Part shown: piece by piece, positions 1 to 64,000 of the stretch
Numbering within the stretch: the stretch's first letter is position 1
Layout of the letters: every line of letters starts with the position of its first letter
NCBI GenBank assembly: GCA_050949565.1
Contig: JBMNFY010000008.1
Span: forward strand, 341,488-405,487
Length of the DNA stretch: 64,000 nucleotides
Reading direction: 5' to 3'
Source: Kiritimatiellia bacterium
GTDB taxonomy: Bacteria; Verrucomicrobiota; Kiritimatiellia; RFP12; UBA1067
Notes under the pieces: model-generated
What the model was told of the DNA's origin: nothing
The model's input: the letters and a program-made list of their open reading frames with translations, nothing else
Database searches by the model: none
Translations under genes and position numbers: made by a program

Positions 1-1
1 T

Positions 2-1984
2 TTTGCCCTTCTCGGGATTGCCCACCACAATCTGCGCGAGCTGATCCGCAGTGAGTGCCGTATCGAGCGCAAGGACCGTGTGCGCATCGTCGAGCGTGTA
101 GTCCGACGGCAGATCGATTATCAGAGATCCTGTGAAGGCAATCGAGTCAGCCGTAATGGACGCCGAGGCGTCCAAAAGCACAAGACGTGCGCCCTCGGCG
201 ATCTCAAGCGCATTACCAAAGCGCGAAGTGCCGTTCGTGAATGCGAGCGCGCCCTGCGCGACGACGGTCCGTGGATGGGAGGAGTTGCGCATCACTGTGA
301 GCGTGCCGAGACCGGTCTGCGTGAAGGTTGCGGAAGTGGCGCCACTCGCCGCTGTGAAGTCTTGGTCGAGCGTCACATCGAAGTGCTTTGAGTCGAGCGT
401 GAAGCCACGCGCGCCGAGTGTCGCCACACAACCGCTCATGAACGGGACCGGCGGCTTAGAGATGCCGGAGACGGAGAGCGTGCCGCCATCCGCCGTAAAC
501 GTCATCGTCTGCGAACCGTCCGCAGGCGAGCCGCCGTACACGGCACGCACGGCGAGCAATGCGTTGGAAGAGAGCGAGACGGCAGTGTTGCCCACCACCG
601 CGCTCTTGTTCGTGAGGGCCGATCCCGTGCCGCCGCGTAACTGCGCGTTGCCGGCGAGGATCAGTTCCGCGCGCGAGGTACCGCCCATCGTCATTTCGAT
701 CGACGACTGATTGCTGAGCGTGACCACGGCGTCGTCCGTTGCCTCAAAGCGGCCGTAGGCGTCATCCGTGTTGGGTGCCAGGCACATCCAGTTGCCGACA
801 ACGGGACTGACGGAAAGCGTGGCGCGGTCCTTGAGCGTCACGTAGGCGCGCGCCTGTTTCGCGTCCCCCATGTACAGCACACCACCGCAGACAACCGCGG
901 CGTCGTCCTGCGCCAAAAGATGCCCCACGGCATTCGAGGACGAACCCATATAGAAGCTAGACGCGCCGTCGAAAAGACCGTGGTCCGTCACCGTCACAAT
1001 ACCGGTGGAACACTGCGTGTTACCGAAATAGACGCTATTATGCGAATAGAAGGATGCGTTCTCACGAACGTCGATGCGCCCCTCGTTGCGCAGGTTCACA
1101 GCGCTCATATTGCCCGCACCGAGCCTAACGCCGTTCGTAACCTCCATGCGCGCCGTGCATGTGAGGTCCAGCAGTCCGATCGACTGCCCCAACCCGATGG
1201 CGGACCGGTTCCCAAGGAAAAGTCCGCCCCACGAAACGACCACCGCGTCATTCGTGACATGCACCCAAGTGGGGCCGGCGTTTGCATTCTGATCTTTGAG
1301 GTAGATGCCATTGAGCGAGTGGCGTCCACCCAGAAACGTGGTGTGCGTAACGGCATTACCACGCTGCTGGATTTCGGCGGAGCCGTTGAGCGTCGCCTCT
1401 GGATGGATGTTAAAATATACCTCGCCGCCGTTCGAACCGAGGTAGAGCGGCCTGGCCATGTCGAGCGTTCCGCTCCAGAGGTCGAACTTCTGCTTCGATA
1501 TGCCCGTCGATTCCCAGGTAAAAAGGGCGTCGTCAAAACGCCAGACGCGGACTGTGTTTGACACCGTAGAGAGACCTTCGAAATTAAAGATGTGCGTACC
1601 CGTGAGGTTCTGACAGAACGGCACGCCCCACCACTCGGTGACGGATTTCAAGCCCTTCTTCTCCCAATAGGTGCCGCGCGTGTCGAGTGTGAGCGTGTGC
1701 GTACCATTGCCCGTGCCGAGAAAGATCGTGCCGGAGTTCTCGACGAGACCCTCCGGCGGCGCCTTGATCGTCACGTCGTTCGCTTGGAAGTTGATATAGC
1801 CGTATTTCCCGTCGATGCCGTTTGCCGGCACCTCGCCGCCCGTCCAGTTTGCGGCATCATTGTAAAAGCCCTCCGTCACGGAGGAAAGCCACTGCACGCG
1901 GTGCGCCGCATCGACCCTCTCTACTTGCGCAAGAACCGCAGAACACACCATGCACACGCATGCGAAAATCATCGTCTTTTTCAT
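2..1984 (-). CDS. Large secreted beta-strand-repeat (autotransporter passenger-like) protein, runs off the left window edge
   Basis: Absent from ORF track (no stop inside window). ATG at 1984 after SD AAAGGGG; reads MKKTMIFACVCMVCSAVLAQ (signal peptide), then ...NDAANWTGGEVP..., G/T/S-rich repeats and FTQTGLGTLTV (passenger-associated repeat-like). Confidence 0.8.
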   Translation of the reverse strand, partial: MKKTMIFACVCMVCSAVLAQVERVDAAHRVQWLSSVTEGFYNDAANWTGGEVPANGIDGKYGYINFQANDVTIKAPPEGLVENSGTIFLGTGNGTHTLTLDTRGTYWEKKGLKSVTEWWGVPFCQNLTGTHIFNFEGLSTVSNTVRVWRFDDALFTWESTGISKQKFDLWSGTLDMARPLYLGSNGGEVYFNIHPEATLNGSAEIQQRGNAVTHTTFLGGRHSLNGIYLKDQNANAGPTWVHVTNDAVVVSWGGLFLGNRSAIGLGQSIGLLDLTCTARMEVTNGVRLGAGNMSAVNLRNEGRIDVRENASFYSHNSVYFGNTQCSTGIVTVTDHGLFDGASSFYMGSSSNAVGHLLAQDDAAVVCGGVLYMGDAKQARAYVTLKDRATLSVSPVVGNWMCLAPNTDDAYGRFEATDDAVVTLSNQSSIEMTMGGTSRAELILAGNAQLRGGTGSALTNKSAVVGNTAVSLSSNALLAVRAVYGGSPADGSQTMTFTADGGTLSVSGISKPPVPFMSGCVATLGARGFTLDSKHFDVTLDQDFTAASGATSATFTQTGLGTLTVMRNSSHPRTVVAQGALAFTNGTSRFGNALEIAEGARLVLLDASASITADSIAFTGSLIIDLPSDYTLDDAHTVLALDTALTADQLAQIVVGNPEKGK

Positions 1985-2052
1985 ATTCGACCCCTTTCTT
2001 GTCCCGTCCCCAGTTCAGATACCTGCATATTGTACGCATCTCTGTACCTACC

Positions 2053-3494
2053 AAGGAGTTTCCCCAAAAAATCTGGTCATTCCAGAAAGACCAGTCCGAG
2101 CGGGTTTGATTCGGGGTCTGGCGGCTTGTAGCCGTACCATTTCCCGTGGCGCGTGAAGAGCCTCCCGAGGCCGTCGGCGACGGCGTAGTGGAGGAACTCG
2201 GCCACGCCGTAGATGCGCTTGGCGGCGTGGGTGATGTTGGTCGTCAGGATCTCGCAGCGCAGCCGTCCGGCCAGCCAGACGCAGTTGAAGTAGATGACGG
2301 CCAGCAGCAGAGCGACCATGTTTTTCAGGCGCCGGTACGTCAGGACCCGGACGTCCTCGAGGTTGTAGCTCTGCTTGACGAAGCGGATCGCGTCCTCGAC
2401 GCGCCACCGCGTCAGATAGCCCTCGACGACCTGCCACAGGGACTTGCGCGACGTCGTCCCGGCCAGCGTGGTCAGCAGGAGCATCGGCCGCTCGCCGAAC
2501 CCCTTCACCACGACCATGCGCAGGGGCTTGTCGGGCCTCTGCGGCAGGGCGACGGTCATGGCGCCGAACTCCAGCTTATAGCTTTTCACCCCGTCCCCCG
2601 TCTCCCTCGTGACGATCTCGATGTGCTTCATGGGGCAGGATGCCGCCAGTTCTTCGGCCAGCGCGGTCCGCCGGCCGTGGAGCAGGTTGCGGTTGCCCAC
2701 GAGGCGCACGATGTAGTCCAGTTTGCGCCGGTCCAGGCCGTCGAACAGCCAGTCTCCGTCGCCTCCGCGGTCGATGACGTAGATGCCGCGCTTCTTCGCG
2801 CGGGAGCTGATCTGGTCGATGACGCCGAGCACCTCGTCGTTCTGGCTGATGAAGCCCTCCGCCTCGCTCGACCACAGCCGCATGTGCAACGGCGTGATCC
2901 GGCGGCCGCCGCTCTCGCAGGCGACCGCCAGGCAGGCGCTGTATCCGTTGCCGATCTCCCCCGTGCTCCCGTCCCGGACGCGGGCGAGATATTCCATCTT
3001 CTTCGCGTACAGCTTACGGATGTCGGTCGGGTCGATGACGATCAGCGTGTCCTGATGGACGTGACGCGAGCCCAGACGGGCGACAGCGTCGGAAATCCCC
3101 TGCTCGATGCCCTCGCTCCCGAGCATCCGGCTCAGCCTGTCCTCCAGTTTCTTCATCGATATCGGCTCGTCGAGCGCGCGGGCGATCCGGCTGAGCTTCA
3201 CGTCCTGCGACGCCTGTATCCCGTAGACCATGTCGCCCACGAACTTGCCGAGCGGCTTGGAAAACCGGGGGGAAAGTTCCCCCAAAAAATTCTTGAGTTG
3301 CTCTCGCGCTTTGAACGCCGTTGCGCTATGATTCATGTCGGTTTTCCTTTCCGGTTTTTGGTTGAACCGCCATTTTGGCAGAACCGGCGGAGGAAAACCA
3401 CTTTTTCACTTTCAGGCACGCCCGTCAGAGACGCATCCCCTTTGTTTTCAAGGACTTAGATATAATTGCCCCCGATTTTTTGGGGAAAGTCCTT
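2053..3494 (-). mobile_element. Complete IS4-family insertion sequence, about 1.44 kb
   Basis: 21-bp terminal inverted repeats AAGGAGTTTCCCCAAAAAATC (2053-2073) and GATTTTTTGGGGAAAGTCCTT (3474-3494), one mismatch; 10-bp direct repeat TGTACCTACC at 2043-2052 and 3495-3504. Confidence 0.93.
2077..3336 (-). CDS. IS4-family DDE transposase
   Basis: 419 aa; IDPTD, IDRGGD, and YLTRWRVEDAIRFVK (YREK signature of IS4 family). Confidence 0.92.
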   Translation of the reverse strand: MNHSATAFKAREQLKNFLGELSPRFSKPLGKFVGDMVYGIQASQDVKLSRIARALDEPISMKKLEDRLSRMLGSEGIEQGISDAVARLGSRHVHQDTLIVIDPTDIRKLYAKKMEYLARVRDGSTGEIGNGYSACLAVACESGGRRITPLHMRLWSSEAEGFISQNDEVLGVIDQISSRAKKRGIYVIDRGGDGDWLFDGLDRRKLDYIVRLVGNRNLLHGRRTALAEELAASCPMKHIEIVTRETGDGVKSYKLEFGAMTVALPQRPDKPLRMVVVKGFGERPMLLLTTLAGTTSRKSLWQVVEGYLTRWRVEDAIRFVKQSYNLEDVRVLTYRRLKNMVALLLAVIYFNCVWLAGRLRCEILTTNITHAAKRIYGVAEFLHYAVADGLGRLFTRHGKWYGYKPPDPESNPLGLVFLE

Positions 3495-3525
3495 TGTACC
3501 TACCGTCAACGCCGCTTTTTCAGCG

Positions 3526-3872
3526 TAATCGGTTAGTGACAGGGGCATGCGAGTTGAGTGCGTGGTTTGTGCCCATTTTGGTACTCACGAGTCAGGCGAA
3601 AATACCAGTGCGGCGGCAAGCGGTATTCCGCGCGACGCCGCTTTTTAAGCACAAGTGCGGTGGCAGGGTGGCGCGCAAAAGCGGTGCAGCGACCCGCGCG
3701 CAGCGCGGCTCTTGTCATCGCACTCCAAATTTTCCGCCGCGCCACGCGCGGCACAACCTTTATGCGCCCGCGCAGCGGGAAATCACGTCAATCTTGTCAA
3801 TCATGTCTAAAAACGCACCCCCTTTTCGTCAGGAACGCATGGTCTTCGCACTCCCCCGTCACCAACCAAACA
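3526..3872. repeat. MITE/REPIN-like element with imperfect 19-bp terminal inverted repeats enclosing an inverted REP-like pair
   Basis: TAATCGGTTAGTGACAGGG at 3526 and a degenerate inverted copy at 3854-3872; internal AGTGCGGCGGCAAGCG..CGCCGCTTT and AAAGCGGTG..CGCACTCCAAA units recur at about 30740, 32520, 40845 and 47037. Confidence 0.6.
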
Positions 3873-4030
3873 CTGAAGGGGTGACTCCGTCCCTGTTAAT
3901 CTTGTATAATGCGGGCAACAACAGAAAACGAAGGAAGCTGCCGCGATGAATGTCGGCTGATGCGCACTGACGACTCACCAGCGATCGGCGCGGCGATGGC
4001 AGGTGTTTGAGGGTGTGACTGCTAAGAGGT

Positions 4031-5401
4031 ATGAGTGTATCCATGCGTAGAATGATTTTGGCCATAATGGTGTCCGTCTGCGCGGCGGCAGCAGCGCGGT
4101 CGGAAGTTGTGGACCTAGGCGAGGTTTTCAGCAAGGCAGAGAGCTGGACGCTCGGCGCTGAAACTTTTTTGGGTGACTACCAGAAGTTCGGATTCCGTTT
4201 CCTTGACGACAAAGGCAGCGCGATGTCGTCCGACAAAGAATCGTTACAATTCTTAGGCCAACCGGTTTTCGAAGCGCGCGTCTACTTCACGGCATCATCG
4301 CTGCGCCGGATTGAGCTTTCAGTCTACAACAAGGGTGATGCTGGCGTAAGAGACCGCGAGGCTTTTGACGCACTGGCGGAGAAGACTAAGGCGGACATAA
4401 GCGGCCACTTGCAGGACAACGGGATGGCCGGCAAGACGACCAGCGAGCGCGCTAATTACGTGGTCAAGCGTCACCAATGGGTCAAACGCACGCCGGGCGT
4501 GCAACTGGAGTGGGCTTATGTCGAGCCGCACCGTTCGCGCGGTGAAAGCGTAGCGTACAATGCCGAGTACATCAAGGTGGTGATGGTGCCGCTCAAAAAA
4601 GGCGGAAGTCCGATGACCGCGATCACGGGGGGAATGCAGGCGAACCGTGCGAAGAGCGGCAGAGTCATAAAGGAAAATGTGCAACGCAATGAAGATGGGG
4701 ATGTCTGGATCGAAAACGTACCGATGGTCGACCAAGGCCAGAAGGGTTACTGCGCGGCGGCTGCATCGGAACGTATACTGCGCTATTACGGGTTGGCGGT
4801 AGACCAGCACCAGATCGCCCAACTCGCAGAGACTGCGGCGGAGGGTGGCACCACGATCGAGGGCATGGCCGTAGCCGTGGGCAAGATCGGCCGACAATTC
4901 CAGTTGGACAAACGTGATCTGATCTTGATCGATTCAAAGGGCAGTTTCGAACGCAGCGAACACATGAAACAGCTTGATCGGTATAACGCTACGGCAAAGA
5001 AAAAAAAGGCGACCGTGATAGACTGGAAGGAGTTTACGACCGACAATGTGGTGGACCTGCAGGCGATTTGGCAAGCGATGGACCCCGAGATCCTTCTGAC
5101 GGCCAAGAGCACGGAGCGGCAGGACATGAACAAGTTTATGCGAAACATCAAGACCTATACCGAACAGGGGGTACCGTTGTTGTGGTCGTGCCTGGTGGGT
5201 ATGTATCCGGAAGAGCCGGAACTAGGTCAGCCCGGTATTTTCGGTCATGTACGCCTAATCATCGGCTATAACGAAAAAAACAACACGTTGCTTTATTCGG
5301 ATTCATGGGGGCCGCGCCATGCCTTGAAGCGTCTGCCTTTTGATCAGGCGTGGGCAATGACCAAGGGGCTGATCGTTCTAAAACCAAGAGATGTGAGGTA
5401 A
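4031..5401 (+). CDS. Secreted C39-like (papain-fold) cysteine peptidase domain protein
   Basis: Signal peptide; PMVDQGQKGYCAAA (Gln/Cys) and GHVRLIIGY..YSDSWG (His/Asp). Confidence 0.75.
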   Translation: MSVSMRRMILAIMVSVCAAAAARSEVVDLGEVFSKAESWTLGAETFLGDYQKFGFRFLDDKGSAMSSDKESLQFLGQPVFEARVYFTASSLRRIELSVYNKGDAGVRDREAFDALAEKTKADISGHLQDNGMAGKTTSERANYVVKRHQWVKRTPGVQLEWAYVEPHRSRGESVAYNAEYIKVVMVPLKKGGSPMTAITGGMQANRAKSGRVIKENVQRNEDGDVWIENVPMVDQGQKGYCAAAASERILRYYGLAVDQHQIAQLAETAAEGGTTIEGMAVAVGKIGRQFQLDKRDLILIDSKGSFERSEHMKQLDRYNATAKKKKATVIDWKEFTTDNVVDLQAIWQAMDPEILLTAKSTERQDMNKFMRNIKTYTEQGVPLLWSCLVGMYPEEPELGQPGIFGHVRLIIGYNEKNNTLLYSDSWGPRHALKRLPFDQAWAMTKGLIVLKPRDVR

Positions 5402-5411
5402 CGCAAAAGAA

Positions 5412-7091
5412 ATGAACGCAAAACAAGCCACACCGCATACCCTTACGGGAATTTTGGTTGACCCTGTCCAGAAAACCAGTTTCGGTGCCCGTCTGACCCT
5501 TTCGAAGCAAGGTACGATCGCCGCAATCGAGCACGAGCCTGATCCCGATCCCGGCTATATCTTGCCCGGCTTTGTCGACGCGCATGTCCACATCGAAAGC
5601 TCGATGCTCACCCCCGCCGCCTTTGCACGCGCGGCCGTAACGCACGGCACGCTCGCCGCCGTGGCCGATCCCCACGAAATCGCCAACGTGCTAGGCGAGC
5701 GCGGTGTGATGCTGATGCTCGAACTCGCCAGCCAAACACCGTTCGTCTTCGGCTTTGGTGTCCCCTCCTGTGTACCGGCCACTCCCTTCGAAAGTGCTGG
5801 CGCGGAACTGGGGCCCGAGGCGGTTGCGCGCCTGCTCGATCTGCCCGGCATCACGCACCTTGCCGAGATGATGGACGTGCCCGGTGTGCTCAAAAATGAT
5901 CCCGCCGTCCGCGCCAAACTTGATGCTGCGCACCAGCGCGGCCTGCCCGTCGACGGGCACGCACCCGGTCTCCGCGATAACGCCATGCGCGCCTATGCTG
6001 CAGCCGGCATCACGACCGATCACGAGAGCCTCTCCTTCGAAGAGGCGCGTGAGAAACTCAAGGCCGGTATCAAGCTTCTGGTTCGCTACGGTTCGGCCGC
6101 GCGCCGCTTCGAGTCCTTCCTGCCGCTGTTGCCGCGCTTCCCGGACCTCTGCATGCTGTGCAGCGATGACAAGCATCCGGACGACCTGTTGCGCGACCAT
6201 ATCAACTTTATCGCGGCCACCGCCTTCCGGCAGGGGCTCGCCCTTCAGACCATCCTGCAGGCGGCTTGCGTCAACCCCGTGCGCCACTACCGTCTCCCGC
6301 TCGGTCTGCTTCAACTCGGCGACAGCGCGGACTTTCAAATCGTCGACGACCTGCGCACCTTCCAACCGCGCGAAGTTTGGTTGCGTGGGCAATGTGTCGC
6401 CCGCGATGGCGTCTCGTTCCTGCCCGCTGGTGAGCCGCGCGTCGAAAACAATTTCGCGGCACGCCCTATCAATGTCGACGCACTGCGCATCCCGGATCAG
6501 CCCGGGTGCCGTGTGCGGGTCATTGGCGTTCGCGACGGCGAAGTCACCACCGCCCACCTGCTGGAGACGCCCAGCGTGGATCAGGGCGCAGTCGTCGCCG
6601 ATCCCGGACGCGACCTTGCAAAGCTCGTTGTCTGCAACCGTTACGTCCCCGCCGCTCCTGCGATCGGCTTGGTCAAGGGGTTCGGTTTGCGGCGTGGTGC
6701 GCTCGCCACCAGTGTCGCGCACGACTCGCACCATGTGATTGCGATCGGTGCCTCGGACGATGCCTTGGCAGCCGCGATCAACGAGGTGGTTCACCACAGC
6801 GGCGGCCTGGCTGTGGCCGACAGCAACCGTAAAATCCTCACCTCCCTGCCGCTGCCGCTGGCTGGCCTGATCTCCACCGAGCCTGCCGAACAGGTGGCCA
6901 GGGCGTATTCGGATTGTGACCGCCTCGCGAAGATTTTAGGTTCGCCACTCGCGGCGCCTTTCATGACGCTCTCCTTCCTCTCGCTCTCGGTCATCCCCAG
7001 CCTGAAGCTCACGGACAAAGGACTTTTCGACGGAGAAGCCTTCCGTCATGTTTCTCTTTTCGAGGAGAAACATGACGAATTTAGGAGTTAG
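5412..7091 (+). CDS. ade: Adenine deaminase
   Basis: PGFVDAHVHIESSM, DPHEIANVLG, DGHAPG, TDHE, CSDDKHP, SVAHDSH, LSLSVIPSLKLTDKGL. Confidence 0.95.
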   Translation: MNAKQATPHTLTGILVDPVQKTSFGARLTLSKQGTIAAIEHEPDPDPGYILPGFVDAHVHIESSMLTPAAFARAAVTHGTLAAVADPHEIANVLGERGVMLMLELASQTPFVFGFGVPSCVPATPFESAGAELGPEAVARLLDLPGITHLAEMMDVPGVLKNDPAVRAKLDAAHQRGLPVDGHAPGLRDNAMRAYAAAGITTDHESLSFEEAREKLKAGIKLLVRYGSAARRFESFLPLLPRFPDLCMLCSDDKHPDDLLRDHINFIAATAFRQGLALQTILQAACVNPVRHYRLPLGLLQLGDSADFQIVDDLRTFQPREVWLRGQCVARDGVSFLPAGEPRVENNFAARPINVDALRIPDQPGCRVRVIGVRDGEVTTAHLLETPSVDQGAVVADPGRDLAKLVVCNRYVPAAPAIGLVKGFGLRRGALATSVAHDSHHVIAIGASDDALAAAINEVVHHSGGLAVADSNRKILTSLPLPLAGLISTEPAEQVARAYSDCDRLAKILGSPLAAPFMTLSFLSLSVIPSLKLTDKGLFDGEAFRHVSLFEEKHDEFRS

Positions 7092-7144
7092 GATTTAGGA
7101 ATTAGGAGTTTTTTATCCCAATCGGGATCGCTATCGGTATCGAA
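7078..7144. repeat. Heptamer tandem repeat (TTAGGAr) followed by hexamer repeat (ATCGsk)
   Basis: ttaggagttaggatttaggaattaggagtt overlaps the ade stop codon, then atcgggatcgctatcggtatcg (reverse copy at about 46979-47012). Confidence 0.75.
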
Positions 7145-7177
7145 ACTCGTAACAAAGCCTATAAGAAAGGTTCAAGC

Positions 7178-8836
7178 ATGAGACAGATAGACCCTTATGA
7201 ACCCTGCATGTGCGGCAGCGGCAAAAAATATAAATTTTGCTGCTACCAAAAAAAGAACGATGCGGCCGCCCCTTCAACGGCGGGTCTTAGCAGTTCCGCG
7301 CACACCAAAGACGTTTTCGCTGATTTGTTTGCCGCAGATGAGGACAAATGCCTTGAGAGCTTTGATCTGAACCAAAAAGGGCTGCAACTGATGCGCAGCG
7401 GGGATCTGGAAGAGGGCCTGCCTTATTTTCGCAAAGCGATAGCTACAATGCCGCAGATCTATACCGCCTCAAACAATCTCGCACTGTGCCTTCTGGTATT
7501 GGGCAGGCTGGATGAAGCCATACAGGTACAAAAAGAGGGCCTGATGGCCTCGCCCTTCCCCAACCCTTTCGGTCTGGCTAACATGGCCACTTTCCTGTAT
7601 ATCAGCGGCGACGAGATCGGTTGCCAACGCAATATCGATGAAGCGGTGAAGCTCAAGATGCCGAGCAGCGATGCCTGTGTCAAGGTCTGCGAAGTCCTCG
7701 CACGCTTGCGCCGCCACCAAGACATCATCGACTTGGTTGACCGGTGCGAGTTTGACGATAATCCGAACATGTTCTTCTATTCGGGTGTGGCCGCCGCCAA
7801 CCTTGGTGCTTTCGAACGTGCCCAAAGGGATTTACGCCGTGTGGGTATCGGCTTCCCTAAATCTGGCGTCGTGCGCCGCTACCTGCAGCATATCAAAGAA
7901 AAGACACCGCCGCACACCGTTCGCGGCGATTGGCCTTATGTGTCTTCCATTCATGAAGTATGCCCGGCATCCCTTTTTTCTGCCGGCATGCGTACAGACC
8001 CCGACAGTTGGGTGGATCGCCGTGTGGCCGTGGATTTCTGCGAAACGTTTCTGAACGAATCAGTAGCGGATTGGGAGGAGATCGTCGCGCTAATATCCAC
8101 CATCAAACATCCTGAGGCCGTCAATCTGCTCTGGCTGATCGCCAAGGGACGTTTCGGCCCGGACGAATTGCGCATCAGAGCGGCGACAGAATTGTCAACC
8201 CGCGATGAGTTGGCTAAAGATCAGAAAATTGAAATGTTTCTTAAGGGCAGGACTACGGAAGTTGCGCTAGGCGGCATACAGATCAACCCCGACTTCCGGT
8301 TCGGAAACCCATTGCCTGAGAAGTTGGACAAAAAATACGAAAAGGCCGTCCTCGCAAGCGAAAAGGGCAACGCTGATTGGGAAAAGATCGAGCAAGTTTT
8401 TTTGGAGATTTTAAATGAGGAGCCCGATTATTATCCGGCGCGTTACAATTATGTGATCGCTCTGCTGAGGCAAAATAAAAACAATGAAGCGTTGCCAATT
8501 TTGCGTGACCTTGTCGCAAAATATCCCGATTACCTTTTTGCGCGCGCCACGCTCCTGCAACTGTTGTTGCTGTTAAATCTTGATGATGAAGCCGACGAGC
8601 TGGCCCAATCGACGACGTTGCCGCAAGAAACGCACCCCGCCGCCTTTGCCACATGGATGGTCGCGCAAACCGTTTACCATGAGGACGCCGAGCGTTATGA
8701 CGAGGCCTACTCATGTATACGTGCCGCGCATGAGTGCGCGCCGCAACTGACGTCTGTCAAACGCTTGTGGGAAGCCTACAAGGACTGGGACGAGGACGAA
8801 GACGAGGACTGGGAAGAAGACGAGGATGAGTTGTAA
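7178..8836 (+). CDS. SEC-C motif and tetratricopeptide repeat protein
   Basis: N-terminal DPYEPCMCGSGKKYKFCC; TPR-like helices; acidic tail. Confidence 0.85.
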   Translation: MRQIDPYEPCMCGSGKKYKFCCYQKKNDAAAPSTAGLSSSAHTKDVFADLFAADEDKCLESFDLNQKGLQLMRSGDLEEGLPYFRKAIATMPQIYTASNNLALCLLVLGRLDEAIQVQKEGLMASPFPNPFGLANMATFLYISGDEIGCQRNIDEAVKLKMPSSDACVKVCEVLARLRRHQDIIDLVDRCEFDDNPNMFFYSGVAAANLGAFERAQRDLRRVGIGFPKSGVVRRYLQHIKEKTPPHTVRGDWPYVSSIHEVCPASLFSAGMRTDPDSWVDRRVAVDFCETFLNESVADWEEIVALISTIKHPEAVNLLWLIAKGRFGPDELRIRAATELSTRDELAKDQKIEMFLKGRTTEVALGGIQINPDFRFGNPLPEKLDKKYEKAVLASEKGNADWEKIEQVFLEILNEEPDYYPARYNYVIALLRQNKNNEALPILRDLVAKYPDYLFARATLLQLLLLLNLDDEADELAQSTTLPQETHPAAFATWMVAQTVYHEDAERYDEAYSCIRAAHECAPQLTSVKRLWEAYKDWDEDEDEDWEEDEDEL

Positions 8837-8939
8837 GAGCGATAGAATCGACTGAATCGACAGAATCGAATGATTCGAATCTTTCGGTTCCATCGATTCC
8901 CTCGACCACTTCTCACCTCTCACCTATTACCTATTACCT

Positions 8940-8984
8940 AAAAAAAACGGGCGCCGGCGACTCCTCGCCGGCGCCCGCTTTTTT
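8940..8984. terminator. Bidirectional rho-independent terminator
   Basis: A-run, 13-bp stem CGGGCGCCGGCGA/TCGCCGGCGCCCG, T-run; lies between convergent genes. Confidence 0.9.
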
Positions 8985-8995
8985 AGATGTGACGC

Positions 8996-12574
<3,579 letters not shown>

Positions 12575-12642
12575 AGTGTGTGTTTCTCCTTAAAAGCGAT
12601 GCGGGCGCGTCCGCTTGCCGAACGCGCCACACGGGGGGGGGG

Positions 12643-13587
12643 TTATTTTTTCAGCGCAGCGCGGCAGGCGTCGAGCTGGCCAGCCGAGCCAAGCAACACG
12701 TTCTTCTCCGCAATGAACTTCGCATACTCCGGCATGAAGATCTTGCCGGGGCCACGCAGGTCGAACTGCTCGGGATGGTCACGGAAGAACTCGCGGTGTA
12801 CGCGGCACCAGACCAGACGCCCGTCGGTATCGATGTTGATCTTGGTCACGCCGAGCTTGGCCGCGCCGAGGAACTGCGAGGCGTCCACGCCGCTCGCGCC
12901 CTTGATCGCGCCGCCGGCCGCGTTGATACGGGCGACCTCGTCCTGCGGCACCGAGGAGGAGCCGTGCAACACCAGCGGGAAGCCGGGCAGACGCTTCTGA
13001 ATCTCCTCCAGAATGTCAAAGCGCAGCTTCTGATCGCCCTTGAACTTGAAAGCGCCGTGCGAGGTACCGATCGCAGCGGCCAGCGAGTCGCAGCCGGTCT
13101 GCTTGACGAAATACTCGGCCTCTTCGGGCTTCGTGTAGACGTGCTCAGCGGACGAGACATCCTCTTCCACGCCCTTGAGTTGGCCCAACTCGGCCTCGAC
13201 CACAATGCCCTTGGCGTGGGCGGCGTCCACGACGCGCTTGGTGATCTCGATATTCTTCTCGAGCGGATAGTGCGAGGCATCGATCATTACCGAGCTGTAG
13301 ACGCCGGAGGCGATACAGTCCATGCAGGTCTCCTCGTCGCCGTGGTCCAGATGCACCGCGAAAACGGCGTCGGGGAAGATCTTGTCGGCCGTGGTCATCA
13401 GCGCCTCAAGCATCAGCTTGTGCGTATACCCGCGCGCGCCCTTGGAAAGCTGCACGATGAAGGGGGCTTTGCTGTCGACATTGCCTTGGAACAGGCCCAT
13501 GGTCTGCTCAAGATTGTTGATATTGTACGCGCCGATCGCATACTTGCCGTAAGCGTGCTGGAAAAGTTCTTTTGTGGTGACGATCAT
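12643..13587 (-). CDS. fba: Fructose-1,6-bisphosphate aldolase class II
   Basis: AVHLDHG, SVMIDAS, VEAELG, AIGTSHGAFKF, LVLHGSSSV, KINIDTD. Confidence 0.95.
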   Translation of the reverse strand: MIVTTKELFQHAYGKYAIGAYNINNLEQTMGLFQGNVDSKAPFIVQLSKGARGYTHKLMLEALMTTADKIFPDAVFAVHLDHGDEETCMDCIASGVYSSVMIDASHYPLEKNIEITKRVVDAAHAKGIVVEAELGQLKGVEEDVSSAEHVYTKPEEAEYFVKQTGCDSLAAAIGTSHGAFKFKGDQKLRFDILEEIQKRLPGFPLVLHGSSSVPQDEVARINAAGGAIKGASGVDASQFLGAAKLGVTKINIDTDGRLVWCRVHREFFRDHPEQFDLRGPGKIFMPEYAKFIAEKNVLLGSAGQLDACRAALKK

Positions 13588-13725
13588 GGCTGACTCCTTA
13601 GTTAAATCCGGCCGGTCCGGCCTGCGACACGCAGACGCGCCGATACCGCGAAAAGATGGCTCTATACTATACGGTTTGCGGGGCCGGGCGGCAAGTCCAA
13701 ACCCTCCGTGCGCGCGTCGCGCGGA

Positions 13726-13791
13726 TTTAGGATTTAGGAATTAGGAGTTAGGAATTAGGAGTTAGGAATTAGGAGTTAGGATTGAGGAGTT
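13726..13791. repeat. Heptamer tandem repeat (TTAGGAr), about 9 copies
   Basis: tttaggatttaggaattaggagttaggaattaggagttaggaattaggagttaggattgaggagtt. Confidence 0.9.
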
Positions 13792-13853
13792 CTGCGAATA
13801 TGTGTAGAATTAATGCCAAACACAAATGAGAAGTCCTCATTGGAAGAAATCGA

Positions 13854-14822
13854 ATGAAGAAGTCGGTTGTATACTGTCTGGCCGCATGGGCGGTTGTTGG
13901 TCTTGTCTCGGGCGCGCGGGCGGAGACGGTCTTTGCGGACTTTACGGTGCCGGGGCTCGTGCGGCCGGTTCATTATTTCGCGCCTCATGCCGTCGCGCAG
14001 GGGGATGTCTGCCAGACGGCGGTCATCATCGTTCATGGCTGGGGCGACGGCGTGGAGCTGCCGGCTGAGGCGCCGTCCTTCGTAGCGGCGGCTGAACGGC
14101 TGACGGGAGCCGTCCCCTATGTGGTCGCGCCAGTCTTCCCGACAAAGCAAACAATGGCGAATTTCAAGCTGACGGACGACGGACGCGCACGTTGGTGCGA
14201 CTCGATGTCCAAGGCGACGGGCGACTGGTGCTCGCCGACAGATGACTGGCGTGGCGGCGGCGATGCGGTCGGCACGCAAATGAGTTCGTTCGATGTAATC
14301 GACCGGCTTTTCGCGGTGCTCGGAGACAAGGCGAAATATCCAAATCTGCGCCGCGTTGTCCTAACGGGATTTTCGGCAGGCGGGCAGTTTTCCGGCCGTT
14401 ATGCGGCAGTCGGCAAGGGCGTCGTAAACGCAGATGTCCGCATCGACTATGCGCCGATGGCACCATCGACCTGGCTGCGGCTTGACGAAGACGTTTCGTG
14501 GCTCTACGGACTGAAGGATCGGCCGCGGTATGCGGCCGGGCTGACGCGGGCGGACATTCTAAAGAATCTGGCGTCCCGTCGGCAGTGGAACGCCTGTGGC
14601 AAAAAGGATCTCCTCAAGCGTCCGTATACGTCACTGGATGCGACGCCCATGGCCTGCGCGCAGGGCGACAACCGCTACGACCGCTTCCTCAACTTCCGTG
14701 CCTACGTGAAGGGCTTTCCAGATTGGGGTCGTCAGTCGTCCTTCCACACCTTTGAGGCGCTCGGCCACGAATACAAGCGGGCTTTCGCCGATCCAGCACT
14801 TGTCGCGTTCTGCTGTAACTGA
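13854..14822 (+). CDS. Secreted alpha/beta-hydrolase fold protein
   Basis: Signal peptide ending ARA-E; IIVHG; nucleophile elbow GFSAGG; C-terminal LGHE. Confidence 0.75.
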   Translation: MKKSVVYCLAAWAVVGLVSGARAETVFADFTVPGLVRPVHYFAPHAVAQGDVCQTAVIIVHGWGDGVELPAEAPSFVAAAERLTGAVPYVVAPVFPTKQTMANFKLTDDGRARWCDSMSKATGDWCSPTDDWRGGGDAVGTQMSSFDVIDRLFAVLGDKAKYPNLRRVVLTGFSAGGQFSGRYAAVGKGVVNADVRIDYAPMAPSTWLRLDEDVSWLYGLKDRPRYAAGLTRADILKNLASRRQWNACGKKDLLKRPYTSLDATPMACAQGDNRYDRFLNFRAYVKGFPDWGRQSSFHTFEALGHEYKRAFADPALVAFCCN

Positions 14823-14830
14823 GAAAAATC

Positions 14831-15952
14831 ATGCAAACCACATCGAACAAACCTAACCGTCTCCTCTCGCTCGACATTTTGCGCGGTATCGACATCTTTA
14901 TGCTCGCGGGGGGGCACTTCATCCTGCGCGGGCTCACGAACCTCGGTGCGTTCGGCAAAGGCGAATTTGCTGACGCTATGCGCCGTCAACTCGCGCATGT
15001 GCCGTGGGAAGGGTTTGTCGCATGGGATCTCGTGATGCCGCTCTTTCTGTTTATGGCGGGCATCGCCCTGCCGTTTTCGCTCGCAAAATACCAAACCTCT
15101 ACCAAGACCTATCTCCGCATCTTGAGACGGGTCGTTTTGTTATGGATTCTCGGCATGGTGGTTCAGGGACGGCTGTTATCGCTTGACCCGAAAAAAATCT
15201 CTCTCTATTCCAACACGCTCCAGGCGATCGCGGCGGGCTATCTCGTGACCGCGCTCATTTTCATCAACATCAAGAACAACCGCTGGCGCGTTTTCGTTGC
15301 TGTGCTGTTGTTCGTGGTGTATTGGGCAGGCTTTACGTTTTTTGGCGATTTCACCCCCACGGGGAACTTTGCCGAAGCCATCGACCGTGCGGTCCTGGGA
15401 CGCTGGCGGGATGGCGTGACGTGGAAGGACGGCGTGTGGAGTTTTTCCCCTAAATATCACTACACATGGATCTGGAGTTCGATCGGCTTCGCGCTGACCA
15501 CGCTCGCCGGAGCGTTTTCGGGCTTGATGTTAAAGGGCGAAGCGTGCGCCAAAAAGGCTTTGCACCTCTTCCTTTTCGGTGACGCGCTGGTTGTTGCCGG
15601 CCTTCTGCTTTCGTTGCAGACGCCGATCATCAAGCCGATTTGGTCGGCTTCGATGGTGCTGTATTCTGGCGGGATTTGCGCCGTGCTGATGACCCTCACC
15701 TATTGGTATATCGATGTCAAAGGCAAGGGCAAATGGCTTTACTGGTTCAAAATCTACGGCATGAACTCAATCTTCGCCTACGTGGTCTCACACGTCATCT
15801 CGTTCCGCTCGGTTTCGGAGTCACTCTTTTTCGGTTTCGCGCGTTTCCTCGAAAAGCCCGGTTATGATTTCTTGCTGGGGGTTTCCAACGCCGCGATTCT
15901 GTTTGTAATGCTCGTGATGCTGTATCGGAAGAAGATTTTTATCCGCGTGTGA
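14831..15952 (+). CDS. DUF5009/NagX (HGSNAT-like) membrane acyltransferase
   Basis: RLLSLDILRG, HVPWEG, WDLVMPLFLF, PIIKPIWSAS, YGMNSIFAY; multiple TM segments. Confidence 0.85.
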   Translation: MQTTSNKPNRLLSLDILRGIDIFMLAGGHFILRGLTNLGAFGKGEFADAMRRQLAHVPWEGFVAWDLVMPLFLFMAGIALPFSLAKYQTSTKTYLRILRRVVLLWILGMVVQGRLLSLDPKKISLYSNTLQAIAAGYLVTALIFINIKNNRWRVFVAVLLFVVYWAGFTFFGDFTPTGNFAEAIDRAVLGRWRDGVTWKDGVWSFSPKYHYTWIWSSIGFALTTLAGAFSGLMLKGEACAKKALHLFLFGDALVVAGLLLSLQTPIIKPIWSASMVLYSGGICAVLMTLTYWYIDVKGKGKWLYWFKIYGMNSIFAYVVSHVISFRSVSESLFFGFARFLEKPGYDFLLGVSNAAILFVMLVMLYRKKIFIRV

Positions 15953-15959
15953 GATTACT

Positions 15960-16211
15960 AACGCGGGCGGAGCCCGCAACCCAAGCTAATTAGTGCGTTA
16001 GTGCATTAGTTTGTCCGGGGGGTGCTACCCTCAAAAAACCTTCGTGCCTCTGTGAGAGAAAAACAGAACCATGAAACACATGAAACTTCATGAAAACTGA
16101 AGCCTTTCCTTTGCGTTCTCTGCGTTCTTTGCGGCCATTTATGTAGCCATGCCTATTCGATTCGCGACAATTCGCATCATTCGCGGTTAAAACTCCGTCG
16201 CCAACCGATTA
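15960..16211. repeat. Cluster of triple short-repeat cassettes ending in the conserved 19-bp boundary motif
   Basis: AACCATGAAACACATGAAACTTCATGAAA, CTTTGCGTTCTCTGCGTTCTTTGCGG, ATTCGCGACAATTCGCATCATTCGCGGTT, then CTCCGTCGCCAACCGATTA. Confidence 0.7.
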
Positions 16212-16232
16212 CGGGCTTTTTCAACAGCGTTC

Positions 16233-16262
16233 TTGACCCCTATCGTCCCAATTCAGTATAGT
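16233..16262 (+). promoter_or_regulatory. Sigma70-type promoter for tRNA-Ser
   Basis: TTGACC-N18-TATAGT ending 16 nt upstream of the tRNA. Confidence 0.65.
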
Positions 16263-16278
16263 GAGGCCACTTTTTCTC

Positions 16279-16368
16279 GGAGAGGTGGCAGAGCCTGGTT
16301 GAATGCACATGACTCGAAATCATGCGTGCCGCAAGGTACCGGGGGTTCGAATCCCTCCCTCTCCGCCA
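16279..16368 (+). tRNA. tRNA-Ser (anticodon CGA)
   Basis: GGAGAGG acceptor, anticodon arm CATGA-CTCGAAA-TCATG, long variable arm, GGTTCGAATCC T-arm, encoded CCA. Confidence 0.97.
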
Positions 16369-16411
16369 TCTAACCAAACTTGCGGGCGAAAGTCTGCAAG
16401 CATGAGAACAC

Positions 16412-18223
16412 ATGCAACACTCTGATTCCCGTGAGCGGCGCAACCGCAGCCCCCGTCCTCCTTTCCGTCGTCGTAAGCGCCATCCCGGCCTTGCCGAACG
16501 CGAACTGCCGCGCCAGCCCCCCAAACCCAAGGGCGAACTGCCCGACGAATTCGCGACGAGTGTCTTCGGCCTGGTCAACCCCCTTTTGCAGCACGCTGTC
16601 GCCGAGGAAGGTTACCTCACCCCGACGCCGATCCAGGAGAAGGCCATCCCCCATCTGCTCGAAGGACGCGACTTGATGGGCTGCGCGCAGACCGGAACCG
16701 GCAAGACGGCGGCGTTCCTGCTGCCGATCCTGCACCGTCTGGCTGCCAATCCGAAAAAGGTTGAAAACGGTCGCCCGCGTGTGCTGATCCTCGCGCCGAC
16801 ACGCGAACTCGCGGCGCAGATCGCGGACAGCACCGCGACCTACGGCAGGTTCCTCGGCATCCCGTTCGCCGTGGTCTTCGGCGGCGTCAGCCAATACCCC
16901 CAGGTCAAAGCGCTCGGTCGCGGCGCCGTGCTCGTCGTAGCCACGCCCGGCCGTTTGCTGGACCTTATGGAGCAGGGCCACCTCACGCTTGATGCGGTCG
17001 AAGAGTTTGTGCTGGACGAGGCAGATCGTATGCTGGACATGGGCTTCCTGCCCGACATCAAGCGTATTCTCGCCAAACTGCCCGAACAGCGGCACACGCA
17101 ATTTTTCTCGGCGACGCTCTCGCCCGATGTCCTGCGCCTGGCGATGTCCATGGTCAAAGACCCGGTCCACGTCACCATCTCGCCCGACCAGCCGACCGTC
17201 GATAAGATCAACCAGAAAATACTCTTTGTCGACAAGCCCAATAAAGTCAGCCTGCTGATCAGCCTGCTGGCCACACGCCCCGAGATGGAGAAGGTCATTG
17301 TCTTCGCGCGTACCCGCCACGGCTCTGACAAGATCGTGCGCAAGCTGGATGACGCCGACATTCGCGCCGAAGCCATTCACAGCGACAAGACGCAGCGCGC
17401 CCGCACCAATACGCTGGAGGCGTTCCGCAAGGGGCGCGTGCGCGTGCTGGTGGCGACCGACATCGCTTCGCGCGGTATCGATGTGGACGGCATCACGCAT
17501 GTCGTAAACTTTGATCTTCCCGAGGAAACGGAATCCTATATCCATCGCATCGGCCGTACAGCGCGCGCCGGTGCCGAGGGTGTCGCCTACTCTTTCGTAA
17601 GCGCAGAAGAACGCGGCCTGTTGCGCGCGATCGAACGCATGATCCGCAAAGAGATTCCGATCGACACCGCGCATGAATTTCATTCCGAGCGTGCGGAACG
17701 CGCCGCCGGCAAGGGCGGAGCAGACAGCCTGCCGCAGCCCTCTTGGATGAAATCGAAAAAGGATCGTCCTGATGCGTCGCGCCGTCCGGATCGCCGCGGG
17801 CGACCGCCGCGCTTCCAAGGACGCGCGCAACCCGACTTCCGGCGCAGGCCCGATGACGTGCCGCACACCAGCGAGCGTGATGCGGCATCCCGTCCGGACA
17901 AAGCGCGCAAACCCGCGCCTGCTCCGCATCGGGAAAACGCCGTGCAAGCCGACGATGCGCCGCGCTGGTACGACAAACCCCTCCAGAAGCGTTCGAAACG
18001 CCATGAACAAAAAGGCGAACGTCGGCCCGCCGACACCAGGCCCGCTGACCGCGAGCGTCCGCCGCGTGATGACGACATGCGTGGCGACCGCCCCGCGCGG
18101 CCTTTCCGACCGCACCTTGGTGACAAACGCAAGCCGCGGAGCGGTGGTTTCAAGGGTGGTCGTTTCAAGAGCAGCGGCGGTCCCAAGGGAAACACTGGCT
18201 TCAAACCTAGAAAGAGCAATTGA
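16412..18223 (+). CDS. DEAD-box RNA helicase (RhlE-like) with basic disordered C-terminal tail
   Basis: AQTGTGKT, PTRELA, TPGRL, LDEADRMLDMGF, SAT, SRGID, HRIGRTARAG. Confidence 0.93.
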   Translation: MQHSDSRERRNRSPRPPFRRRKRHPGLAERELPRQPPKPKGELPDEFATSVFGLVNPLLQHAVAEEGYLTPTPIQEKAIPHLLEGRDLMGCAQTGTGKTAAFLLPILHRLAANPKKVENGRPRVLILAPTRELAAQIADSTATYGRFLGIPFAVVFGGVSQYPQVKALGRGAVLVVATPGRLLDLMEQGHLTLDAVEEFVLDEADRMLDMGFLPDIKRILAKLPEQRHTQFFSATLSPDVLRLAMSMVKDPVHVTISPDQPTVDKINQKILFVDKPNKVSLLISLLATRPEMEKVIVFARTRHGSDKIVRKLDDADIRAEAIHSDKTQRARTNTLEAFRKGRVRVLVATDIASRGIDVDGITHVVNFDLPEETESYIHRIGRTARAGAEGVAYSFVSAEERGLLRAIERMIRKEIPIDTAHEFHSERAERAAGKGGADSLPQPSWMKSKKDRPDASRRPDRRGRPPRFQGRAQPDFRRRPDDVPHTSERDAASRPDKARKPAPAPHRENAVQADDAPRWYDKPLQKRSKRHEQKGERRPADTRPADRERPPRDDDMRGDRPARPFRPHLGDKRKPRSGGFKGGRFKSSGGPKGNTGFKPRKSN

Positions 18224-18336
18224 ACTTGCAAAGCGCTCTTTGGTTTTCAGACGAGCCGCTTGAGCAAACCGCCCAGCGATAGCCCCTGATTTTCATGAAG
18301 TTTCAGGTGTTTCATGGTTAAAAGTCATCGTGCTAT

Positions 18337-19530
18337 TCAGCGCTGCGCCCGGTACTGCGTCATCGTCATGCCGAAGGTGCGTCGGAACACCTTGCCAAGA
18401 TAACTCGCGCTGGTAAAACCGCAGGCGTGTGCGATGGCCCGCACCGAGTGGTTTGTCTCGGCCAACAGCGCGCGTACCCGCTTTAGGCGCGTTCGTTGCA
18501 GTTCGTCTTGCAACGTAACGCCGACACACGCCCGGAACCGCATCTCCAGCGACCGGCGCGACACGCCTGAGTGTTGCACGATCTCGGGAACTCCCACCGG
18601 GTTCTGCGCATTCAGCCAGATGTACTCCAGCGCGCGCGCCACTACCGGGTCAGCGATCGGGATCGTTTCGGTCGAACGTCGCGTCACCACCTTGAGAGGC
18701 GGAAACACGCGCTCCACGCGACGCGGACGTCTCCCCCGCGCACGCCGCATCAACTGGTCCAGCAATCGCGCCGCCTCAAACCCCATACGGTCGGTATCCA
18801 GCGCGATACTTGAAAGCGGCGGCATCGTGGACCCGCAGATCAATTCATCGTTATCTACCGCCAATACTGCCACCTCGTGCGGCACGCGCAGACCGGCCAT
18901 ACGACAGGCGTCCAATACCTGACGCCCACGCACATCCATCGCCACGAACACGGCGGCCGGCTTGGGCAATGCGGTCAGCCAAGTACAGAGGCGTTGACGC
19001 TCGCGGCTCCAGTCCTGACGCTCATGCGCCGTCAGCGGACCGTACATCTCACACTGATGGCCGACGGCATGCACACGCGCGGCAAACGCCGCACCACGCT
19101 CGCGCGACCAGTTGATATCGTGAATCTCGCCGACAAACCCGAAGTACGTAAAGCCACGTTCCAAGTAGTAGTCGGCAGCCAACTCTCCGATCGCGCGCAG
19201 GTCCGAAGCGAACACGCTGTGACGCTGCAACAGGCCATCGGGCAATTGCACCGCATCCAGCGGATCAATCAACACAGCCGGCACGTCGGCGGCCAGCACG
19301 GCCTCAGCGTATGCGCGGTTTTGGATCACGCCGATCATGCCGGAGCCGTTCCAGCCTTTCAGCGCCGGCAGTCGCTGCTCGCCCGCGCGTCCCTCGGCCA
19401 CATGCAGGCTCCATGGACCGTGGATCTGCTCATACCGCAACACTCCGCGCAAAATATCGCGGTGTGCCTGCTCGTTGGTCTCGAACAGTAAAGCGACCTG
19501 TGGTGGTGCCGATAGATACTGGCGTGTCAT
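18337..19530 (-). CDS. XylR-type regulator (periplasmic-binding-fold sensor plus AraC HTH)
   Basis: VPHEVAVLAVDND..LSSI; C-terminal CGFTSASYLGKVFRRTFGMTMTQYR. Confidence 0.9.
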   Translation of the reverse strand: MTRQYLSAPPQVALLFETNEQAHRDILRGVLRYEQIHGPWSLHVAEGRAGEQRLPALKGWNGSGMIGVIQNRAYAEAVLAADVPAVLIDPLDAVQLPDGLLQRHSVFASDLRAIGELAADYYLERGFTYFGFVGEIHDINWSRERGAAFAARVHAVGHQCEMYGPLTAHERQDWSRERQRLCTWLTALPKPAAVFVAMDVRGRQVLDACRMAGLRVPHEVAVLAVDNDELICGSTMPPLSSIALDTDRMGFEAARLLDQLMRRARGRRPRRVERVFPPLKVVTRRSTETIPIADPVVARALEYIWLNAQNPVGVPEIVQHSGVSRRSLEMRFRACVGVTLQDELQRTRLKRVRALLAETNHSVRAIAHACGFTSASYLGKVFRRTFGMTMTQYRAQR

Positions 19531-19681
19531 GGATTACGCAAAATTACCATAAAAGGGACGCGGTGTCATGTCCTGAAGGCTATTGGCAGTCTTGGACATA
19601 TCGGCTACAATTCTATCGCCATTGAGACAGGAGAATCTTGAACGTTAAACTCAGGAATACGCAGACAGGAGAGCCACGGCT

Positions 19682-22600
19682 ATGAAAAAGACCGTTCTGT
19701 GTGGAAGATCGGAAGCAGGAAAAATGTGCGTCGCGCGAAACGTGAAACGGATGCGGGACATCATAGCCTGCGGTGTCCTCTGGTCGCTGTGCACGGGGTT
19801 GAGTATCGGCACGGCGCGAGCTCAGGATGTACCGGTGACGGAAGTCGTCACAAACGGCACCGTGATTACATTCAACGTGAAAGGTGGTGACACGCTTCAG
19901 TATGACGAACTTCTCACCGACTCCACCACCGCCCTCCACAAGTACGGCTACGGCACGCTTGTCATCACGAACAACAACCAGTCTTATACCGGCCCTACCA
20001 CCATCCACGCCGGCATTCTCAAGATGTGCCACCAGTGTGCGCTCGGATTGCCCGAGGGCGGTTCCGACCAGGCCGCCACAGGGCACCCGATCACGGTGGA
20101 AGACGGCGCGCAGCTCTACACCGAGCAGCCGTGCGTAAATCAATCTTTCCGACATATCCCGCGTCGGGCCGTCTTGTCGGGCAGTGGTCCGGGGGGGGAC
20201 GGGTGCGCTTGTGTGTAACGGCATATCGTCGGCCTCTTGGGCAAACAACGACTCCTGGATGTATTACATCGAACTTGCCGCTGACGCAACCGTACGAACA
20301 GTCAAGTTTCGTTACGGTCTCAATAACACGGATCTAAAAGGGCACACACTCATGATCGACGGCGACGGAACCATCGCGTTCACCGGCCTTCAGAACAAAA
20401 GCGCCGGCACGCTACATCTAAAGAGATGGACGACTGTTCAAAATCCAATGACGTGTGCCGGGGGAGCGGATGGACGGTTTCTGGTTGACGGAAACCAACT
20501 GAACTTCTGGAGCGGCGATCACCAGCTTGTCTGGACAACCGTGTTCACGAACAATGCATCGGCGAGCGCAAATGGAACATGGACCAGCGGGGGACGAAAC
20601 ACGCTGCAGGGACCGGTCGTTTTCGCGGGGCCGACAGCGTTCTATCAGCAAAACGCCACGGCCGACCACTCCTTCAAGATCACGGGGCCCATTTCTGGTC
20701 CGGGCAAGATGACCGTGAGCGGGACGCGCCTTGAGGTCGTGTTGAATAATACAGCGAACACGTTCACCGGGCAGGTGGCGATTGCAAGCGGCGTCTTGAG
20801 GGCCGAAACGCCGCAGACGCTGCCCGATTACGACCAGACGTCGAAGGTCACCCTGAGCTCGGGATCGGCCACGCTGCGTTTGCCTGTGGGTGAGGGCGGC
20901 TGGGACGCGGCGAGCTACAATGCAGCCGTTTCGGCTGTGACGTACGCAAGCGACGGCGGCGGACGCGTTCTGGCCTGGACGGATGCGGGCGTGACGACCG
21001 AATGGGACGCGGCGACAGCGTTCTCCGGTCCCTTCCTCGCGCACGGTGGCGCGGGGAGCCTGTCGTTCGCCGGAACCGTGCCGAATGATGCCTCTACAAA
21101 GATCCAGAACTGGGGCGGCACGTTGACATTGACGGGCAACCGTACACGCTACATGAAAAATCTTCGGGCCATTGCCGGCACACTGATTCTCGACGATGCC
21201 GGCACCCTTTATTCGTGGGACGTGAACGAGAACGCTGCAGGCGCATGGCACCGGGTGGGCGGATTGGGGTCGTCAACCATCGACGGTTTGGTGCTCACGG
21301 CACCGACGCGCCTTGTCATGAAAAGTGGATCGACGATCATCGGCCCCATGGCGTATTCAGGGAAGGTGGGCGTGTCCCTCTTCATCGGCGAACGCGGGAA
21401 GCAAGGCGCCATTTTCGAGATCCAGAAGGGCGCGGTGTTCACGAACAAGGTCACTGTAGGCTATGACGTTTCCGAAAAAGGTGCCGTCCATCAGTTCGGC
21501 GGCGAGGTCTACAACACCACCGACGGCGGTCATGACACCTATCTGGGGCGGGCGCAGGATTCGTACGGCTACTACGGACTCTATGGCGGGCACTACGCAC
21601 TCCGCAACTGGTTCGGGCTGGGACACGACATCGCCTCGACAGGCGTCTTCGAGCAGCGGGGCGGTGTCTGTGAATTCGCAAGCATGTGCGTCGGGCGTGG
21701 CGGCTGGTCGTCCTTCCTGATGGCGGGTGGCGAGGTGCGCGGTAGTGTGCTCACTGTCGGCAACCAGTTCTACGGCAATCCAGGAGGAGGAGGCATGGCC
21801 ACCTTCACGATGGCGGGCGGCGATGCGTACATGACACTCAGCGGGAGCCTAGCGTTGAACGAGCGCACGAATGATTTCACGTCCGTCGCGAATCTCAACG
21901 CGGGCGTGATCGAGACACCGAAGATTGAGTGGAGCACCCGTTACCTCACCAACCGCAAGGACAAGAACAATACGCATACCTATCTGAACTTCAACGGCGG
22001 CACGTGGAAGGCCACGCAAGACACCACCGCCCCATTCGGCGTAGGCGACTCGCTGGTGGAGCGCGTGACCGTGTTCCCAGGCGGCATCGGCGTGGACACG
22101 GCCGGAAAGAACGTCACGCTCAACTCGGGACTGCTGCGACCGGAAGGGCGCGGCGTCGCCTCAATCACATTGCCGTCAGACATGGACAAGACCGGCTATG
22201 TCGGTTCGCCCGACGTGCGCATCACGGGCGGCGGCGGTACAGGCGCGACGGCATTCGCGCTCTACAACCCGCAAACGCTCTCCGTCACGGGCGTTGTCGT
22301 GACCTGCGCGGGTTGGGGCTATACGAGTGCACCTACGGTGATGATCCCCTCGGGCGACCGCACCACCAATACCACGTTCACGGCCGTCCTCACAGCGGCG
22401 GACCAGACTGCGGGTGGCATCACGAAGAAAGGCGCGGGCACGCTCACGCTCGCGTGTACCAACCAACTCGACGGCCCCACCGTAGTGCAGGCGGGCACGC
22501 TGGCCGTGGCAGATGCGAAGGCGCTGCCGCTGGCGGCCGACCTGACGCTGGGCGCCGGCGCGGTCTTGGACAACACCTGCGGCACCCTGCTCACATTCAC

Positions 22601-22934
22601 TCCTGCCACGCTGACGGGACTGGGCGGCGAACTGAAGGGTGCGAACCTCACGGTGGGTTCGACTTGGATGCTGCCTGCGGACGACCTCGCTACCAACGCG
22701 GTCATGACGCTGAATGGCGCACTGTCATTCGCGGACGGCGCGGTTGTGAGCGTGTCGGGCGAGGCATCGCTCGCGACCAAGACGCACGTCTTGGTGAGGA
22801 CGACAGGCGGTATCACGGGAATGCCCGACCTCGACCTTACGACACTGAATAACGACAAGTATTGGCAACTCGCCCGCGACGGCAACAACCTAGCGCTGAT
22901 CTATGCGGCAGGTACACTGATAATGCTACGGTAG
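19682..22934 (+). pseudogene. Secreted autotransporter-associated beta-strand-repeat protein split by a frameshift at a G8 tract
   Basis: ORF 19682-20218 (signal peptide, KYGYGTLVI..YTGPTTIHAGIL) and ORF 20184-22934 (KKGAGTLTL..DGPTVVQAGTL) join into about 1083 aa if G8 at 20191-20198 is G7. Confidence 0.8.
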
Positions 22935-22939
22935 AGGCC

Positions 22940-23770
22940 ATGGCCGACTTTTCACCAGAAACCTCGATCTGGAGGGCTGTGGCTTGCGCTTTGCTTGCCG
23001 GCGCGGCGTTGCTCGGATTCGCCGCCGATACCACTATCGTATCGCGTCAGGCGGATCTCGTCGCGAATCGTACACCCGGCATCTGGCCTGTTGTCAGTCA
23101 CGCGACGGACCGTCTCCCGCGCCGCGTTGTGGTCGGCCTCTTCAACTGGGAGAACACGGAGAAGCGCTTCGACGTGCCTCTTGTTGCGTTGGGACTGCCT
23201 GAAGCGGGCACCTACATCGCGTTCGACCTCTGGCGCAACGCGCTCACCCCGCCCTTTCAAGGCCGCCTCGTCCACACACTTCAGCCGCAGGGCAGTACCG
23301 TGCTGACCGTGCGTCCGGTGCTCGACCGCCCGCAACTCATCGCCACCTCGCGCCACATCAAACAAGGACTGCTTGATGTCACTACCGAGCGTTGGGATGC
23401 CACCACACGCACCCTCTCAGGGGTCAGCGAAACAGTCGCTGGCGACCGTTATGAGCTATGCATCCTCACCTACACAAACGATGCCGCCGCGCCGGGGCAT
23501 CCCGCGCGCGGCTTCGTAGTAGAATCCGCCGGCATCACCGGTGCCAACGGTTATGAGCTGGTCATCGCGCCCGGCGATGGCGTTGCGATGCGCCCGGATG
23601 ACGCCTACGCCAACCCCAACACGCCGGACGCCCCGATGACAACACTGTACGAGCCGGTGGCTGAAAAAGGGCTCGTACGCTTTGCCTTTATCAGTGGAAG
23701 CGGCGGCTCGGTCTCGTGGCGCGTCACTTTCTCTGACCGCCCCGCACCGGCCGCCGCCGATCTCCGTTGA
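22940..23770 (+). CDS. Secreted protein resembling the C-terminal beta-domains of alpha-galactosidase-like hydrolases, with no catalytic barrel
   Basis: ATG at 22940, signal peptide, then VVGLFNW..LGL..YIAFDLW..RPQLIATSRHIKQG. Confidence 0.55.
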   Translation: MADFSPETSIWRAVACALLAGAALLGFAADTTIVSRQADLVANRTPGIWPVVSHATDRLPRRVVVGLFNWENTEKRFDVPLVALGLPEAGTYIAFDLWRNALTPPFQGRLVHTLQPQGSTVLTVRPVLDRPQLIATSRHIKQGLLDVTTERWDATTRTLSGVSETVAGDRYELCILTYTNDAAAPGHPARGFVVESAGITGANGYELVIAPGDGVAMRPDDAYANPNTPDAPMTTLYEPVAEKGLVRFAFISGSGGSVSWRVTFSDRPAPAAADLR

Positions 23771-23772
23771 AC

Positions 23773-25068
23773 TTAGAGTTCGCGGATGTAGATGTTCTTG
23801 AACTCAATCGGATCGCCGTGGCACTGCAACTCGATCTGCTCCTTGGGGAAGATCGGCTGATTGCGATCCCAGTAGTTCTCCAAGACCGTGTTGTCCACGA
23901 CCAGCACATCGTTCAACTTGACCGTCACCTTGTCGCCGACCATCTTGATGTAGAAGGTGTTCCAGTCGCCGATCTGACGGTCGGCAATCGCGAGCGCCTT
24001 GCTCGGATTATTCTTGTTGTTGTACAGACCGCCGGAGCCGATGTTCCACTGGTTGTGCGGATCCCAGATTTGCACTTGCGGCGAACCGCGCAGGTAGAGT
24101 CCGCTGTCGCCGCGCACGGTCAACAGCCGCCAGTCAACCCACATCTCGAAATCGCCGTAGTCCTTGGCCGTGGCCAGGCTATACCCTTTGCCGTCAAAGT
24201 AGAGCGTGCCGCCATCGCGCACATGCCAGCTCTTGCGCATCTCCTCGTCGGCCTTCACCTGCATCTCGGCGCGCTTCTCGGGCGAAGCCTTCTGACGGAC
24301 GATCGGATTGTCAAACTTCTCAGCGCGGGTCACGCCCTTCCAGTTCGTCAGGTCCTTGCCATTGAACAGTGCGGTGAATCCGGGCGGCGGCGTATTGTCG
24401 GTCGGCTTCACCACCTTGTAATCAGCCGGGACCTCTTTGATACGGATATTGCGCCAGTCCACGCGTGTACCGTGTCCCAGCCAGCCGATATGCCCCTTGG
24501 CATTGTGCAGGCCGGGATGCGGCCTCTTGTCCATCGTCTCTGTGATGGTGGAGAGATCGGCATCCACAATCACCTCGCCGTTCAGGATCACCGTGATTCT
24601 TGATCCAATCGCGCGGACCTCCTGAACATTCCACTGGCCGACCTTTTTCTGGAAACCGCGTTTGGCTGGCACCACGCCATAGATCGAGCCGTGGTACTGA
24701 TACGGTTGCAGCTTGGTGTACTGCGGTCCCGAATCATCAAGAATCTGCAATTCCATCGCGTTGTAGGCCGCATCCCCCCCCAACGGCGCACGAACGGCCA
24801 GCCCGTTATTGGAGTTGGTGTACAGCAGAAATTCGAAACGCAGAATGAAGTTGTCGTACTCCTTGGCGGACATCAGCTTGCCACCCTTTTTCGGATTACA
24901 GTAGAGAATTCCGTTCTCCACATTGTACCCGTCGGTCGCGCCGACCCATCCGGTCAAATCCTTGCCGTTGAACAGCGAGACGAAACCTTCCTCGAGAGCC
25001 GGTCCGTCCGCGTGCATCGTCCAGACGCCCGCCAACGTAACCGCGCATGCTACGAACAGATGCTTCAT
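23773..25068 (-). CDS. Tandem DUF1080 (3-keto-disaccharide hydrolase) protein
   Basis: Two domains starting GFVSLFNGKDLTGW and GFTALFNGKDLTNW, ending WRNIRIKE and FKNIYIRE; signal peptide. Confidence 0.9.
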   Translation of the reverse strand: MKHLFVACAVTLAGVWTMHADGPALEEGFVSLFNGKDLTGWVGATDGYNVENGILYCNPKKGGKLMSAKEYDNFILRFEFLLYTNSNNGLAVRAPLGGDAAYNAMELQILDDSGPQYTKLQPYQYHGSIYGVVPAKRGFQKKVGQWNVQEVRAIGSRITVILNGEVIVDADLSTITETMDKRPHPGLHNAKGHIGWLGHGTRVDWRNIRIKEVPADYKVVKPTDNTPPPGFTALFNGKDLTNWKGVTRAEKFDNPIVRQKASPEKRAEMQVKADEEMRKSWHVRDGGTLYFDGKGYSLATAKDYGDFEMWVDWRLLTVRGDSGLYLRGSPQVQIWDPHNQWNIGSGGLYNNKNNPSKALAIADRQIGDWNTFYIKMVGDKVTVKLNDVLVVDNTVLENYWDRNQPIFPKEQIELQCHGDPIEFKNIYIREL

Positions 25069-25230
25069 GTGTTTGTGCCCCTTTTCTCGTTTTACTGGCA
25101 GGAGCTCCTGCCATCACTTTTACCTACCCATTAAAATCGAATACCCGCCGAAAAGCAATACACGTTTTTTACCGTCGCCTTTCCCGAATTGCAATCAGCG
25201 CTTTCATGATGTCGTCCATGCCGTCGCTGC

Positions 25231-27732
25231 TCACTCTGTCCCCTGCCCTGCCTTGATCCTGAGAATCGTGAACGAATACGCGGGAAGTGTCACCTGCGAA
25301 CCTGCACCCGGAATGTCAAGCGTGTCCTCTTGCGGCGCGATCTTGCGCGGCTCCTCCATCGTATTGACATCGTCCGGCCGACCGGCCAGCGTGATGCGCC
25401 GCGCCTTCTGCGCCTGCACATTCGCGCCTGCCAAATTGAGCGCGAGCGTCACCGGCGCGTTGTGCGGATTGACGCCCTTCACCACGATCTCGCCCGCCGT
25501 CCTGTCATAGCCGGCCACGAGATAAGCGCGCGCCGTCTGTCCGTTCGGCAGCAGCCGGTCAAAGAGCGGCTGGCCGTCAAGCCAAGCGCGAACACGTTCG
25601 CCCTCAAGCTGGATCTTGATCGCATACCAGCGTCCGGTCTCAATCGATCCGGGCTGGCAGATAATCCGATTCTGTCCGTTCTGTTCGATGCCGTGTTCCT
25701 TGTTGTCCCAACCACCGAGGTTCAGATGAATCATCTTATCGCGTTGGTCGCGGACGCGGATGATAAAACCCTCCTTGCCCGATAATTTGCGGGCGTTGAG
25801 TTCGAGCGTGTAGTTCTCCCACGACGCGCCCGCGATGAAACTGATAACGGTCTCCCGTACCGTCGCATCGGATTGACGCAACACACCATCCTTGACCGAC
25901 CACACGCCCTCCTTGGGCTTCGACCAGCCCCTCGTGCCCGCCTTCGGATCAAAGGTGTAGAGGGTCTCGCCGCCGCGCGTGACGCGGATGTCCTTAAATT
26001 CGGCAGCCGTCTCCCATGTGTGCAGCCCGATCGTCCCCGTCGGCGGTAGCGGCGCGAGATTGTCCGGCACTTCTACAGGCAGCAGCACATCCGGCAGGTT
26101 GTTCATAAACAATTTCTGCACGTAATATGAAGGCGTGCCAAAGACGCGCGTGTTGTCGAACCAAATGAGATCGATGCCCCACTGCTTGCTACCGATCTTG
26201 TTGAAGAGCGGCGCATAGGCCGCCATACACACCACATCCGAGTTACGCTCAAATCCGGTCATCGCGGCCGCTTCACACAGCGCGGCGAGCAGGTTGTTCT
26301 TGCGGTCACGCGTATGGCAGGCGTATTCGCCGACATAGACCTTCGGGCCGTTACGGTCATAGCGGTCGTAGCGCGTTGCCTGAGCCAGAAACCACTCCGG
26401 CGGCTTGTAGTAGTGCTCGTCCACCAGTTCGGCCTTCATCTCCGTCAACCGGTTCCACGCCAACTCGAATGTCGGTCCCTCGGGGGCTGCACCGGCAGAG
26501 GAGATAAGCGTGATCTCGGGGTGTTTGGCCTTGAGCGCCTTGGCGATGATCTCGTAGCGATCGAGGAACGGATGATCCCAGTTCTCATTGCCGATCCCCA
26601 GATACTTGAGATTGAAGGGCGCGGGATGGCCCATCTCGGCGCGTACGCGACCCCACGGTGTGTCCGGTGCGCCGTTGGCAAACTCGATCAGGTCGAGAGC
26701 GTCGCGGATCACCAGATCAAGGCTGTCGAGCGGCAGATACTCCGTCGGCTTGCGGAACTGACAGGTCAAGCCCGCGGCCAAGATCGGTAGTGGCTCGGCG
26801 CCGAGATCCTCGGCCATTTGAAAGTATTCGTAATAGCCCAGTCCGTGGCTCTGCCAGTACCCCCAGAGGTTGTGGTTCACCGCGCGGCGTTCCAGCGGTC
26901 CGACCGTGCGTTTCCAGTGATACTGTGTCTCAAAGCTACGTCCTTCCACTAGACAGCCGCCAGGGAAGCGCAGGGTCGCGGGTTTCAACTCTGCCAGCAT
27001 CTCCATCAGGTCTTTGCGGAGTCCGTTCTTGCGGCCCTTGTAGGTGTCTTGCGGGAAAAGCGAAACCAGATCGAGATCCACGGTACCGCGCGCATCGAGC
27101 AACACCACGAGCCGCGCGTTCGTCACCGTCGCGGTCGGCGTGAAGAGCGCCTCGTAACGCGCCCAAGGCGCAGGCGGCGGCGAGTCCAGCGGCGAAGCGA
27201 TCCGCCCATCTGGACACGTCGTCTTCCAAGCCTCCTTCGCGATACGGAACGCAGCCAGCGACTGCCGCTGCGCATCTTCCAGTTGCACGGTGAGCCCGCC
27301 CGCATAGTCGGCGTGCCGACGCGCGTAGAAGGAGAGCGCATACGTTTTGCCCTGCTGCACCGCGATGCCGCCGAAGCCGTCATTGGCGACGCCCGCGCCT
27401 TGGCCTGGCGCGTAACACTCGATACGCAGATACTGGAAGGTGTTGGGATGCACCGGATCGGCCCCCTGCAGCGACACCCTCCCCATCGCCCCGTCGCGCC
27501 ATTCACGCGACCATCCTTCAGGTCCCTGCGTACGCCAGTCGAATCCCCGGTTCGCGATCAACTCAGGATAGAGGCCACCATCAGCCGCATAATTGATGTC
27601 CTCAAAAAAGATGCCGTAGAGCGTTCGCGGAATCGCATGCCCCGGCCTATCTGCCCGCACCGTGACGGACAGAGGCTCCTGAGCGTATCCCACCAACACC
27701 GCCATCGCACAACCGACCAACACTTTTTTCAT
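25231..27732 (-). CDS. Alpha-L-arabinofuranosidase, GH51
   Basis: YGIFFEDINYAADGGLYPE, LRFPGGC, GIGNENW, DEHYY, YVGEYA, AYAPLF; extra lectin-like insert in the C-terminal half. Confidence 0.92.
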   Translation of the reverse strand: MKKVLVGCAMAVLVGYAQEPLSVTVRADRPGHAIPRTLYGIFFEDINYAADGGLYPELIANRGFDWRTQGPEGWSREWRDGAMGRVSLQGADPVHPNTFQYLRIECYAPGQGAGVANDGFGGIAVQQGKTYALSFYARRHADYAGGLTVQLEDAQRQSLAAFRIAKEAWKTTCPDGRIASPLDSPPPAPWARYEALFTPTATVTNARLVVLLDARGTVDLDLVSLFPQDTYKGRKNGLRKDLMEMLAELKPATLRFPGGCLVEGRSFETQYHWKRTVGPLERRAVNHNLWGYWQSHGLGYYEYFQMAEDLGAEPLPILAAGLTCQFRKPTEYLPLDSLDLVIRDALDLIEFANGAPDTPWGRVRAEMGHPAPFNLKYLGIGNENWDHPFLDRYEIIAKALKAKHPEITLISSAGAAPEGPTFELAWNRLTEMKAELVDEHYYKPPEWFLAQATRYDRYDRNGPKVYVGEYACHTRDRKNNLLAALCEAAAMTGFERNSDVVCMAAYAPLFNKIGSKQWGIDLIWFDNTRVFGTPSYYVQKLFMNNLPDVLLPVEVPDNLAPLPPTGTIGLHTWETAAEFKDIRVTRGGETLYTFDPKAGTRGWSKPKEGVWSVKDGVLRQSDATVRETVISFIAGASWENYTLELNARKLSGKEGFIIRVRDQRDKMIHLNLGGWDNKEHGIEQNGQNRIICQPGSIETGRWYAIKIQLEGERVRAWLDGQPLFDRLLPNGQTARAYLVAGYDRTAGEIVVKGVNPHNAPVTLALNLAGANVQAQKARRITLAGRPDDVNTMEEPRKIAPQEDTLDIPGAGSQVTLPAYSFTILRIKAGQGTE

Positions 27733-27810
27733 CAGTCACCCCTTTTCCGGCATCATACCAATTCCAAAGACGGACCGACAAGGGCGGCATTTGCGGTTTC
27801 TGTTTCCTAG

Positions 27811-27865
27811 TTGTGCGGGAATTCGCTAACATGTGGACGTTTTTGAATCGTGAAGAACCGCACAA
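27811..27865. promoter_or_regulatory. Putative Rex operators (autoregulation)
   Basis: TCGTGAAGAACCGCACAA (11/14 to TTGTGAA-N4-TTCACAA) and TTGTGCGGGAATTCGCTA (10/14); outer halves TTGTGCGG/CCGCACAA are perfectly inverted. Confidence 0.5.
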
Positions 27866-27879
27866 CACAAGGATGCTCC

Positions 27880-28524
27880 ATGAGCAGGGCGCAAAAAAAT
27901 GAGATCGGCGACCGGATGGTCAAGCGGCTCCCCCTGTATCTGCGCGTGCTGCGCGAGATGGCAGACCGTGGCGACATCTATGCGTCAGGCGCGGTCGTCG
28001 CCAAGACGCTGTCGCTGGATCCGATCGTGGTCCGCAAAGACCTGTCGCAAACCGGCGTGCGCGGCAAACCGCGCCTCGGCTTCCCGTTGATCGAGATTAT
28101 CGACGCCATCGAGAATTATCTCGGATGGGACGCGCCCACTGAAGCGGTGCTGGCTGGCGCGGGTCGCTTGGGTTCGGCGCTGCTGGGCTATCCGGGATTC
28201 CGCGAACACGGCTTCAAGATCCTCGCCGCGTTTGATGTCGCCCCAAAACGGCGTAACCTGATCGCCGGCATCCCGGTCTATCCTGCTTCGCAGATCACCG
28301 AAACCGTGCGCCGCCTGAAGGTCGAGTTGGGCATCCTCACGGTTCCGGCCGACCAAGCGCAAAGCGTAGCCGACGCCTTGATCGCGGGCGGCGTGCGCGG
28401 CATCTGGAATTTCACGCCGGTGCAAATCATCGTGCCCCCAGAGGTCACGGTCAAACGTGAGGACCTTGCAGCCAGCCTCGCCGTGCTCTCGCGCCGCCTG
28501 CGCCAAGGAGACAAAGAACGATGA
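27880..28524 (+). CDS. rex: Redox-sensing transcriptional repressor Rex
   Basis: KRLPLYLR..VRKDLS..G, GAGRLGSAL Rossmann motif, GIWNFTP. Confidence 0.93.
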   Translation: MSRAQKNEIGDRMVKRLPLYLRVLREMADRGDIYASGAVVAKTLSLDPIVVRKDLSQTGVRGKPRLGFPLIEIIDAIENYLGWDAPTEAVLAGAGRLGSALLGYPGFREHGFKILAAFDVAPKRRNLIAGIPVYPASQITETVRRLKVELGILTVPADQAQSVADALIAGGVRGIWNFTPVQIIVPPEVTVKREDLAASLAVLSRRLRQGDKER

Positions 28525-29693
28525 TCACAGGTATCGATGTCCTGAGCGCCAAACGCTTCGATCTGCTGCGCAACCGCCGCGTGGGCCTGCTCAGCCACCA
28601 GGCCGCGCTGACGGCGAACGGTGCGACTTCAGCCCAACTCCTGCACCGTGCCCTCGGCTCGCGCCTGACAGCCCTCTACGGACCGGAACACGGTTTCTTC
28701 GGACAGGCCAGCGCGGGTGAACACACCTTTTCCCGACGTCACCCAGACTGGGACATCCCGGTTTACGCGCTCTACGGCGAACGCAGCGCGCCCACACCCG
28801 AGATGCTGGAGGGCATCGATGTGATGGTCTGCGATTTGCAGGACTTGGGCGTGCGCTGCTACACCTATCTCGCCACACTGCGCAACATGCTGGAGGCATG
28901 CGCAGCCGCGCAGGTGGAGGTGGTCGTGACCGATCGTCCGATCCCGCTGCCGCACGCGGTGGACGGACCGATGCTCGACCCGCGCTTCGCCAGTTTCGTC
29001 GCTCCCTGCCCCCTGCCGCTGGTCTACGGTATGACGCCGGCCGAAACCGCGCTCTGGCTGCGCCAAACGCTTAAGCTGGACCTAAACCTGCAAGTAGTGC
29101 CGATGGCGGAGTGGCAACGCGACGACGCCGCGTGGGACGGCTCGCGTCCCGCCTTCCTCCCTCCCTCGCCGGGCATCAAGACGTGGGAGAGCGCGATGAC
29201 CTACGCAGCCACGGTTTTCACGGAAGCCCTGCCGGGTATCGACTGCGGCCGGAATACCAACCTCGCCTTCCGCGTGCTGGGCGCACCTTGGTTGCGGGCC
29301 GAAGCCTTTTGCCAACGCATGGCGCGTCGGCCACTGCCCGGCATGACGCTCCACCCTCACCGTTATACCGCAGGCACAGGCACCCACGCCGGCCGGGAGT
29401 TCGACGGCGTACGCCTGACCGTCACCGACCCCGTGCGCGCACGACCTGCCGAGGTTTCCCTGCTTTTGCTGCACGCGCTCGCAGAGGAGTACGGCAAGGC
29501 GCGCGTGTGGCGTCACAAAGGCGTGCGCCCCAACTGGTTTGACAAGCTCTACGGCACCGACCGCACGCGCCAACAACTGCTAGCAGATACGCCGCCGTCC
29601 GCGATCTTCAGCGAGTGGCGCAAGTCCCGGCGTGCGTTTGAACGCGCGCGTTCCAACTGTCTGCTCTACAAGGACAAGACCGAATGCGTCTAA
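28521..29693 (+). CDS. DUF1343/NamZ exo-beta-N-acetylmuramidase family protein
   Basis: GPEHGFFG, DLQDLGVRCYTY, DRP, YGMTPAE, PSP. Confidence 0.88.
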   Translation: MITGIDVLSAKRFDLLRNRRVGLLSHQAALTANGATSAQLLHRALGSRLTALYGPEHGFFGQASAGEHTFSRRHPDWDIPVYALYGERSAPTPEMLEGIDVMVCDLQDLGVRCYTYLATLRNMLEACAAAQVEVVVTDRPIPLPHAVDGPMLDPRFASFVAPCPLPLVYGMTPAETALWLRQTLKLDLNLQVVPMAEWQRDDAAWDGSRPAFLPPSPGIKTWESAMTYAATVFTEALPGIDCGRNTNLAFRVLGAPWLRAEAFCQRMARRPLPGMTLHPHRYTAGTGTHAGREFDGVRLTVTDPVRARPAEVSLLLLHALAEEYGKARVWRHKGVRPNWFDKLYGTDRTRQQLLADTPPSAIFSEWRKSRRAFERARSNCLLYKDKTECV

Positions 29694-30664
29694 TCACCGT
29701 GAGCCTGCTTGCCTGTCTAACCTCTACGCGGGTGAATACCGCACCGATCCACTTCACGCACATGGCCGATGCCTCAGCAGGTGAAAGCGTGGGCCATGAC
29801 TTGATCGTCGTAGCCAATGACGAGGACAACCTGCTGCGCGTCTACCGCCTGCCGGACGGCGGCGCACCGATCACGGCGTGGGACCTCAGTCCGTATATGG
29901 CATTGGAAAAGAAATCGCCAGAGATGGACATCGAAGGTTCGGCCCGTATCGCTGACACGATCTACTGGATCACCTCGCATGCCCCCAACAAGCAAGGCAA
30001 GGCGCGGCCCAATCGCAAGCGCTTCTTCGCAACGCGCATTCGCCTAGAAAAAGGCCAGCCGCGCTTCGAGCCGGTCGGCAACCCCGTAACCACACTGCTG
30101 GAGGCGCTTGACCGCGATCCTCGCTACGCAGCCTTCGGCCTGACCGCCGCCGCGCTCAAACCGCCCAAAACTCCGGGCAGCCTCAATATCGAAGCGCTCT
30201 GCGCAACCGAAAGCGGCGGACTGCTGATCGGCTTCCGCTCGCCCGTGCCCGGCGGTGCCGCATTGCTCGCCCCGCTCGAAAATCCGGCCGAGACGGTCAA
30301 CGGCCAGCCGCCACGTTTCGGCGCACCGATACTGCTGAATCTCGGCGGCAACGGCATCCGCGCCATGATCCGCACGGCGGACGGCTTCCTCATCATGTCG
30401 GGTTCGGCGCTGAGTGGCGGCGAAGCGCGCCTTTACACGTGGAACGGGCGGAGCGACACGCCGCCCGTCCTGCGCCCCATCCGCTTTCCGTCCGACACCA
30501 CGCCCGAAGGCTTGATCGCGATCGAGCATAACGGCGTCGCCGACATCCTGATACTCAGCGACGACGGCACGCAACTGGTAGACGGACAACCGGCCAAGGG
30601 CCATCCCGACCCTGCCCGCCGCACCTTCCGCGGCTTTCTGTTGAGTGGCCTCAAAACCCAATAG
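29684..30664 (+). CDS. DUF3616-like beta-propeller protein
   Basis: DASA..NDEDN, DIEGSA..YWITSH, LNIEAL, LLIGFRSP, PEGL..LSDDG. Confidence 0.7.
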   Translation: MRLITVSLLACLTSTRVNTAPIHFTHMADASAGESVGHDLIVVANDEDNLLRVYRLPDGGAPITAWDLSPYMALEKKSPEMDIEGSARIADTIYWITSHAPNKQGKARPNRKRFFATRIRLEKGQPRFEPVGNPVTTLLEALDRDPRYAAFGLTAAALKPPKTPGSLNIEALCATESGGLLIGFRSPVPGGAALLAPLENPAETVNGQPPRFGAPILLNLGGNGIRAMIRTADGFLIMSGSALSGGEARLYTWNGRSDTPPVLRPIRFPSDTTPEGLIAIEHNGVADILILSDDGTQLVDGQPAKGHPDPARRTFRGFLLSGLKTQ

Positions 30665-30689
30665 TCCTGCAAAAAATCCCAAATCCTAT

Positions 30690-31062
30690 TTGACATGATT
30701 AACATGATTATTGTGCCGTGCGCGGCGTGGCGGCGAAATCTGGAGTGCGGTGACAAGAGCCGCGCTGTGCGCGGGTCGCGGCACCGCTTTCTCTCCGCGC
30801 CGTGCGCGGGCACACTGTCGAATACACTTAGTCGCCACACCTAGTGCTTTGTTTCATTTGTACAGCGACACTAAAGGGCATGGCTACGGTAATAATTGAT
30901 TCGCATTAGTTTGTCTGGGAGCACGCTGTTCCCAAAAAACCTCCGTGTTCTCTGTGCCTCTGTGAGAGAAAAAAGCCGAGCCATGCTCCCAAAAATCCTT
31001 CGTGCCCTTCGTGCCTTTGTGTGAGAAAAAACAGAGCAGTACCCCCTGTCACTGACCGATTA
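30690..31062. repeat. Composite intergenic repeat cluster (REP-like unit, CCGAGC-linked triple-repeat cassettes, 19-bp boundary motif)
   Basis: GGAGTGCGGTGACAAGAG.. at about 30742; CTCCGTGTT CTCTGTGC CTCTGTG; CTTCGTGCC CTTCGTGC CTTTGTG; CCCTGTCACTGACCGATTA at 31044-31062. Confidence 0.75.
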
Positions 31063-31074
31063 AGTTTCAACCGC

Positions 31075-32349
31075 TCAACGTTCGCCGATCCGGTAGAGGT
31101 GCGTCTTGGAACGCAGAATGAGATCGTTGGCAACCACAGCCGGTGAGGCCATGAATCCGGTTTTCAATCGGTTGTCGGCCAGCATCTCAAAGGTCCGGCG
31201 CCCCGCTCGCAGGACCGTGGTCTTGCCGGAAACACCGAAACAATAAATGCGGTCGCCACTGCACAACAGCGAAGCCTGATAGTTGCCGCCGACCATCTGC
31301 CGCCAGACGGCCTTGCCGGATGCGATTTCGAAACAGGTCAGGGCACCATAGTCCGAAACCATGTAGCCCAGTCCGCCGTATGCCACCGGCGAGGCCGTAA
31401 GCGGCACATCTTTGCCGCTGACACGCCAAGCGACATGACTGGCAGTCACGTCGCCGCGACCGTCTGGACGTACTCCGATCATCTCGGGTACCCCGAGCCC
31501 GGTAGCCACCACCACCAGACCGTTGGCATAGATCGGACTCACCACCGACGTATGCGATGTGTGCGTCACACGCCAAAGCTCCCGTCCATCCTCTGGCGCA
31601 TAGGCAAAGAGCGCGGTGGAGGCCGGGCTGATCATCTGCTGGCGTCCGTTCACCTCGATGACGATGGGCGTGGCGAACCCTTTGCGGAAATCCCCCTCGC
31701 GCTTGGGCTTGCCGTTCGCGTCGAGATCCTTCCACTCGATCACGCGATCAGTGCGCCAGACCGTCTTGCCGGTACGTGTGTCCAGCGCGATGAGGTACTG
31801 CTGATCGACGCCGTCAAAAGTGAGGATAAGCAGATTACGGTAAAGTAGCATTGACGAACCCGGTCCGCGGTAGTGGCGGCAGGTCAGGTCTTCGCGTTTC
31901 CAAAGCACCTCCCCGCTCGCGGCATCCAGACACGCCGTACCGTAGCTACCGAAATTGACATAGACCCGACCGGATTCAATCGCCGGCGAGGGCGAAGCGT
32001 AACCATTGACGTTATTGCCAAGCGGTTCCGGCGCATCGCAGCGGAAAAGCGGCAACGTGTGCAGAATGCGTCCGGTTTCAGCCTCCACGCAATAGGCGGA
32101 AAACAGATGCCCGTCGTGCGTGGCGCTGGTCAGCCAGATGCGTCCCTCCATCACGACAGGCGTCGACCAGCCGGAGTCCGGAATCGCCGTCTTCCAGCGG
32201 ACGTTATTGGTCTCGCTCCAGTGCAAAGGCAACTCGCGGCTAACAACTGAACCATCGCCGCGCGGCCCGCGAAACATCGTCCACGCCTCTTCAGCGGCCA
32301 AACAGCTCCCCGCCAACACCCCCACCAATCCTATGACGATTGCTTTCAC
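31075..32349 (-). CDS. PQQ-like beta-propeller (BamB-like) secreted protein
   Basis: WTMFRGPRGDG..LPLHWSETNNVRWKT..GWSTPVV; likely GTG start at 32349 (MKAIVIG signal peptide) just after TTGACT-N17-CATGCT. Confidence 0.85.
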   Translation of the reverse strand: MKAIVIGLVGVLAGSCLAAEEAWTMFRGPRGDGSVVSRELPLHWSETNNVRWKTAIPDSGWSTPVVMEGRIWLTSATHDGHLFSAYCVEAETGRILHTLPLFRCDAPEPLGNNVNGYASPSPAIESGRVYVNFGSYGTACLDAASGEVLWKREDLTCRHYRGPGSSMLLYRNLLILTFDGVDQQYLIALDTRTGKTVWRTDRVIEWKDLDANGKPKREGDFRKGFATPIVIEVNGRQQMISPASTALFAYAPEDGRELWRVTHTSHTSVVSPIYANGLVVVATGLGVPEMIGVRPDGRGDVTASHVAWRVSGKDVPLTASPVAYGGLGYMVSDYGALTCFEIASGKAVWRQMVGGNYQASLLCSGDRIYCFGVSGKTTVLRAGRRTFEMLADNRLKTGFMASPAVVANDLILRSKTHLYRIGER

Positions 32350-32439
32350 ACCGCCAAGCATGCCCAAACCGCCCTGCATAGTCAAGCGAGTCTTGAGCCC
32401 CTGAAGGTGAAGATGGGATACCGTTTTTTTAGACATGAT

Positions 32440-32570
32440 TTCCCGCTGCGCGGGCGCATAAACGACATGATTGACATGATTGATGAACGTTGTGCCGTGC
32501 GTGGCGCGGCAGAAAAATTTGGAGTGCGGTGACAAGAGTCGCGCTGTGCGCGGGCGCGGCACCGCTTTAC
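32440..32570. repeat. REP-like repeat (inverse copy of the 3680-3810 unit)
   Basis: GACATGATTGACATGATT..TTTGGAGTGCGGTGACAAGAGTCGCGCTGTGCGCGGG..CACCGCTTT. Confidence 0.75.
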
Positions 32571-32630
32571 ACCCACGCCCACCCAGTCCTCATTTTACTC
32601 CCGCAATGGGATCTACATTCCACTTCCGAC

Positions 32631-33422
32631 TCACTCTTGATCCCACACCTTCATGAGCATTCGCGTTGCGAGATACGTAATCAGCGCATAGACGAGGCCG
32701 AAGGCTATCGCCCTGCCGGTCTCAATCATGAGTGGCGTTCTGTTTTCGACCCGAATTCTGACCCAGCGCAAGTACCAAAGCCCGAAGGATGGGATAAAAC
32801 CGATCACCCAAGCACCGAAGAGATGAAAGCCGATAGAGATGCGTGTGGACATCGAAACAACCATTTCCACAAGAAAGACAAGGAGGAAAACGGCGAAACC
32901 AAGCATTGGAATGGAAAGCAGACTTCTCAGGGCGTGTGAGTACTCTGCGTATATGGGCAGTTGTCCGAACATAACGCGAATCACCGAATTCCACTGGGGA
33001 GATGTGAAGTGATTGACGAGGAAGATGGCCATCACAGGAATGAGCGAACACATAGGAATCACGTACAGGGTAAGCCATGAGAAGAGCCCTCGAAATCTCT
33101 TCGGTAAAGCACACGGTCTTTCACTATCCGACGGCAGGAGCACGTCCTGAGGTTTTTCGACGCTTTGCTTGTTCTGACCAAGCTTGATAACCGCCACGAT
33201 GACGATCACGATTCCAATAGGGCAGGCGACCCAACCGGCCATTGTCGCGTACAGCACAAAGCGAATGTTATCGGCAAGCCCTTCAGGTTGCGGCTGGGAC
33301 TGGGCAAGATTTACGAACGCCAGAACCATGCCGATGACAGTCCCGATCACGCCCCAGACCGGACCTGCAGCGAGAACGATGCCCGCGCCCAACCAACAGA
33401 TCAATTTCTCTTTTCTGTTCAT
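32631..33422 (-). CDS. Membrane protein with N-terminal MotA/TolQ/ExbB-like segment
   Basis: ATG at 33422; GPVWGVIGTVIGMVLAF..LADNIRFVLYATMAG, then further TM helices. Confidence 0.6.
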   Translation of the reverse strand: MNRKEKLICWLGAGIVLAAGPVWGVIGTVIGMVLAFVNLAQSQPQPEGLADNIRFVLYATMAGWVACPIGIVIVIVAVIKLGQNKQSVEKPQDVLLPSDSERPCALPKRFRGLFSWLTLYVIPMCSLIPVMAIFLVNHFTSPQWNSVIRVMFGQLPIYAEYSHALRSLLSIPMLGFAVFLLVFLVEMVVSMSTRISIGFHLFGAWVIGFIPSFGLWYLRWVRIRVENRTPLMIETGRAIAFGLVYALITYLATRMLMKVWDQE

Positions 33423-33511
33423 CCCTGATCCCAACGACACATACCATACAAAACCGGCCTTGCCCTGTCGAACGCAGTTTCGGGCACGAGGATACAAGTA
33501 AACTTGCACGG

Positions 33512-33540
33512 TTGCATTTCTCTGCCGCACTCCGTACACT
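33512..33540 (+). promoter_or_regulatory. Sigma70 promoter, likely leaderless pyrC transcript
   Basis: TTGCAT-N17-TACACT with GTG start 6 nt downstream and no SD. Confidence 0.6.
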
Positions 33541-33546
33541 AGTTGC

Positions 33547-34842
33547 GTGATGACGACCTTTTACCTTCAAAACGTGCGGATTCTGGATCACGCGCGCAAC
33601 CGCGATGAAATCGCCGATCTTTACGTGCGCGACGGGATGATCGTCGCCTGCTCCGCTCCCCCCGCAGACGTGCCGCGCATCAATGCCGACGGCCTGCTGG
33701 TCGCGCCGGGCTTCTGGGATGTCCATGTCCATTTCCGCGATCCGGGTGCCCCCGCCGCCGAAACGCGCCGCACCGGTGCGGCCGCAGCTGCGGCCGGCGG
33801 ATTCACGCGGGTCGTGACCATGCCCAATACCATGCCCGCTGGCGACACGCCCGCCTGGGTACGTGAGCAGATTGAGGACGACCTGCCGGTCCGGATTCTG
33901 CCTTCCGCCTGTATTACTCAGGGTCGGCAGGGACGTGAAATCGCCGACCTCGATGCCCTCGCCGCCGCCGGTGCCGCCGCCTTTACCGATGACGGCGCAA
34001 TGGTCGCCGACGATGCGGTCATGCGCGAAGCGATGACGCGCGCCAAGCGGCTCGGCAAGCCGATCATGGATCATGCGGTCGTACCGGCGATTGCCAAAAA
34101 CGGCGTGATCCGTGACAGTACGATTGCGCGTCAATTGGGGCTGCCGCTCTTCCCGCCCGAAGCCGAGGTCGAGGCCGTGCTGCGCGATATCCGGCTCTGC
34201 CGCGAAACCCGTTGCGCCACGCACATCCAGCACGTCTCGTGCGCCGATTCGGTGGCGGCCATCCGCGCCGCGCGTGCTGAGGGCTTGCCGGTCACCGGTG
34301 AAGCCTCGCCCCACCACCTTGCAATCGCCGCCGACGATATCCCTGGCGATGACGGCAACTACCGCATGAATCCGCCGCTCGGTAACCATGAGGACGTACG
34401 CGCTCTCCGCGACGGCGTGCTGGACGGCACGCTCAGCCTCTTCGCCACCGACCACGCGCCGCACACCGCCGCGACCAAAACCCGCGGCTTCCTCAAAGCC
34501 GCGTTCGGTGTCATCGGCCTCGAAACTGCGATTGGCGTCACGTGGGAAATCATGGTTCTCCAAGAGAGCCTCTCCCCACTGACGTGGGTTGCCCGCTGGA
34601 CTACCGGCCCCGCCGCGTTGCTAGGTTGCCCCGCGCCTTCCCTCGCGCCCGGCGTGCTCGCGGATCTCGTGGTGATCGACCCGCGAACGCCATGGCGCGT
34701 GACGCCCGACACCTTCCGCTCGCTCTCGCGTAACACACCGTTCGGCGGCTGGACGCTACACGCCCGACCGGTGCTGACGGTCTGCGAGGGCCGCATCACG
34801 TTCACGGACCCGAAAACCATCACTCTGGAGGAACCCGCATGA
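33547..34842 (+). CDS. pyrC: Dihydroorotase (multifunctional-complex type)
   Basis: DVHVHFRDPG, AAAGGFT..MPNT, HIQHVS, PHHL, MNPPL, ATDHAPH, SRNTPF. Confidence 0.92.
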   Translation: MMTTFYLQNVRILDHARNRDEIADLYVRDGMIVACSAPPADVPRINADGLLVAPGFWDVHVHFRDPGAPAAETRRTGAAAAAAGGFTRVVTMPNTMPAGDTPAWVREQIEDDLPVRILPSACITQGRQGREIADLDALAAAGAAAFTDDGAMVADDAVMREAMTRAKRLGKPIMDHAVVPAIAKNGVIRDSTIARQLGLPLFPPEAEVEAVLRDIRLCRETRCATHIQHVSCADSVAAIRAARAEGLPVTGEASPHHLAIAADDIPGDDGNYRMNPPLGNHEDVRALRDGVLDGTLSLFATDHAPHTAATKTRGFLKAAFGVIGLETAIGVTWEIMVLQESLSPLTWVARWTTGPAALLGCPAPSLAPGVLADLVVIDPRTPWRVTPDTFRSLSRNTPFGGWTLHARPVLTVCEGRITFTDPKTITLEEPA

Positions 34843-35663
34843 CCCCTGACTTTTTCGAAACCGCCGCCGCCGCGCTGCCTGATATCTGCCGCGAACCGCC
34901 GCCGGATTGCGGCATGATCCTCGGCTCCGGTTGGAGCAAAGCACTGGCCGTTGACGCGCCGCTGTTGCGCCTGCCCTACAGTGAGATTCCGGGGCTCGGT
35001 GCCAGCACGGTCGTCGGCCACGCCGGCGAGTTCCTGCTTTTCGACCGCCACGGATTGCGCATCGCGGCCTTTATGGGCCGCCGTCACTGGTATGAGGGCG
35101 CGGGTTGGGGACCGGTCGTGATGCCCGTTGAACTGTTGCGCCGCTTGGGCACCCGCAACCTGCTAATCACCAACGCCGCAGGCAGCATCACGCCCTCGTT
35201 CACCCCCGGCGACCTGATGATCATCCGTGACCACATCAATACGGTCGGCATTTCGCCGCTCATCGGACCGGTCATGCCCGGCTGGGGACCGCGCTTTCCG
35301 GATCAATCGCAAATCTACTCACCCGCGCTCATCGACCTGCTGCGCAAAGCCGCGCACGATGCCGGCACGGCTCTTCGCGAGGGCGTCTATGCCTTCACCT
35401 CTGGTCCCGTCTATGAAACCCCGGCCGAGATCCGCGCTTATGCCGGCATGGGCGCCGATGCCGTCGGTATGTCCACCGTGCCCGAAGCCACGGTCGCGAA
35501 CGCCGCTGGCCTGCGTACCGCCGGCCTGAGTTGCATCACCAACATGGCGGCCGGCATCAGCGGCCCGAACCTGTCGCATGAAGGGGTGATCGAACAGACC
35601 CGCAAGACATTGCCGCTCATGGCGGCGCTGCTCGACGCATTTTTGATGCATCTCGCTCAGTAA
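34839..35663 (+). CDS. Purine-nucleoside phosphorylase (trimeric type)
   Basis: ILGSG, GHAG, GRRHWYEG, TNAAG, GPVYETPAE, VGMSTVPE, ITNMAAG. Confidence 0.93.
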   Translation: MTPDFFETAAAALPDICREPPPDCGMILGSGWSKALAVDAPLLRLPYSEIPGLGASTVVGHAGEFLLFDRHGLRIAAFMGRRHWYEGAGWGPVVMPVELLRRLGTRNLLITNAAGSITPSFTPGDLMIIRDHINTVGISPLIGPVMPGWGPRFPDQSQIYSPALIDLLRKAAHDAGTALREGVYAFTSGPVYETPAEIRAYAGMGADAVGMSTVPEATVANAAGLRTAGLSCITNMAAGISGPNLSHEGVIEQTRKTLPLMAALLDAFLMHLAQ

Positions 35664-36214
35664 TCGGTTAGTGACAGGGATGTGCGAAGATCATGCGTTT
35701 TTGGAGAAAAGGAGAGCCGAGAGTCGGGAGCGCGGGCGTCCTCGCCCGCAACAACGTGTCTTGCGATTTCTGTTTTATCCGCAGATTTGCGCAGATTGCG
35801 CAGATTTTCTCTTTTTTGTTTTTGACCGTAGGAGGGGAGAGACGAGCGTCTGCTCGTCCGCGGGCAAGCAGACGCTTGCCCCTCCCCGCCGAAGCGACCT
35901 CTTCGAAATCATGTCAAAAATGAAACCAGTTCTTAACCATGAAACAAACCCGAGCAATGCCATCTCCAAAAAAAATCTGTGTCCATCTGCGTCCATCTGT
36001 GGTTAAAAAACCGAGCACGGTCTTTTCGTGTATTCCGTGTGTTTCGTGGTTAAACAAACCCGAGCAATGCCCCCAAAAAACCTTGGCGATCTTAGCGTCT
36101 TGGCGGTTCCAAAAACCGAGCAATGCGCCCCCAAAAACCTCTGTGCTCTCTGTGTCCTCTGTGGTTAAACGAATCCGAGCAATGCCAACTCCTAAATCCT
36201 AACTTCTAACTCCT
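35661..36214. repeat. Modular repeat array: 19-bp boundary motif, REP-like hairpins, then five CCGAGCA-linked cassettes
   Basis: Linker CCGAGCA(ATGC) at about 35950, 36011, 36060, 36116 and 36175, each followed by a different tandem triplet. Confidence 0.8.
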
Positions 36215-37393
36215 ATGTTCCCTCATCCTACCCCAGCTTTCGTCGTTGATGCCGCCGCCCTCGAACGCAACCTCGCCATCTTGGGCGAAGTCAAACGCCG
36301 TACCGGCTGCCGCATCCTGCTTGCGCTGAAAGCCTTTTCGATGTTCAGCGTCTTTCCCCGTATGCGGCGCGTGTTGGACGGCTGTTGCGCCAGCTCGGTG
36401 TATGAAGCGCGCCTCGCCCGCGAGACCTTCGGCGGCGAGGTCCACGCTTTCGCCGCCGCTTTCTCTGAAACCGAAATGCGCGAGATCGTGACGCTGGCCG
36501 ACCATGTGACGCTCAACTCCTTCGCGCAGTTCCGCCTGTTCCAGCGTGTCGTAGCCGAAAGCGGACGCGATGTCGTCTGCGGTCTGCGCATCAATCCGGA
36601 ACACTCCGAAGGCGCGGCCGAAATCTATGACCCCTGTGCGCCGCGTTCGCGTTTAGGCGTGCGCCGCGCGGCCTTTGACGGCGAAACGTTGCACGGCGTG
36701 ACCGGGTTGCACTCGCACACCCTGTGCGAACAGAATGCCGCGCCGTTCGTACGCACGTTGGCCGCGATCGAAAAACGCTTCGGCGACCTGTTGCCGCGTC
36801 TCTCCTGGATCAATTTCGGCGGCGGTCACCACATCACGCGGTCTGACTACGATCTTGATCTGCTGTGCGACACACTCAACGCATTCCGTACGCGCCATCC
36901 GAATATCGAAACCATCTACCTCGAACCCGGCGAGGCCTGCGCCCTCAACGCCGGCACGCTCGTGGCGACCGTGCTGGATGTGGTGGACAACGACATGTCC
37001 ATCGCCATTCTCGACGCCTCGTGTGCCTGTCACATGCCGGACGTGCTGGAGATGCCGTACCGTCCCCGTGTCTTCCGCGACGCCGCCTGGAGCGGTCAGG
37101 CCAGCCCCGGCCCGGAAGCCGACATCGGCTGTGACCCCGGTGTCAAGGCCCACACCGTACGGCTTGCGGGCGCCACCTGCCTCGCAGGCGACATCATCGG
37201 CGATTGGTCGTTCGACACGCCGCTTCAGACTGGCGACCGCGTGATCTTCGAAGACATGGCGCACTACACAATGGTCAAGACCAACACCTTCAACGGCATC
37301 CGCCTTCCCTCGATCATGTTACGCGAGCCTGACGGCACCCTGCACACCGTACGCACCTTCGGTTACGAAGACTTCAAAAACCGTCTGTCGTAA
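36215..37393 (+). CDS. nspC: Carboxynorspermidine decarboxylase
   Basis: PTPAFVVD, LALKAFS, GLRINPE..YDPCAPRSRLG, HTLCEQ, NFGGGHHITR, HMPDVLEMPY, YTMVKTNTFNG. Confidence 0.95.
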   Translation: MFPHPTPAFVVDAAALERNLAILGEVKRRTGCRILLALKAFSMFSVFPRMRRVLDGCCASSVYEARLARETFGGEVHAFAAAFSETEMREIVTLADHVTLNSFAQFRLFQRVVAESGRDVVCGLRINPEHSEGAAEIYDPCAPRSRLGVRRAAFDGETLHGVTGLHSHTLCEQNAAPFVRTLAAIEKRFGDLLPRLSWINFGGGHHITRSDYDLDLLCDTLNAFRTRHPNIETIYLEPGEACALNAGTLVATVLDVVDNDMSIAILDASCACHMPDVLEMPYRPRVFRDAAWSGQASPGPEADIGCDPGVKAHTVRLAGATCLAGDIIGDWSFDTPLQTGDRVIFEDMAHYTMVKTNTFNGIRLPSIMLREPDGTLHTVRTFGYEDFKNRLS

Positions 37394-37513
37394 TCCAAGA
37401 TTGATTGTTCCGATGCTAAGGTTTTTGTTACACTCTGATTCGCAATCTGTTGGTGGTTTGGTTACGCGGCAGATGTGAACGAGACGCATCGCCTATAAGC
37501 AGAGGAGAAACGC

Positions 37514-39250
37514 ATGACAGCAAAACCTCATTCTCTGATCTTTCTGATCGCGTGGGGAACCTTGGCCGCCGCTTTTGCGCGGGGAGGCGTCTACGACGAC
37601 TGTGCCGCATGGTGGCACTTCGATTACGATCCCAATGCTGACTACAAGGCTGATGTCGATGAAATCCGCGACCAGCGCGACTGGGGCACCGCAGCGAACA
37701 AAGGTGTAACCGGCAAGCACGCGACCTCCGTTCACGGTCCGTCCGGCGGGCCGCAATGGATCGACACGCCGGAACTCGTGACGCCGGCAGGCGGCCAGAA
37801 CTACGGCCGCAAATCGATCCTATTCCAACCTGCCGTCGACAGCAAGACCAACTGTTGGCCGAACACGTTTCGAGTGTCGAATCTCTATCTCGCGGGTGAT
37901 GTCACCCTCGTCACGCGTTTCCGCTGGGATGGGTATGTCACAGAAATTCAAAAAACGGCCTGGCTTTTTAACATCGGCATGGCGTGGAACCAATATACTG
38001 GATGGCTCTTCGGTATAGACGGCCCCTCTTCAAACCTGACGTTTTACAGCCAAAAAAGCAGCGGCCTCCAAATGACTACGACGTCCGTCACACCCGGCAT
38101 TTGGTATGACGTGGCACTGGTCGTAAAGGACAACAGTACGACCGAACCTACCGATACCGTGGAATTTTACCTGTGGCCGCAAGACGGGGCGCTCAGGTAC
38201 CAGAAGCGTACCACCTCCGTCATCACGAACGCCATCGGTACGTTGGGCTGCACCATCGGATGCGAGGCTACCACAGCCACTTACGAGGGCGGCAACGCAC
38301 GCAAGGCCTTTGCCGGCGCGCTCAATCATCTGGCCATCTGGAATCGCGCGCTCTCAACAGATGAGATCAACGAGGCGTTTGGCTCGCCACAACCGCTCTT
38401 CCACATCGGCCTCAAGAACGACCGCGCAGGAGATCTGCGGACCGAGTGGGAAGCCGACGCCGAATACCAGCCCGGCGCCCCCTGGCACACCATGCGGCGC
38501 GCGGTCTCGGGCACCCACCCTGAGGCCACAATCAAGCTGCTTGTGAACGCGCAGCAGGCGGCTCTCGGTTACTTTTTCCATCTGCGGACCCAAGAGGTGG
38601 AAAACGAAAAGTCAGCGGATCTCCGGCTGATCGTCAACACCGTGACCAATGCCGTACGGACCGTAACATCCGGCCAGGATCTCTTCTGGTACGTCGCCCC
38701 CGGCACTCTGGTGGCGGGGACAAACAGTGTGACGCTTCAATACGCCTCGGGACCGGCGAGCTACGCCATCTTCGACTGGCTCGAACTCGCTGGTTCCTGG
38801 CAGGTCGGCTATGACGACGGCTCTCAGGCCGAGTTCGCATTAGAAAGCTCCGCGCCAGATGATTTTTATGTAACCAACCCGAACTGGCAACACCTAGAGC
38901 GAGCCATCACCCGCGATGACACGAACGTCAACGTGCATTTCAGCCTCTCCCGCGAACTGGCCGAAAAATACGCCTTTGAGTACACCACGCGCATTATTGG
39001 GCAAGGAGGCGCCAGCGCACCCCATGCGTTCAGCGTGGATATTAACCAGACGACATTCGCCAGTTTCGCTCCGGTCCAGAACGGCACCCTCAGCACCCTC
39101 CCCCTCAACCGTGGGCTGCTGCAGGCAGGCGACAACATGGTCAGGTTCCGCTACGACGGTGATCCTACAGTAAGCGGATACCTCCAGTTTGACTTCCACC
39201 GGCTGGAGATACTCCTCTTCCCCCGAGGGTCGCTACTCATGTTGAAGTAA
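37514..39250 (+). CDS. Secreted LamG/concanavalin-like domain protein
   Basis: Signal peptide; AWWHFD; FAGALNHLAIWNRALSTDEI; duplicated C-terminal beta-domain; ends RGSLLMLK. Confidence 0.7.
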   Translation: MTAKPHSLIFLIAWGTLAAAFARGGVYDDCAAWWHFDYDPNADYKADVDEIRDQRDWGTAANKGVTGKHATSVHGPSGGPQWIDTPELVTPAGGQNYGRKSILFQPAVDSKTNCWPNTFRVSNLYLAGDVTLVTRFRWDGYVTEIQKTAWLFNIGMAWNQYTGWLFGIDGPSSNLTFYSQKSSGLQMTTTSVTPGIWYDVALVVKDNSTTEPTDTVEFYLWPQDGALRYQKRTTSVITNAIGTLGCTIGCEATTATYEGGNARKAFAGALNHLAIWNRALSTDEINEAFGSPQPLFHIGLKNDRAGDLRTEWEADAEYQPGAPWHTMRRAVSGTHPEATIKLLVNAQQAALGYFFHLRTQEVENEKSADLRLIVNTVTNAVRTVTSGQDLFWYVAPGTLVAGTNSVTLQYASGPASYAIFDWLELAGSWQVGYDDGSQAEFALESSAPDDFYVTNPNWQHLERAITRDDTNVNVHFSLSRELAEKYAFEYTTRIIGQGGASAPHAFSVDINQTTFASFAPVQNGTLSTLPLNRGLLQAGDNMVRFRYDGDPTVSGYLQFDFHRLEILLFPRGSLLMLK

Positions 39251-39290
39251 ATGTCCCGGTCTTGCCGTGTCACCGGCAGGCCCAGTATGC

Positions 39291-40640
39291 ATGGCTATTC
39301 TCCTCTACACGCTTCTTGTTCTTTTGCTCCTGACGCTCGCGCTGCTCGCTTGGCTGGTAGTACGGACCGGTCGTGACGCGCCGGACCGCGACGCGCTGAT
39401 CCGTCTGCAAACACGCGAGGCCGATTTCCAAGAGACGGCCCGCCTCCTGCAGGAACGGTCAAAACGGATAGAGGCACTGCAGGTCGAAAACGCCCGACTT
39501 ACCGCCGAACTCGACCATGAACGGCGTACCGCCGCCGAGAAGATGCAACTGCTTCAGGATGCCGAGGCGCAGCTCAAAACCGAATTTGAAAATCTGGCCA
39601 ACCGCATCTTTGAGGACAAGGGGCGCGCGCTCACCGAACAAAACCGTGAACGCATCTCCAGCCTGCTGCAACCATTGCGGGAACAGCTCGACGGCTTCCG
39701 CAAACGGGTCGACGAGGTACATAAAGACGGTACCGAGCAATCCGCCCGCCTGCTGGAGCAGGTGCGTCAACTCCAAACGCTAAGCAACAAGGTCAGCGAT
39801 GAAGCCAACCACTTGGCGCGTGCTATCAAAGGCGACGCCAAACGCCAAGGCGATTGGGGTGAACTGATCGTTGAGCGCTTATTGGAAGCCTCCGGACTGG
39901 AGAGCGGCCGCGAGTATGAAACTCAGCCCATGCTGCGCACCGAAAGCGGCGCGGTACAGCGTCCAGACTTTGTGGTCCATCTGCCGGGCAACAAATCGGT
40001 GATCGTGGATGCGAAAGTTTCGCTTACCGCCTACGAACGTTCGTGCAATGCCGCAAACGACGACGAACGGCGTGCCGCGCTCACGGCGCATGTGCAATCG
40101 GTGCGCCGCCACATCAACGAGTTGCGCGACAAAAACTACGCCACGCTGCTCGGCAACCGCACGCTCGATTTCGTGCTGATGTGCATCCCGCTTGAGCCCG
40201 CCTACCAGGCCGCGTTACAGATGGAGCCCGGCCTGCTCTATGAGTTGGCCAAAACCAACGTGGTGATCACCGGACCATCCACCCTGATGATCACGCTCAA
40301 GTTGATCGCCCAGATCTGGCGGCGCGAGAACGAGAATCGGCACGCCGAACAGATTGCTGACCGCGCGGGCCGTCTCTACGATCAAGTTACGCTGATCGTC
40401 GAAGCGATGGCTGCCGCTAAGAAAAACCTAGGGGATGTCGCGCAGTGCTTTGACTTGGCTCTCGCCCGTCTGCAGAACGGTCGGGGGAACTTGGTCGGCC
40501 GTGTTGAGGCACTGCGTAAACTCGGCGCCAAAGTCAACAAGCCCCTGCCGCCTGCCGTTGTCGAGCGCGCTCTGGCGACAGACGGAAGCGCTGACGACGA
40601 TGACGAGCCCCCGGTGCCTCCGCCCGCGCTTGACTTATAG
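39291..40640 (+). CDS. rmuC: DNA recombination protein RmuC
   Basis: N-terminal TM and coiled coil; QGDWGELIVERLLEASGL, RPDFVVHLP..DAKVSL, DFVLM. Confidence 0.93.
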   Translation: MAILLYTLLVLLLLTLALLAWLVVRTGRDAPDRDALIRLQTREADFQETARLLQERSKRIEALQVENARLTAELDHERRTAAEKMQLLQDAEAQLKTEFENLANRIFEDKGRALTEQNRERISSLLQPLREQLDGFRKRVDEVHKDGTEQSARLLEQVRQLQTLSNKVSDEANHLARAIKGDAKRQGDWGELIVERLLEASGLESGREYETQPMLRTESGAVQRPDFVVHLPGNKSVIVDAKVSLTAYERSCNAANDDERRAALTAHVQSVRRHINELRDKNYATLLGNRTLDFVLMCIPLEPAYQAALQMEPGLLYELAKTNVVITGPSTLMITLKLIAQIWRRENENRHAEQIADRAGRLYDQVTLIVEAMAAAKKNLGDVAQCFDLALARLQNGRGNLVGRVEALRKLGAKVNKPLPPAVVERALATDGSADDDDEPPVPPPALDL

Positions 40641-40699
40641 AACGCTGGGCGTCGAACGCAGAAGATTGAGAGGTTCTTGCAAAAACCCGTACCTGCAGA

Positions 40700-40980
40700 T
40701 GTGGCACGGGCATCTTGCCCGTGTTAGTTAAAGGCCAAACTCCAGGCACGGGCATCTTGCCCGTGTTTCATGGGCGGGACGCCCATGCCACGAGGGGAGG
40801 CAAGAACCCACTGAGTTTAAAAAGGTTTCGAGCGCACCGCTCAAAAAGCGGCGTCGCGCGGAATACCGCTTGCCGCACGCACTCCAAATCTGCTCGCCAG
40901 ACTTGCGGAACCCAACAAAAAAGAGAGGGATGAGCGTCTGCTCGTCCCTCCCCTTTTGGCGCTCTTGGCGTCTTTAAAAA
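40700..40980. repeat. Cluster of REP-like palindromes
   Basis: CACGGGCATCTTGCCCGTG twice, ATGGGCGGGACGCCCAT, AAAGCGGCGTCGCG..CACTCCAAA, GAGCGTCTGCTC. Confidence 0.7.
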
Positions 40981-40984
40981 ACGC

Positions 40985-42036
40985 TCAGTTGGCAATCCGC
41001 CCGGGCCACGGGAGTTCCGGACCGCTGATCGACGCCACAGCATTCTTGCCGGCATCGGGGCCGACGGCGTGCGCGCCCAGACAGAAGGTCAGGAGCACAA
41101 GCACCACGGCGGCAGCAACCGCGCAAACCGCGGCAATCGTCGTAAAGACCGACGACTCTTCTTTCTGCGCCGGGAAGTCCAGCGGGCTGATGGGCGTCAT
41201 CTGCACGCCTTCCGGGAATCCTTCGCCTTCCGCCCCTGCTTCACCCGCAGCGTCGGGCTTACCACCCGGACGCTTGATCTTCAGCGTCTTCTTTTGGGTG
41301 ACACCCGCGCTACCGTCGCCTTCAGCCGGCAGAGCCGAATCCGGAATGCGGGAGGTCTTACGGGCTGAAGCTGGCGCCAACGGTGTTGATGCTACCGTGG
41401 GAGCTGCGGGCGGAGCCATCAAATCAGACGGACGCTTCAGACGAATCGTCTTGGGGCCTACACTTTCGGCAGGCGCAACACCGATGGCCGCATCCAGCGA
41501 GATGCGCGATGTCTTCGATTTAGAAGCCTGTACTTGAGCCGCAGAGAGCGGCTTGGGGCCGTCCGGCAACGGGGACGCACCGGGGGTCGGCGGCGGCTGC
41601 GGCTGCGGCTGCACGGGAACGACCGGCGCGATCGGAGCCGTGGACGACAACTCAACCTGAGTGATCGCCTGAGTGGCTCCGGGCACGGTCCGCGGCAGCG
41701 GCTCTCGGTTGCCGCGCCAGGCGCGGCAACCGGACGCAGACGCACAGTCACGGGGCGGATCGCCGCAGGCGCCGCAGCGGCCACCTCTTCGGGCACCGGT
41801 ATGCGCGATGTCGCTTTAGGGTCGACAGGCCGTAACGGTTGCGGCGCGGCTGCCGCCGCAGGAGCTGCGGGCGCGGCTGCCACCGCAGGGGCCGCAGGCT
41901 TCAAGCGGACGGTAATCGGACGCGGCGCGTTGGCCGCCGCACCGGCGGGGGTCACCGCCGCCTGACCCTCCGGCTTGCCAAGTGGTGACACCTTCGGGGG
42001 AATTGCTCCTTGGTTAACTTGATCCTGTTCTGCCAT
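40985..42036 (-). pseudogene. Pro/Ala-rich protein with C-terminal membrane anchor, frameshifted near 41700
   Basis: ATG at 42036 with GGAGG SD; repeated motifs (TVRLKP/TIRLKRP, TSRIP/TSRIS) continue across the two overlapping ORFs 41458-42060 and 40985-41686. Confidence 0.65.
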
Positions 42037-42067
42037 GACTTGTGCCTCCGTAACAGGCAACAGCCGT

Positions 42068-42631
42068 TTATACGGCCATTACCTCCGCTTCTTTGTTTTT
42101 CAGTTCTTCGTCAATCTTTGCGATGTGGTTGTCCGTGGCCTTCTGCACCTCGTCCAAGCCCCGGTCGCGCTCGTCTTCCGTGATTTTCCCATCCTTCTGC
42201 AACGCCTTGACCGCATCGTTACCGTCGCGGCGCACGTTGCGGACCGCAATACGGGCCTCTTCAGCTTGGCGCTTGGCCACCTTGACGATCTCTTTGCGGC
42301 GCTCCTCGTTGAGTTCGGGGATCGGGACACGGATCACGCGACCGTCGTTGCGCGGGGTCACGCCGAGATTGGCCGCGAGAATCGCTCGCTCGATATCCCC
42401 CAGCGCCGTGGGGTCAAACGGGCTGATCACGATCAGGCGCGGCTCCGGCGTTGAGATGTTCGCGAGATCGCGCAGGCGGGTCGGGGTGCCGTAGTAAGTG
42501 ACCTGCACGCCATCCACCAAAGCGGGCGACGCCTTGCCGGTGCGCAGGCCAGCGAACTGATCCTTCAGCACCTTGAGCGAATTACCCATCTTGTCGGCGG
42601 TGTCCAGCAATACTTCATCCAGTGTGTCCAT
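42068..42631 (-). CDS. frr: Ribosome recycling factor
   Basis: LRTGKASP, YYGTPT, IRVPIPELNEERRKE, VRNVRRD. Confidence 0.97.
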   Translation of the reverse strand: MDTLDEVLLDTADKMGNSLKVLKDQFAGLRTGKASPALVDGVQVTYYGTPTRLRDLANISTPEPRLIVISPFDPTALGDIERAILAANLGVTPRNDGRVIRVPIPELNEERRKEIVKVAKRQAEEARIAVRNVRRDGNDAVKALQKDGKITEDERDRGLDEVQKATDNHIAKIDEELKNKEAEVMAV

Positions 42632-42648
42632 CGTCTCTCTCTCCTGAT

Positions 42649-43398
42649 CTATCCGATCTGCGTCTTGTCGCCCACCAGTGTGCCGATGGCCTCACCGCAG
42701 ACGATCCGCTCCAGTGCATCCTCATCGTAAAAATCAAACACCACGATCGGGATCCGATTATCCATGCACAACGCGAAGGCCGCAGAGTCCATCACCTTGA
42801 GGCGCTTGTGCAAAGCATCCTCGTAGGTCACCTTCTCGTAGCGCGTCGCATTGGGGTCCAGATTCGGATCCGCCGTGTAAATCCCGTCCACCTTCGTGGC
42901 CTTCAGCAGCACCTCCGCCCCGATCTCACTGGCACGCAACGCTGCCGCCGAATCGGTGCTGAAATAGGGGTTCCCCGTGCCGCCCGCAAAAATCACCACG
43001 CGCCCCTTTTCCAAGTGCCGGAGCGCCTTGCGCTGAATGAAAGGCTCAGCCACCTGATGCATCTCGATGGCCGTCTGCAAGCGCGTCTCCAGACCCAGTT
43101 GCTCAAGCGCGTTCTGCATCGCCAGCCCGTTGATGATCGTGGCCAGCATGCCCATGTTGTCGCCAGTGACGCGGCTCACGCCCTTGGATTCACCCTTGAG
43201 CCCACGGAAGATGTTGCCGCCGCCCAGAACGATACCGATCTGCACGCCCAGCTCAGCGACCCGCGCTACGCGCCGCGCCATTGAAGCCAACGCATCCGGG
43301 TCGATACACTCTCCCGATGTGCGGTTTCCAAGGACCTCGCCGCTCAGTTTCAGCAAAATCCGCTTATACTTGACACTGCCACTCCGCCGCGTTTCCAG
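42649..43398 (-). CDS. pyrH: Uridylate kinase (probable CTG start at 43398)
   Basis: KYKRILLKLSGE, GGGNIFRG, DNMGMLAT, GTGNPYFSTD, KVMD. Confidence 0.95.
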   Translation of the reverse strand: METRRSGSVKYKRILLKLSGEVLGNRTSGECIDPDALASMARRVARVAELGVQIGIVLGGGNIFRGLKGESKGVSRVTGDNMGMLATIINGLAMQNALEQLGLETRLQTAIEMHQVAEPFIQRKALRHLEKGRVVIFAGGTGNPYFSTDSAAALRASEIGAEVLLKATKVDGIYTADPNLDPNATRYEKVTYEDALHKRLKVMDSAAFALCMDNRIPIVVFDFYDEDALERIVCGEAIGTLVGDKTQIG

Positions 43399-43442
43399 AA
43401 ACGCCCCCTTTCAACCCATGATTTGAAACGAGAATAGCTTAC

Positions 43443-45242
43443 CTAAACACCCTCGGAAGGTAAACCGCTTTTTTTAGTAAACATGAAACCGCCAAAGAAG
43501 GTGTGCGGACTCTTCGCCCTGCCAAACCGCACGATGAGCTGGTGGTCACCGGCCGTCAGCTTGACCCTCCGCTTGCCCATCGGAAGAGTCGGGTTACGGA
43601 ATCCATAGCCGGAATCCCACGCGGCGGGCAAGCTCCATTCGGCGACCTTGACCCGATCCACCTCCAGTTGAACCACATCGTCTGGAATGGCGCTGAAGTC
43701 TTTGCCTTTCCTTCCGTAGTCAGGACGGTTCATGAACAGCTCGACGTCATACTCGCCGGATTTCACCACATGCACGCGGTAGGTCACCCATCGCGCGGTC
43801 ACCGGAATCGCCGACTCGACGCTGTTGGCGATCTCTGTATTCCGCCAGGACGCTCTCGGATCCCCCTTGTCGGTGTTGTCTTGGAAGGCCGCGCCCCTCC
43901 CGCCCTCGTCGTAATGGCCCGCGACGATCCTGCCCGGGATGGTCTGGGGCTTGCCCTGATATGCGGTGCCCGTGTACTCGCGACCGGTGAGCACAGTGAT
44001 CTGGAGCGGTGTCGACAAGCCGATCAGGCCGTCGCAATCCTTTGCCATGGCGATAATCGTGTTGTCGGCCTCGAAAAGGTTGGTCACGGTAAACGTCTGG
44101 TCGACAGAATGGCCGCGTTTCGCAAACAGCGACGTCAAGCGGGCTCCTCCCGATGCAGGCGCGGGCGCGGGCACATCCGCCTCGGCCCGGATGTAACCTG
44201 AAGAAAAAAGATAGACCTTCTTCACGGTGCCGTCACGATCGTCAGCGTGGACATGGAACGTCATCGGCTGGTCCTGCCGCCACTCCTCCGGTTTCCCGTC
44301 CAGTGTCACCGTGACTGCGGGCGCTGTTTTCTTCCCGTAGTCCTCCTCGTAGACCCGGACGTAATCGACCACCAGTTGGTCCGGAAACGTCGCGTCCTCC
44401 AAAAAGCCGTAGAAGGGAGGATGGCCGCCGTCCTTCTTCAACTTTTTGGGCGTCCGCAGACACTCGCTGATCCAGATCCTTTGCGGAACCGTGGTGATCG
44501 GAACCTCCCGGTAGTTCTGGCGCAACGTCTCCTGGCCGTCCACATAGAAGATGTGTTCCAGAGGCGTCCATTCCAAAGCCACGGTGTGCCATCCGCCGTA
44601 CCGCTCCAGCGTCACGACTTTGCCTTTGGAGCAACGGGCGATATTTGTTCGCGACAGCATATCGTTGCCGCCGATCCCCTTGCCGTCGCCCTGATCCTTG
44701 TAGGTACTCAGCGACGCGGTGGCGTGGTAGCAGTGGCTGATGTCGTTTTTGACCTTCGGCTTGTAGAAATCCTCGAAAATATCGAACTCTTGCGGACTCT
44801 GGAACGTGTCAGTGCCTTCGCCGTACGGCACTCCCGAGAGCCAGACCGCCGTCCACCACCCCGGCTGGGTCGAGAACTGCACGCGGGTCTCGAAATACCC
44901 AAAGGCCTGCTCGAACGTCCGCGACTGGAGGCCATTGTTAAACCGGACCGTGCCGTCCGCATCCCGGGTCAGGCTGAGGACAAGGTGCCCCTTGCCGTCC
45001 AACGCACAGTTTTCGGCCGCGTATCGGGTCTGGAATCCGGGGTAGTCCCACTTCCCGTCCGGGGAAGCGTTCTGCCAGCGCTGCATGTCGATGGCCGTGC
45101 CATCGAACTCGTCGCTCCACACAAGCCTCCATTTCTTCCCCGCAGGCGGCCCCTGGGCGTCCACGCTTTTGATGACGGTCTCGCCCATCGACGCCGCCGC
45201 ACACAACCCCACGCAGCACAGGATCATTGCCTGTCTTTTCAT
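43443..45242 (-). CDS. GH16 glycoside hydrolase with Ig-like and CBM6-like domains
   Basis: WRLVWSDEFDG, FGYFETR, catalytic EFDIFE, WHTVALEW, VDYVRVY; C-terminal QTIPGRIVAGHYDEGG. Confidence 0.85.
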   Translation of the reverse strand: MKRQAMILCCVGLCAAASMGETVIKSVDAQGPPAGKKWRLVWSDEFDGTAIDMQRWQNASPDGKWDYPGFQTRYAAENCALDGKGHLVLSLTRDADGTVRFNNGLQSRTFEQAFGYFETRVQFSTQPGWWTAVWLSGVPYGEGTDTFQSPQEFDIFEDFYKPKVKNDISHCYHATASLSTYKDQGDGKGIGGNDMLSRTNIARCSKGKVVTLERYGGWHTVALEWTPLEHIFYVDGQETLRQNYREVPITTVPQRIWISECLRTPKKLKKDGGHPPFYGFLEDATFPDQLVVDYVRVYEEDYGKKTAPAVTVTLDGKPEEWRQDQPMTFHVHADDRDGTVKKVYLFSSGYIRAEADVPAPAPASGGARLTSLFAKRGHSVDQTFTVTNLFEADNTIIAMAKDCDGLIGLSTPLQITVLTGREYTGTAYQGKPQTIPGRIVAGHYDEGGRGAAFQDNTDKGDPRASWRNTEIANSVESAIPVTARWVTYRVHVVKSGEYDVELFMNRPDYGRKGKDFSAIPDDVVQLEVDRVKVAEWSLPAAWDSGYGFRNPTLPMGKRRVKLTAGDHQLIVRFGRAKSPHTFFGGFMFTKKSGLPSEGV

Positions 45243-45271
45243 ACTCGCACCCCCTCCCTCATGGACTTGTC

Positions 45272-46564
45272 TCAGTCGCTCACCCGCTCGATGCCCGCGC
45301 CCAGCCGCCGCAACTCCACTTCGACCGACTCATAACCGCGGTCGATGCTGCCGGCGTTCAAAATCTCGGTCTCGCCCTTGGCGCACAACGCCGCCACCAG
45401 CAGCGCCATACCGGCCCGGATATCCGGACTGGCCACGCGCGAGCCATGGAGCTGCGTCGGACCGGTCACCACCACGCGGTGCGGGTCACACTGCACAATG
45501 CGCGCCCCCATGCCGATCAGGTGGTCCACAAAGTACATGCGGCTTTCAAACATCTTTTCAAAGAAGAGCGTGGTGCCGCGCGTCTGGGTCGCCAACACGA
45601 TCAACACACTCATCAAATCGGAGGGGAACATCGGCCACGGACCGTCCTCGATCTTGGGAATCGCGTCGCCGAGATCATAGGCGGTCTTGAGCCGCTGACG
45701 CGCGGGCAGCCGCAGGCTCCGCGCCTCGCGGTCGAAGCTCCATTTGACCCCGAGACGCTTGAACGGCCGCTCCAGCACCTCGAAATCGGACGGCTCGACA
45801 TCCGCGACCGTCAGTTCACCGCCAGTGGCCAGCGCCGCCACCATGTAGCTGCCCGCATCAATGTAGTCCGGCCCCACCCGCTGCTCGGTGCCATGCAACG
45901 ACCCGACTCCCTCGATCGTCAGCAGGTTCGTACCGATGCCGCTGATGCGCCCCCCCATCGCATTGATCATGCGACAGAGATCCTGCACATGCGGCTCGCA
46001 GGCCGCGTTGTACAGGAGCGTCGTACCCTTGGCCAGCGCCGCCGCCATGACCAGATTTTCGGTTGCGGTCACGCTCGCCTCATCCATCAGGATACGCTGT
46101 CCCTCAAGACGCTTTGTGGTCTTGAAGAGATAGGTACGGCCGGCGCGGACCGAGACCCCAAGCCGCCGCAGGCCATCGAGATGGGTATCGACGCGGCGGC
46201 GTCCGATCACATCGCCACCCGGCGGATAGAGCTTGGCGGAACCGCAACGCGCCAGCAGCGGCCCGGCGAAAAGGATTGAAGAGCGCACCTTGCCGCACAG
46301 CGCCTTATTCAAGTGCGTGTCCTTGATGCGTTTCGCGCAGATGCGTACCGTCCGCCGCGCGCCGTCCAATTCGACCTCCGCGCCCAGTTCGACGAGCAGA
46401 TCGATCATGGTGCACACATCCGCGATCAGCGGCAGGTTACTGAGCACCACCGGCTCAGCGGTCAGCAGGCTCGCAGCCAGCATCGGCAACGCGGCATTCT
46501 TATTGCCCGGCACCTGATGAACACCACTGATAGGCCGACCGCCTTTAATGATAAATCGTGACAT
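45272..46564 (-). CDS. murA: UDP-N-acetylglucosamine 1-carboxyvinyltransferase (Asp at the Cys115 position)
   Basis: GNKNAALP, RSSIL, PPGGDVIGRRRVDTH, SVTATEN, EPHVQDL, DIRAG, IDRGYE. Confidence 0.95.
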   Translation of the reverse strand: MSRFIIKGGRPISGVHQVPGNKNAALPMLAASLLTAEPVVLSNLPLIADVCTMIDLLVELGAEVELDGARRTVRICAKRIKDTHLNKALCGKVRSSILFAGPLLARCGSAKLYPPGGDVIGRRRVDTHLDGLRRLGVSVRAGRTYLFKTTKRLEGQRILMDEASVTATENLVMAAALAKGTTLLYNAACEPHVQDLCRMINAMGGRISGIGTNLLTIEGVGSLHGTEQRVGPDYIDAGSYMVAALATGGELTVADVEPSDFEVLERPFKRLGVKWSFDREARSLRLPARQRLKTAYDLGDAIPKIEDGPWPMFPSDLMSVLIVLATQTRGTTLFFEKMFESRMYFVDHLIGMGARIVQCDPHRVVVTGPTQLHGSRVASPDIRAGMALLVAALCAKGETEILNAGSIDRGYESVEVELRRLGAGIERVSD

Positions 46565-46654
46565 GAAAAATCAACCATTCTTAGGGTTTTTAGAAAGCAA
46601 AGACATTGTGACATAGAAAGGCCGCCCCGTCCAGTTTCTCATGCCAATAATGGG

Positions 46655-47078
46655 CAGGTTCAGGGTTTCTGGTTTCAGGGTTTCTGGGTTTCAGGGTTTC
46701 TGGGTTTCAGGGTTTCTGGTTTCAAACTTCGGCGTTCAGCGTTCGACGGTCGGCGGTCAACTTTCAACGCTCAAATGGTCGGATGTCCAAGGAACAGGGG
46801 CACGGACATTCCTGTCCGTGGCACGGGTTGGAAAACCCGTGCTCCTTTCGCCGCGCATAACGCGGCGCGGTCAAGCAGACGCTTGACCCTCCCGGTGCTT
46901 CGCAAGCCCAGTGACCGAATGAGCCGTCTCGCAGCGAAAGGGCATTTACTCTCGCGACTCGCGACCTGCGACTCGCGGCGATGGCGATAGCGATCCCGAT
47001 ACCGATAGCGATGCTCTGCAAGTCAGGCGGAAAATATGGAGTGCGGCGGCAAGCGGTATTCCGCACGACGCCGCTTTC
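46655..47078. repeat. Repeat cluster upstream of cas3 (octamer GGGTTTCW run, REP hairpins, GCGACyc heptamers, CGATrs hexamers)
   Basis: cagggtttctggtttcagggtttctggg..; ctcgcgactcgcgacctgcgactcgcgg; cgatggcgatagcgatcccgataccgatagcgat; ggagtgcggcggcaagcg. Confidence 0.75.
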
Positions 47079-47088
47079 AAGCATGAGT

Positions 47089-47135
47089 TGCGTCACCCGA
47101 TTACGCTTGACGCACGTGACTGTGAGCGTTACCCT
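47089..47135 (+). promoter_or_regulatory. Putative cas3 promoter with palindromic operator
   Basis: TGCGTCA-N12-TGACGCA overlapping TTGACG-N17-TACCCT. Confidence 0.5.
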
Positions 47136-47189
47136 TCGTGACGTACACGATGGGGTTTGTTTGACGGAAGCGGAAGGGAAGGACGGGGC

Positions 47190-49511
47190 ATGAAATGTTT
47201 CGCACATACGGCACGGCACCGAGAAGATTGGGAGCCGCTTAAAACGCACCTGCTGAACGTGGCCGTTCGCGCCCGCCAATTCGCCTCTGCTTTCGGTGCA
47301 GGCGTCGAGGGCTATATTGCCGGCCTGCTCCACGATCTGGGGAAGTACGGGATACGGTTTCAAGAACGGTTGCACGGCAAGGGACGGCACATCGACCACT
47401 GGACTGCTGGTGCGTGGGCCGCAATAAAGCAATATGGGAAAACAGGCCGTTGTCTTGCGTTAGTTGCGCAGGGTCATCATTTGGGGTTGCAGCAAGACCA
47501 TAAGAGTTTCCTTGATAAAATTTGTACCCGTACGCCTTCTCCCGGCACAACGCTGTCAGCGGACTCTATGAACGAATTGTTGCAACAGTTCGCAGAGGAC
47601 GGATTGTCGTGGCCTGCCTTGCAGAAGTCGTTTTATAACCGGACGGGCAAAAGCTGCTCCGACATGCTGGACGTTCGGATGCTGTTTTCGGCACTCGTCG
47701 ACGCGGACTACCTCGAGACCGAAAAGTTTATCAATACGGTCGAGGTCAAGCCGCAACGGATGGCCGCGCCACTGCTCCAAGCACCGCAAGCGTTTGATGC
47801 TTTAACCCGACACATTGCGAAACTGAACACGAAGCACGGGAACTTGCGTTCAGATGTCGCGGTTATGCGAGCGACCCTGCTTGAGTCCTGCCTTGCGGCG
47901 GCGAAGACTTCTCAAAAGGCTTTTACGTTGAGTGCTCCCACGGGATCGGGGAAAACGCTTTCGATGCTGGCCTTCGCCTTGCAGCACGCCATCGAAAATC
48001 CAGACATCTCCCGCATTATCGTTGTCCTTCCCTTCCTCAACATCGTCGAGCAAACGGCGCTGGTTTACCGTGAGGTGTTTAAGGGTTTTCCAAACGGTTA
48101 CGTGATCGAACATCACAGTCTTGCAGGAACTCGCTCGACTGAGGGCAGAGACAATGACGAGGATCAAGAAAGTGCCGCATACCGTGAACGTCTGGCCGCT
48201 GAAAACTGGGACGCTCCCGTCATCATCACGACAAGCGTGCAGTTCTTTGAGTCGATCTTCGCGAACCGTCCCTCGGCATGCCGCAAGCTGCACAACGTCG
48301 CACGAAGCATCGTCCTGTTTGACGAGGCCCAGACACTCCCCTCTGAACTGGCCATCCACACGCTGACAGCTCTTTCCCGTCTGGTTGAGCGTTACCAGAC
48401 GACGGTCGTGTTTGCAACAGCTACGCAACCGGCTTTCTCCGCGCTCCATCAAGAAACGCTGAAGTGGTGTGCGCAAGGGTGGTCGCCCAGCTCCATGCTC
48501 ACTCGTGAAACGGAAACGCAGTTGTTCGGTAATGCGCGTCGGGTTCGTTTTGAATGGGGTGCCAAAGATGACCGTCTGTCATGGGAAGCGGTCGCCGATA
48601 GGATGCTGGGTGGGGGACACAAGCAGGCGCTATGCGTGATCAACACCAAGAAACAGGCACATGAACTGACAGCCTGCCTGTGTTCGAAAATGTCGCCTGA
48701 AGAACGAGACTCCGTTTTCCATTTTTCAACGGACATGTGTCCTCAGCATCGACGGGATCGACTCACGGAGATCAAAGCGCGTCTGGATGCGCACCAGCCC
48801 TGTTATTTGGTTGCGACGCAGTGCATCGAGGCGGGGGTGGATATCAGCTTCCCCGTTGTTTTCCGTGCTTGGGCTCCGCTGGAGGCGATTATCCAAACCG
48901 CGGGTCGTTGCAATAGGAACAATGAACTCTTCCCCGAAAAAGGCATTTGCCATGTCTTCACGCCTATCGAAGAAAAATTCCCGATGGGATTTTACGGTAG
49001 TGTAACGGCAGTCACACGCTCATACGTTGAGTCACTTGATGAAGAAGCCAAGGTGTATCTTGATGACCCATCGGTCATCGAGACGTACTACACCAGACTT
49101 TACGATGTTCTAAACCAACCAACTTCGGCTAAAAAATTCAAAGACATCTGCGAAGCGCTGGAGGGGTCTGATTTCATAACTGTCGCTGAGAAGTATCGGT
49201 TGATCGAACAGGACATGGTGAATCTGGTCGTGCCCTACGGTGAAGAAGGGCGTCAACTGATGGAGGCCGTCCATAAGATCGGGCTAAACGCCGACTGGTC
49301 GCGCAAGGCGCAACTTTATTCCGTAGCCGTCCGCCGTCCAAGGCCAGGCGACCCCATTCGAGATATCATGGAGCCCGCGCCGATTTTCAAGCGGAGCGAG
49401 CGGCTCGAATCAGAAGACTGGTTCCTTTGCACGGCGAATGCGAAATATGACGAATTAACAGGACTAGAAGTTCCGCATGGCAATGATTTTTGCGATTTTT
49501 GCGAGGTGTAA
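47190..49511 (+). CDS. cas3: CRISPR-associated HD nuclease/helicase Cas3
   Basis: LLHDLGKY, LVDAD, APTGSGKT, FDEAQ, TATQP, ATQCIEAGVDISF, QTAGRCNR. Confidence 0.96.
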   Translation: MKCFAHTARHREDWEPLKTHLLNVAVRARQFASAFGAGVEGYIAGLLHDLGKYGIRFQERLHGKGRHIDHWTAGAWAAIKQYGKTGRCLALVAQGHHLGLQQDHKSFLDKICTRTPSPGTTLSADSMNELLQQFAEDGLSWPALQKSFYNRTGKSCSDMLDVRMLFSALVDADYLETEKFINTVEVKPQRMAAPLLQAPQAFDALTRHIAKLNTKHGNLRSDVAVMRATLLESCLAAAKTSQKAFTLSAPTGSGKTLSMLAFALQHAIENPDISRIIVVLPFLNIVEQTALVYREVFKGFPNGYVIEHHSLAGTRSTEGRDNDEDQESAAYRERLAAENWDAPVIITTSVQFFESIFANRPSACRKLHNVARSIVLFDEAQTLPSELAIHTLTALSRLVERYQTTVVFATATQPAFSALHQETLKWCAQGWSPSSMLTRETETQLFGNARRVRFEWGAKDDRLSWEAVADRMLGGGHKQALCVINTKKQAHELTACLCSKMSPEERDSVFHFSTDMCPQHRRDRLTEIKARLDAHQPCYLVATQCIEAGVDISFPVVFRAWAPLEAIIQTAGRCNRNNELFPEKGICHVFTPIEEKFPMGFYGSVTAVTRSYVESLDEEAKVYLDDPSVIETYYTRLYDVLNQPTSAKKFKDICEALEGSDFITVAEKYRLIEQDMVNLVVPYGEEGRQLMEAVHKIGLNADWSRKAQLYSVAVRRPRPGDPIRDIMEPAPIFKRSERLESEDWFLCTANAKYDELTGLEVPHGNDFCDFCEV

Positions 49512-49624
49512 AAAAGCGCGACACCGTTTAAAGTGCCGCGCCCCAAATAGCACCTGCACAACAAGCACTGTTTCAATTCACGCCTTCGAAAGGCGAGAGA
49601 GCAATATAGCATAAGTGAATTTTT

Positions 49625-49675
49625 TGACAAAACCAGAAACTTGTCATTGCTTGTTGAGCAGAAATGTGATAACGT
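49625..49675 (+). promoter_or_regulatory. Putative internal cascade promoter with inverted repeat
   Basis: TGACAA-N10-TTGTCA directly followed by TTGCTT-N17-TAACGT. Confidence 0.45.
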
Positions 49676-49685
49676 TGCACCACCA

Positions 49686-50432
49686 ATGGATACTACAACC
49701 TTTACGCTAAAATGTTGGGGGCCGTTCGCCTGCTTCTCACGTCCCGACGGCGGGAAAGTCGAACGTCTCTCCTACCCTGTTCCGCCGCCTTCGGCGGTGC
49801 GGGGGATCTTCAGTGCCATCTACTCTAAACCCATCGAGTTCTGGTGGCAGCCGGTGAGAGTCGAGGTGCTGAAGCCGATTCAGTATATCGCCCTGCGCCG
49901 AAATGAAGTTAAAGATAAGATCTCGGTTGACGCTACTCAGATCCAGAAGTGGATGGAAGGCGAAGAGATCGTTCCGTTGGTGGCGGATGCCGACACGTCC
50001 TACTTCAATAACGACAAAAAAGGACGCACCCAACGCCAGACCATGGCGTTAAAAGATGTGGCCTATAGGCTGCACGCCAAGATCGTGCCCTGGCCGGAGT
50101 TCGCGAATCAAGTCAAGGGACTGGAGGCGCAATTCATCCGCCGGGCCGAAAAGGGCAAGTGCTTCTATCAGCCGGCTTTTGGCTGCCGCGAATTTGCAGC
50201 CTATTTCGAGCCCGTCACCGACGAGAAATTCGCCCAGCCGTCTGAACCGCCGGAAAAAAGCGCTACGCAGAACATAGGGCTGATGGTCTATGACACATTC
50301 GACCTCTCCGTCAAAAACCCGCCCGGCACCGCATCACCTTTCGTCACGCTATTCCATGCCAATCTAGAGAACGGCATAATGGAGATTCCGCCTTTCGAAA
50401 GTGACGCCGTACTCAAGCCCCCAAGGGAGTGA
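49686..50432 (+). CDS. cas5: Type I-C Cas5 (Cas5d)
   Basis: WGPFACFSRP..ERLSYPVPPPSAVRG, RRNEV, RTQR, YQPAFGCREF. Confidence 0.95.
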   Translation: MDTTTFTLKCWGPFACFSRPDGGKVERLSYPVPPPSAVRGIFSAIYSKPIEFWWQPVRVEVLKPIQYIALRRNEVKDKISVDATQIQKWMEGEEIVPLVADADTSYFNNDKKGRTQRQTMALKDVAYRLHAKIVPWPEFANQVKGLEAQFIRRAEKGKCFYQPAFGCREFAAYFEPVTDEKFAQPSEPPEKSATQNIGLMVYDTFDLSVKNPPGTASPFVTLFHANLENGIMEIPPFESDAVLKPPRE

Positions 50433-50434
50433 CC

Positions 50435-52342
50435 ATGCTACACTTGCTCGCCGATTATGCCCGCGACATCGGACTGGCCGCAGAGCCCGGCTTCGTTGCT
50501 AAAGAAATCCGATGGTGTCTGCTCTTTAAGAAAGACGGCACCTTTTCGGAGGTCGTTGACCTCTCTGGAGGCGACAAAAAGTCCAAAGGTTTGTTGTTTC
50601 CTAAATGCCCGGCACTCTCGCACAGCGAACTGATCGGTGGTTCGTCAGGCAGGAGCCAAGTCCTTTATGAAAGCGCTCAAATAATTGCCCTGATGTTCAA
50701 GGAAAATGACACTGATAAGGATAAAGACCGAATTCAAGGCAAACACAACTTCTTCGTCTCCTCTCTGGCGGACTGCGCCCAACACGCCATGCCCGAACTG
50801 GCAAATGTTGCGAAGACGTTGTCAGACAAAGCTTCCTGCACACAAATCGCGGCCGCGCTGAAAGAGAAAAAAGCGAAACCGTCCGACAAGGTAACCATCG
50901 CGGTGGACTTTGCGCGCCCTTTGGATTCATCCGCATGGCACGACTGGTGGCGCAACTTCCGCATAAAACTTGCCGATTCAACCGACAAAAAAAAGCCGAA
51001 GAAGAAAAAAGCTGATGCGTCTCTCATGCTGGATTTCATCACCGGCGAAACTATTACACCGTGCCTCACGCAGGGCAAGATCAGCAATCTCTCCGATGTC
51101 GGCGGCCAATCCTTTGGTGATGTGTTCATCGGCTTTGACAAAGAATCGTTTCGTTCATTCGGTTTTAAGCAGGGAGAAAACGCAGCCGTTTCTGAGGAGA
51201 ATGCGGCGGTCTATCGTGAAGCACTCAACCATTTGCTCAAAAACCACAGTCGGCGGCTTGGGAAGTCCAAAGTGGTCTACTGGTACAAAGGAAAGGTGAA
51301 ACCAGAAGACGATCCAATTGAAATGCTGGCACCTCGCGAAAAAGAAACCAAGGAAGACCTGTCTTTCGACGGGGACGATTTCGATCGACAGCAGGATAAA
51401 GCTGTCGCATTAAGCAATGCCAGAAGGTTGTTGGACTCACTCAAAACCGGTGAGCGACGCGATCTCGGGGAAGCGGCTTTCTACGTCATGGTGTTGTCCG
51501 GAGCATCCGGACGGATCATGATCCGCGACTGGATTGAAGGGCAGTTCGGTCAACTTGCTCAAAACATTGCCGACTGGTTTGAGGATTTTGAAATCGTGGC
51601 TCGATACGGGCAAGGCATGGCACCCTCTCCCAAATTCATGGCCGTCATGGGGGCAACCGTTCGGGAGTTGAAAGAACTGAATGCGCCATTTGTTGCCGCC
51701 ATGTTTCGAGCAGCGCTAGGCGGACGCAACGTCCCGATTCCGCAAAGTGCGTTAGCAGCCGCGTACGCACGCTTCAAGATTGATTTGATCTCGACCGATC
51801 CGAGAACAAATAAACCCAAGGCGTTCAATCATGCCCGGATGGGACTGATTAAAGCGTATCATCTCAGAAAAAAAGGAGGCGTGGAAGTGACCGAAAAACT
51901 CAACGAACGATTAGACTGTGTTCCCTATCAATGCGGGCGACTAATGGCGCTGCTTGCAGAGATTCAGCGGCGGGCCTTGGGGGATGTTGGTGCCGGCGTT
52001 GTCCAGCGGTACTATGCGGCCGCCTCTACCACGCCCGCTTTGGTGCTGGGCCGACTTATCCGGAACAGCAACGCGCACCTAGATAAGATTGGCGGCAATC
52101 TTGCCAGACGGTACGAAGACAAACTGGCGGAAGTCTGGGACGGCATCAGGACGGAGATCCCTAAAACGTTAACACTCGAAGAGCAGACTCTTTTCGCGAT
52201 GGGCTATTATCAACAGATTGCCCAAATCCGAAAAGACGCTGCCGATGCCATTGCGACGAAGAAAGCAAAGTCATCTGCGCAAGATGAAACAGAAACAACT
52301 GACCTGACAGACGACATTCAACTGCAAGGAGAATCACTATGA
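50435..52342 (+). CDS. cas8c: Type I-C Cas8c (Csd1)
   Basis: [50 protein letters not shown]; position in operon. Confidence 0.93.
51887..52342 (+). CDS. cas11: Putative Cas11c small subunit translated from an internal start in cas8c
   Basis: In-frame GTG preceded by AGGAGG (51874-51879) 7 nt upstream, at the start of the helical C-terminal domain. Confidence 0.7.
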
Positions 52343-53304
52343 ACACCCCGATTAAAAACCGCCACGAATTCCTATTCCTTTTCGACTGCGAAAATGGAAA
52401 CCCGAACGGCGATCCCGACATGGGCAACAGCCCGCGTATCGATCCACAGGATATGCACGGACTGATTTCAGACGTCGCCATTAAGCGTCGCATCCGCAAC
52501 TACGTCCAGATCAGGTGCGGGAACGAGATGCCTAACGCAATCTTCATTCAACACTCGAGCAACCTCAACGTACCGATCGCCGTCGCACATGAAAAGACCG
52601 AAGGCGGCCTGGAACTCACCACCGGAAAAGGCGGCGCGGGAAAAGCCAAAGTCGACCTTGCCCGTGACTGGATGTGCGCGAACTTTTATGACGTCCGCAC
52701 GTTCGGTGCGGTCATGAGCACAGGAGCGAATGCCGGACAAGTACGCGGGCCTGTCCAGCTTACATTCGCCCGTTCTGTCGATCCGGTCTTACCAATGGAT
52801 ATCTCAATTACGCGTATGGCCGTTGCTGTGGGGGATCCAAAGAAGTGTAAGTCCAGCGAGGACTACCAAAAACTTGCGGATGACACGCCTGAAGACCAAT
52901 TGAGAACCATGGGACGCAAGGCTTTGATTCCTTATGGCTTGTTTATTGGAAGGGGCTTTGTCAGCGCGAATCTTGCGGCGCAAACTGGGTTTTCCGATGC
53001 CGACCTTGAACTTTTGTGGGAAGCGATCATGAACATGTACGAACAGGATCGCTCAGCCAGCAAGGGGCTGATGTCCGTACGTCGGCTCTACGTGTTCAAA
53101 CATGTCGGAATGGCGACCAATGAGCAGCGTGAACGTGAAGCCATGCTGGGATGCGCTCCTGCTCACAAGCTTTTTGATCTGGTTGAGAAACGGATCCAGC
53201 GTGTCGAGGTGCCCCGCGCTTTTTCAGACTACGAAGCTTCCATCCCGACAAAGGAACAGTTGGAACCTCTGTTGCCCCCGGGTGTCGAAGTCAAGGTCTA
53301 CTAG
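52339..53304 (+). CDS. cas7: Type I-C Cas7 (Csd2)
   Basis: [49 protein letters not shown]. Confidence 0.96.
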
Positions 53305-53347
53305 CGCTGCTCCATGGCATTGCTCTCCCGCTCTCCCGCTTGCGCGG

Positions 53348-53621
53348 TGACCCGCGACTTGCGACCCGCGACTCGCGGTGACACGGCAAAACCGACGCCG
53401 TGCGCCGCCCCTGCCACCGCAGGTCGCAAGTCGCAGGTCGCGAGTCATCCGAAGAAGGAGGTGCCCCGCGACTCGCGGTGCTGCGGCAAGCCCGACGCCG
53501 TGCGCCACCCCTGCCACCGCAGGTCGCGAGTCATCCGAAGAAGGAGGCGACCCGCGACCCGCAGCCCGACGCCACGCGCCGACCCTGCCGCCGCAGGTCG
53601 CAAGTCGCAGGTCGCGAGTCA
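53348..53621. repeat. Three heptamer-built hairpin repeat units upstream of the four-helix-bundle gene
   Basis: Units 53348-53447, 53462-53533 and 53548-53621; left arm TGACCCGCGACTTGCGAC.., right arm ..GTCGCAAGTCGCAGGTCGCGAGTCA; linker TCCGAAGAAGGAGG. Confidence 0.9.
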
Positions 53622-53651
53622 AAACACAACCAGGCCAGAAAGGAACGCATA

Positions 53652-54410
53652 ATGTCAAAGCCCCCCTTCGGACGTTTCGGCGGATACCGCAAACTGCACT
53701 CTTTCGGTTTCGTCTGCCTCGTTTACCACGCCACGACGCGCTTCTGCCGACGGGTCTATCCGTGGAAGGAAGACCCGCTGGGCAAGACAAGCGGCCAGAT
53801 GGTCGGCGCGGCGCGTTCGGCGCGGCAGAATATCGTCGAGGCCTCGTCCCGCGCCAGCACGTCGAAGGAAACCGAAATCAAACTGCTGGACGTGGCAAAA
53901 GCCAGTCTGGACGAACTGCTCGGCGATTACGAGGCGTTCCTGATCGACAACGATCAGTTAGTGTGGTCGGAAAAAGACGAGCGCTGGCAGACCGTCGCCG
54001 CGTTGAAGTTGGATGAGTTCTCGGCGACCGAGGACGTGCTCCACGAATTCAGCCGCCACGTCATCGCGATGCGCCATCGTTTCGCGGACTGGTTGGAGCA
54101 TGAGGATCCATACGTCGCCGCCAACGCGATCATTGTGATAATCAATCGGGCGGCGAGCCTTCTTTTTCGGCAAATGGAACGGGCCATGGCTGATTTCGAG
54201 CGGGAGGGCGGTTTTCGCGAACGCATGACGCGTCTTCGAATTGAACAGCGCGAGGCGTTGAAAGCGGCGGAGCCCCCGCCGCCGTCCTGCCCGGCCTGCG
54301 GCAAGCCGATGACCCGCCGCAAGGCCAAGACCGGGCCGAATGCCGGCAAGCCCTTCTGGGGCTGCACCGGCTACCCGGCCTGTAAGGCGGTTCAGGAGAT
54401 AGAGCAGTGA
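53652..54410 (+). CDS. Four-helix-bundle (23S IVP/Avd-like) protein with suffix domain and topoisomerase-type C4 zinc ribbon
   Basis: GGYRKLHSF..QMVGAARSARQNIVE..LLDVAKASLDELLGDYE..FEREGGFRERMT; CPACGKPM..FWGCTGYPAC; SD GAAAGGA. Confidence 0.85.
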   Translation: MSKPPFGRFGGYRKLHSFGFVCLVYHATTRFCRRVYPWKEDPLGKTSGQMVGAARSARQNIVEASSRASTSKETEIKLLDVAKASLDELLGDYEAFLIDNDQLVWSEKDERWQTVAALKLDEFSATEDVLHEFSRHVIAMRHRFADWLEHEDPYVAANAIIVIINRAASLLFRQMERAMADFEREGGFRERMTRLRIEQREALKAAEPPPPSCPACGKPMTRRKAKTGPNAGKPFWGCTGYPACKAVQEIEQ

Positions 54411-55312
54411 TGACCCGCGACAAACGACCCGCGACCCGCAGTGACGCGGCAAGACCGACGCCACGCGCCGACCCTGCCGCCGAAAGTCGCAAGTCGCAAG
54501 TCGCGAGTCACCAGACAAAAGTGATGACCCGCGACCAACGACCCGCGACCCGCAGTGACGTGGCAAGACCGACGCCACGCGCCGACCCTGCCGCCGCAGG
54601 TCGCGAGTCGCAAGTCGCCAGCCGCCCCTATCCCGAAGACCAGCTTCTGCCGCTTTCAGCCGTAAGCCAGTATGTTCACTGTCCCCGGAGGTGCGCATTG
54701 ATTCACTTGGAGCAGGCATGGTCTGAGAATGTCTTCACCGCCGAGGGGCGCGTGCTCCATGACAAGGTGGACAGCGGCAAGAAAGAGTCGCGCGGCGACC
54801 TGAAGATCCTCCGCAGTCTCCGCCTGCGCTCGTTGCGTCTCGGCATCACCGGTATCGCGGACGTGGTCGAACTGCACCGTTGCGCACCGTCCGAGGGCGG
54901 TGTATCGGTGCCGGGGATCAGCGGCACATGGCTGCCGTTCCCCGTTGAATACAAGCGCGGCGCGGCCAGAAACATCCGCTGCTACGAAGTCCAGCTCTGC
55001 GCACAGGCGCTCTGCCTTGAGGAAATGCTGAACGCTCGGATTCCGGAAGGCGCGCTTTTTCTCGGCGAGAAGCAACACCGGTCAGCAGTTACATTCACGG
55101 ATGCGCTGCGTTCGGAAACCGAGGAGGTCTGCCTCGCCTTGCAGAAGTTGTTTGCCGAAGGCGTCACGCCCCCGGCGGCCTACAGCAAACGCTGCTCGTC
55201 CTGCTCCCTCTTTGAAGCCTGCCTGCCGAAATCCGCAGGCGCCGGCAAGTCCGCCCGCGCATGGCTTGCCCGCGAACTCGACACACTCGACCGCATGGAG
55301 CCGGAAAAATGA
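54407..55312 (+). CDS. cas4: Cas4 with repeat-derived N-terminal extension
   Basis: Core starts YPEDQLLPLSAVSQYVHCPRR; GIADVVE, PVEYKRG, QLCAQALCLEEM, CSSCSLFEAC. Confidence 0.9.
   Translation: MMTRDKRPATRSDAARPTPRADPAAESRKSQVASHQTKVMTRDQRPATRSDVARPTPRADPAAAGRESQVASRPYPEDQLLPLSAVSQYVHCPRRCALIHLEQAWSENVFTAEGRVLHDKVDSGKKESRGDLKILRSLRLRSLRLGITGIADVVELHRCAPSEGGVSVPGISGTWLPFPVEYKRGAARNIRCYEVQLCAQALCLEEMLNARIPEGALFLGEKQHRSAVTFTDALRSETEEVCLALQKLFAEGVTPPAAYSKRCSSCSLFEACLPKSAGAGKSARAWLARELDTLDRMEPEK
54411..54622. repeat. Two further hairpin repeat units (114-bp period) encoding the Cas4 N-terminal extension
   Basis: Units 54411-54510 and 54525 to about 54622; peptide MTRD.RPATRSD.ARPTPRADPAA occurs twice. 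Confidence 0.88.
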
Positions 55313-56334
55313 AGAAGTTGCTCAACACATTGTATGTGACCACGCAAGGCGCTTATCTGCGCCAAGAGGGCGAGACGGTTGTGGTGTCGATCGACCGCGC
55401 GGATGTCCTGAGGTTGCCGATCCACACGCTCTCGGGAATTGTCTGTTTCGGGCAGGTCGCCTGCAGCCCGCCACTGCTTGGACTCTGTGGCGAGCGGGGT
55501 GTGCATGTCAGCTTTCTCACGGAACGGGGAAAATTCTTGGCGCGTGTCACGGGGCCGGTCTCCGGCAACGTGCTACTCAGGCGCGAACAGGTGCGGCGCG
55601 CCGACAAGCCGGAGGCTGCACTGGAGATTGCCCGCAGCTTCGTCTTGGGAAAGCTCGCCAACAGCCGCACCGTGCTGCAACGGGCGCAGCGTGACCACGA
55701 TGTCGGCCCGTCCGTCGCCAAGGCCGTCGATGCGCTGGCCGACGTGATCCGGCGCACACGGCGCGCGGCGGATATCGACACCCTGCGGGGTTTAGAAGGA
55801 GAGGGCGCGGGGAGTTACTTTGAGGTCTTTGACCGCATGGTCGTATCACAAAGCGACGCATTTTCGATGCAGAAGGGACGCAGCCGCCGACCGCCGCTCG
55901 ATCCTCTAAACGCATTGCTCTCATTCTTGTACACGATCTTGGCGCACGATTGCGAAGCCGCGCTGGAAGGGGTCGGGCTTGATCCGCAGATCGGCTTTCT
56001 GCATGCGCTGCGGCCCGGGCGTCCGAGTCTGGCGCTCGATCTGATGGAAGGGTTCCGTTCCATTCTGGCCGACCGCGTCGCGCTTTCGCTGATCAACCTC
56101 AATCAAATCAACGGCAAAGGGTTCACGGTCACGGAGTCAGGCGCGGTCATGATGGACGACGAAACCCGGAAGACCGTTCTGCAGGCGTGGCAGAAAAAGA
56201 AACAGGAGACGATCCAGCATCCGTTCCTGAACGAAAAAGTCGAAATCGGGCTCTTACCGCACGCGCAGGCATTGTTGTTGGCGCGTCATTTGCGCGGCGA
56301 CCTCGATGGTTACCCGCCGTTTCTGTTGAAGTGA
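55309..56334 (+). CDS. cas1: Type I-C Cas1
   Basis: MKKLLNTLYVTTQG, SGNVLLRREQ, RGLEGEGA, RRPPLDPLNALLSFLY, GLDPQIGFLH, LALDLME. Confidence 0.97.
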   Translation: MKKLLNTLYVTTQGAYLRQEGETVVVSIDRADVLRLPIHTLSGIVCFGQVACSPPLLGLCGERGVHVSFLTERGKFLARVTGPVSGNVLLRREQVRRADKPEAALEIARSFVLGKLANSRTVLQRAQRDHDVGPSVAKAVDALADVIRRTRRAADIDTLRGLEGEGAGSYFEVFDRMVVSQSDAFSMQKGRSRRPPLDPLNALLSFLYTILAHDCEAALEGVGLDPQIGFLHALRPGRPSLALDLMEGFRSILADRVALSLINLNQINGKGFTVTESGAVMMDDETRKTVLQAWQKKKQETIQHPFLNEKVEIGLLPHAQALLLARHLRGDLDGYPPFLLK

Positions 56335-56350
56335 GAGGGGGGAGTATTGT

Positions 56351-56641
56351 ATGCTTGTTCTCGTCAGTTACGATGTCAGCACGGTCGATTTGTCGGGGCG
56401 TCGCCGTCTGCGTCATGTGGCAAAAACGTGTGAGAACTACGGGATTCGCGTGCAGAACTCCGTGTTCGAATGCAATGTTGACCAGGCTCAATGGACAGCG
56501 TTGCGGGCAAAGTTGTTGGATATCTTCGATCCCGAGACAGACAGCCTGCGCTTTTATTTCCTGGGCAATGCCTATCAGCGCCGCATTGAGCACCAAGGAG
56601 CCAAGCCCGCAGTGGACGTTGAAGAGCCGCTTATTCTTTAA
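56351..56641 (+). CDS. cas2: Cas2
   Basis: MLVLVSYDVST..RRLRHVAKTCENYGIRVQNSVFEC..DSLRFY. Confidence 0.97.
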   Translation: MLVLVSYDVSTVDLSGRRRLRHVAKTCENYGIRVQNSVFECNVDQAQWTALRAKLLDIFDPETDSLRFYFLGNAYQRRIEHQGAKPAVDVEEPLIL

Positions 56642-56819
56642 CGCGAACCCCAAGCGAGCAACTTTTGCCTAGGGAGGTTCGCGGACTTTGCAACTCGTTG
56701 TTGTGCAACCACTTACGCGAGTGCTTTGTTCTTTGACAACTGAACATCCCTTATTTTCCGCCGGGTACGCGGAATCATTCACCTTTCCCATTGCGGGAGA
56801 AGGTGTTACAGTACCCGCC
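56642..56819 (+). promoter_or_regulatory. CRISPR leader
   Basis: Non-coding 178 bp between cas2 and first repeat; GCGAACC..GGTTCGC inverted motif typical of I-C leaders. Confidence 0.8.
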
Positions 56820-59800
56820 GTCGCGCCCCATGCGGGGCGCGTGAATTGAAACGAAAAAGATACAACTCGACCCCCCGTCGCGCCCCATGCGGGGCGCGTG
56901 AATTGAAACTGCCAGCCGCGCGCGCCGACCGCGTACGCCCCCTCCGGGTCGCGCCCCATGCGGGGCGCGTGAATTGAAACCGTGCGCAGCGTGATGAACG
57001 CGCAGGAGGCGCGGTCGCGCCCCATGCGGGGCGCGTGAATTGAAACTTCTCTGTATTGCGTTCGCCGTCCGCCGTGGTCGGGTCGCGCCCCATGCGGGGC
57101 GCGTGAATTGAAACGGTTCTGGAGCGAACAGCGCTACACGCTTTTGCGTCGCGCCCCACGCGGGGCGCGTGAATTGAAACAACCCCCCCGCGCAAATTTT
57201 TTTTTGTCACCAAAGTCGCGCCCCATGCGGGGCGCGTGAATTGAAACCATCACTCCGATGGGCGAGAAAAGCGGGACGATCTGGTCGCGCCCCATGCGGG
57301 GCGCGTGAATTGAAACCCCAGGCGTGGTAGCGGCTGTGCTGGTGCTGGTGGTCGCGCCCCATGCGGGGCGCGTGAATTGAAACTGACTGTAGTTTTTTAT
57401 CGTCGCGGCGCGTCCTGGTCGCGCCCCATGCGGGGCGCGTGAATTGAAACAAGATCGATGATGGTGCGAGTCCGCTGTCGCACGGTCGCGCCCCATGCGG
57501 GGCGCGTGAATTGAAACCGCCGGTGGGCTTGGTACGCCGGCAGAAAGGGAGGTCGCGCCCCATGCGGGGCGCGTGAATTGAAACCTCGATGCGTCGATGA
57601 ACGCGATTGACCGCCTGGGTCGCGCCCCATGCGGGGCGCGTGAATTGAAACAATTGATGTCTCGCCCATCTCGTGATGATTTCCGGTCGCGCCCCATGCG
57701 GGGCGCGTGAATTGAAACATAGCCTCTCGCGAGGATGACGCGACCGGCACACGGTCGCGCCCCATGCGGGGCGCGTGAATTGAAACGGCAATGGTAGAGG
57801 TAAGCATACAGGTTGATCGGGTCGCGCCCCATGCGGGGCGCGTGAATTGAAACAAACAGCCGACAATCTCAATCTCAATGCTGGCGGTCGCGCCCCATGC
57901 GGGGCGCGTGAATTGAAACGGCGGCACCTACCGCCAGACCGGGGACCGCTCGGTCGCGCCCCATGCGGGGCGCGTGAATTGAAACGCACTAAGATAAACA
58001 AGCCACTCCAACATCCTGGTCGCGCCCCATGCGGGGCGCGTGAATTGAAACCATTTTCTCCTGCTGTCCGGTCTTTCGAGAACGGGTCGCGCCCCATGCG
58101 GGGCGCGTGAATTGAAACTAAGAGCAAGCAAGAGCAGATATGCGGGTGGGAGGTCGCGCCCCATGCGGGGCGCGTGAATTGAAACAAAAACCGAAGTCTG
58201 CGACCACCCTTGGTCATCAGGTCGCGCCCCATGCGGGGCGCGTGAATTGAAACTTGGGCCATCATGGCGGGTCGGTGGAGGGCGTTGGTCGCGCCCCATG
58301 CGGGGCGCGTGAATTGAAACCGCCTGCACATTACACGAATGCTCGTACGCACCCGGTCGCGCCCCATGCGGGGCGCGTGAATTGAAACTGCGAGTCCGCA
58401 GGATTCTCGAGTGGCTTGTTTGTCGCGCCCCATGCGGGGCGCGTGAATTGAAACATGCTCATCCTTGCTAATAAAGGCGCATTGTTGAGTCGCGCCCCAT
58501 GCGGGGCGCGTGAATTGAAACATGTGGACGTCGATTCGTGTCCCGTCTCCACAAGTCGCGCCCCATGCGGGGCGCGTGAATTGAAACGATGTTCAACCTT
58601 GCGATGACCCCTGTGGGCGTGTCGCGCCCCATGCGGGGCGCGTGAATTGAAACATCCCGCATCCGCACTCGCGGGCGGGAAATTAAAGTCGCGCCCCATG
58701 CGGGGCGCGTGAATTGAAACTCCCACAGCCGTGGGTTTTTGAAGTTCGCGTGGAGTCGCGCCCCATGCGGGGCGCGTGAATTGAAACTGCGGCAATGAAA
58801 CAGAGGTCAGAAAGTAGCAATGTCGCGCCCCATGCGGGGCGCGTGAATTGAAACACAGGCTGGATGTAGCACCAGTAGTCATCCACAAGTCGCGCCCCAT
58901 GCGGGGCGCGTGAATTGAAACATTACCAGTATGCTCCTATCCTCGGCATTGCCCGGTCGCGCCCCATGCGGGGCGCGTGAATTGAAACACGTTTCTACTA
59001 ACATTCATCTTGTTGGGTGGGGTCGCGCCCCATGCGGGGCGCGTGAATTGAAACTTCTTAGATCATTGTTTGCCGTCGTGTGAAGGTGTCGCGCCCCATG
59101 CGGGGCGCGTGAATTGAAACATCGTTATTCAGTATGTCCATCATTTCGTTACCTCGTCGCGCCCCATGCGGGGCGCGTGAATTGAAACAACCGTTTGTTG
59201 TAACGAATGTCAAGCGACGATGTCGCGCCCCATGCGGGGCGCGTGAATTGAAACTTCAGAGGGCGGGCCGGGTGTTGGTGGTAGCGTACGTCGCGCCCCA
59301 TGCGGGGCGCGTGAATTGAAACCCTGATTATCAATCGCACCAACTAGATTTTGCCGTCGCGCCCCATGCGGGGCGCGTGAATTGAAACATATTGCACCTG
59401 GCCATCGACAATTTCTACCAGTCGCGCCCCATGCGGGGCGCGTGAATTGAAACGCACTGGATAACGCGCGTTAATCCGGTGTGGTTCGTCGCGCCCCATG
59501 CGGGGCGCGTGAATTGAAACCCTGACGGTCGTGATGTTGTGTTTTACAAGACAAGTCGCGCCCCATGCGGGGCGCGTGAATTGAAACAACTCGCTAATCC
59601 TGTTGTCAGCGATAAGGTCTGGTCGCGCCCCATGCGGGGCGCGTGAATTGAAACCCACAGATTGGCGCGCTCACCGCCGAGGTTGATGTCGCGCCCCATG
59701 CGGGGCGCGTGAATTGAAACTATCCTGTCCGCTAACTTAAGCAGGTCTGCGTGTGTCGCGCCCCATGCGGGGCGCGTGAATTGAAACCACACAGTTCACC

Positions 59801-62193
59801 CTCGCCGGTGCCGCTATGGGGTCGCGCCCCATGCGGGGCGCGTGAATTGAAACTAATCGCCTTCACGGCAATCTTTAATTCTTCCGTCGCGCCCCATGCG
59901 GGGCGCGTGAATTGAAACCCGTACACCCCCGCGAGGTATTTCGGGAAGCTGTGTCGCGCCCCATGCGGGGCGCGTGAATTGAAACAGCTTACGCAAGCCC
60001 CCTTGTGGGTCGGCATCCACGTCGCGCCCCATGCGGGGCGCGTGAATTGAAACGCCCCACGCCGCCCCACGCCCGCCCGCGCGCTGGTCGCGCCCCACGC
60101 GGGGCGCGTGAATTGAAACTTGTACGCGGGCAGAAAGGGAACAAGAATGAAAGTCGCGCCCCACGCGGGGCGCGTGAATTGAAACCCTTGGGGGCGTATC
60201 GCGTGGGAGTCCTAAGCGTGTCGCGCCCCACGCGGGGCGCGTGAATTGAAACCCCGGACTACGCGGATAAATACGTTGCGCGGATGTCGCGCCCCACGCG
60301 GGGCGCGTGAATTGAAACTGTTTGCGTCTGCGCGATTATGTCTGTGTCATGGTCGCGCCCCACGCGGGGCGCGTGAATTGAAACCGTACATTGAGGCATT
60401 GCAAGAATCATATCTGGTCGCGCCCCACGCGGGGCGCGTGAATTGAAACAACAATGCGGGTAGAGGAACAAATAACGTGACGGTCGCGCCCCACGCGGGG
60501 CGCGTGAATTGAAACACGACACCGCCGCCCGTGTCAGCCCCTCGCGTTTGTCGCGCCCCACGCGGGGCGCGTGAATTGAAACTCCAACGCCTTGACCGCC
60601 TCGGCCCGCACCGCCTGTCGCGCCCCATGCGGGGCGCGTGAATTGAAACCTTTCCCCGCGTTCGTTCTTTCCCCGCGTTCGTGGTCGCGCCCCATGCGGG
60701 GCGCGTGAATTGAAACTTTCCGTCGACTACGATAGCGTACTTGTTCATACGGTCGCGCCCCATGCGGGGCGCGTGAATTGAAACACGGGGGGTGTGAGGG
60801 GAGAGGGAGGTGCTTGGAGGTCGCGCCCCATGCGGGGCGCGTGAATTGAAACTCAGATGCGAGGGGCAAACCACAAGCACCTTGCGGGTCGCGCCCCATG
60901 CGGGGCGCGTGAATTGAAACCGTTCTTTCCCCACGTTCTTTCCCCGCGTGACCGGTCGCGCCCCATGCGGGGCGCGTGAATTGAAACGATGCGAGCACGG
61001 GCGGACGCGCGTGGGCGATCAGGTCGCGCCCCATGCGGGGCGCGTGAATTGAAACTGATGAGCATCACATTCACGGGATGCAAAGAGGGGTCGCGCCCCA
61101 TGCGGGGCGCGTGAATTGAAACCAATGCGGCCGCAATGTGGAATGCCCTCCGTGAGGTCGCGCCCCATGCGGGGCGCGTGAATTGAAACCTTGGCGTGGC
61201 GCAAGTGCCGGTGGAATATCAGGGTCGCGCCCCATGCGGGGCGCGTGAATTGAAACTTCGGTAGTCCACATTCCGGCGTTTGCAGTCTGGTCGCGCCCCA
61301 TGCGGGGCGCGTGAATTGAAACAAGGCCGGTGTTTCAAAGACAGTTGGTTAGATGGTCGCGCCCCATGCGGGGCGCGTGAATTGAAACACTCCGGTCGGC
61401 AATCAGGTTGCGATTTACAGCGGGTCGCGCCCCATGCGGGGCGCGTGAATTGAAACCATCCACGAATCTGTACCAATTTGCTGAAATGGGTCGCGCCCCA
61501 TGCGGGGCGCGTGAATTGAAACTGGAGGTTGCTTGGCGCTCACATCGGCAAACCTGGTCGCGCCCCATGCGGGGCGCGTGAATTGAAACAGAGGCAGACC
61601 TGTACCATGATCTGAGCATGCTGGTCGCGCCCCATGCGGGGCGCGTGAATTGAAACGCCGCACCCGCAAACATGGGAGTTGGTGTGGGAGGTCGCGCCCC
61701 ATGCGGGGCGCGTGAATTGAAACAGACAGACGTGGCCGGAGTGCTGCGGGTGGCAGGGTCGCGCCCCATGCGGGGCGCGTGAATTGAAACCAGATTGCAG
61801 ACGGCTCCCCATCAGATACACCGGGGTCGCGCCCCATGCGGGGCGCGTGAATTGAAACTGGTGATGCGCTTGACGCAATCCCACACCACTCCGGTCGCGC
61901 CCCATGCGGGGCGCGTGAATTGAAACGCCGACACTGGGACTCCGAAAAACGTTGGTGCGCGGTCGCGCCCCATGCGGGGCGCGTGAATTGAAACCCGCTT
62001 GCGCGACCGCAGCGGCTGGGCGGCGGGCGTCGCGCCCCATGCGGGGCGCGTGAATTGAAACCCACCACAAATCACCAGTGAACCGCGTCCAGCCGTCGCG
62101 CCCCACGCGGGGCGCGTGAATTGAAACCTGTTGCTCATCGGTTTTATCATGTTTTTAGGCGTCGCGCCCCACGCGGGGCGCGTGAGTTGAAAC
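56820..62193 (+). CRISPR. Type I-C CRISPR array, about 81 repeats and 80 spacers
   Basis: 33-bp repeat GTCGCGCCCCATGCGGGGCGCGTGAATTGAAAC; spacers mostly 32-36 nt; degenerate terminal repeat (..GAGTTGAAAC) at 62161. Confidence 0.99.
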
Positions 62194-62280
62194 AATTGAA
62201 ACGGCAACTCTAAAGCCGAAATGGCTGGCTGCGAACAAGCGCGGCGGGAGGTTGGAACAATGGTAATCGGATAAGGTGAA

Positions 62281-62361
62281 TGACTTGCGACTTGCGACTC
62301 GCGGTAATGCGGCAAAGTTGACGCCGTGCGCCGTTCCTGCCGCCGAAGGTCACAGGTCACC
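62281..62361. repeat. Degenerate copy of the cas7-cas4 hairpin repeat downstream of the array
   Basis: TGACTTGCGACTTGCGACTCGCGGTAATGCGGCAAAGTTGACGCCGTGCGCCGTTCCTGCCGCCGAAGGTCACAGGTCAC aligns to unit 53348-53447. Confidence 0.8.
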
Positions 62362-62383
62362 CTTGTCCCGAATGATGACTTGC

Positions 62384-63574
62384 TCACGTCTCTGAAGTGC
62401 GCGACGACCGCTGTTTCCGGTACTGGCTCATCGTCAAGCCTGTCTTCTGTTTGAAAATGCGCTTGACGTGGTTTTCAGACTGGTAGCCGCACTGCCAGGT
62501 GATGGTACTGATCGGCAGGGTCGTTTCGCTCAGGAAGGTTTTCAGACGCGCCAGCCGGATGTTCTGGATCTCGTCCAGAATCGAGTGGCCGACATGCCTG
62601 CGGAAGAGCATCTCTGCCAGCCGACGTGAGACACCCATGTGCCGCGCGATATCGAGCACCGTAATCGCGGTGCAGGCATTGAGGCGGATAAATTCGAGAC
62701 CGCGCAGATAGCGCCGGTCCACGGCATGGGCGAATCGGCTCGACTCCCGCAGAACCAGCCGCTTGACACCGTACCACAGATTGCGTTCGCGGCGTACATT
62801 GCCACGCATCAAATCCTCCAGCAGACGGGCGGCTTCGTATCCGCCGGCATCGAAGTCGGGCTGCACGCTGGACAGTGTCGGCGTTGTGTTCTCGCAGATC
62901 ATTTCGTCATTGTCGACGCCCATCAGGGCGACCTCGCCCGGCACGTTGAGCCCGCTGCTGTGACAGGTCTCAAGGACCTGGCGCACCCGCACATCGTGCG
63001 CCGCAAGAATGGCAACCGGCTTGGGCAGATCGTGCAGCCAGCGCGCGAGATGCTTCTGGTCCAGCGCCCAGTCCACACGCGCGCGCTCACTGGGACAGCG
63101 GTACTCCTCGCAGGACAAGCCCGCCTCGGCCAGCCGCGCCGCAAAACCCTGTCCGCGCAACACCGACCAGTCCCAGTCATACACGTCCGGCACATACGCG
63201 AAGTGGCAAAATCCTTCGCCCAAAAACGCCTCGGCGGCGGCACGTCCAACGCCCTCGGAATCACTCGTCACGAACGACACATTCGCGGCGTGGTTGGGGT
63301 AAGACTCCGGCGAATCCATCACCACGGTCGGGATGCGGGCGCGCGACATGGAGCGCAACGCCTCGGGCATCCGCGCCACGATCGCACCGGTCACGCCCCA
63401 CGCTTTCAGGTTCACGAGTTGCTGCTTCTCCACGCCCTTCTCAACCAGATGGATATTCCACGGCGTGTGCAGCCGCATGTAACGCAGCACGCCCTGAAAC
63501 TTATCGCGCCCCGCCTTTTCATTCGTGGCTAGGAAGAGAGCCACGTTCGGCGTTTTCTGGAAGACACCTCTCAT
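62384..63574 (-). CDS. XylR-type regulator (paralogue of 18337-19530)
   Basis: VPGEVALMGVDND..LSSV; CGYQSENHVKRIFKQKTGLTMSQYR. Confidence 0.9.
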   Translation of the reverse strand: MRGVFQKTPNVALFLATNEKAGRDKFQGVLRYMRLHTPWNIHLVEKGVEKQQLVNLKAWGVTGAIVARMPEALRSMSRARIPTVVMDSPESYPNHAANVSFVTSDSEGVGRAAAEAFLGEGFCHFAYVPDVYDWDWSVLRGQGFAARLAEAGLSCEEYRCPSERARVDWALDQKHLARWLHDLPKPVAILAAHDVRVRQVLETCHSSGLNVPGEVALMGVDNDEMICENTTPTLSSVQPDFDAGGYEAARLLEDLMRGNVRRERNLWYGVKRLVLRESSRFAHAVDRRYLRGLEFIRLNACTAITVLDIARHMGVSRRLAEMLFRRHVGHSILDEIQNIRLARLKTFLSETTLPISTITWQCGYQSENHVKRIFKQKTGLTMSQYRKQRSSRTSET

Positions 63575-63619
63575 CTCTTGGAGGATGATACACACGTCAA
63601 GCTGGGGGTTAAAGTAGAA

Positions 63620-63772
63620 ATTTAGGATTTAGGATTTGGGATTTGGGATTTTTAACCATGAAACACATGAAACTTCATGAAAAACCGCGCCATGCCTTTC
63701 CGTGTTTCAGTGTATTCCGTGGTTCCCAAAACCCGAGCACTGCCCCCCAAAAAATCTGCGTCTCTGCGTTTA
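63620..63772. repeat. Heptamer run plus CCGAGC-linked triple-repeat cassettes
   Basis: tttaggatttaggatttggggatttgggattt; AACCATGAAACACATGAAACTTCATGAAA; TTTCCGTGTTTCAGTGTATTCCGTGGTT; AAAACCCGAGCACTGCCCCCCAAAAA. Confidence 0.75.
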
Positions 63773-63954
63773 AAAGCTTTGCGCAAAATGCGACGTTTTT
63801 TTTGCGTATTATGAGGGGTTTGCAGGTTCTGTCTATGTTACACTGGCTCCGGTAAATGGTTTAGGCCATGTGTTAAAAAGGAAGTCTGCTAGTTTTCATC
63901 ACACTTTCAAGCGAATCCAAACGCAATCATCATAAAAGAAGGGAAGAAGTAATC

Positions 63955-64000
63955 ATGACTCGGTTCACCTTGTCCAGAAGGACATTTCTAGCCGGAGCCA
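63955..64000 (+). CDS. Start of a Tat-exported protein (truncated by window end)
   Basis: MTRFTLSRRTFLAGA twin-arginine motif after a purine-rich SD. Confidence 0.65.
   Translation, partial: MTRFTLSRRTFLAGA

Follow-up and report, generated by a model that had tools for sequence, protein, structure and literature searches.

The described systems that come closest to the locus reported here are the REP/BIME clusters and the REPIN-RAYT systems (Bertels and Rainey, 2011; PMC3116915). These comprise short intergenic repeats dispersed in hundreds of copies and tied to a nuclease/transposase gene that is itself bracketed by repeats. They also form gene-less doublets and mosaic clusters in which linker motifs are conserved, and they are amplified in tandem and polymorphic between strains. 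All of these traits recur in the repeats described below, including the mosaic clusters joined by a conserved linker, yet the building blocks differ. The REP unit is an imperfect palindrome of 20–40 bp forming a hairpin, whereas the repeat modules found here, which we call arms, are direct repeats made of an AACC anchor and three phased words, with no palindromic hairpins and no significant fold of the array. The modules of this array also all point in one orientation and belong to several word families, and the associated gene encodes a PD-(D/E)XK protein of about 125 amino acids rather than an HUH tyrosine transposase. This protein belongs to the GxxExxY family (PF13366), which has been listed as being of unknown function and as having undergone multiple transfers across prokaryotes and viruses (PMC3424549). 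In the literature searched, by title and abstract, no published description of these repeats together with GxxExxY, PDDEXK_3, PF13366 or TIGR04256 was found, and the literature searched likewise yielded nothing on genes for the IVS-protein/four-helix-bundle family accompanied by heptanucleotide repeats. What the present locus adds is the head-to-tail joining of different arm types, a clade-restricted linker, the scarcity of same-type neighbours and indels of whole periods that break in the linker.

The locus lies in a stretch of 64,000 nucleotides (the window) from the 4.66-Mb genome of a Kiritimatiellia bacterium. It is part of a 551-bp spacer between a gene of the phosphorylase superfamily (PNP_UDP_1 in Pfam; 34839–35663, plus strand) and a gene for a PLP-dependent decarboxylase (36215–37393, plus strand; Pfam PF00278), which a preliminary description of this DNA had called nspC and which is assigned here at the level of the Pfam family. 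The array itself (35950–36214) is a non-coding mosaic, arranged head to tail, of orphan ends that belong to two or more classes of small, apparently mobile gene cassettes: five linkers, four of them exact copies of CCGAGCAATGC, four different triple-repeat arms and one heptamer tract. Linkers and arms are read on the minus strand. From the upstream side, linker 1 (CCGAGCAATGC on the plus strand; 35950–35960) is followed by arm 1 (35975–36004), which has three words of the type CACAGAT/CGCAGAT and an AACC anchor, then by the degenerate linker 2 (CCGAGCACGGTC; 36011–36022) and arm 2 with three CACGAAA/CACGGAA words (36024–36051). Linker 3 (36060–36070) and linker 4 (36116–36126), both exact, enclose arm 3 (36082–36108; three words CGCCAAG/CGCTAAG), an arm type that recurs throughout the genome. 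Arm 4 (36139–36166) contains CACAGAG three times and leads to linker 5 (36175–36185), again exact, directly after which a plus-strand tract of about four AACTCCT/AAATCCT heptamers (36187–36214) abuts the ATG of the decarboxylase gene at 36215.

Read on the minus strand, each unit runs from an outer T-rich run through the AACC anchor, the three phased 7-nt words and a T-run plus G-run to a 10-nt joint, CAYKGCTCGG. All four arms conform to the pattern of an AACC or ACC anchor with three phased 7-nt words at a period of 8–10, and they represent four different word families. Since all four end in GGTT, they begin with AACCRC on the reverse strand. Tandem Repeats Finder independently reported a 57-bp period at 36046–36186, inner periods of 9–10 bp and the heptamers at 4.1 copies. 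Within the arms the words are kept while the 1–3-nt spacers between them differ, and because of this the words would seem to be under selection, most simply as protein-binding sites, in preference to having arisen by recent slippage. The layout given in the preliminary description, with five linker-containing units, the first four ending in GGTT, and heptamers abutting the start codon, is reproduced, and the same grammar is present at all three further places where it had been reported (about 16030–16190, 30920–31040 and 63650–63770). Some details need correction: the C/A run ascribed to every unit is missing from unit 2, in the supposed fifth unit the linker leads into repeats of another class, the heptamers, and the truncated arm start and the inverted partner of arm 1, both treated next, have to be added.

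The part of the spacer upstream of the array contains further repeat modules. A plus-strand arm with GCAGAT words (35773–35803; period 9 at 35780–35807) is the inverted partner of arm 1, to which it is 79% complementary over 24 nt at a distance of 188 nt. It is followed by a palindromic hairpin module with 30-nt arms (35831–35890), which belongs to a separate repeat family with many copies in this genome and its relatives, and by the truncated start of a CATGAAA-type arm (AACCATGAAAC; 35935–35945, plus strand), which closes the array as the remnant of an inverted arm. An inverted CATGAAA-type arm commonly ends other arrays as well. Arm 2 pairs solely with this truncated arm start (35933–35949), and arms 3 and 4 are without any inverted partner. 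When the features of a MITE are considered, arm 1 has its inverted partner 188 nt away and the block is absent from relatives, and no clear target-site duplication was found. In this strain, the last codons and the stop of the phosphorylase-family gene are supplied by inserted repeat DNA, as the comparison of gene ends with relatives indicates: the protein ends in ...LAQ-stop (35650–35700) because the inserted DNA brings a stop codon, and in close relatives (L002/L003) the frame continues into an octamer tract.

Where do the arms come from? Six PF13366 (GxxExxY, PD-(D/E)XK) genes are present in this genome, and the flanks of the six bear triple-repeat arms. At most of these genes the arms are inverted; one gene, for instance, is preceded by AACCATGAAACACATGAAACTTCATGAAA and followed by the exact reverse complement of that sequence. 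GxxExxY genes also occur in 28 of 40 other genomes of the same family. In a test set of 30 fetched loci plus those of this genome, of which 31 were testable, inverted arms passed an automated test (an inverted match of at least 17/22 within 100 nt of the ORF ends) at 16, and inspection by eye reveals one arm or more at several further GxxExxY loci. In the encoded proteins, the motifs G.G.LE..Y, D and E.K, the last two making up the D...E.K nuclease motif, are retained in at least 85% of 30 aligned sequences, and one of these proteins matches TIGR04256 at 5.6e-40; a sequence search found no solved structure for a GxxExxY protein. Two of the four arms of the array have close matches at such genes: arm 2 agrees at 27 of 28 positions with the arm on the right of a GxxExxY gene from a same-family genome (L033), and arm 4 at 25 of 28 with the arm on the left of GxxExxY genes from two same-genus genomes (L032 and L035). 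For arms 1 and 3, the best gene-flanking matches among the 36 gene loci compared were 22/30 and 17/27, respectively, so that none of these loci provides a cognate gene.

Compared with gene-bearing GxxExxY (PF13366/TIGR04256) cassettes, the array has the same anchor, the same three-word design and the same arm types. Unlike them, it is gene-less, its solo arms being of four types, placed head to tail and joined by a linker; no GxxExxY gene lies between inverted arms here, and the three ORFs that cross the array region have no NCBIfam family, one of them (35671–36006) being also without a Pfam family. From these sequence comparisons, the triple-repeat segments appear to be terminal inverted-repeat arms of small GxxExxY nuclease genes and not spacers. 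The preliminary description had compared them with repeat-spacer acquisitions, which does not hold, as they are drawn from about ten arm types recurring at about 1000 sites. Its view that they have different specificities fares better, in that they do belong to different word families of one kind of site, and GxxExxY, one of the gene families that it had proposed for testing, is the family that these arms bracket both at the six genes of this genome and in relatives.

The arms are very abundant, and most of them are intergenic. Genome-wide, Tandem Repeats Finder gave 4646 rows, with periods 7, 8 and 9 accounting for 902, 690 and 1075 of them, and tandem arrays of period 6–10 occupy 7.0% of intergenic versus 0.76% of genic DNA. 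A search with ten word types found 996 arm-like sites, 921 of which (92%) are outside predicted genes; here as elsewhere, "intergenic" refers to crude ORF and codon-usage gene calls made in this analysis. Arms also form convergent doublets, which are often heterologous: in 59 of 120, tandem copies included, one arm is of the CATGAAA type and its partner of the CACGAAA, CACGGAA or CGCCAAG type.

The linker has a much narrower distribution. The exact 11-mer CCGAGCAATGC occurs 40 times on both strands of the genome, against 3.3 expected from base composition, and by our reading of the listing 38 of these copies touch a triple-repeat arm; when up to two mismatches are allowed, the window shows no enrichment of the motif (30 occurrences versus 33 expected). 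On the strand on which the arm reads forward, the grammar is arm, T-run, G-run, CA(T/C)(T/G)GCTCGG, (G)TTTnTTT and next arm, and the strict linker pattern has 121 sites in this genome versus 5 in shuffled sequence. Relative to the flanking genes, in the frame of the module and with tandem copies included, 61 of the 121 linkers are co-directional, 19 anti-directional, 16 convergent and 10 divergent; a further 14 lie inside predicted genes and 1 at a contig edge. The linker variant is weakly associated with the type of the upstream arm (p = 0.02) and shows no association with that of the downstream arm (p = 0.12).

Any match to the linker was found in 10 of 81 genomes of the order, and the linker is abundant only in this genome (G000; 66 + 59 matches, overlapping, with 0 in the control) and in a genome of the sister genus (G045; 24 + 9). 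Within the genus, G004 has 36 + 19 and G002 13 + 5 matches, and G001, G003 and G006 have 0–1. At 27 gene-bearing cassette loci, no linker core lies within 120 nt of the ORF; what comes nearest at such a locus is a linker-like leader at the C15:17358 gene. On account of this few-genome range and of its absence from all 27 gene-bearing loci, the linker is a young, clade-restricted feature of the gene-less modules that lies outside the cassette design, and the "constant linker" of the preliminary description is a joint restricted to a clade and no universal repeat.

The heptamer tract at 36187–36214 points to a second class of cassette. In this genome, inverted tracts of heptamers or octamers, AACTCCT among them, enclose four-helix-bundle (PF05635) genes, and AACTCCT tracts flank the one at C17:395464. 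The tract next to the decarboxylase gene is, by repeat type, an arm of this class, whose cassettes carry a gene of PF05635, the 23S rRNA intervening-sequence protein family; the arm type is the same, and the tract differs from these cassettes in being single, with neither a gene nor an inverted partner.

How regular is the joining of modules? Of the clusters with at least two linkers, 21 of 22 are in a single orientation. Among 62 classifiable non-redundant linker junctions, no two neighbouring arms were of the same type, against 7.15 expected, and zero was reached in 0.035% of shuffles. Exceptions exist: two CGCAGAG-type arms are joined at a junction on C12 that the classifier missed, G004 has a run of four consecutive same-type arms with identical canonical linkers, and same-type tandem arms stand without a linker beside a gene in G000. 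Adjacent linkers are identical in 5 of 21 cases versus 2.76 expected (p = 0.12); as this is not significant, a simple target-duplication model is left without support. Units can also be amplified once formed: in G000, two-arm units of 118–120 bp occur in tandem about 8- to 17-fold by our own count. Of two such clusters, at C17:453470–455390 and C17:778486–781420, one consists of 17 tandem 120-bp units, each with two or three arm modules and a linker, and the second, which is similar, has 22 linkers. Of 20 stretches fetched from G045 (L062–L078), at least 17 contain a fixed composite of three forward arms and an inverted arm, so that arm order is fixed there and the composite spreads as a whole. 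This composite measures about 190 bp and comprises two truncated arms, one full arm and the inverted CATGAAA arm; on all occasions it lies between tracts of the octamer GGTTTCAG and tracts of the hexamer ATCGGG.

Comparison between strains reveals how fast these spacers change. In two relatives that are 96–97% identical (G002 and G004), the spacer before the decarboxylase gene measures 171–172 bp instead of 551 bp. Besides an octamer tract peculiar to these relatives and a single degenerate linker, it contains arm 4, the last linker and the heptamers, whose tract is longer, with about six copies against about four here by our own count; arms 1–3 and the hairpin block are missing from it, and arm 4 is the only arm common to all. 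In relatives of 80–87% identity, unrelated heptamers precede the same decarboxylase ATG. G002 and G004 have an abundant octamer tract of their own, GGCTGTGA/GGCTGTAA, which stands at the decarboxylase spacer and again in another operon (L002, L003 and L094); at these sites G000 has different repeats. The mosaic at 15953–16411 is about 250 bp longer here, these 250 bp of arms being absent from G004; it lies directly upstream of a tRNA gene (16279–16365). Two spacers in another operon measure 1336 bp and 960 bp in this strain, and their counterparts in G004 136 bp and 31 bp, respectively. At 7092–7177, a GGAGTTA-type heptamer tract has exactly one more repeat copy in G002 (L011) than in this strain. 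For two other arrays, the search for orthologues gave none (L082) and one flank only (L083). The preliminary description had staked its reading on cassette polymorphism between strains, and the outcome is divided: cassette number does vary, with four units here and one in the two 96–97% relatives, and order is fixed in the sister-genus genome G045. Paralogous mosaics within G000 differ by exactly one arm-plus-linker period, the longer copy having two linkers where its paralog has one, and their alignments overlap by 8–12 nt inside the linker, which places the breakpoints in the linker. These one-period differences fit an insertion at a linker as well as a deletion between two linkers, and gain and loss would look alike.

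We consider it probable that the array is a BIME-like mosaic of orphan cassette ends, in which foreign units arrived through break repair or insertion at the linker and its T/G-runs and were then rearranged by unequal recombination. As neighbouring arms differ, the arrays have not grown by local duplication alone, and foreign units must have been brought in. The three words of each arm would be sites bound in trans by cognate nucleases; units would be added at the linker either by break-induced templated copying or by insertion from other arrays, with the short linker and the T/G-runs supplying the homology, and might afterwards be multiplied or lost through unequal recombination. Stepwise acquisition and binding by the arms are what we infer from the arrangement. 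A bolder version of this scheme, which is unlikely in our judgement, treats arm plus linker as a mobile unit of minimal size that has only one end: once bound to the words, a GxxExxY nuclease would cut in the linker, at a fixed distance from them, and repair would copy in an arm of different specificity from another site. The array might then be a chronological record of invasions by nuclease families, and the scarcity of same-type neighbours could result from nuclease-driven deletion between same-type arms. If this were true, a PD-(D/E)XK protein of about 125 amino acids and its triple-word sites would constitute a new, very small self-propagating DNA system. Several features of the arrays could also be read as the work of a dedicated site-specific joining reaction, integron-like or by one-ended transposition with linker duplication, for which the linker would be the core; arm plus linker would be mobile and the arrays would record captures. 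The five linkers enclosing four arms, the inserted periods bounded by a linker on either side, against a single linker in the paralog, with their short overlaps, the uniform orientation of 21/22 clusters and the heterologous neighbours at 62/62 classified junctions all accord with it. Deletion between direct linker repeats yields the same pattern, however, and the identity of adjacent linkers does not exceed expectation significantly. Moreover, Pfam names no integrase, recombinase or transposase in the 44 window ORFs scanned (11 of them without any family), and no machinery dedicated to acquiring cassettes was identified. No circular or excised forms were seen in contigs from public sequencing runs, where the joints that do occur have short sides: one, present in a single contig, skips 36066–36128, its shorter side being 21 letters long, and another leads back from 36166 to 36128, and both may derive from other loci. 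A joining reaction of this kind is conceivable, though we doubt it.

Could the array instead be kept for the host, as an insulator of protein-binding or curved DNA, as a leader that adjusts how strongly the decarboxylase gene is expressed, or as decoy sites that soak up the nucleases of the cassettes? Its position directly 5′ of the decarboxylase ATG invites the idea, contigs of two DNA metagenome runs from different studies match 35860–36600 without differences, and a contig from an RNA library spans 36025–36600 with 2 differences. Contigs cannot show transcript ends or strand, and one from an RNA library is compatible with co-transcription with the decarboxylase gene, short of proof. Against a host function, most of the array is absent from the 96–97% relatives, the 80–87% relatives have other repeats in its place, and the same modules stand at roughly 900 intergenic sites beside unrelated genes. 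A gene-specific operator array was rejected as well. A scan found 0 sigma-70-like promoter sites and 2 terminator-like sites, the latter at chance level; the RNA fold of the array is not better than that of shuffled sequences on either strand (z-scores –1.06 and +0.93), and Rfam, run on the whole window, reported only the tRNA at 16279–16365 and no family over the array. A host role is quite unlikely on this evidence; the array seems to have no specific role for the neighbouring genes and, lying upstream of the decarboxylase gene, may simply be read as a 5′ leader. It is highly improbable that the array is plain satellite DNA from replication slippage, or a decayed coding repeat, unrelated to any cassette. 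Slippage would suit the variable copy number of heptamers (the extra copy at 7092–7177 in G002, and about six against four here) and the homogeneous 118–120-bp tandem amplifications elsewhere, but it cannot make neighbouring arms of different sequence, and the arms match the ends of nuclease genes. As for coding origin, the spacings between exact linkers are 110, 56 and 59 bp, none a multiple of three, and most of the sequence of the three ORFs, which have no NCBIfam family, is missing in close relatives.

Taken as a BIME-like mosaic of cassette ends, the locus gives the orphan family PF13366/GxxExxY a testable role by tying it to a very abundant repeat system, one that takes up about 7% of the intergenic sequence here and remodels spacers, and even gene ends, between strains that are 96–97% identical. 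The repeats also affect assembly, for the public-run contigs break off at or near them and no piece listed covers the whole spacer. With different arm types lined up head to tail and a short joint specific to the clade, the arrays offer defined substrates for the study of repeat spread.

Two array-like systems that the locus resembles in outline were considered and rejected. Like integron cassette arrays, it lines up heterologous units head to tail in a single orientation and joins them by a short conserved sequence; its units contain no ORFs and no attC-type hairpins, and no integrase was found among the 44 window ORFs scanned. It also resembles a CRISPR array in that constant and variable segments alternate with a period of about 55–60 bp. 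The preliminary description had already argued against a CRISPR, rightly: the constant part is only 10–11 nt long and non-palindromic, the "spacers" are internally periodic and belong to about ten genome-wide types, and no cas genes are adjacent. The repeat of the true CRISPR in the window is unrelated to the linker. That CRISPR belongs to a complete type I-C CRISPR-Cas locus at 47157–61858 (cas3, cas5, cas8c, cas7, cas4, cas1 and cas2) with long arrays of a 33-nt repeat. Within this locus, heptamer tracts (GACCCGC and CGCAAGT) and a 114-bp duplication occur at 53322–53620 and 54406–54618, between and inside the ORFs at 53400–54410 and 54407–55312, the former of which has a topoisomerase zinc-ribbon match only.

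Follow-up and report, generated by a model that had tools for sequence, protein, structure and literature searches.

The gene and hairpins inserted between cas7 and cas4 of a type I-C CRISPR-Cas locus in a Kiritimatiellia bacterium are best read, with a probability of roughly 0.6, as one copy of a selfish cassette that is bounded by hairpins, has neither promoter nor recombinase, and is designed like the open reading frame (ORF)-bearing intervening sequences (IVSs) of 23S rRNA. The insert is made up of a 252-aa gene with three palindromic units upstream and two downstream, and lies in a window of 64,000 nt (GCA_050949565.1, contig JBMNFY010000008.1, 341,488-405,487 of the forward strand). Comparison with other genomes shows a gene and hairpins that appear to travel jointly between unrelated genomic contexts, and it shows the cas7|cas4 junction to be a general landing place for guest genes.

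The host locus is identified as type I-C by Pfam and NCBIfam profiles, with TIGR01876, TIGR01863, TIGR02589, and TIGR03640 above their cut-offs, and reads cas3-cas5c-cas8c-cas7 / cas4-cas1-cas2 followed by an array. It begins with cas3 (47157-49511), cas5c (49641-50432), and cas8c (50429-52342). The left flank of the insert is cas7 (Csd2; 52339-53304, + strand; PF05107 305 bits, TIGR02589 307.7 bits), the final gene of the interference module. To the right stand the conserved part of cas4 (about 54644-55312, + strand, TIGR00372 116.4 bits), cas1 (55261-56334), cas2 (56351-56641), and a CRISPR array with a 33-nt repeat (about 56820-62195). These matches and the ORF at 53652-54410 (+ strand) agree with the first-pass annotation, which had the 252-aa gene interrupting the I-C order cas7-cas4. 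The region is not a misassembly, a concern raised at that stage, as contigs from two DNA runs and two RNA-library runs of four studies tile cas7-U1, U1-U3, U3-gene, gene-D1, D1-D2, and D2-cas4.

A repeat search of the window returned one family with five copies, which are the three upstream units (U1, U2, and U3) and two downstream units (D1 and D2) that had been proposed from the letters alone. Their alignment has 46 invariant columns and a mean column identity of 78%, and it displays the arms of tandem heptamers (GCGACyy / rrGTCGC) and the conserved core that were first described. Each arm is made up of 3-4 heptamers in which GAC is invariant (GTC in the opposite arm) and four positions are free. 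U1 (53340-53447) is a long imperfect palindrome with GCGACnn / nnGTCGC arms around the core, U2 (53462-53535) is shortened to one heptamer pair per arm, and U3 (53545-53622) has a 12-nt gap in the left part of the core. D1 (54408-54512) starts at the stop codon of the gene, and D2 (54522-54626) is a tandem copy of D1 with a period of 114 nt, or 38 codons (TRF, 94% matches). A sixth, degenerate unit stands alone just beyond the last CRISPR repeat (62282-62362; blastn, 70 nt at 83% identity to U1). Two inverted pairs, I1 and I2, link upstream with downstream units (33-41 nt, 80-82%). The layout is thus palindromic units, ribosome-binding site, ORF, and palindromic units again; the purine-rich AAAGGAA precedes the ATG of the gene, and no promoter-like sites were found in 53200-54750. 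Of 58 genes upstream of homologues, 43 share the strand of the homologue, in line with a promoterless and co-oriented cassette.

The encoded protein contains a four-helix bundle (4HB), a 4helix_suffix, and a C-terminal C4 zinc ribbon. The suffix scores well above its cut-off (TIGR04258, 59.1 bits against 40, residues 155-200), and the zinc ribbon passes marginally (PF01396, 32.4 against 32). The ribbon cysteines C213, C216, C238, and C244 are invariant in 16 sequences, and the ribbon weakly resembles the GRF fingers of NEIL3, APE2, and TOP3A (E 0.003-0.13). The bundle falls close to the TIGR02436 cut-off of 24 (22.7 with hmmscan, and 24.1, above the cut-off, in a six-frame genome search) and below that of PF05635 (22.3 with hmmscan against 33.8). 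From its AF2 model (pLDDT 84.8), the protein is predicted to have the four-helix-bundle fold of solved PF05635 members. VIA-align matched the model to the PF05635 structure 2gsc with Z 14.4 and an rmsd of 1.5 over 112 residues, and to 2rld with Z 12.2; among 48,161 chains these two rank highest, in a measure on which helical bundles score high generally. The kinship with Avd claimed in the first-pass annotation holds at the level of the modelled fold (Z 11.2 for 8ub7_B and 10.2 for 4dwl, VIA-align). Foldseek gave no match in the PDB at E <= 0.001, and the only two matches in PHROGs had E 0.02-0.03.

Whether heptamer hairpins accompany homologues of this gene had been asked at the outset, and an association was found in a sample of 80 listed loci (758 kb) from other genomes. 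Of the strict hairpins, defined as three GACs at period 7 and then three GTCs, 116 lie no more than 400 nt from the gene and 19 farther away, where the counts refer to loci and not to independent events because the loci are related MAG contigs. Eleven control triplet pairs gave 0-37 hairpins near the genes; the maximum of 37 came from the reversed order, GTC then GAC, and CGA/TCG, which overlaps GAC, gave 21. Under this strict definition, just 29 of 75 flanks upstream and 36 of 77 downstream bear a hairpin. Period-7 arrays reach 3.82 per kb within 300 nt of the gene versus 0.159 per kb elsewhere. GAC/GTC is found in 171 of the 179 arrays near homologues (55 of 57 loci) and the next commonest triplet in 79 of them, while 54 of 100 distant arrays of the same loci and 100 of 902 period-7 arrays across the window's own genome contain GAC/GTC. 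The two flanks of the gene are mutual direct repeats in 44 of 69 loci (29-151 nt, 84-100% identity), compared with 3 of 60 and 2 of 57 in controls around neighbouring genes. Four loci from AT-rich genomes (L024, L026, L029, and L036) have no heptamer arms by eye, and therefore the protein can persist without GAC arrays; L024 nevertheless retains a 139-nt direct repeat.

Comparison of individual loci points to movement of the whole package. Between L014, which has no cas genes, and the I-C operons L012 and L013, nucleotide homology is made up of hairpins, gene, and hairpins; between L009 and both L002 and L003 it covers the same parts and then stops. In these comparisons its upstream limit lies 62-211 nt before the gene and its downstream limit about 75-156 nt after it. 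Since homology between contexts ends at the outer hairpins, the package would move as a unit. In the tree of the 4HB proteins, a single well-supported clade, 19 rows in size, contains every one of the 13 cas-linked copies, and L009, L010, and L014, which lie outside cas operons, nest among the I-C copies. The mobile gene-plus-hairpin cassette without a transposase that the first-pass annotation had put forward is supported by the flanks of homologues, by these limits of homology, by a solo hairpin, and by the multiple copies.

The solo hairpin is that of L095, a near-identical operon in which the cas7 end of L003 on the left and the cas4 start of L003 on the right enclose one hairpin and no gene. 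In the Cas7 tree, L095 is sister to gene-carrying operons, and presence of the 4HB gene on this tree needs seven changes, at least five of which are forced by the starred branches. Gain and loss may proceed via the flanking repeats: recombination between them would delete the gene and leave one hairpin, and a solo hairpin elsewhere could receive the gene. The empty junction that the first-pass annotation proposed to look for in relatives exists, as cas4 follows cas7 with no intervening gene in 11 of 29 other I-C loci of the order, one of them with a solo hairpin. Ten of the 29 hold unrelated guests and only 6 the 4HB gene, so that the junction may contain Fic, RhuM, HEAT, or YhcG genes, a solo hairpin, or nothing. 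This marks the I-C cas7|cas4 boundary as a hot spot of guest-gene gain and loss. The closest Cas7 relative (G024, 87% identity) is on a contig that ends 120 nt past cas7, and the highest 4HB identity for G024 is only 53%.

The cassette encodes no recombinase, and the earlier statement that no reverse transcriptase or integrase lies nearby stands. A single RVT_1 match occurs in the genome, at C8:45678-45992 and thus about 350 kb off, and the seven Phage_integrase matches are all on contigs other than that of the cassette. Of seven weak Y1_Tnp matches in the genome, the one closest to the cassette on C8 is at 242562, some 150 kb distant. A Y1 transposase was considered as the mobiliser and rejected: GTCGC arrays have a weak Y1_Tnp match at a distance of 1.2-1.5 kb in two cases, with no consistent pattern; the guest ORF of L106 matches Y1_Tnp below the cut-off (E 0.0034) and has no Pfam match at 0.001. 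Excised or circular forms, which the first-pass annotation had thought might be visible in reads, did not appear: the contigs of the four runs contain no circle, no empty site, and no well-supported joint skipping the cassette. One joint from 52717 to 54941, seen in a single contig of a single run and with a shorter side of 24 letters, was disregarded.

ORF-bearing 23S rRNA IVSs are known from Leptospira and also from Coxiella burnetii. Like the cassette, they contain a small ORF of the same fold family (PF05635 / TIGR02436) enclosed by complementary flanks that can form a stem, and neither has a recombinase of its own. According to Warrier et al. 2016 (PMC4990558), the C. burnetii IVS with its S23p is regarded as selfish and horizontally acquired. 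The cassette differs in being found in a protein-coding operon, cas7-cas4, rather than in a 23S rRNA helix. It is flanked by tandem palindromes that are each locally complete (3 + 2) and consist of phased heptamers with a GAC core, its protein has the additional helical suffix and C4 zinc ribbon, and the better-folding strand of its units is antisense to the host transcript.

Other known systems share some of these features. Avd of the diversity-generating retroelements (DGRs), which belongs to a nucleic-acid-handling system, has the same four-helix-bundle fold (4dwl, 8ub7 chain B), but the cassette has no adjacent reverse transcriptase and the similarity in sequence is at the level of family profiles only. 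As in REP/REPIN-RAYT systems, a gene is flanked by short palindromic repeats that belong to it, the repeat sequence differs from one gene subfamily to the next, and copies lacking the gene are scattered over the genome. Unlike RAYT, the flanked gene has no transposase fold, and the units are 75-105 nt long with 7-nt phasing. The cassette resembles an integron cassette in combining a promoterless ORF with an imperfect palindrome that is more conserved in structure than in sequence, in the importance of one folded strand, and in its co-orientation with host transcription. However, no integron integrase is found beside it, hairpins stand at each end, its gene comes from a single family in every case, and arrays of varied cassettes are absent. 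It is unlike a MITE in carrying a conserved 252-aa gene, the protein of which has 2145 relatives at E <= 0.001. A literature search of openly available main texts found no description of hairpin-flanked four-helix-bundle gene cassettes.

A mechanism can be proposed for the selfish cassette. One strand of each unit may have been selected to fold by itself as ssDNA or RNA, and the cassette protein would read the GAC-phased arms, most likely with its ssDNA-type zinc ribbon and in oligomeric form; reading of the arms would favour maintenance or movement of the cassette. A broader and quite tentative reading, to which we give well under even odds, joins these threads. Recombinase-less mobile cassettes would be widespread, with an Avd-like oligomer that recognises, sequence-specifically, the 7-nt-phased GAC of its single-stranded hairpin ends and copies or moves the cassette through host replication or recombination. 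The same logic would apply to rRNA IVSs and to many unexplained bacterial heptamer repeats. One clade would have been domesticated at the boundary between I-C interference and adaptation, where the hairpins would act as break-points for module shuffling and translation of the gene would drive Cas4 expression. The PF05635 / TIGR02436 family is large, and since its genes travel inside their own phased-heptamer hairpins, whose GAC core is invariant in the subfamily of the cassette, it gains a testable activity, the recognition of folded single strands. This would link the family to two long-standing puzzles, the intervening sequences of rRNA and intergenic heptamer repeats, and a protein-hairpin pair, if specific, could become a small orthogonal module for nucleic-acid recognition.

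The gene is closely joined to cas4 in the window. Its stop TGA overlaps an ATG at 54410, in GTGATGAC, and the frame from this ATG, the only one of three free of stops, is open through D1 and D2 into cas4. The 28 codons ahead of the conserved LPLS motif of cas4 contain no ATG, GTG, or TTG. The same GTGATGAC overlap and a frame open into cas4 are present in the sister locus L001. It appears that the cassette has been wired into the operon in this lineage, with cas4 left without its usual start codon, and that one guest gene may now control Cas4 translation, which is relevant both for annotating cas4 starts and for reading lists of 'CRISPR-associated' genes.

This overlap in both loci would also fit a domesticated CRISPR accessory, in which the protein aids Cas4-Cas1-Cas2, for example with single-stranded or hairpinned prespacers, and the hairpins are its regulatory or binding sites. 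The second reading of the first-pass annotation was of this kind, a CRISPR ancillary module whose protein would bind its flanking RNA or ssDNA. We regard a domesticated accessory as rather unlikely. In its favour, 13 of the 16 closest homologues (>= 66% identical) are in or beside cas genes and form part of one clade; 10 of them directly follow cas7, and cas4 is downstream in 7 of these 10 and in both copies for which the contig does not extend upstream. Conservation is higher for the protein than for the Cas proteins beside it (68-83% identity versus 59-82% for Cas1), and the protein is 66-83% identical where Cas7 is only 43-49% identical to that of the window, as would fit a useful gene that has been retained. 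To judge from the title of 8ub7, the Avd fold is part of a nucleic-acid-handling DGR complex. In large-scale clustering, Altae-Tran et al. 2023 (PMC10910872) placed '23S rRNA IVP' beside cas adaptation genes, and the legend of their Fig. 6B counts it among new associations of the adaptation module. The likeness is through a PF05635-type protein, which may or may not be of the same clade, and the text available of that entry mentions no hairpins, cassette structure, mobility, subtype, or position.

Several findings run against an accessory role. Outside cas operons are 64 of the 80 listed homologues, with diverse neighbours: among the 58 scanned upstream neighbours there are secretin (4), DUF1016/YhcG (3), RNA ligase (3), type I R-M (2), MutL (2), and other genes. 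L009, L010, and L014 have left cas operons despite their place within the I-C clade, the 4HB gene is as rare at other I-C junctions of the order as given above, and PADLOC has no family matching the protein. A predicted complex of Cas1, Cas4, and the 252-aa protein scored 0.00 with no controls run, which counts neither for nor against.

The strands of the units fold unequally. Compared with shuffles, the RNA fold of U1 is strong on both strands (-65.8 kcal/mol, z -6.0 on +; -74.9, z -6.3 on -). The - strand gives the lower energy in U3 (-50.7 kcal/mol, z -3.7, versus -33.2, z -1.4), D1 (-74.5, z -9.9, versus -43.5, z -4.6), and D2 (-75.3, z -7.7, versus -43.1, z -3.0). Folds of U2 (z -2.5 on +, -1.6 on -) and the sixth unit (z -0.9 on +, -2.1 on -) are weak. 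The window units form 4 G-U pairs in the sense fold versus 37 in the antisense fold (0 versus 12 in D1). In cas-linked loci, antisense folds better in 20 of 25 hairpins, with 29 sense and 95 antisense G-U pairs. The sign of the difference in G-U pairs is consistent within the locus in 12 loci and mixed in 2. Over 84 hairpins across clades, sense is lower in 41 and antisense in 43; a general sense-strand G-U excess is therefore absent, and the signal is clade-specific. As wobble pairs are almost all on one strand, that strand may have been selected to fold alone, although the asymmetry may also stem from biased mutation. Covariation in L011-L015 is uninformative because the arms are almost invariant, with 3 of 47 pairs changed on both sides.

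Alternatively, the hairpins may be RNA elements that serve the operon as sites for RNase III or other processing, or as 3'-end stabilisers. They would separate the interference from the adaptation mRNA and insulate the passenger, with no need for recognition by a protein or for a role at the DNA level. RNase III excises ORF-bearing 23S rRNA IVSs at the stem of their flanks (PMC4990558), and in the paralogue at C1:105062 the ORF stands between the two arms, in the manner of an IVS stem. Operons L086, L098, and L109, which have no 4HB gene, likewise have ordinary hairpins after cas7, and the region is present in RNA-library contigs, which do not prove transcription and cannot show transcript ends or strand. 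However, in the window and in the I-C clade it is the sense RNA that folds less well, terminator-like sites are not above chance (2 found versus 1.9 expected), structure alone does not explain an invariant GAC at 7-nt phase with the other four positions free, and the joint movement of hairpins and gene is left unexplained. We consider this account improbable.

The selfish cassette also has relatives within its own genome, which contains 15 TIGR02436 and 7 TIGR04258 matches; of the 151 genomes of the order, 96 have TIGR04258 matches, 1-9 each. Nine of the 24 hairpins with period-7 arms in this genome are within 1.5 kb of a 4HB match, against 0.28 expected, and three other paralogues have their own, different heptamer hairpins. 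An early sign of no association, based on GCGAC/GTCGC near paralogues, was dropped, as that test is too narrow when other paralogues use other heptamers. Triple arrays at 7-nt spacing number 15 and 14 genome-wide for GCGAC and GTCGC, while eight control pentamers give 0 or 1. The possibility considered in the first-pass annotation, that the hairpins are spread over the genome independently of the gene, does not hold for the full unit, which blastn places at the cas7|cas4 locus and in one solo copy and nowhere else. It is thus very improbable that generic intergenic repeats happen to fill two gaps made by the insertion of an unrelated gene: the genome is rich in short tandem arrays (902 of period 7, 690 of period 8, and 1075 of period 9), the GTCGC heptamer array recurs at 24 other sites without a 4HB gene nearby, and none of the other 15 TIGR02436 matches has GCGAC arrays within 1.5 kb, but those 24 sites are single arms only, and the association with the gene holds, with controls, in the 80 loci of other genomes.

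As a minor observation, the GTCGC of the heptamer resembles the first five bases of the I-C repeat. This resemblance is probably a coincidence, because cassettes distant from CRISPR also carry the GAC core.

A complete type I-C system was found in the window by profile scan (Pfam/NCBIfam), made up of cas3 (47157-49511), cas5c (49641-50432), cas8c (50429-52342), cas7 (52339-53304), cas4 (conserved part starting at ~54644), cas1 (55261-56334), cas2 (56351-56641) and a CRISPR array of ~5.4 kb (~56820-62195). The array is estimated to hold ~80 repeats from its length and 67-nt period, and its repeats come in two variants that are one stem base apart (CCCATGC and CCCACGC). The gap between cas7 and cas4 is 1.35 kb long and contains a 252-aa ORF (53652-54410) with five palindromic units that resemble one another, U1 to U3 on the 5' side of the ORF and D1 and D2 on the 3' side. 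An alignment of the five units has 46 invariant columns, and each unit has a conserved core between arms composed of consecutive GCGACnn or nnGTCGC heptamers. The first-pass annotation had described an insert of just this kind, an ORF with three plus two palindromic units, heptamer arms and a core, and it was correct in every detail. A sixth, degenerate unit at 62282-62362 adjoins the last CRISPR repeat. The stretch is present in runs from 20 studies of bioreactor, biogas, sludge and sediment samples, and every joint (cas7-U1, U1-U3, U3-gene, gene-D1, D1-D2 and D2-cas4) is covered by contigs, which come from two DNA and two RNA-library runs. The contigs break at the units, as is expected of repeats. 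No well-supported joint that skips the cassette was found in these contigs, and one candidate was disregarded as its shorter side is 24 letters and it occurs in a single contig. Loose contig ends at 53489 (run X11), 53416-53446, 53590-53622 and 54479-54510 lead to other genomic sites with GTCGC arrays, and in one contig of one RNA-library run a U3-type left arm is fused to a U2-type core, which hints that the number of units varies within the population or that some units are recombinant.

The 252-aa protein matches TIGR04258 (4helix_suffix) with 59.1 bits (cut-off 40) and the PF01396 zinc ribbon with 32.4 bits (cut-off 32), and it scores below the cut-offs of the 23S rRNA intervening sequence (IVS) protein families TIGR02436 (22.7 bits, cut-off 24) and PF05635 (22.3 bits, cut-off 33.8). 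An AlphaFold model (pLDDT 84.8, with 16 aligned homologues as input) was compared with ~48,000 PDB representatives. The top two matches are PF05635 structures, 2gsc (Z 14.4, rmsd 1.5, 112 residues) and 2rld (Z 12.2), followed by chain B of 8ub7, a ribonucleoprotein of diversity-generating retroelements (DGRs; Z 11.2), and the DGR accessory protein Avd (4dwl, Z 10.2). Although helical bundles generally score high in such a comparison, these structures belong to the relevant families and head the list. The C-terminal 40 residues carry four cysteines that are invariant in the alignment, and this finger is weakly similar (E 0.003-0.13) to the GRF-type fingers of NEIL3, APE2 and TOP3A, which bind single-stranded DNA. 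The protein has 2145 relatives at E <= 0.001, the best 120 of which are 58-100% identical and mostly ~250 residues long, and the family is thus large and well conserved.

The decisive evidence for a link between gene and hairpins comes from 80 homologue loci of other genomes, labelled mostly Kiritimatiellae, Lentisphaerae and Verrucomicrobia. Strict hairpins (three or more GAC spaced 7 nt apart, then three or more GTC inside 120 nt) number 116 at <=400 nt from the gene and 19 in the rest of these loci. Among control triplet pairs near the gene, GTC-then-GAC gave 37 hairpins, CGA/TCG (which overlaps GAC) gave 21, and the other nine gave 0-6. Period-7 arrays reach 3.82 per kb up to 300 nt from the gene, 24 times their density elsewhere (0.159 per kb), and they lie upstream in 48/75 loci, downstream in 48/77 and on both sides in 39/72. 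In 44/69 loci the sequence that flanks the gene upstream recurs downstream as a direct repeat, while the same control around neighbouring genes gave 3/60 and 2/57. The arm heptamer varies by locus (e.g., CGACnCT, GGACTTC, GGGACnT, GGACAAA and GAGACAT). The triplet GAC/GTC is present in 171/179 of the nearby period-7 arrays (55/57 loci), as opposed to 54/100 distant arrays of the same loci and 100/902 across G000, the genome of the window; the next-best triplets reach at most 79/179 of the nearby arrays. By eye, the homologues of L024 and L026 (both labelled Candidatus Avigastranaerophilus), L029 and L036, all in AT-rich genomes, are without heptamer arms, though L024 is flanked by a 139-nt direct repeat of 96% identity.

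Within G000, no GCGAC/GTCGC arrays were found within 1.5 kb of the other 15 TIGR02436 matches. Absence of a gene-hairpin link, as read from this paralogue search, was rejected because the hairpins of other paralogues use other heptamers. The search was too narrow, since the triple GCGAC/GTCGC arrays at 24 other sites (the closest being 5.9 kb from another four-helix-bundle gene) are single arms within mosaics of other short tandem repeats and form no hairpins, and the full unit occurs only at the cas7-cas4 locus and in the solo copy past the CRISPR array. By eye, three other suffix-type paralogues have hairpins of GAGACAn, GAATCGA and GCTGGGT. Among the paralogues in G000 that have a zinc ribbon, the closest (G000:C1:105062-105541) has a GAGACAn array upstream and a complementary nTGTCTC array downstream, and the two arms enclose the entire ORF, as in an rRNA IVS.

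In the protein tree, a single supported clade of 19 rows contains 13/13 cas-linked copies, and three copies (L009, L010 and L014) nest among them yet sit outside cas operons. Nucleotide homology between L014 and L012/L013, and between L009 and L002/L003, extends from 62-211 nt upstream to ~75-156 nt downstream of the gene, spanning the hairpins and gene and nothing further out. From these alignments, gene and hairpins appear to move as a unit. At L095, an operon close to L003, the end of cas7 and the start of cas4 can both be aligned to those of L003, and between them is one hairpin and no gene; L095 is sister to gene-carrying operons in the Cas7 tree. This solo hairpin would fit excision by flanking-repeat recombination and a landing site equally, so that it agrees with loss and with gain alike. 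Several copies of the family occur in G000 (seven TIGR04258 and 15 TIGR02436 matches), and TIGR04258 is found in 96/151 sampled genomes of the order with 1-9 matches per genome. At L043:2519-8534, a homologue with a short hairpin upstream only lies between two long ORFs, each 3-6 nt away; by eye these resemble the halves of one large enzyme gene, which would make this an intragenic insertion. TIGR04258 matches also occur within open frames of 3473-3906 residues in three other genomes of the order (G093:C12:7339-7479, G078:C11:12297-12437 and G105:C12:18958-19098), either as a suffix domain fused to giant proteins or as in-frame cassette insertions.

Our main reading, to which we give a probability of roughly 60%, is a selfish, promoterless cassette of rRNA-IVS design. 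The comparisons establish that the cassette is a unit, that it has flanking repeats and a GAC core, and that it turns over at the junction. The cassette would be gained and lost via the flanking repeats, its active form would be the folded single strand, and its own protein would recognise the phased GAC. Such recognition is suggested because a purely structural stem needs no invariant triplet at fixed phase, and because the 252-aa protein is the only conserved one that travels with the hairpins and ends in a finger of the ssDNA type. The closest known counterparts are ORF-bearing 23S rRNA IVSs, described as selfish elements with an S23p ORF inside that are excised by RNase III (PMC4990558). 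After these come Avd of DGRs, REP/RAYT pairs and integron cassettes; the cassette departs from each of these, rRNA IVSs included, in at least one defining test.

A domesticated CRISPR adaptation accessory is the alternative that survives best, and it draws on the genomic setting. Of the 16 closest homologues (>=66% identity), 13 are in or beside cas genes: ten directly 3' of cas7, seven of them with cas4 downstream, two with cas4 downstream and upstream sequence missing, and that of L002 between two cas4-like genes. In addition, the legend of a figure in a 2023 survey names "23S rRNA IVP" as one of the new associations of CRISPR adaptation modules (PMC10910872). We consider this alternative unlikely; 64 more distant homologues lie outside cas operons, with cas1 and cas2 ~2-4 kb away at L065 and L077. 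The 58 upstream neighbours that were scanned include secretins, YhcG nucleases, RNA ligases, type I R-M subunits, MutL, RAMP proteins and metabolic genes. A promoterless passenger fits these data, since 43/58 of the neighbours are on the same strand as the homologue and no promoter-like site was found within the cassette.

The cas7-cas4 junction was surveyed in 29 other I-C loci, obtained by a Cas7 search of 301 genomes of the order (51 with a match). The four-helix-bundle gene is present in six loci, cas4 follows cas7 across a geneless gap in 11 (one with a solo hairpin), other guests occupy ten (Fic in two, RhuM in three, a HEAT-repeat protein in two, a YhcG-type nuclease in one and an uncharacterised ORF in two), and two are uninformative. 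The junction is therefore open to guests besides the four-helix-bundle gene. Guest genes, among them Fic with HTH and a YhcG/DUF1016 nuclease, were seen at L083, L086, L093/L094, L104/L105, L085, L106/L087 and L109 (3' of cas7), and small heptamer-like hairpins precede some of them (e.g., at L083 and L093). Presence of the four-helix-bundle gene requires seven changes on the Cas7 tree. The window Cas7 is only 43-49% identical to that of other gene-carrying operons, against 59-82% for Cas1 and 66-83% for the four-helix-bundle protein, which suggests module exchange at the cas7/cassette/cas4 boundary.

The hairpins also differ between strands. Each window unit, together with its core, forms one near-perfect hairpin on the strand antisense to the cas genes (D1, -74.5 kcal/mol, z -9.9, on the minus strand and -43.5 kcal/mol, z -4.6, on the plus strand; D2, -75.3 kcal/mol, z -7.7, and -43.1 kcal/mol, z -3.0). 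The antisense strand folds better because its mismatches are G-U where the sense strand has A-C, with 4 sense and 37 antisense G-U pairs over four window units. At cas-linked loci the antisense strand is the better folder in 20/25 hairpins (29 sense against 95 antisense G-U pairs), other clades favour the sense strand, and all 84 hairpins split 41 sense to 43 antisense; within a locus the favoured strand is consistent in 12 loci and mixed in two. We read this as selection on the folded single-stranded form, in an orientation that is not tied to the gene; biased mutation is a possible alternative. Stable folds could also be those of RNA processing or stability elements serving the host, but the strand pattern is easier to reconcile with a DNA-level role or an antisense RNA than with a role in host mRNA, and we regard such elements as improbable.

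On its 3' side the cassette also touches cas4. The stop codon of the 252-aa gene overlaps an ATG (GTGATGAC) whose frame is the sole stop-free one of the three across D1 and D2 and runs into cas4; the D1-D2 repeat period of 114 nt equals 38 codons. No ATG, GTG or TTG is present in the 28 codons before the conserved LPLS motif of the window Cas4, and in L002, L003, L004, L007 and L008 an ATG lies seven codons before this motif. The sister locus L001 has the identical stop/ATG overlap, an open frame across its single hairpin and a missing cas4 start. The open frame and missing start point to either a hairpin-encoded leader of Cas4 (79 residues, from D1-D2) with translational coupling to the guest gene or a non-standard start codon.

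No literature was found on hairpin-bounded cassettes of the four-helix-bundle family. What is new here is a suffix/zinc-ribbon subfamily that has a GAC core, the clade of this subfamily that sits at the I-C module boundary, the hot spot for guest genes and the solo hairpin at the cas7-cas4 junction, the strand asymmetry of the hairpins and the putative coupling of the cassette gene to cas4. Generic repeats that lie beside the gene by coincidence are a very remote prospect, with 9/24 period-7-armed hairpins of G000 at <=1.5 kb from a four-helix-bundle match and 0.28 expected. G000 is rich in short-period tandem repeats (902 period-7, 690 period-8 and 1075 period-9 arrays by TRF), and many of the gaps between its genes consist of a patchwork of three-unit arrays, with a T-run and a G-run after every array. 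Directly upstream of cas3 there are arrays with periods of 8/16, 7 and 6, and repeat-rich examples are found at 46659-47012 and 63620-63651. Weak Y1_Tnp (IS200-like) matches at G000:C4:30024-30218 and G000:C17:1660627-1660812 are 1.2-1.5 kb from single-arm GTCGC arrays (C4:28772 and C17:1659052), and a further weak match at C20:22157 has a short four-helix-bundle gene on each side.

Follow-up and report, generated by a model that had tools for sequence, protein, structure and literature searches.

The window, a 64,000-nucleotide stretch from a metagenome-assembled genome of a Kiritimatiellia bacterium, contains a cas operon followed on the same strand by a leader and a CRISPR array. The genes that adjoin the array, cas3-cas5-cas8c-cas7-cas4-cas1-cas2, form the type I-C set, with an additional gene between cas7 and cas4.

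47157..56641, + strand: type I-C cas operon (Pfam hits)
47157-49511, + strand: cas3 (Pfam Cas3 domains)
49641-50432, + strand: cas5 (Pfam Cas_Cas5d)
50429-52342, + strand: cas8c (Pfam Cas_Csd1)
52339-53304, + strand: cas7 (Pfam Cas_Cas7)
53314-54640, + strand: inserted gene with REP-like palindromes, between cas7 and cas4
about 54521-55312, + strand: cas4 (Pfam Cas_Cas4; Cys cluster and nuclease motifs intact in the translation)
55261-56334, + strand: cas1 (Pfam Cas_Cas1)
56351-56641, + strand: cas2 (Pfam CRISPR_Cas2)
56642..56819, + strand: leader; its final 23 nt (GAGAAGGTGTTACAGTACCCGCC) are conserved, with CC directly before repeat 1
56820-62193, + strand: CRISPR array, 81 repeats of 33 nt and 80 spacers

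Automated parsing of the array gives the 33-nt repeat GTCGCGCCCCATGCGGGGCGCGTGAATTGAAAC. Typical type I-C repeats are 32-33 nt long, contain a G+C hairpin and end in ATTGAAAC; the repeat fits this form, which the I-C arrays of relatives share. The newest, leader-proximal end of the array lies at the low coordinates, and the last repeat (R81) is degenerate. Four other arrays (L058, L066, L062 and L068) have this leader end, with G or A at -3, in front of their first repeat. This end is conserved across five arrays with the same repeat, including those with unrelated DNA farther upstream, and related leader ends were found in type I-C arrays of the family.

The terminal spacer bases, read from S1 to S80, are C GGG C A, 17 G, 34 mixed bases, 20 G and CCC. 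Units in which a G of these runs precedes the repeat are called 'on' here and the others 'off'; repeats are called T-type or C-type after the base at their position 12. The array is laid out as follows:

56853..56876, + strand: S1, an aberrant 'spacer' of 24 nt, similar in sequence to the conserved leader end
56910..57114, + strand: third, short 'on' run, S2-S4, each spacer followed by G and a repeat (R3-R5)
57148..57180, + strand: R6, a lone C-type repeat (C at position 12)
57248..58388, + strand: 'on' run 1, S7-S23 (17 spacers), each followed by an untemplated G and a T-type repeat (R8-R24)
58389..60649, + strand: 'off' block, S24-S57 (34 spacers), with mixed, templated terminal bases and 33-bp units
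60087..60582, + strand: R50-R57, eight C-type repeats in a row within the 'off' block, starting one unit past the on-to-off boundary
60650..61994, + strand: 'on' run 2, S58-S77 (20 spacers), each followed by G and a T-type repeat (R59-R78)
61995..62193, + strand: oldest units, S78-S80 with C-type R80-R81; the terminal C of S78 and S79 is templated

A preliminary description of this DNA had counted, by hand, terminal-G runs of 17 (before repeats 8-24) and 20 (before repeats 59-78) with 8 G-ending spacers among the 34 between them, and parsing reproduced every count. Mean spacer lengths are 34.12 in run 1, 34.25 in run 2 and 33.50 in the block between, so the units average 67.1, 67.3 and 66.5 bp, also as described, and the reported lack of bias at the penultimate base and the leader ending in C were likewise recovered. 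The middle block is AT-richer in the direction claimed (GC 0.534 vs 0.574), with only marginal strength (p=0.05). G makes up 0.282 of bases within spacers and ends 48 of the 80. The block structure holds in a Wald-Wolfowitz test on the terminal bases (17 runs observed vs 39.4 expected, z = -5.25); in 200000 shuffles the number of runs never fell to 17 or below, and the longest G run reached at least 20 in a fraction of 1.45e-4. The runs of 17, 20 and 3 are each uninterrupted, with the extra base present in every unit. The short run S2-S4 and the T/C polymorphism at repeat position 12 are additional to what had been described before.

Protospacers in phage-like contigs bear directly on the origin of the G. 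The position of the G in the target is occupied by another base for 12 of the 15 run spacers with such a protospacer. Where the sequence was directly seen, 9 of 11 run spacers match up to the penultimate base and then meet a non-G target base (T for S3, A for S7, A for S10, T for S13, A for S14, T for S15, C for S61, C for S67 and A for S69); the matches up to that point are perfect for S13 (33/33), S15 (33/33), S61 (34/34) and S69 (34/34). As judged from alignment ends on phage contigs, the matches of S4, S12 and S20 stop one base before the G and that of S65 spans it. In run 1 the targets of S7, S10, S12, S13, S14, S15 and S20 are non-G (A or T wherever it could be read, and just a match stop in the case of S20) and that of S16 is G. 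Evidence in run 2 is thinner, with three non-G targets (S61, S67 and S69) against two G targets (S65 and S66, the latter a weak match). G in 3 of 15 targets is compatible with the background frequency of 0.282, so single cases prove nothing. In contrast, the last base is templated in all 11 matched spacers outside the runs (S5, S28, S32, S34, S51, S53, S55, S56, S57, S78 and S79), and the difference is significant overall (Fisher p=4.9e-5) and for the directly seen cases only (2.3e-3). Spacer lengths agree: run spacers exceed the others in length when the G is counted (34.18 vs 33.49, p=2.7e-4) and do not exceed them when it is left out (33.18 vs 33.49, p=0.09). The terminal G of the run spacers is repeat sequence and not spacer sequence. 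In type I-E systems the last repeat base is derived from the PAM (the G of AAG), and there, too, a border base has another origin than a naive parse assigns to it; that base, however, has its template in the target and sits on the PAM side, whereas the G of the present array is untemplated and lies at the non-PAM end.

The same protospacers locate the other border of the spacer. Orientation is identical in all 16 best protospacers, and the base at -1 of the 5' flank is C in 14 of these 16, in both regimes; the flanks are GCC (6), GTC (4) and others. The 5'-TTC PAM that is typical of studied type I-C systems, though not defining for them, occurs in none of the 16 best protospacers. In both regimes the spacer starts directly after the flanking C of the target, where the repeat ends in GAAAC, and the site of spacer-side integration is thus the same.

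These data bear on the view that the G belongs to the prespacer, either as a PAM-distal motif chosen by Cas4 or by trimming or as the kept complement of the PAM C in flipped spacers. In other systems end motifs can be set by Cas4 proteins, and G is the complement of the C that closes the PAM-side flank. The targets nevertheless lack a G at this position in 12 of 15 run spacers despite perfect or near-perfect matches up to it, and a trimming rule cannot produce a base that is absent from the target. The matched run spacers are normally oriented, their 5' flank bearing the C; the locus has an intact cas4, and the insert beside this gene is also present at L062 and L068, both with ordinary arrays. 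A prespacer origin is therefore highly improbable, and a switch in Cas4 trimming, one of the options put forward earlier, is contradicted by the same observations. Flipped spacers that retain the base of a GAA/TTC PAM, another of these options, were rejected separately: the flanking C lies 5' of all matched run spacers, and in 12 of 15 a base other than G stands 3' of the protospacer.

A second adaptation module, whether the genome's own type I-E Cas1-Cas2 or one carried by a mobile element, could have acted with a different ruler during the G epochs, as had also been proposed in the form of a Cas1-2-4 acting in trans. The genome does carry a complete type I-E operon with cas1e and cas2e on another contig (C6), its sole other adaptation module. 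Yet G-less spacer length, orientation and 5' flank (GYC, with C at -1) are alike in both regimes, the I-E PAM (AAG) was not seen among the flanks, and if the nick were shifted on the present leader, the copied base would be C and not G. We regard participation of such a module as very unlikely.

Public sequence data speak to whether the G is real. Logan unitigs of two runs (X1 and X2) match S14, S22, S59 and S73, each with the G and flanking repeat parts, with 0 differences. An artefact of sequencing or assembly (a base inserted systematically ahead of GTCGCG, or a strain chimera) could be suspected from the metagenomic origin of the window and from the odd lengths of S1 (24 nt) and S2 (38 nt). 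A systematic error, however, would affect all repeats and not blocks of them, and the X1 and X2 unitigs independently give single units with and without the G exactly and at similar depth, which makes an artefact scarcely credible. The unitigs confirm single units and bridge none; the order of the blocks is known from one assembly.

A third public run (X3) provides a candidate for the 'on' junction itself. Its 359-nt contig (depth 63) matches the leader at 56640-56817 without difference, and the alignment then jumps to 57683, with 3 letters that fit both sides and 32 letters beyond. Judging from the alignment coordinates of this one joint, the contig appears to read ...ACCCGCC G GTCGCG..., with a single additional G between this leader and the repeat. 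The X1, X2 and X5 contigs pass straight from leader to repeat 1, with no added base. The leader+G allele was not found in 221 genomes of the family, in IMG/VR or in four other fetched arrays with the canonical leader. The leader of the assembly ends in CC and lacks the extra G, so the present state of the array is 'off'.

Since the G is not templated by the target, the unit duplicated in the 'on' epochs was 34 bp, the G plus the canonical 33-bp repeat, probably because the junction then read ...CCCGCC-G-GTCGCG..., with one G extra. The 34-bp units of all three epochs were probably made by a one-base insertion at the leader-repeat junction that was copied at each acquisition, as the leader-side nick follows the leader. 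Under this model, the Cas4-Cas1-Cas2 integrase would attach the prespacer by its trimmed, non-PAM 3' end, the acceptor being the plus strand where the leader stops. The leader-side nick would be set by the leader or junction and not by counting back from within the repeat, and the spacer-side nick would stay at the normal 3' end of the repeat. With the leader-side nick placed before the G, the extra base would remain with the old repeat, downstream of the new spacer, and gap filling would restore it in the new leader-proximal copy, so that later acquisitions inherit the 'on' state; a canonical junction would give the 33-bp unit of the 'off' state. The nick positions assumed for this system draw on laboratory work in other CRISPR types; the literature searched yielded no integration data on insertion mutants of any type I-C array.

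In type I-E, a single base inserted upstream of the first inverted repeat is in most cases copied along, so that the new repeats are 1 bp longer, and anchors inside the repeat set the spacer-side site (PMC5039180, Goren et al. 2016). The likeness to the present array is close, since in both the inserted base is copied into new, longer repeats; the type I-E mutants were engineered E. coli plasmids read after one round of adaptation, whereas here a natural type I-C array records 40 consecutive or blocked acquisitions in the long state, with repeated reversals. Excerpts on type II-A describe a fixed leader-side site and a second site measured by a ruler inside the repeat (PMC6895254, Kim et al. 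2019), and excerpts on type I-B place the start of the duplication at the leader-repeat junction (PMC4872114, Wang et al. 2016). Both accounts thus resemble ours in a first site fixed at the leader-repeat border and a second set by a ruler from an internal motif, altered spacing producing aberrant duplication sizes (PMC6895254, PMC4872114). They concern other CRISPR types, their excerpts describe no natural arrays with length epochs, and in type I-B, unlike here, the duplicated length was unchanged by mutations around the junction (PMC4872114). By analogy, an extra-G insertion would match the laboratory mutants in types I-E, I-B and II-A. The one-nucleotide shift of integration with copying of an extra G, an option named in the preliminary description, is in essence supported: the G is untemplated and behaves as part of a 34-bp duplicated unit. 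The two adaptation regimes proposed there survive as integration regimes recorded in the array, without the Cas4, flipped-PAM and second-integrase options.

Ectopic integration was considered as a separate way to build blocks. McGinn and Marraffini reportedly observed, in 2016, type II-A integration behind a spacer that mimics the leader end, a process that could in principle build blocks inside an array. S7, however, ends in …GATCT+G, with the G untemplated, and S58 in …TTCGT+G; neither is leader-like (…CC, then the native G), and this candidate is not supported.

The leader+G model itself gives no cause for the changes of state, at least five within 80 acquisitions. The T/C polymorphism at repeat position 12, with C in R6, R50-R57 and R80-R81, provides a second marker for them. 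New repeats copy the leader-proximal repeat, so that a mutation there marks all later units, and the T/C blocks in the array and in 20 metagenome stretches with the same repeat behave as propagated first-repeat changes of this kind. The extra G differs in sitting outside the canonical repeat, at the leader border, and therefore also reports the position of the leader-side nick. Twice the base at position 12 flips from T to C, each time exactly one unit after an on-to-off boundary: R58 (T, without G) is followed by R57 (C), and R7 (T, without G) by R6 (C). In the step from S5 to S4 the first repeat was altered at two sites together, changing C to T and gaining the G. We favor exchange of array heads between strains as the meaning of these linked flips. 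Our preferred reading of the switching, at about an even chance, is that homologous exchange among strains living together replaced the array head (the leader end and first repeat, possibly along with donor spacers); recurrent +1/-1 indels at the GG are the alternative.

In the stricter recombinational version, no switch ever took place within the array itself: the G blocks would have been built in a sister lineage with a 34-bp unit and joined to the 33-bp blocks by crossovers inside repeats; the origin of the G would be the same and the history different. The two linked flips fit this, R58 and R7 resemble hybrid repeats from a crossover 5' of position 12, and the double change between S5 and S4 is also in line with it. 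The whole array can be read as three successive series of old C-type and then T-type repeats, an order usual in six other arrays (L058, L064, L062, L071, L072 and L067), the public runs appear to contain both junction alleles, and L055 and L074 have 7 spacers in common and then diverge trailer-side. Against this, the 20 metagenome stretches show no G run longer than 5 and share no spacer block with the array, only two single look-alike spacers near S32 and S40. 'On' and 'off' blocks hit one phage lineage (S61, S57, S45, S31, S11 and S6 match one IMG/VR contig, several weakly), and unitig depth is similar for spacers of all blocks (X1 53-85, X2 76-149). Each hybrid repeat would also need a crossover within the first 11 of 33 bases, and mosaics from metagenomes can arise as assembly chimeras. 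We give this version somewhat less than an even chance. Block recombination, proposed earlier, is thus a live explanation for the switching but leaves the origin of the G unexplained.

Gain and loss of the G in place, with slippage or repair acting on the CC|G(G)TCGC junction within one lineage and without strain exchange, would agree with most changes being single steps (C-type, T-type without G, T-type with G, and back), with the ease of losing a base from a GG doublet and with the X3 allele lying on a leader identical across 178 nt. About ten changes of the G and of T/C together in 80 acquisitions are nevertheless far too frequent for point mutation at two sites, loss of the G is linked to T-to-C reversal, and one step alters both sites at once. 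From the known chemistry, moreover, the minus strand at the leader-repeat junction would never be cut, and faithful copying would be expected. This makes an in-place origin unlikely. A reversible one-base register switch caused by adaptation or its repair (for example imprecise leader-side joining or disintegration), or a reset through recombination of the first repeat with repeat units carried by phages, is quite doubtful; if it were true, arrays would carry built-in epoch marks and the array head would be an actively rewritten site, not a passive record.

Whatever moved the junction between states, the array amounts to a natural test of where a type I-C integrase places its two cuts. By comparison with the other types, the leader-side cut probably tracks the leader and the spacer-side cut the repeat, and a 34-bp spacing between the cut sites is tolerated over dozens of acquisitions. 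Spacer-extraction programs will assign a false terminal G to these 40 spacers, and a spacer-end bias therefore need not mean a PAM or a trimming rule. Returning to head replacement, the extra G and the loop SNP serve as haplotype tags that, with long reads, could show the rate of array-head exchange between strains of a digester community. At the newest end of the array, S1 is identical to its own leader end at 14 of 24 positions and to the leader of L038 at 15 of 24 (binomial p about 1e-3 to 3e-4), and the unusually long S2 is the spacer next to it.

The array under study belongs to a type I-C locus, laid out as follows:

47157-56641: type I-C operon of cas3, cas5, cas8c, cas7, an inserted gene, cas4, cas1 and cas2 (Pfam)
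Between operon and array: leader of 178 nt
56820-62193: CRISPR array of 81 repeats of 33 nt

The repeat reads GTCGCGCCCCATGCGGGGCGCGTGAATTGAAAC, and no other array in the 4.66-Mb genome carries it. Because the cas genes and leader precede the array in coordinates and its degenerate last repeat is at the high end, spacer S1 is the newest and S80 the oldest; repeats are numbered R1 to R81 in the same direction. The leader terminates in ...GTACCCGCC, followed by GTCGCG of the repeat, and thus ends in C as the preliminary description stated. Four other same-repeat arrays share this terminus, two of them with unrelated DNA upstream of the last 23 nt. At the array head, S1 (within 56853-56947) is just 24 nt long and resembles the conserved leader end (14/24 positions in its own leader, 15/24 in that of the related array L038), and S2 is unusually long at 38 nt; these lengths possibly reflect a leader remnant, aberrant integration or a mixed consensus at a disturbed array head.

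From S1 to S80 the terminal spacer bases are C, GGG, C, A, 17 consecutive G (S7-S23), 34 mixed bases with 8 G (S24-S57), 20 consecutive G (S58-S77) and CCC. Automated parsing reproduced every count of the preliminary description, namely the G blocks of 17 and 20 and the 8 G among the 34 spacers between, together with its unit lengths, and added a third short run, S2-S4. Spacer interiors have a G fraction of 0.282. A runs test on the terminal bases of the 80 spacers gave 17 runs against 39.4 expected (z = -5.25); such a low number never arose in 200000 shuffles. The terminal-G pattern, and with it the block structure, is real and highly non-random. An assembly artefact is unlikely, as unitigs of two public sequencing runs, X1 and X2, reproduce units of all blocks exactly and at similar depth. 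A T/C polymorphism at repeat position 12, likewise absent from the preliminary description, has C in R6, R50-R57 and R80-R81 (C-type repeats) and T elsewhere (T-type). Long same-base runs are not a general type I-C habit: among 26 type I-C arrays parsed from genomes of the family, three of them with too few repeats, the longest runs before the repeat were six C (G047) and five G (two arrays), and a scan of GTDB genome contigs with the repeat returned two small arrays, both C-type and without runs. The six C are the ends of successive spacers in a related array (L010/L032, on G047:C230); protospacers for these spacers were searched for and none was found, and the run may be due to chance or to another instance of an additional base being copied.

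Whether the G is templated in the protospacer was determined from target sequences. The whole array was searched against 221 family genomes, contigs with short high-identity matches were fetched, and all 80 spacers were compared with these contigs, 20 same-repeat metagenome stretches and one IMG/VR viral contig. A protospacer was seen directly for 11 run spacers, nine of which match to the penultimate base and then meet a base other than G (S3 T, S7 A, S10 A, S13 T, S14 A, S15 T, S61 C, S67 C, S69 A); four of the nine have no mismatch before that base (S13 and S15, 33/33; S61 and S69, 34/34). The other two targets have G, that of S66 by a weak 87% match and that of S16. Outside the runs, the last base was templated in all six directly seen cases (S5, S32, S51, S56, S57, S78). 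Further cases were read from the end points of alignments of contigs of four public runs to the array: matches of S4, S12 and S20 end one base before the G (the next letter for S12 is A), that of S65 covers the G, and those of S28, S34, S53, S55 and S79 extend through the last base. In total, the target base was not G for 12 of 15 run spacers, compared with no mismatch among the 11 spacers from outside the runs (Fisher p=4.9e-5; p=2.3e-3 for directly seen cases alone), and the three G among 15 run-spacer targets equal the level of the 0.28 background. The G is therefore not templated. Left out of these counts were S9 (its match spans the G, yet two other differing letters lie at unplaced positions), S11 (three diverged target homologues give G, A and C), S77 (diverged matches only) and the weak viral-contig matches of S6, S28-S31 and S45, whose last bases mostly agree; run 2 (S58-S77) has fewer informative protospacers than run 1 (S7-S23). 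BLAST of the 80 spacers against their own genome gave one diverged self-match, S77 at 29/32, with a flank that is not PAM-like and differing ends, uninformative on the G. The INPHARED phages, searched with the whole array in distant mode, returned one record with repeat-like similarity only; an IMG/VR scan with the start of S72 gave no match, and one with the start of S61 gave the viral contig used in the comparison.

Spacer length points the same way. Including the G, run spacers average 34.18 nt and the others 33.49 nt (p=2.7e-4); excluding it, 33.18 and 33.49 nt (p=0.09). All matched spacers of both regimes have one orientation, each starting right after a flanking C. Since the G is untemplated and length, orientation and flank are otherwise unchanged, it is an additional base separating an ordinary spacer from an ordinary repeat. 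The 5' flanks of the 16 best protospacers are GCC (6), GTC (4) and others, with C at -1 in 14/16, Y at -2 in 15/16 and G at -3 in 12/16 (L047-L052, L057, L061, L063, L073, L082, L083), so that this lineage may read a GYC-like PAM. TTC, the usual PAM in studied type I-C systems, occurs in none of the 16, and the idea that a TTC PAM might lie on different sides in different blocks did not hold, the flanking C being 5' in both regimes. The S69 target is flanked by GTA in L063 and by GTC in a contig of public run X5, and that of S61 by GTT (L083); these are possible PAM escape variants.

Several origins offered for the G in the preliminary description were discarded on this evidence. A base retained from a flipped GAA/TTC PAM is contradicted by targets without the G and by the normal orientation. 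A switch in Cas4 trimming fails likewise on the untemplated G, and cas4 is intact, the adjoining insert being common to relatives with ordinary arrays. A second Cas1-2-4 acting in trans, such as the type I-E module on contig C6, was rejected because run spacers are without any type I-E signature. Ectopic integration was also set aside: no leader-like spacer stands at the head of the runs.

The extra G lies at the spacer-repeat junction. In type I-C this junction forms as the trimmed non-PAM end is attached to the plus strand where leader and repeat meet (bioRxiv 10.1101/2022.05.30.494039). If the leader-side nick were placed one base before the start of the canonical repeat, and if this base were G, the G would remain with the old repeat that follows the new spacer and would be restored in the new first unit by gap filling. 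Such a state would perpetuate itself, which fits the uninterrupted runs of 17 and 20, and a leader+G+repeat allele would be expected. A 359-nt contig of public run X3 (depth 63) has no differences to leader 56640-56817 and then resumes at 57683, where three letters are compatible with either side of this jump and 32 follow it; deduced from the alignment coordinates, it would read ...ACCCGCC G GTCGCG.... Leader contigs of X1, X2 and X5 pass straight into repeat 1. The leader-junction pattern with 0-2 extra bases matched the own genome alone among the 221 family genomes, and neither the leader-plus-G junction nor G plus repeat had a match in IMG/VR. Array parts uncovered in X3 or X5 were excluded as evidence; shares from the public-run search were all small, 0.17 or less, and no habitat or strain is named from them. 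We conclude that the repeat unit duplicated at acquisition was most likely lengthened by one base in a heritable way. The proposal of two adaptation regimes survives insofar as the G behaves as an extra base in the duplicated unit, and a more ordinary cause replaces the switch in Cas4 or integrase.

The array is a natural type I-C counterpart of laboratory mutants described for other types. E. coli type I-E mostly just duplicates a single base inserted ahead of the first inverted repeat, giving a 29-bp repeat, and both rulers measure toward the spacer-side site (PMC5039180). In S. thermophilus type II-A the leader-side site stayed in place under every insertion, and an internal element fixes the second site at a distance of 8 bp (PMC6895254). 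For Haloarcula type I-B, duplication begins at the leader-repeat junction, and altered spacing yields aberrant sizes (PMC4872114). By analogy, the leader would set the first cut and the repeat the second, with 34 bp between them tolerated in place of 33. Judged by titles and abstract openings, the literature searches yielded neither a natural array with such epochs nor type I-C insertion mutants. The explanation is more ordinary than a Cas4 or integrase switch, yet informative as a natural instance of known laboratory-mutant behaviour; in this array the G state reverses repeatedly.

Read from its oldest unit (block order known from one assembly), the array begins with two C-type units and a T-type one, after which come 20 of T-type carrying the G and a single T-type unit lacking it (R58). 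Eight C-type and 25 T-type units follow, then 17 of T-type carrying the G and again one T-type unit lacking it (R7). A lone C-type unit (R6), three of T-type carrying the G and a final pair of T-type make up the newest part.

Within-array recombination cannot remove the G, because it is not part of the sequence over which repeats are homologous. In our estimate there is an even chance that the switching came from homologous exchange with co-resident strains, in which the array head, made up of the leader end and first repeat and perhaps donor spacers too, was replaced. All 40 G units are T-type, both T-to-C reversals come exactly one unit after a G loss, and position 12 and the G changed together between S5 and S4. 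Head exchange would explain these linked flips, the three 'C then T' series, an order usual in six other arrays, and why R58 and R7 look like hybrids. Both junction alleles occur in public runs, the leader-plus-G allele as deduced from coordinates, and the metagenome stretches L055 and L074 look mosaic. Point mutation would be too rare to produce some ten changes at two particular sites over 80 acquisitions, and recurrent indels at the junction seem an improbable source of the switching. Against head exchange, one phage lineage is targeted by blocks with and without G alike, and none of the 20 metagenome stretches contains a donor array with a shared block; of the recombination of array blocks suggested in the preliminary description, the linked flips favour exchange, but no shared block was recovered.

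In many arrays of the metagenome stretches L055-L074, position 12 (in the loop, ACGC or ATGC) flips blockwise, usually with C-type repeats at the trailer and T-type on the leader side, and with reversed or multiple flips in L055, L059 and L069. One 24.7-kb metagenome contig (L064 and L068) holds an unusually long series of ~237 repeats of the window type behind a single leader.

The gene inserted between cas7 and cas4 (53653-54410) has a weak four-helix-bundle match (23S rRNA IVP) and a C-terminal Top1-type zinc ribbon; the insert recurs in L062 and L068 at 91-95% identity. The gene is flanked by five ~110-nt palindromic REP-like copies (region 53314-54640), the last of which contains the likely cas4 start. 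An arm of this element is present in 47 genomic copies, one of them directly behind the array (62270-62350). The type I-E system, the second CRISPR-Cas of the genome (G000:C6; L079 9811-19941), has an unassigned 319-aa ORF between cse1 and cse2, and its array begins at the contig end.

Host-type I-C repeat units were also seen on the targeted phage-like contigs L061, L056, L070 and L073; a lone exact 33-nt repeat lies amid phage-like DNA in L063 (785-817), and the last 1.1 kb of the 66.7-kb IMG/VR viral contig (G221, L081) has three C-type-like repeats with two spacers. These are candidate phage mini-arrays or RNA anti-CRISPRs (compare PMC10651486), and contigs ending in repeats may be assembly chimeras. 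S11 (57518-57551) and S50 (60120-60152) match overlapping parts of a single conserved phage region that lies shortly before a start codon, with homologues in L073 and G221 and opposite-strand spacers in other arrays, and the target of S58 (60650-60683) and S62 (60921-60954) contains a tandem repeat of 13-17 nt.
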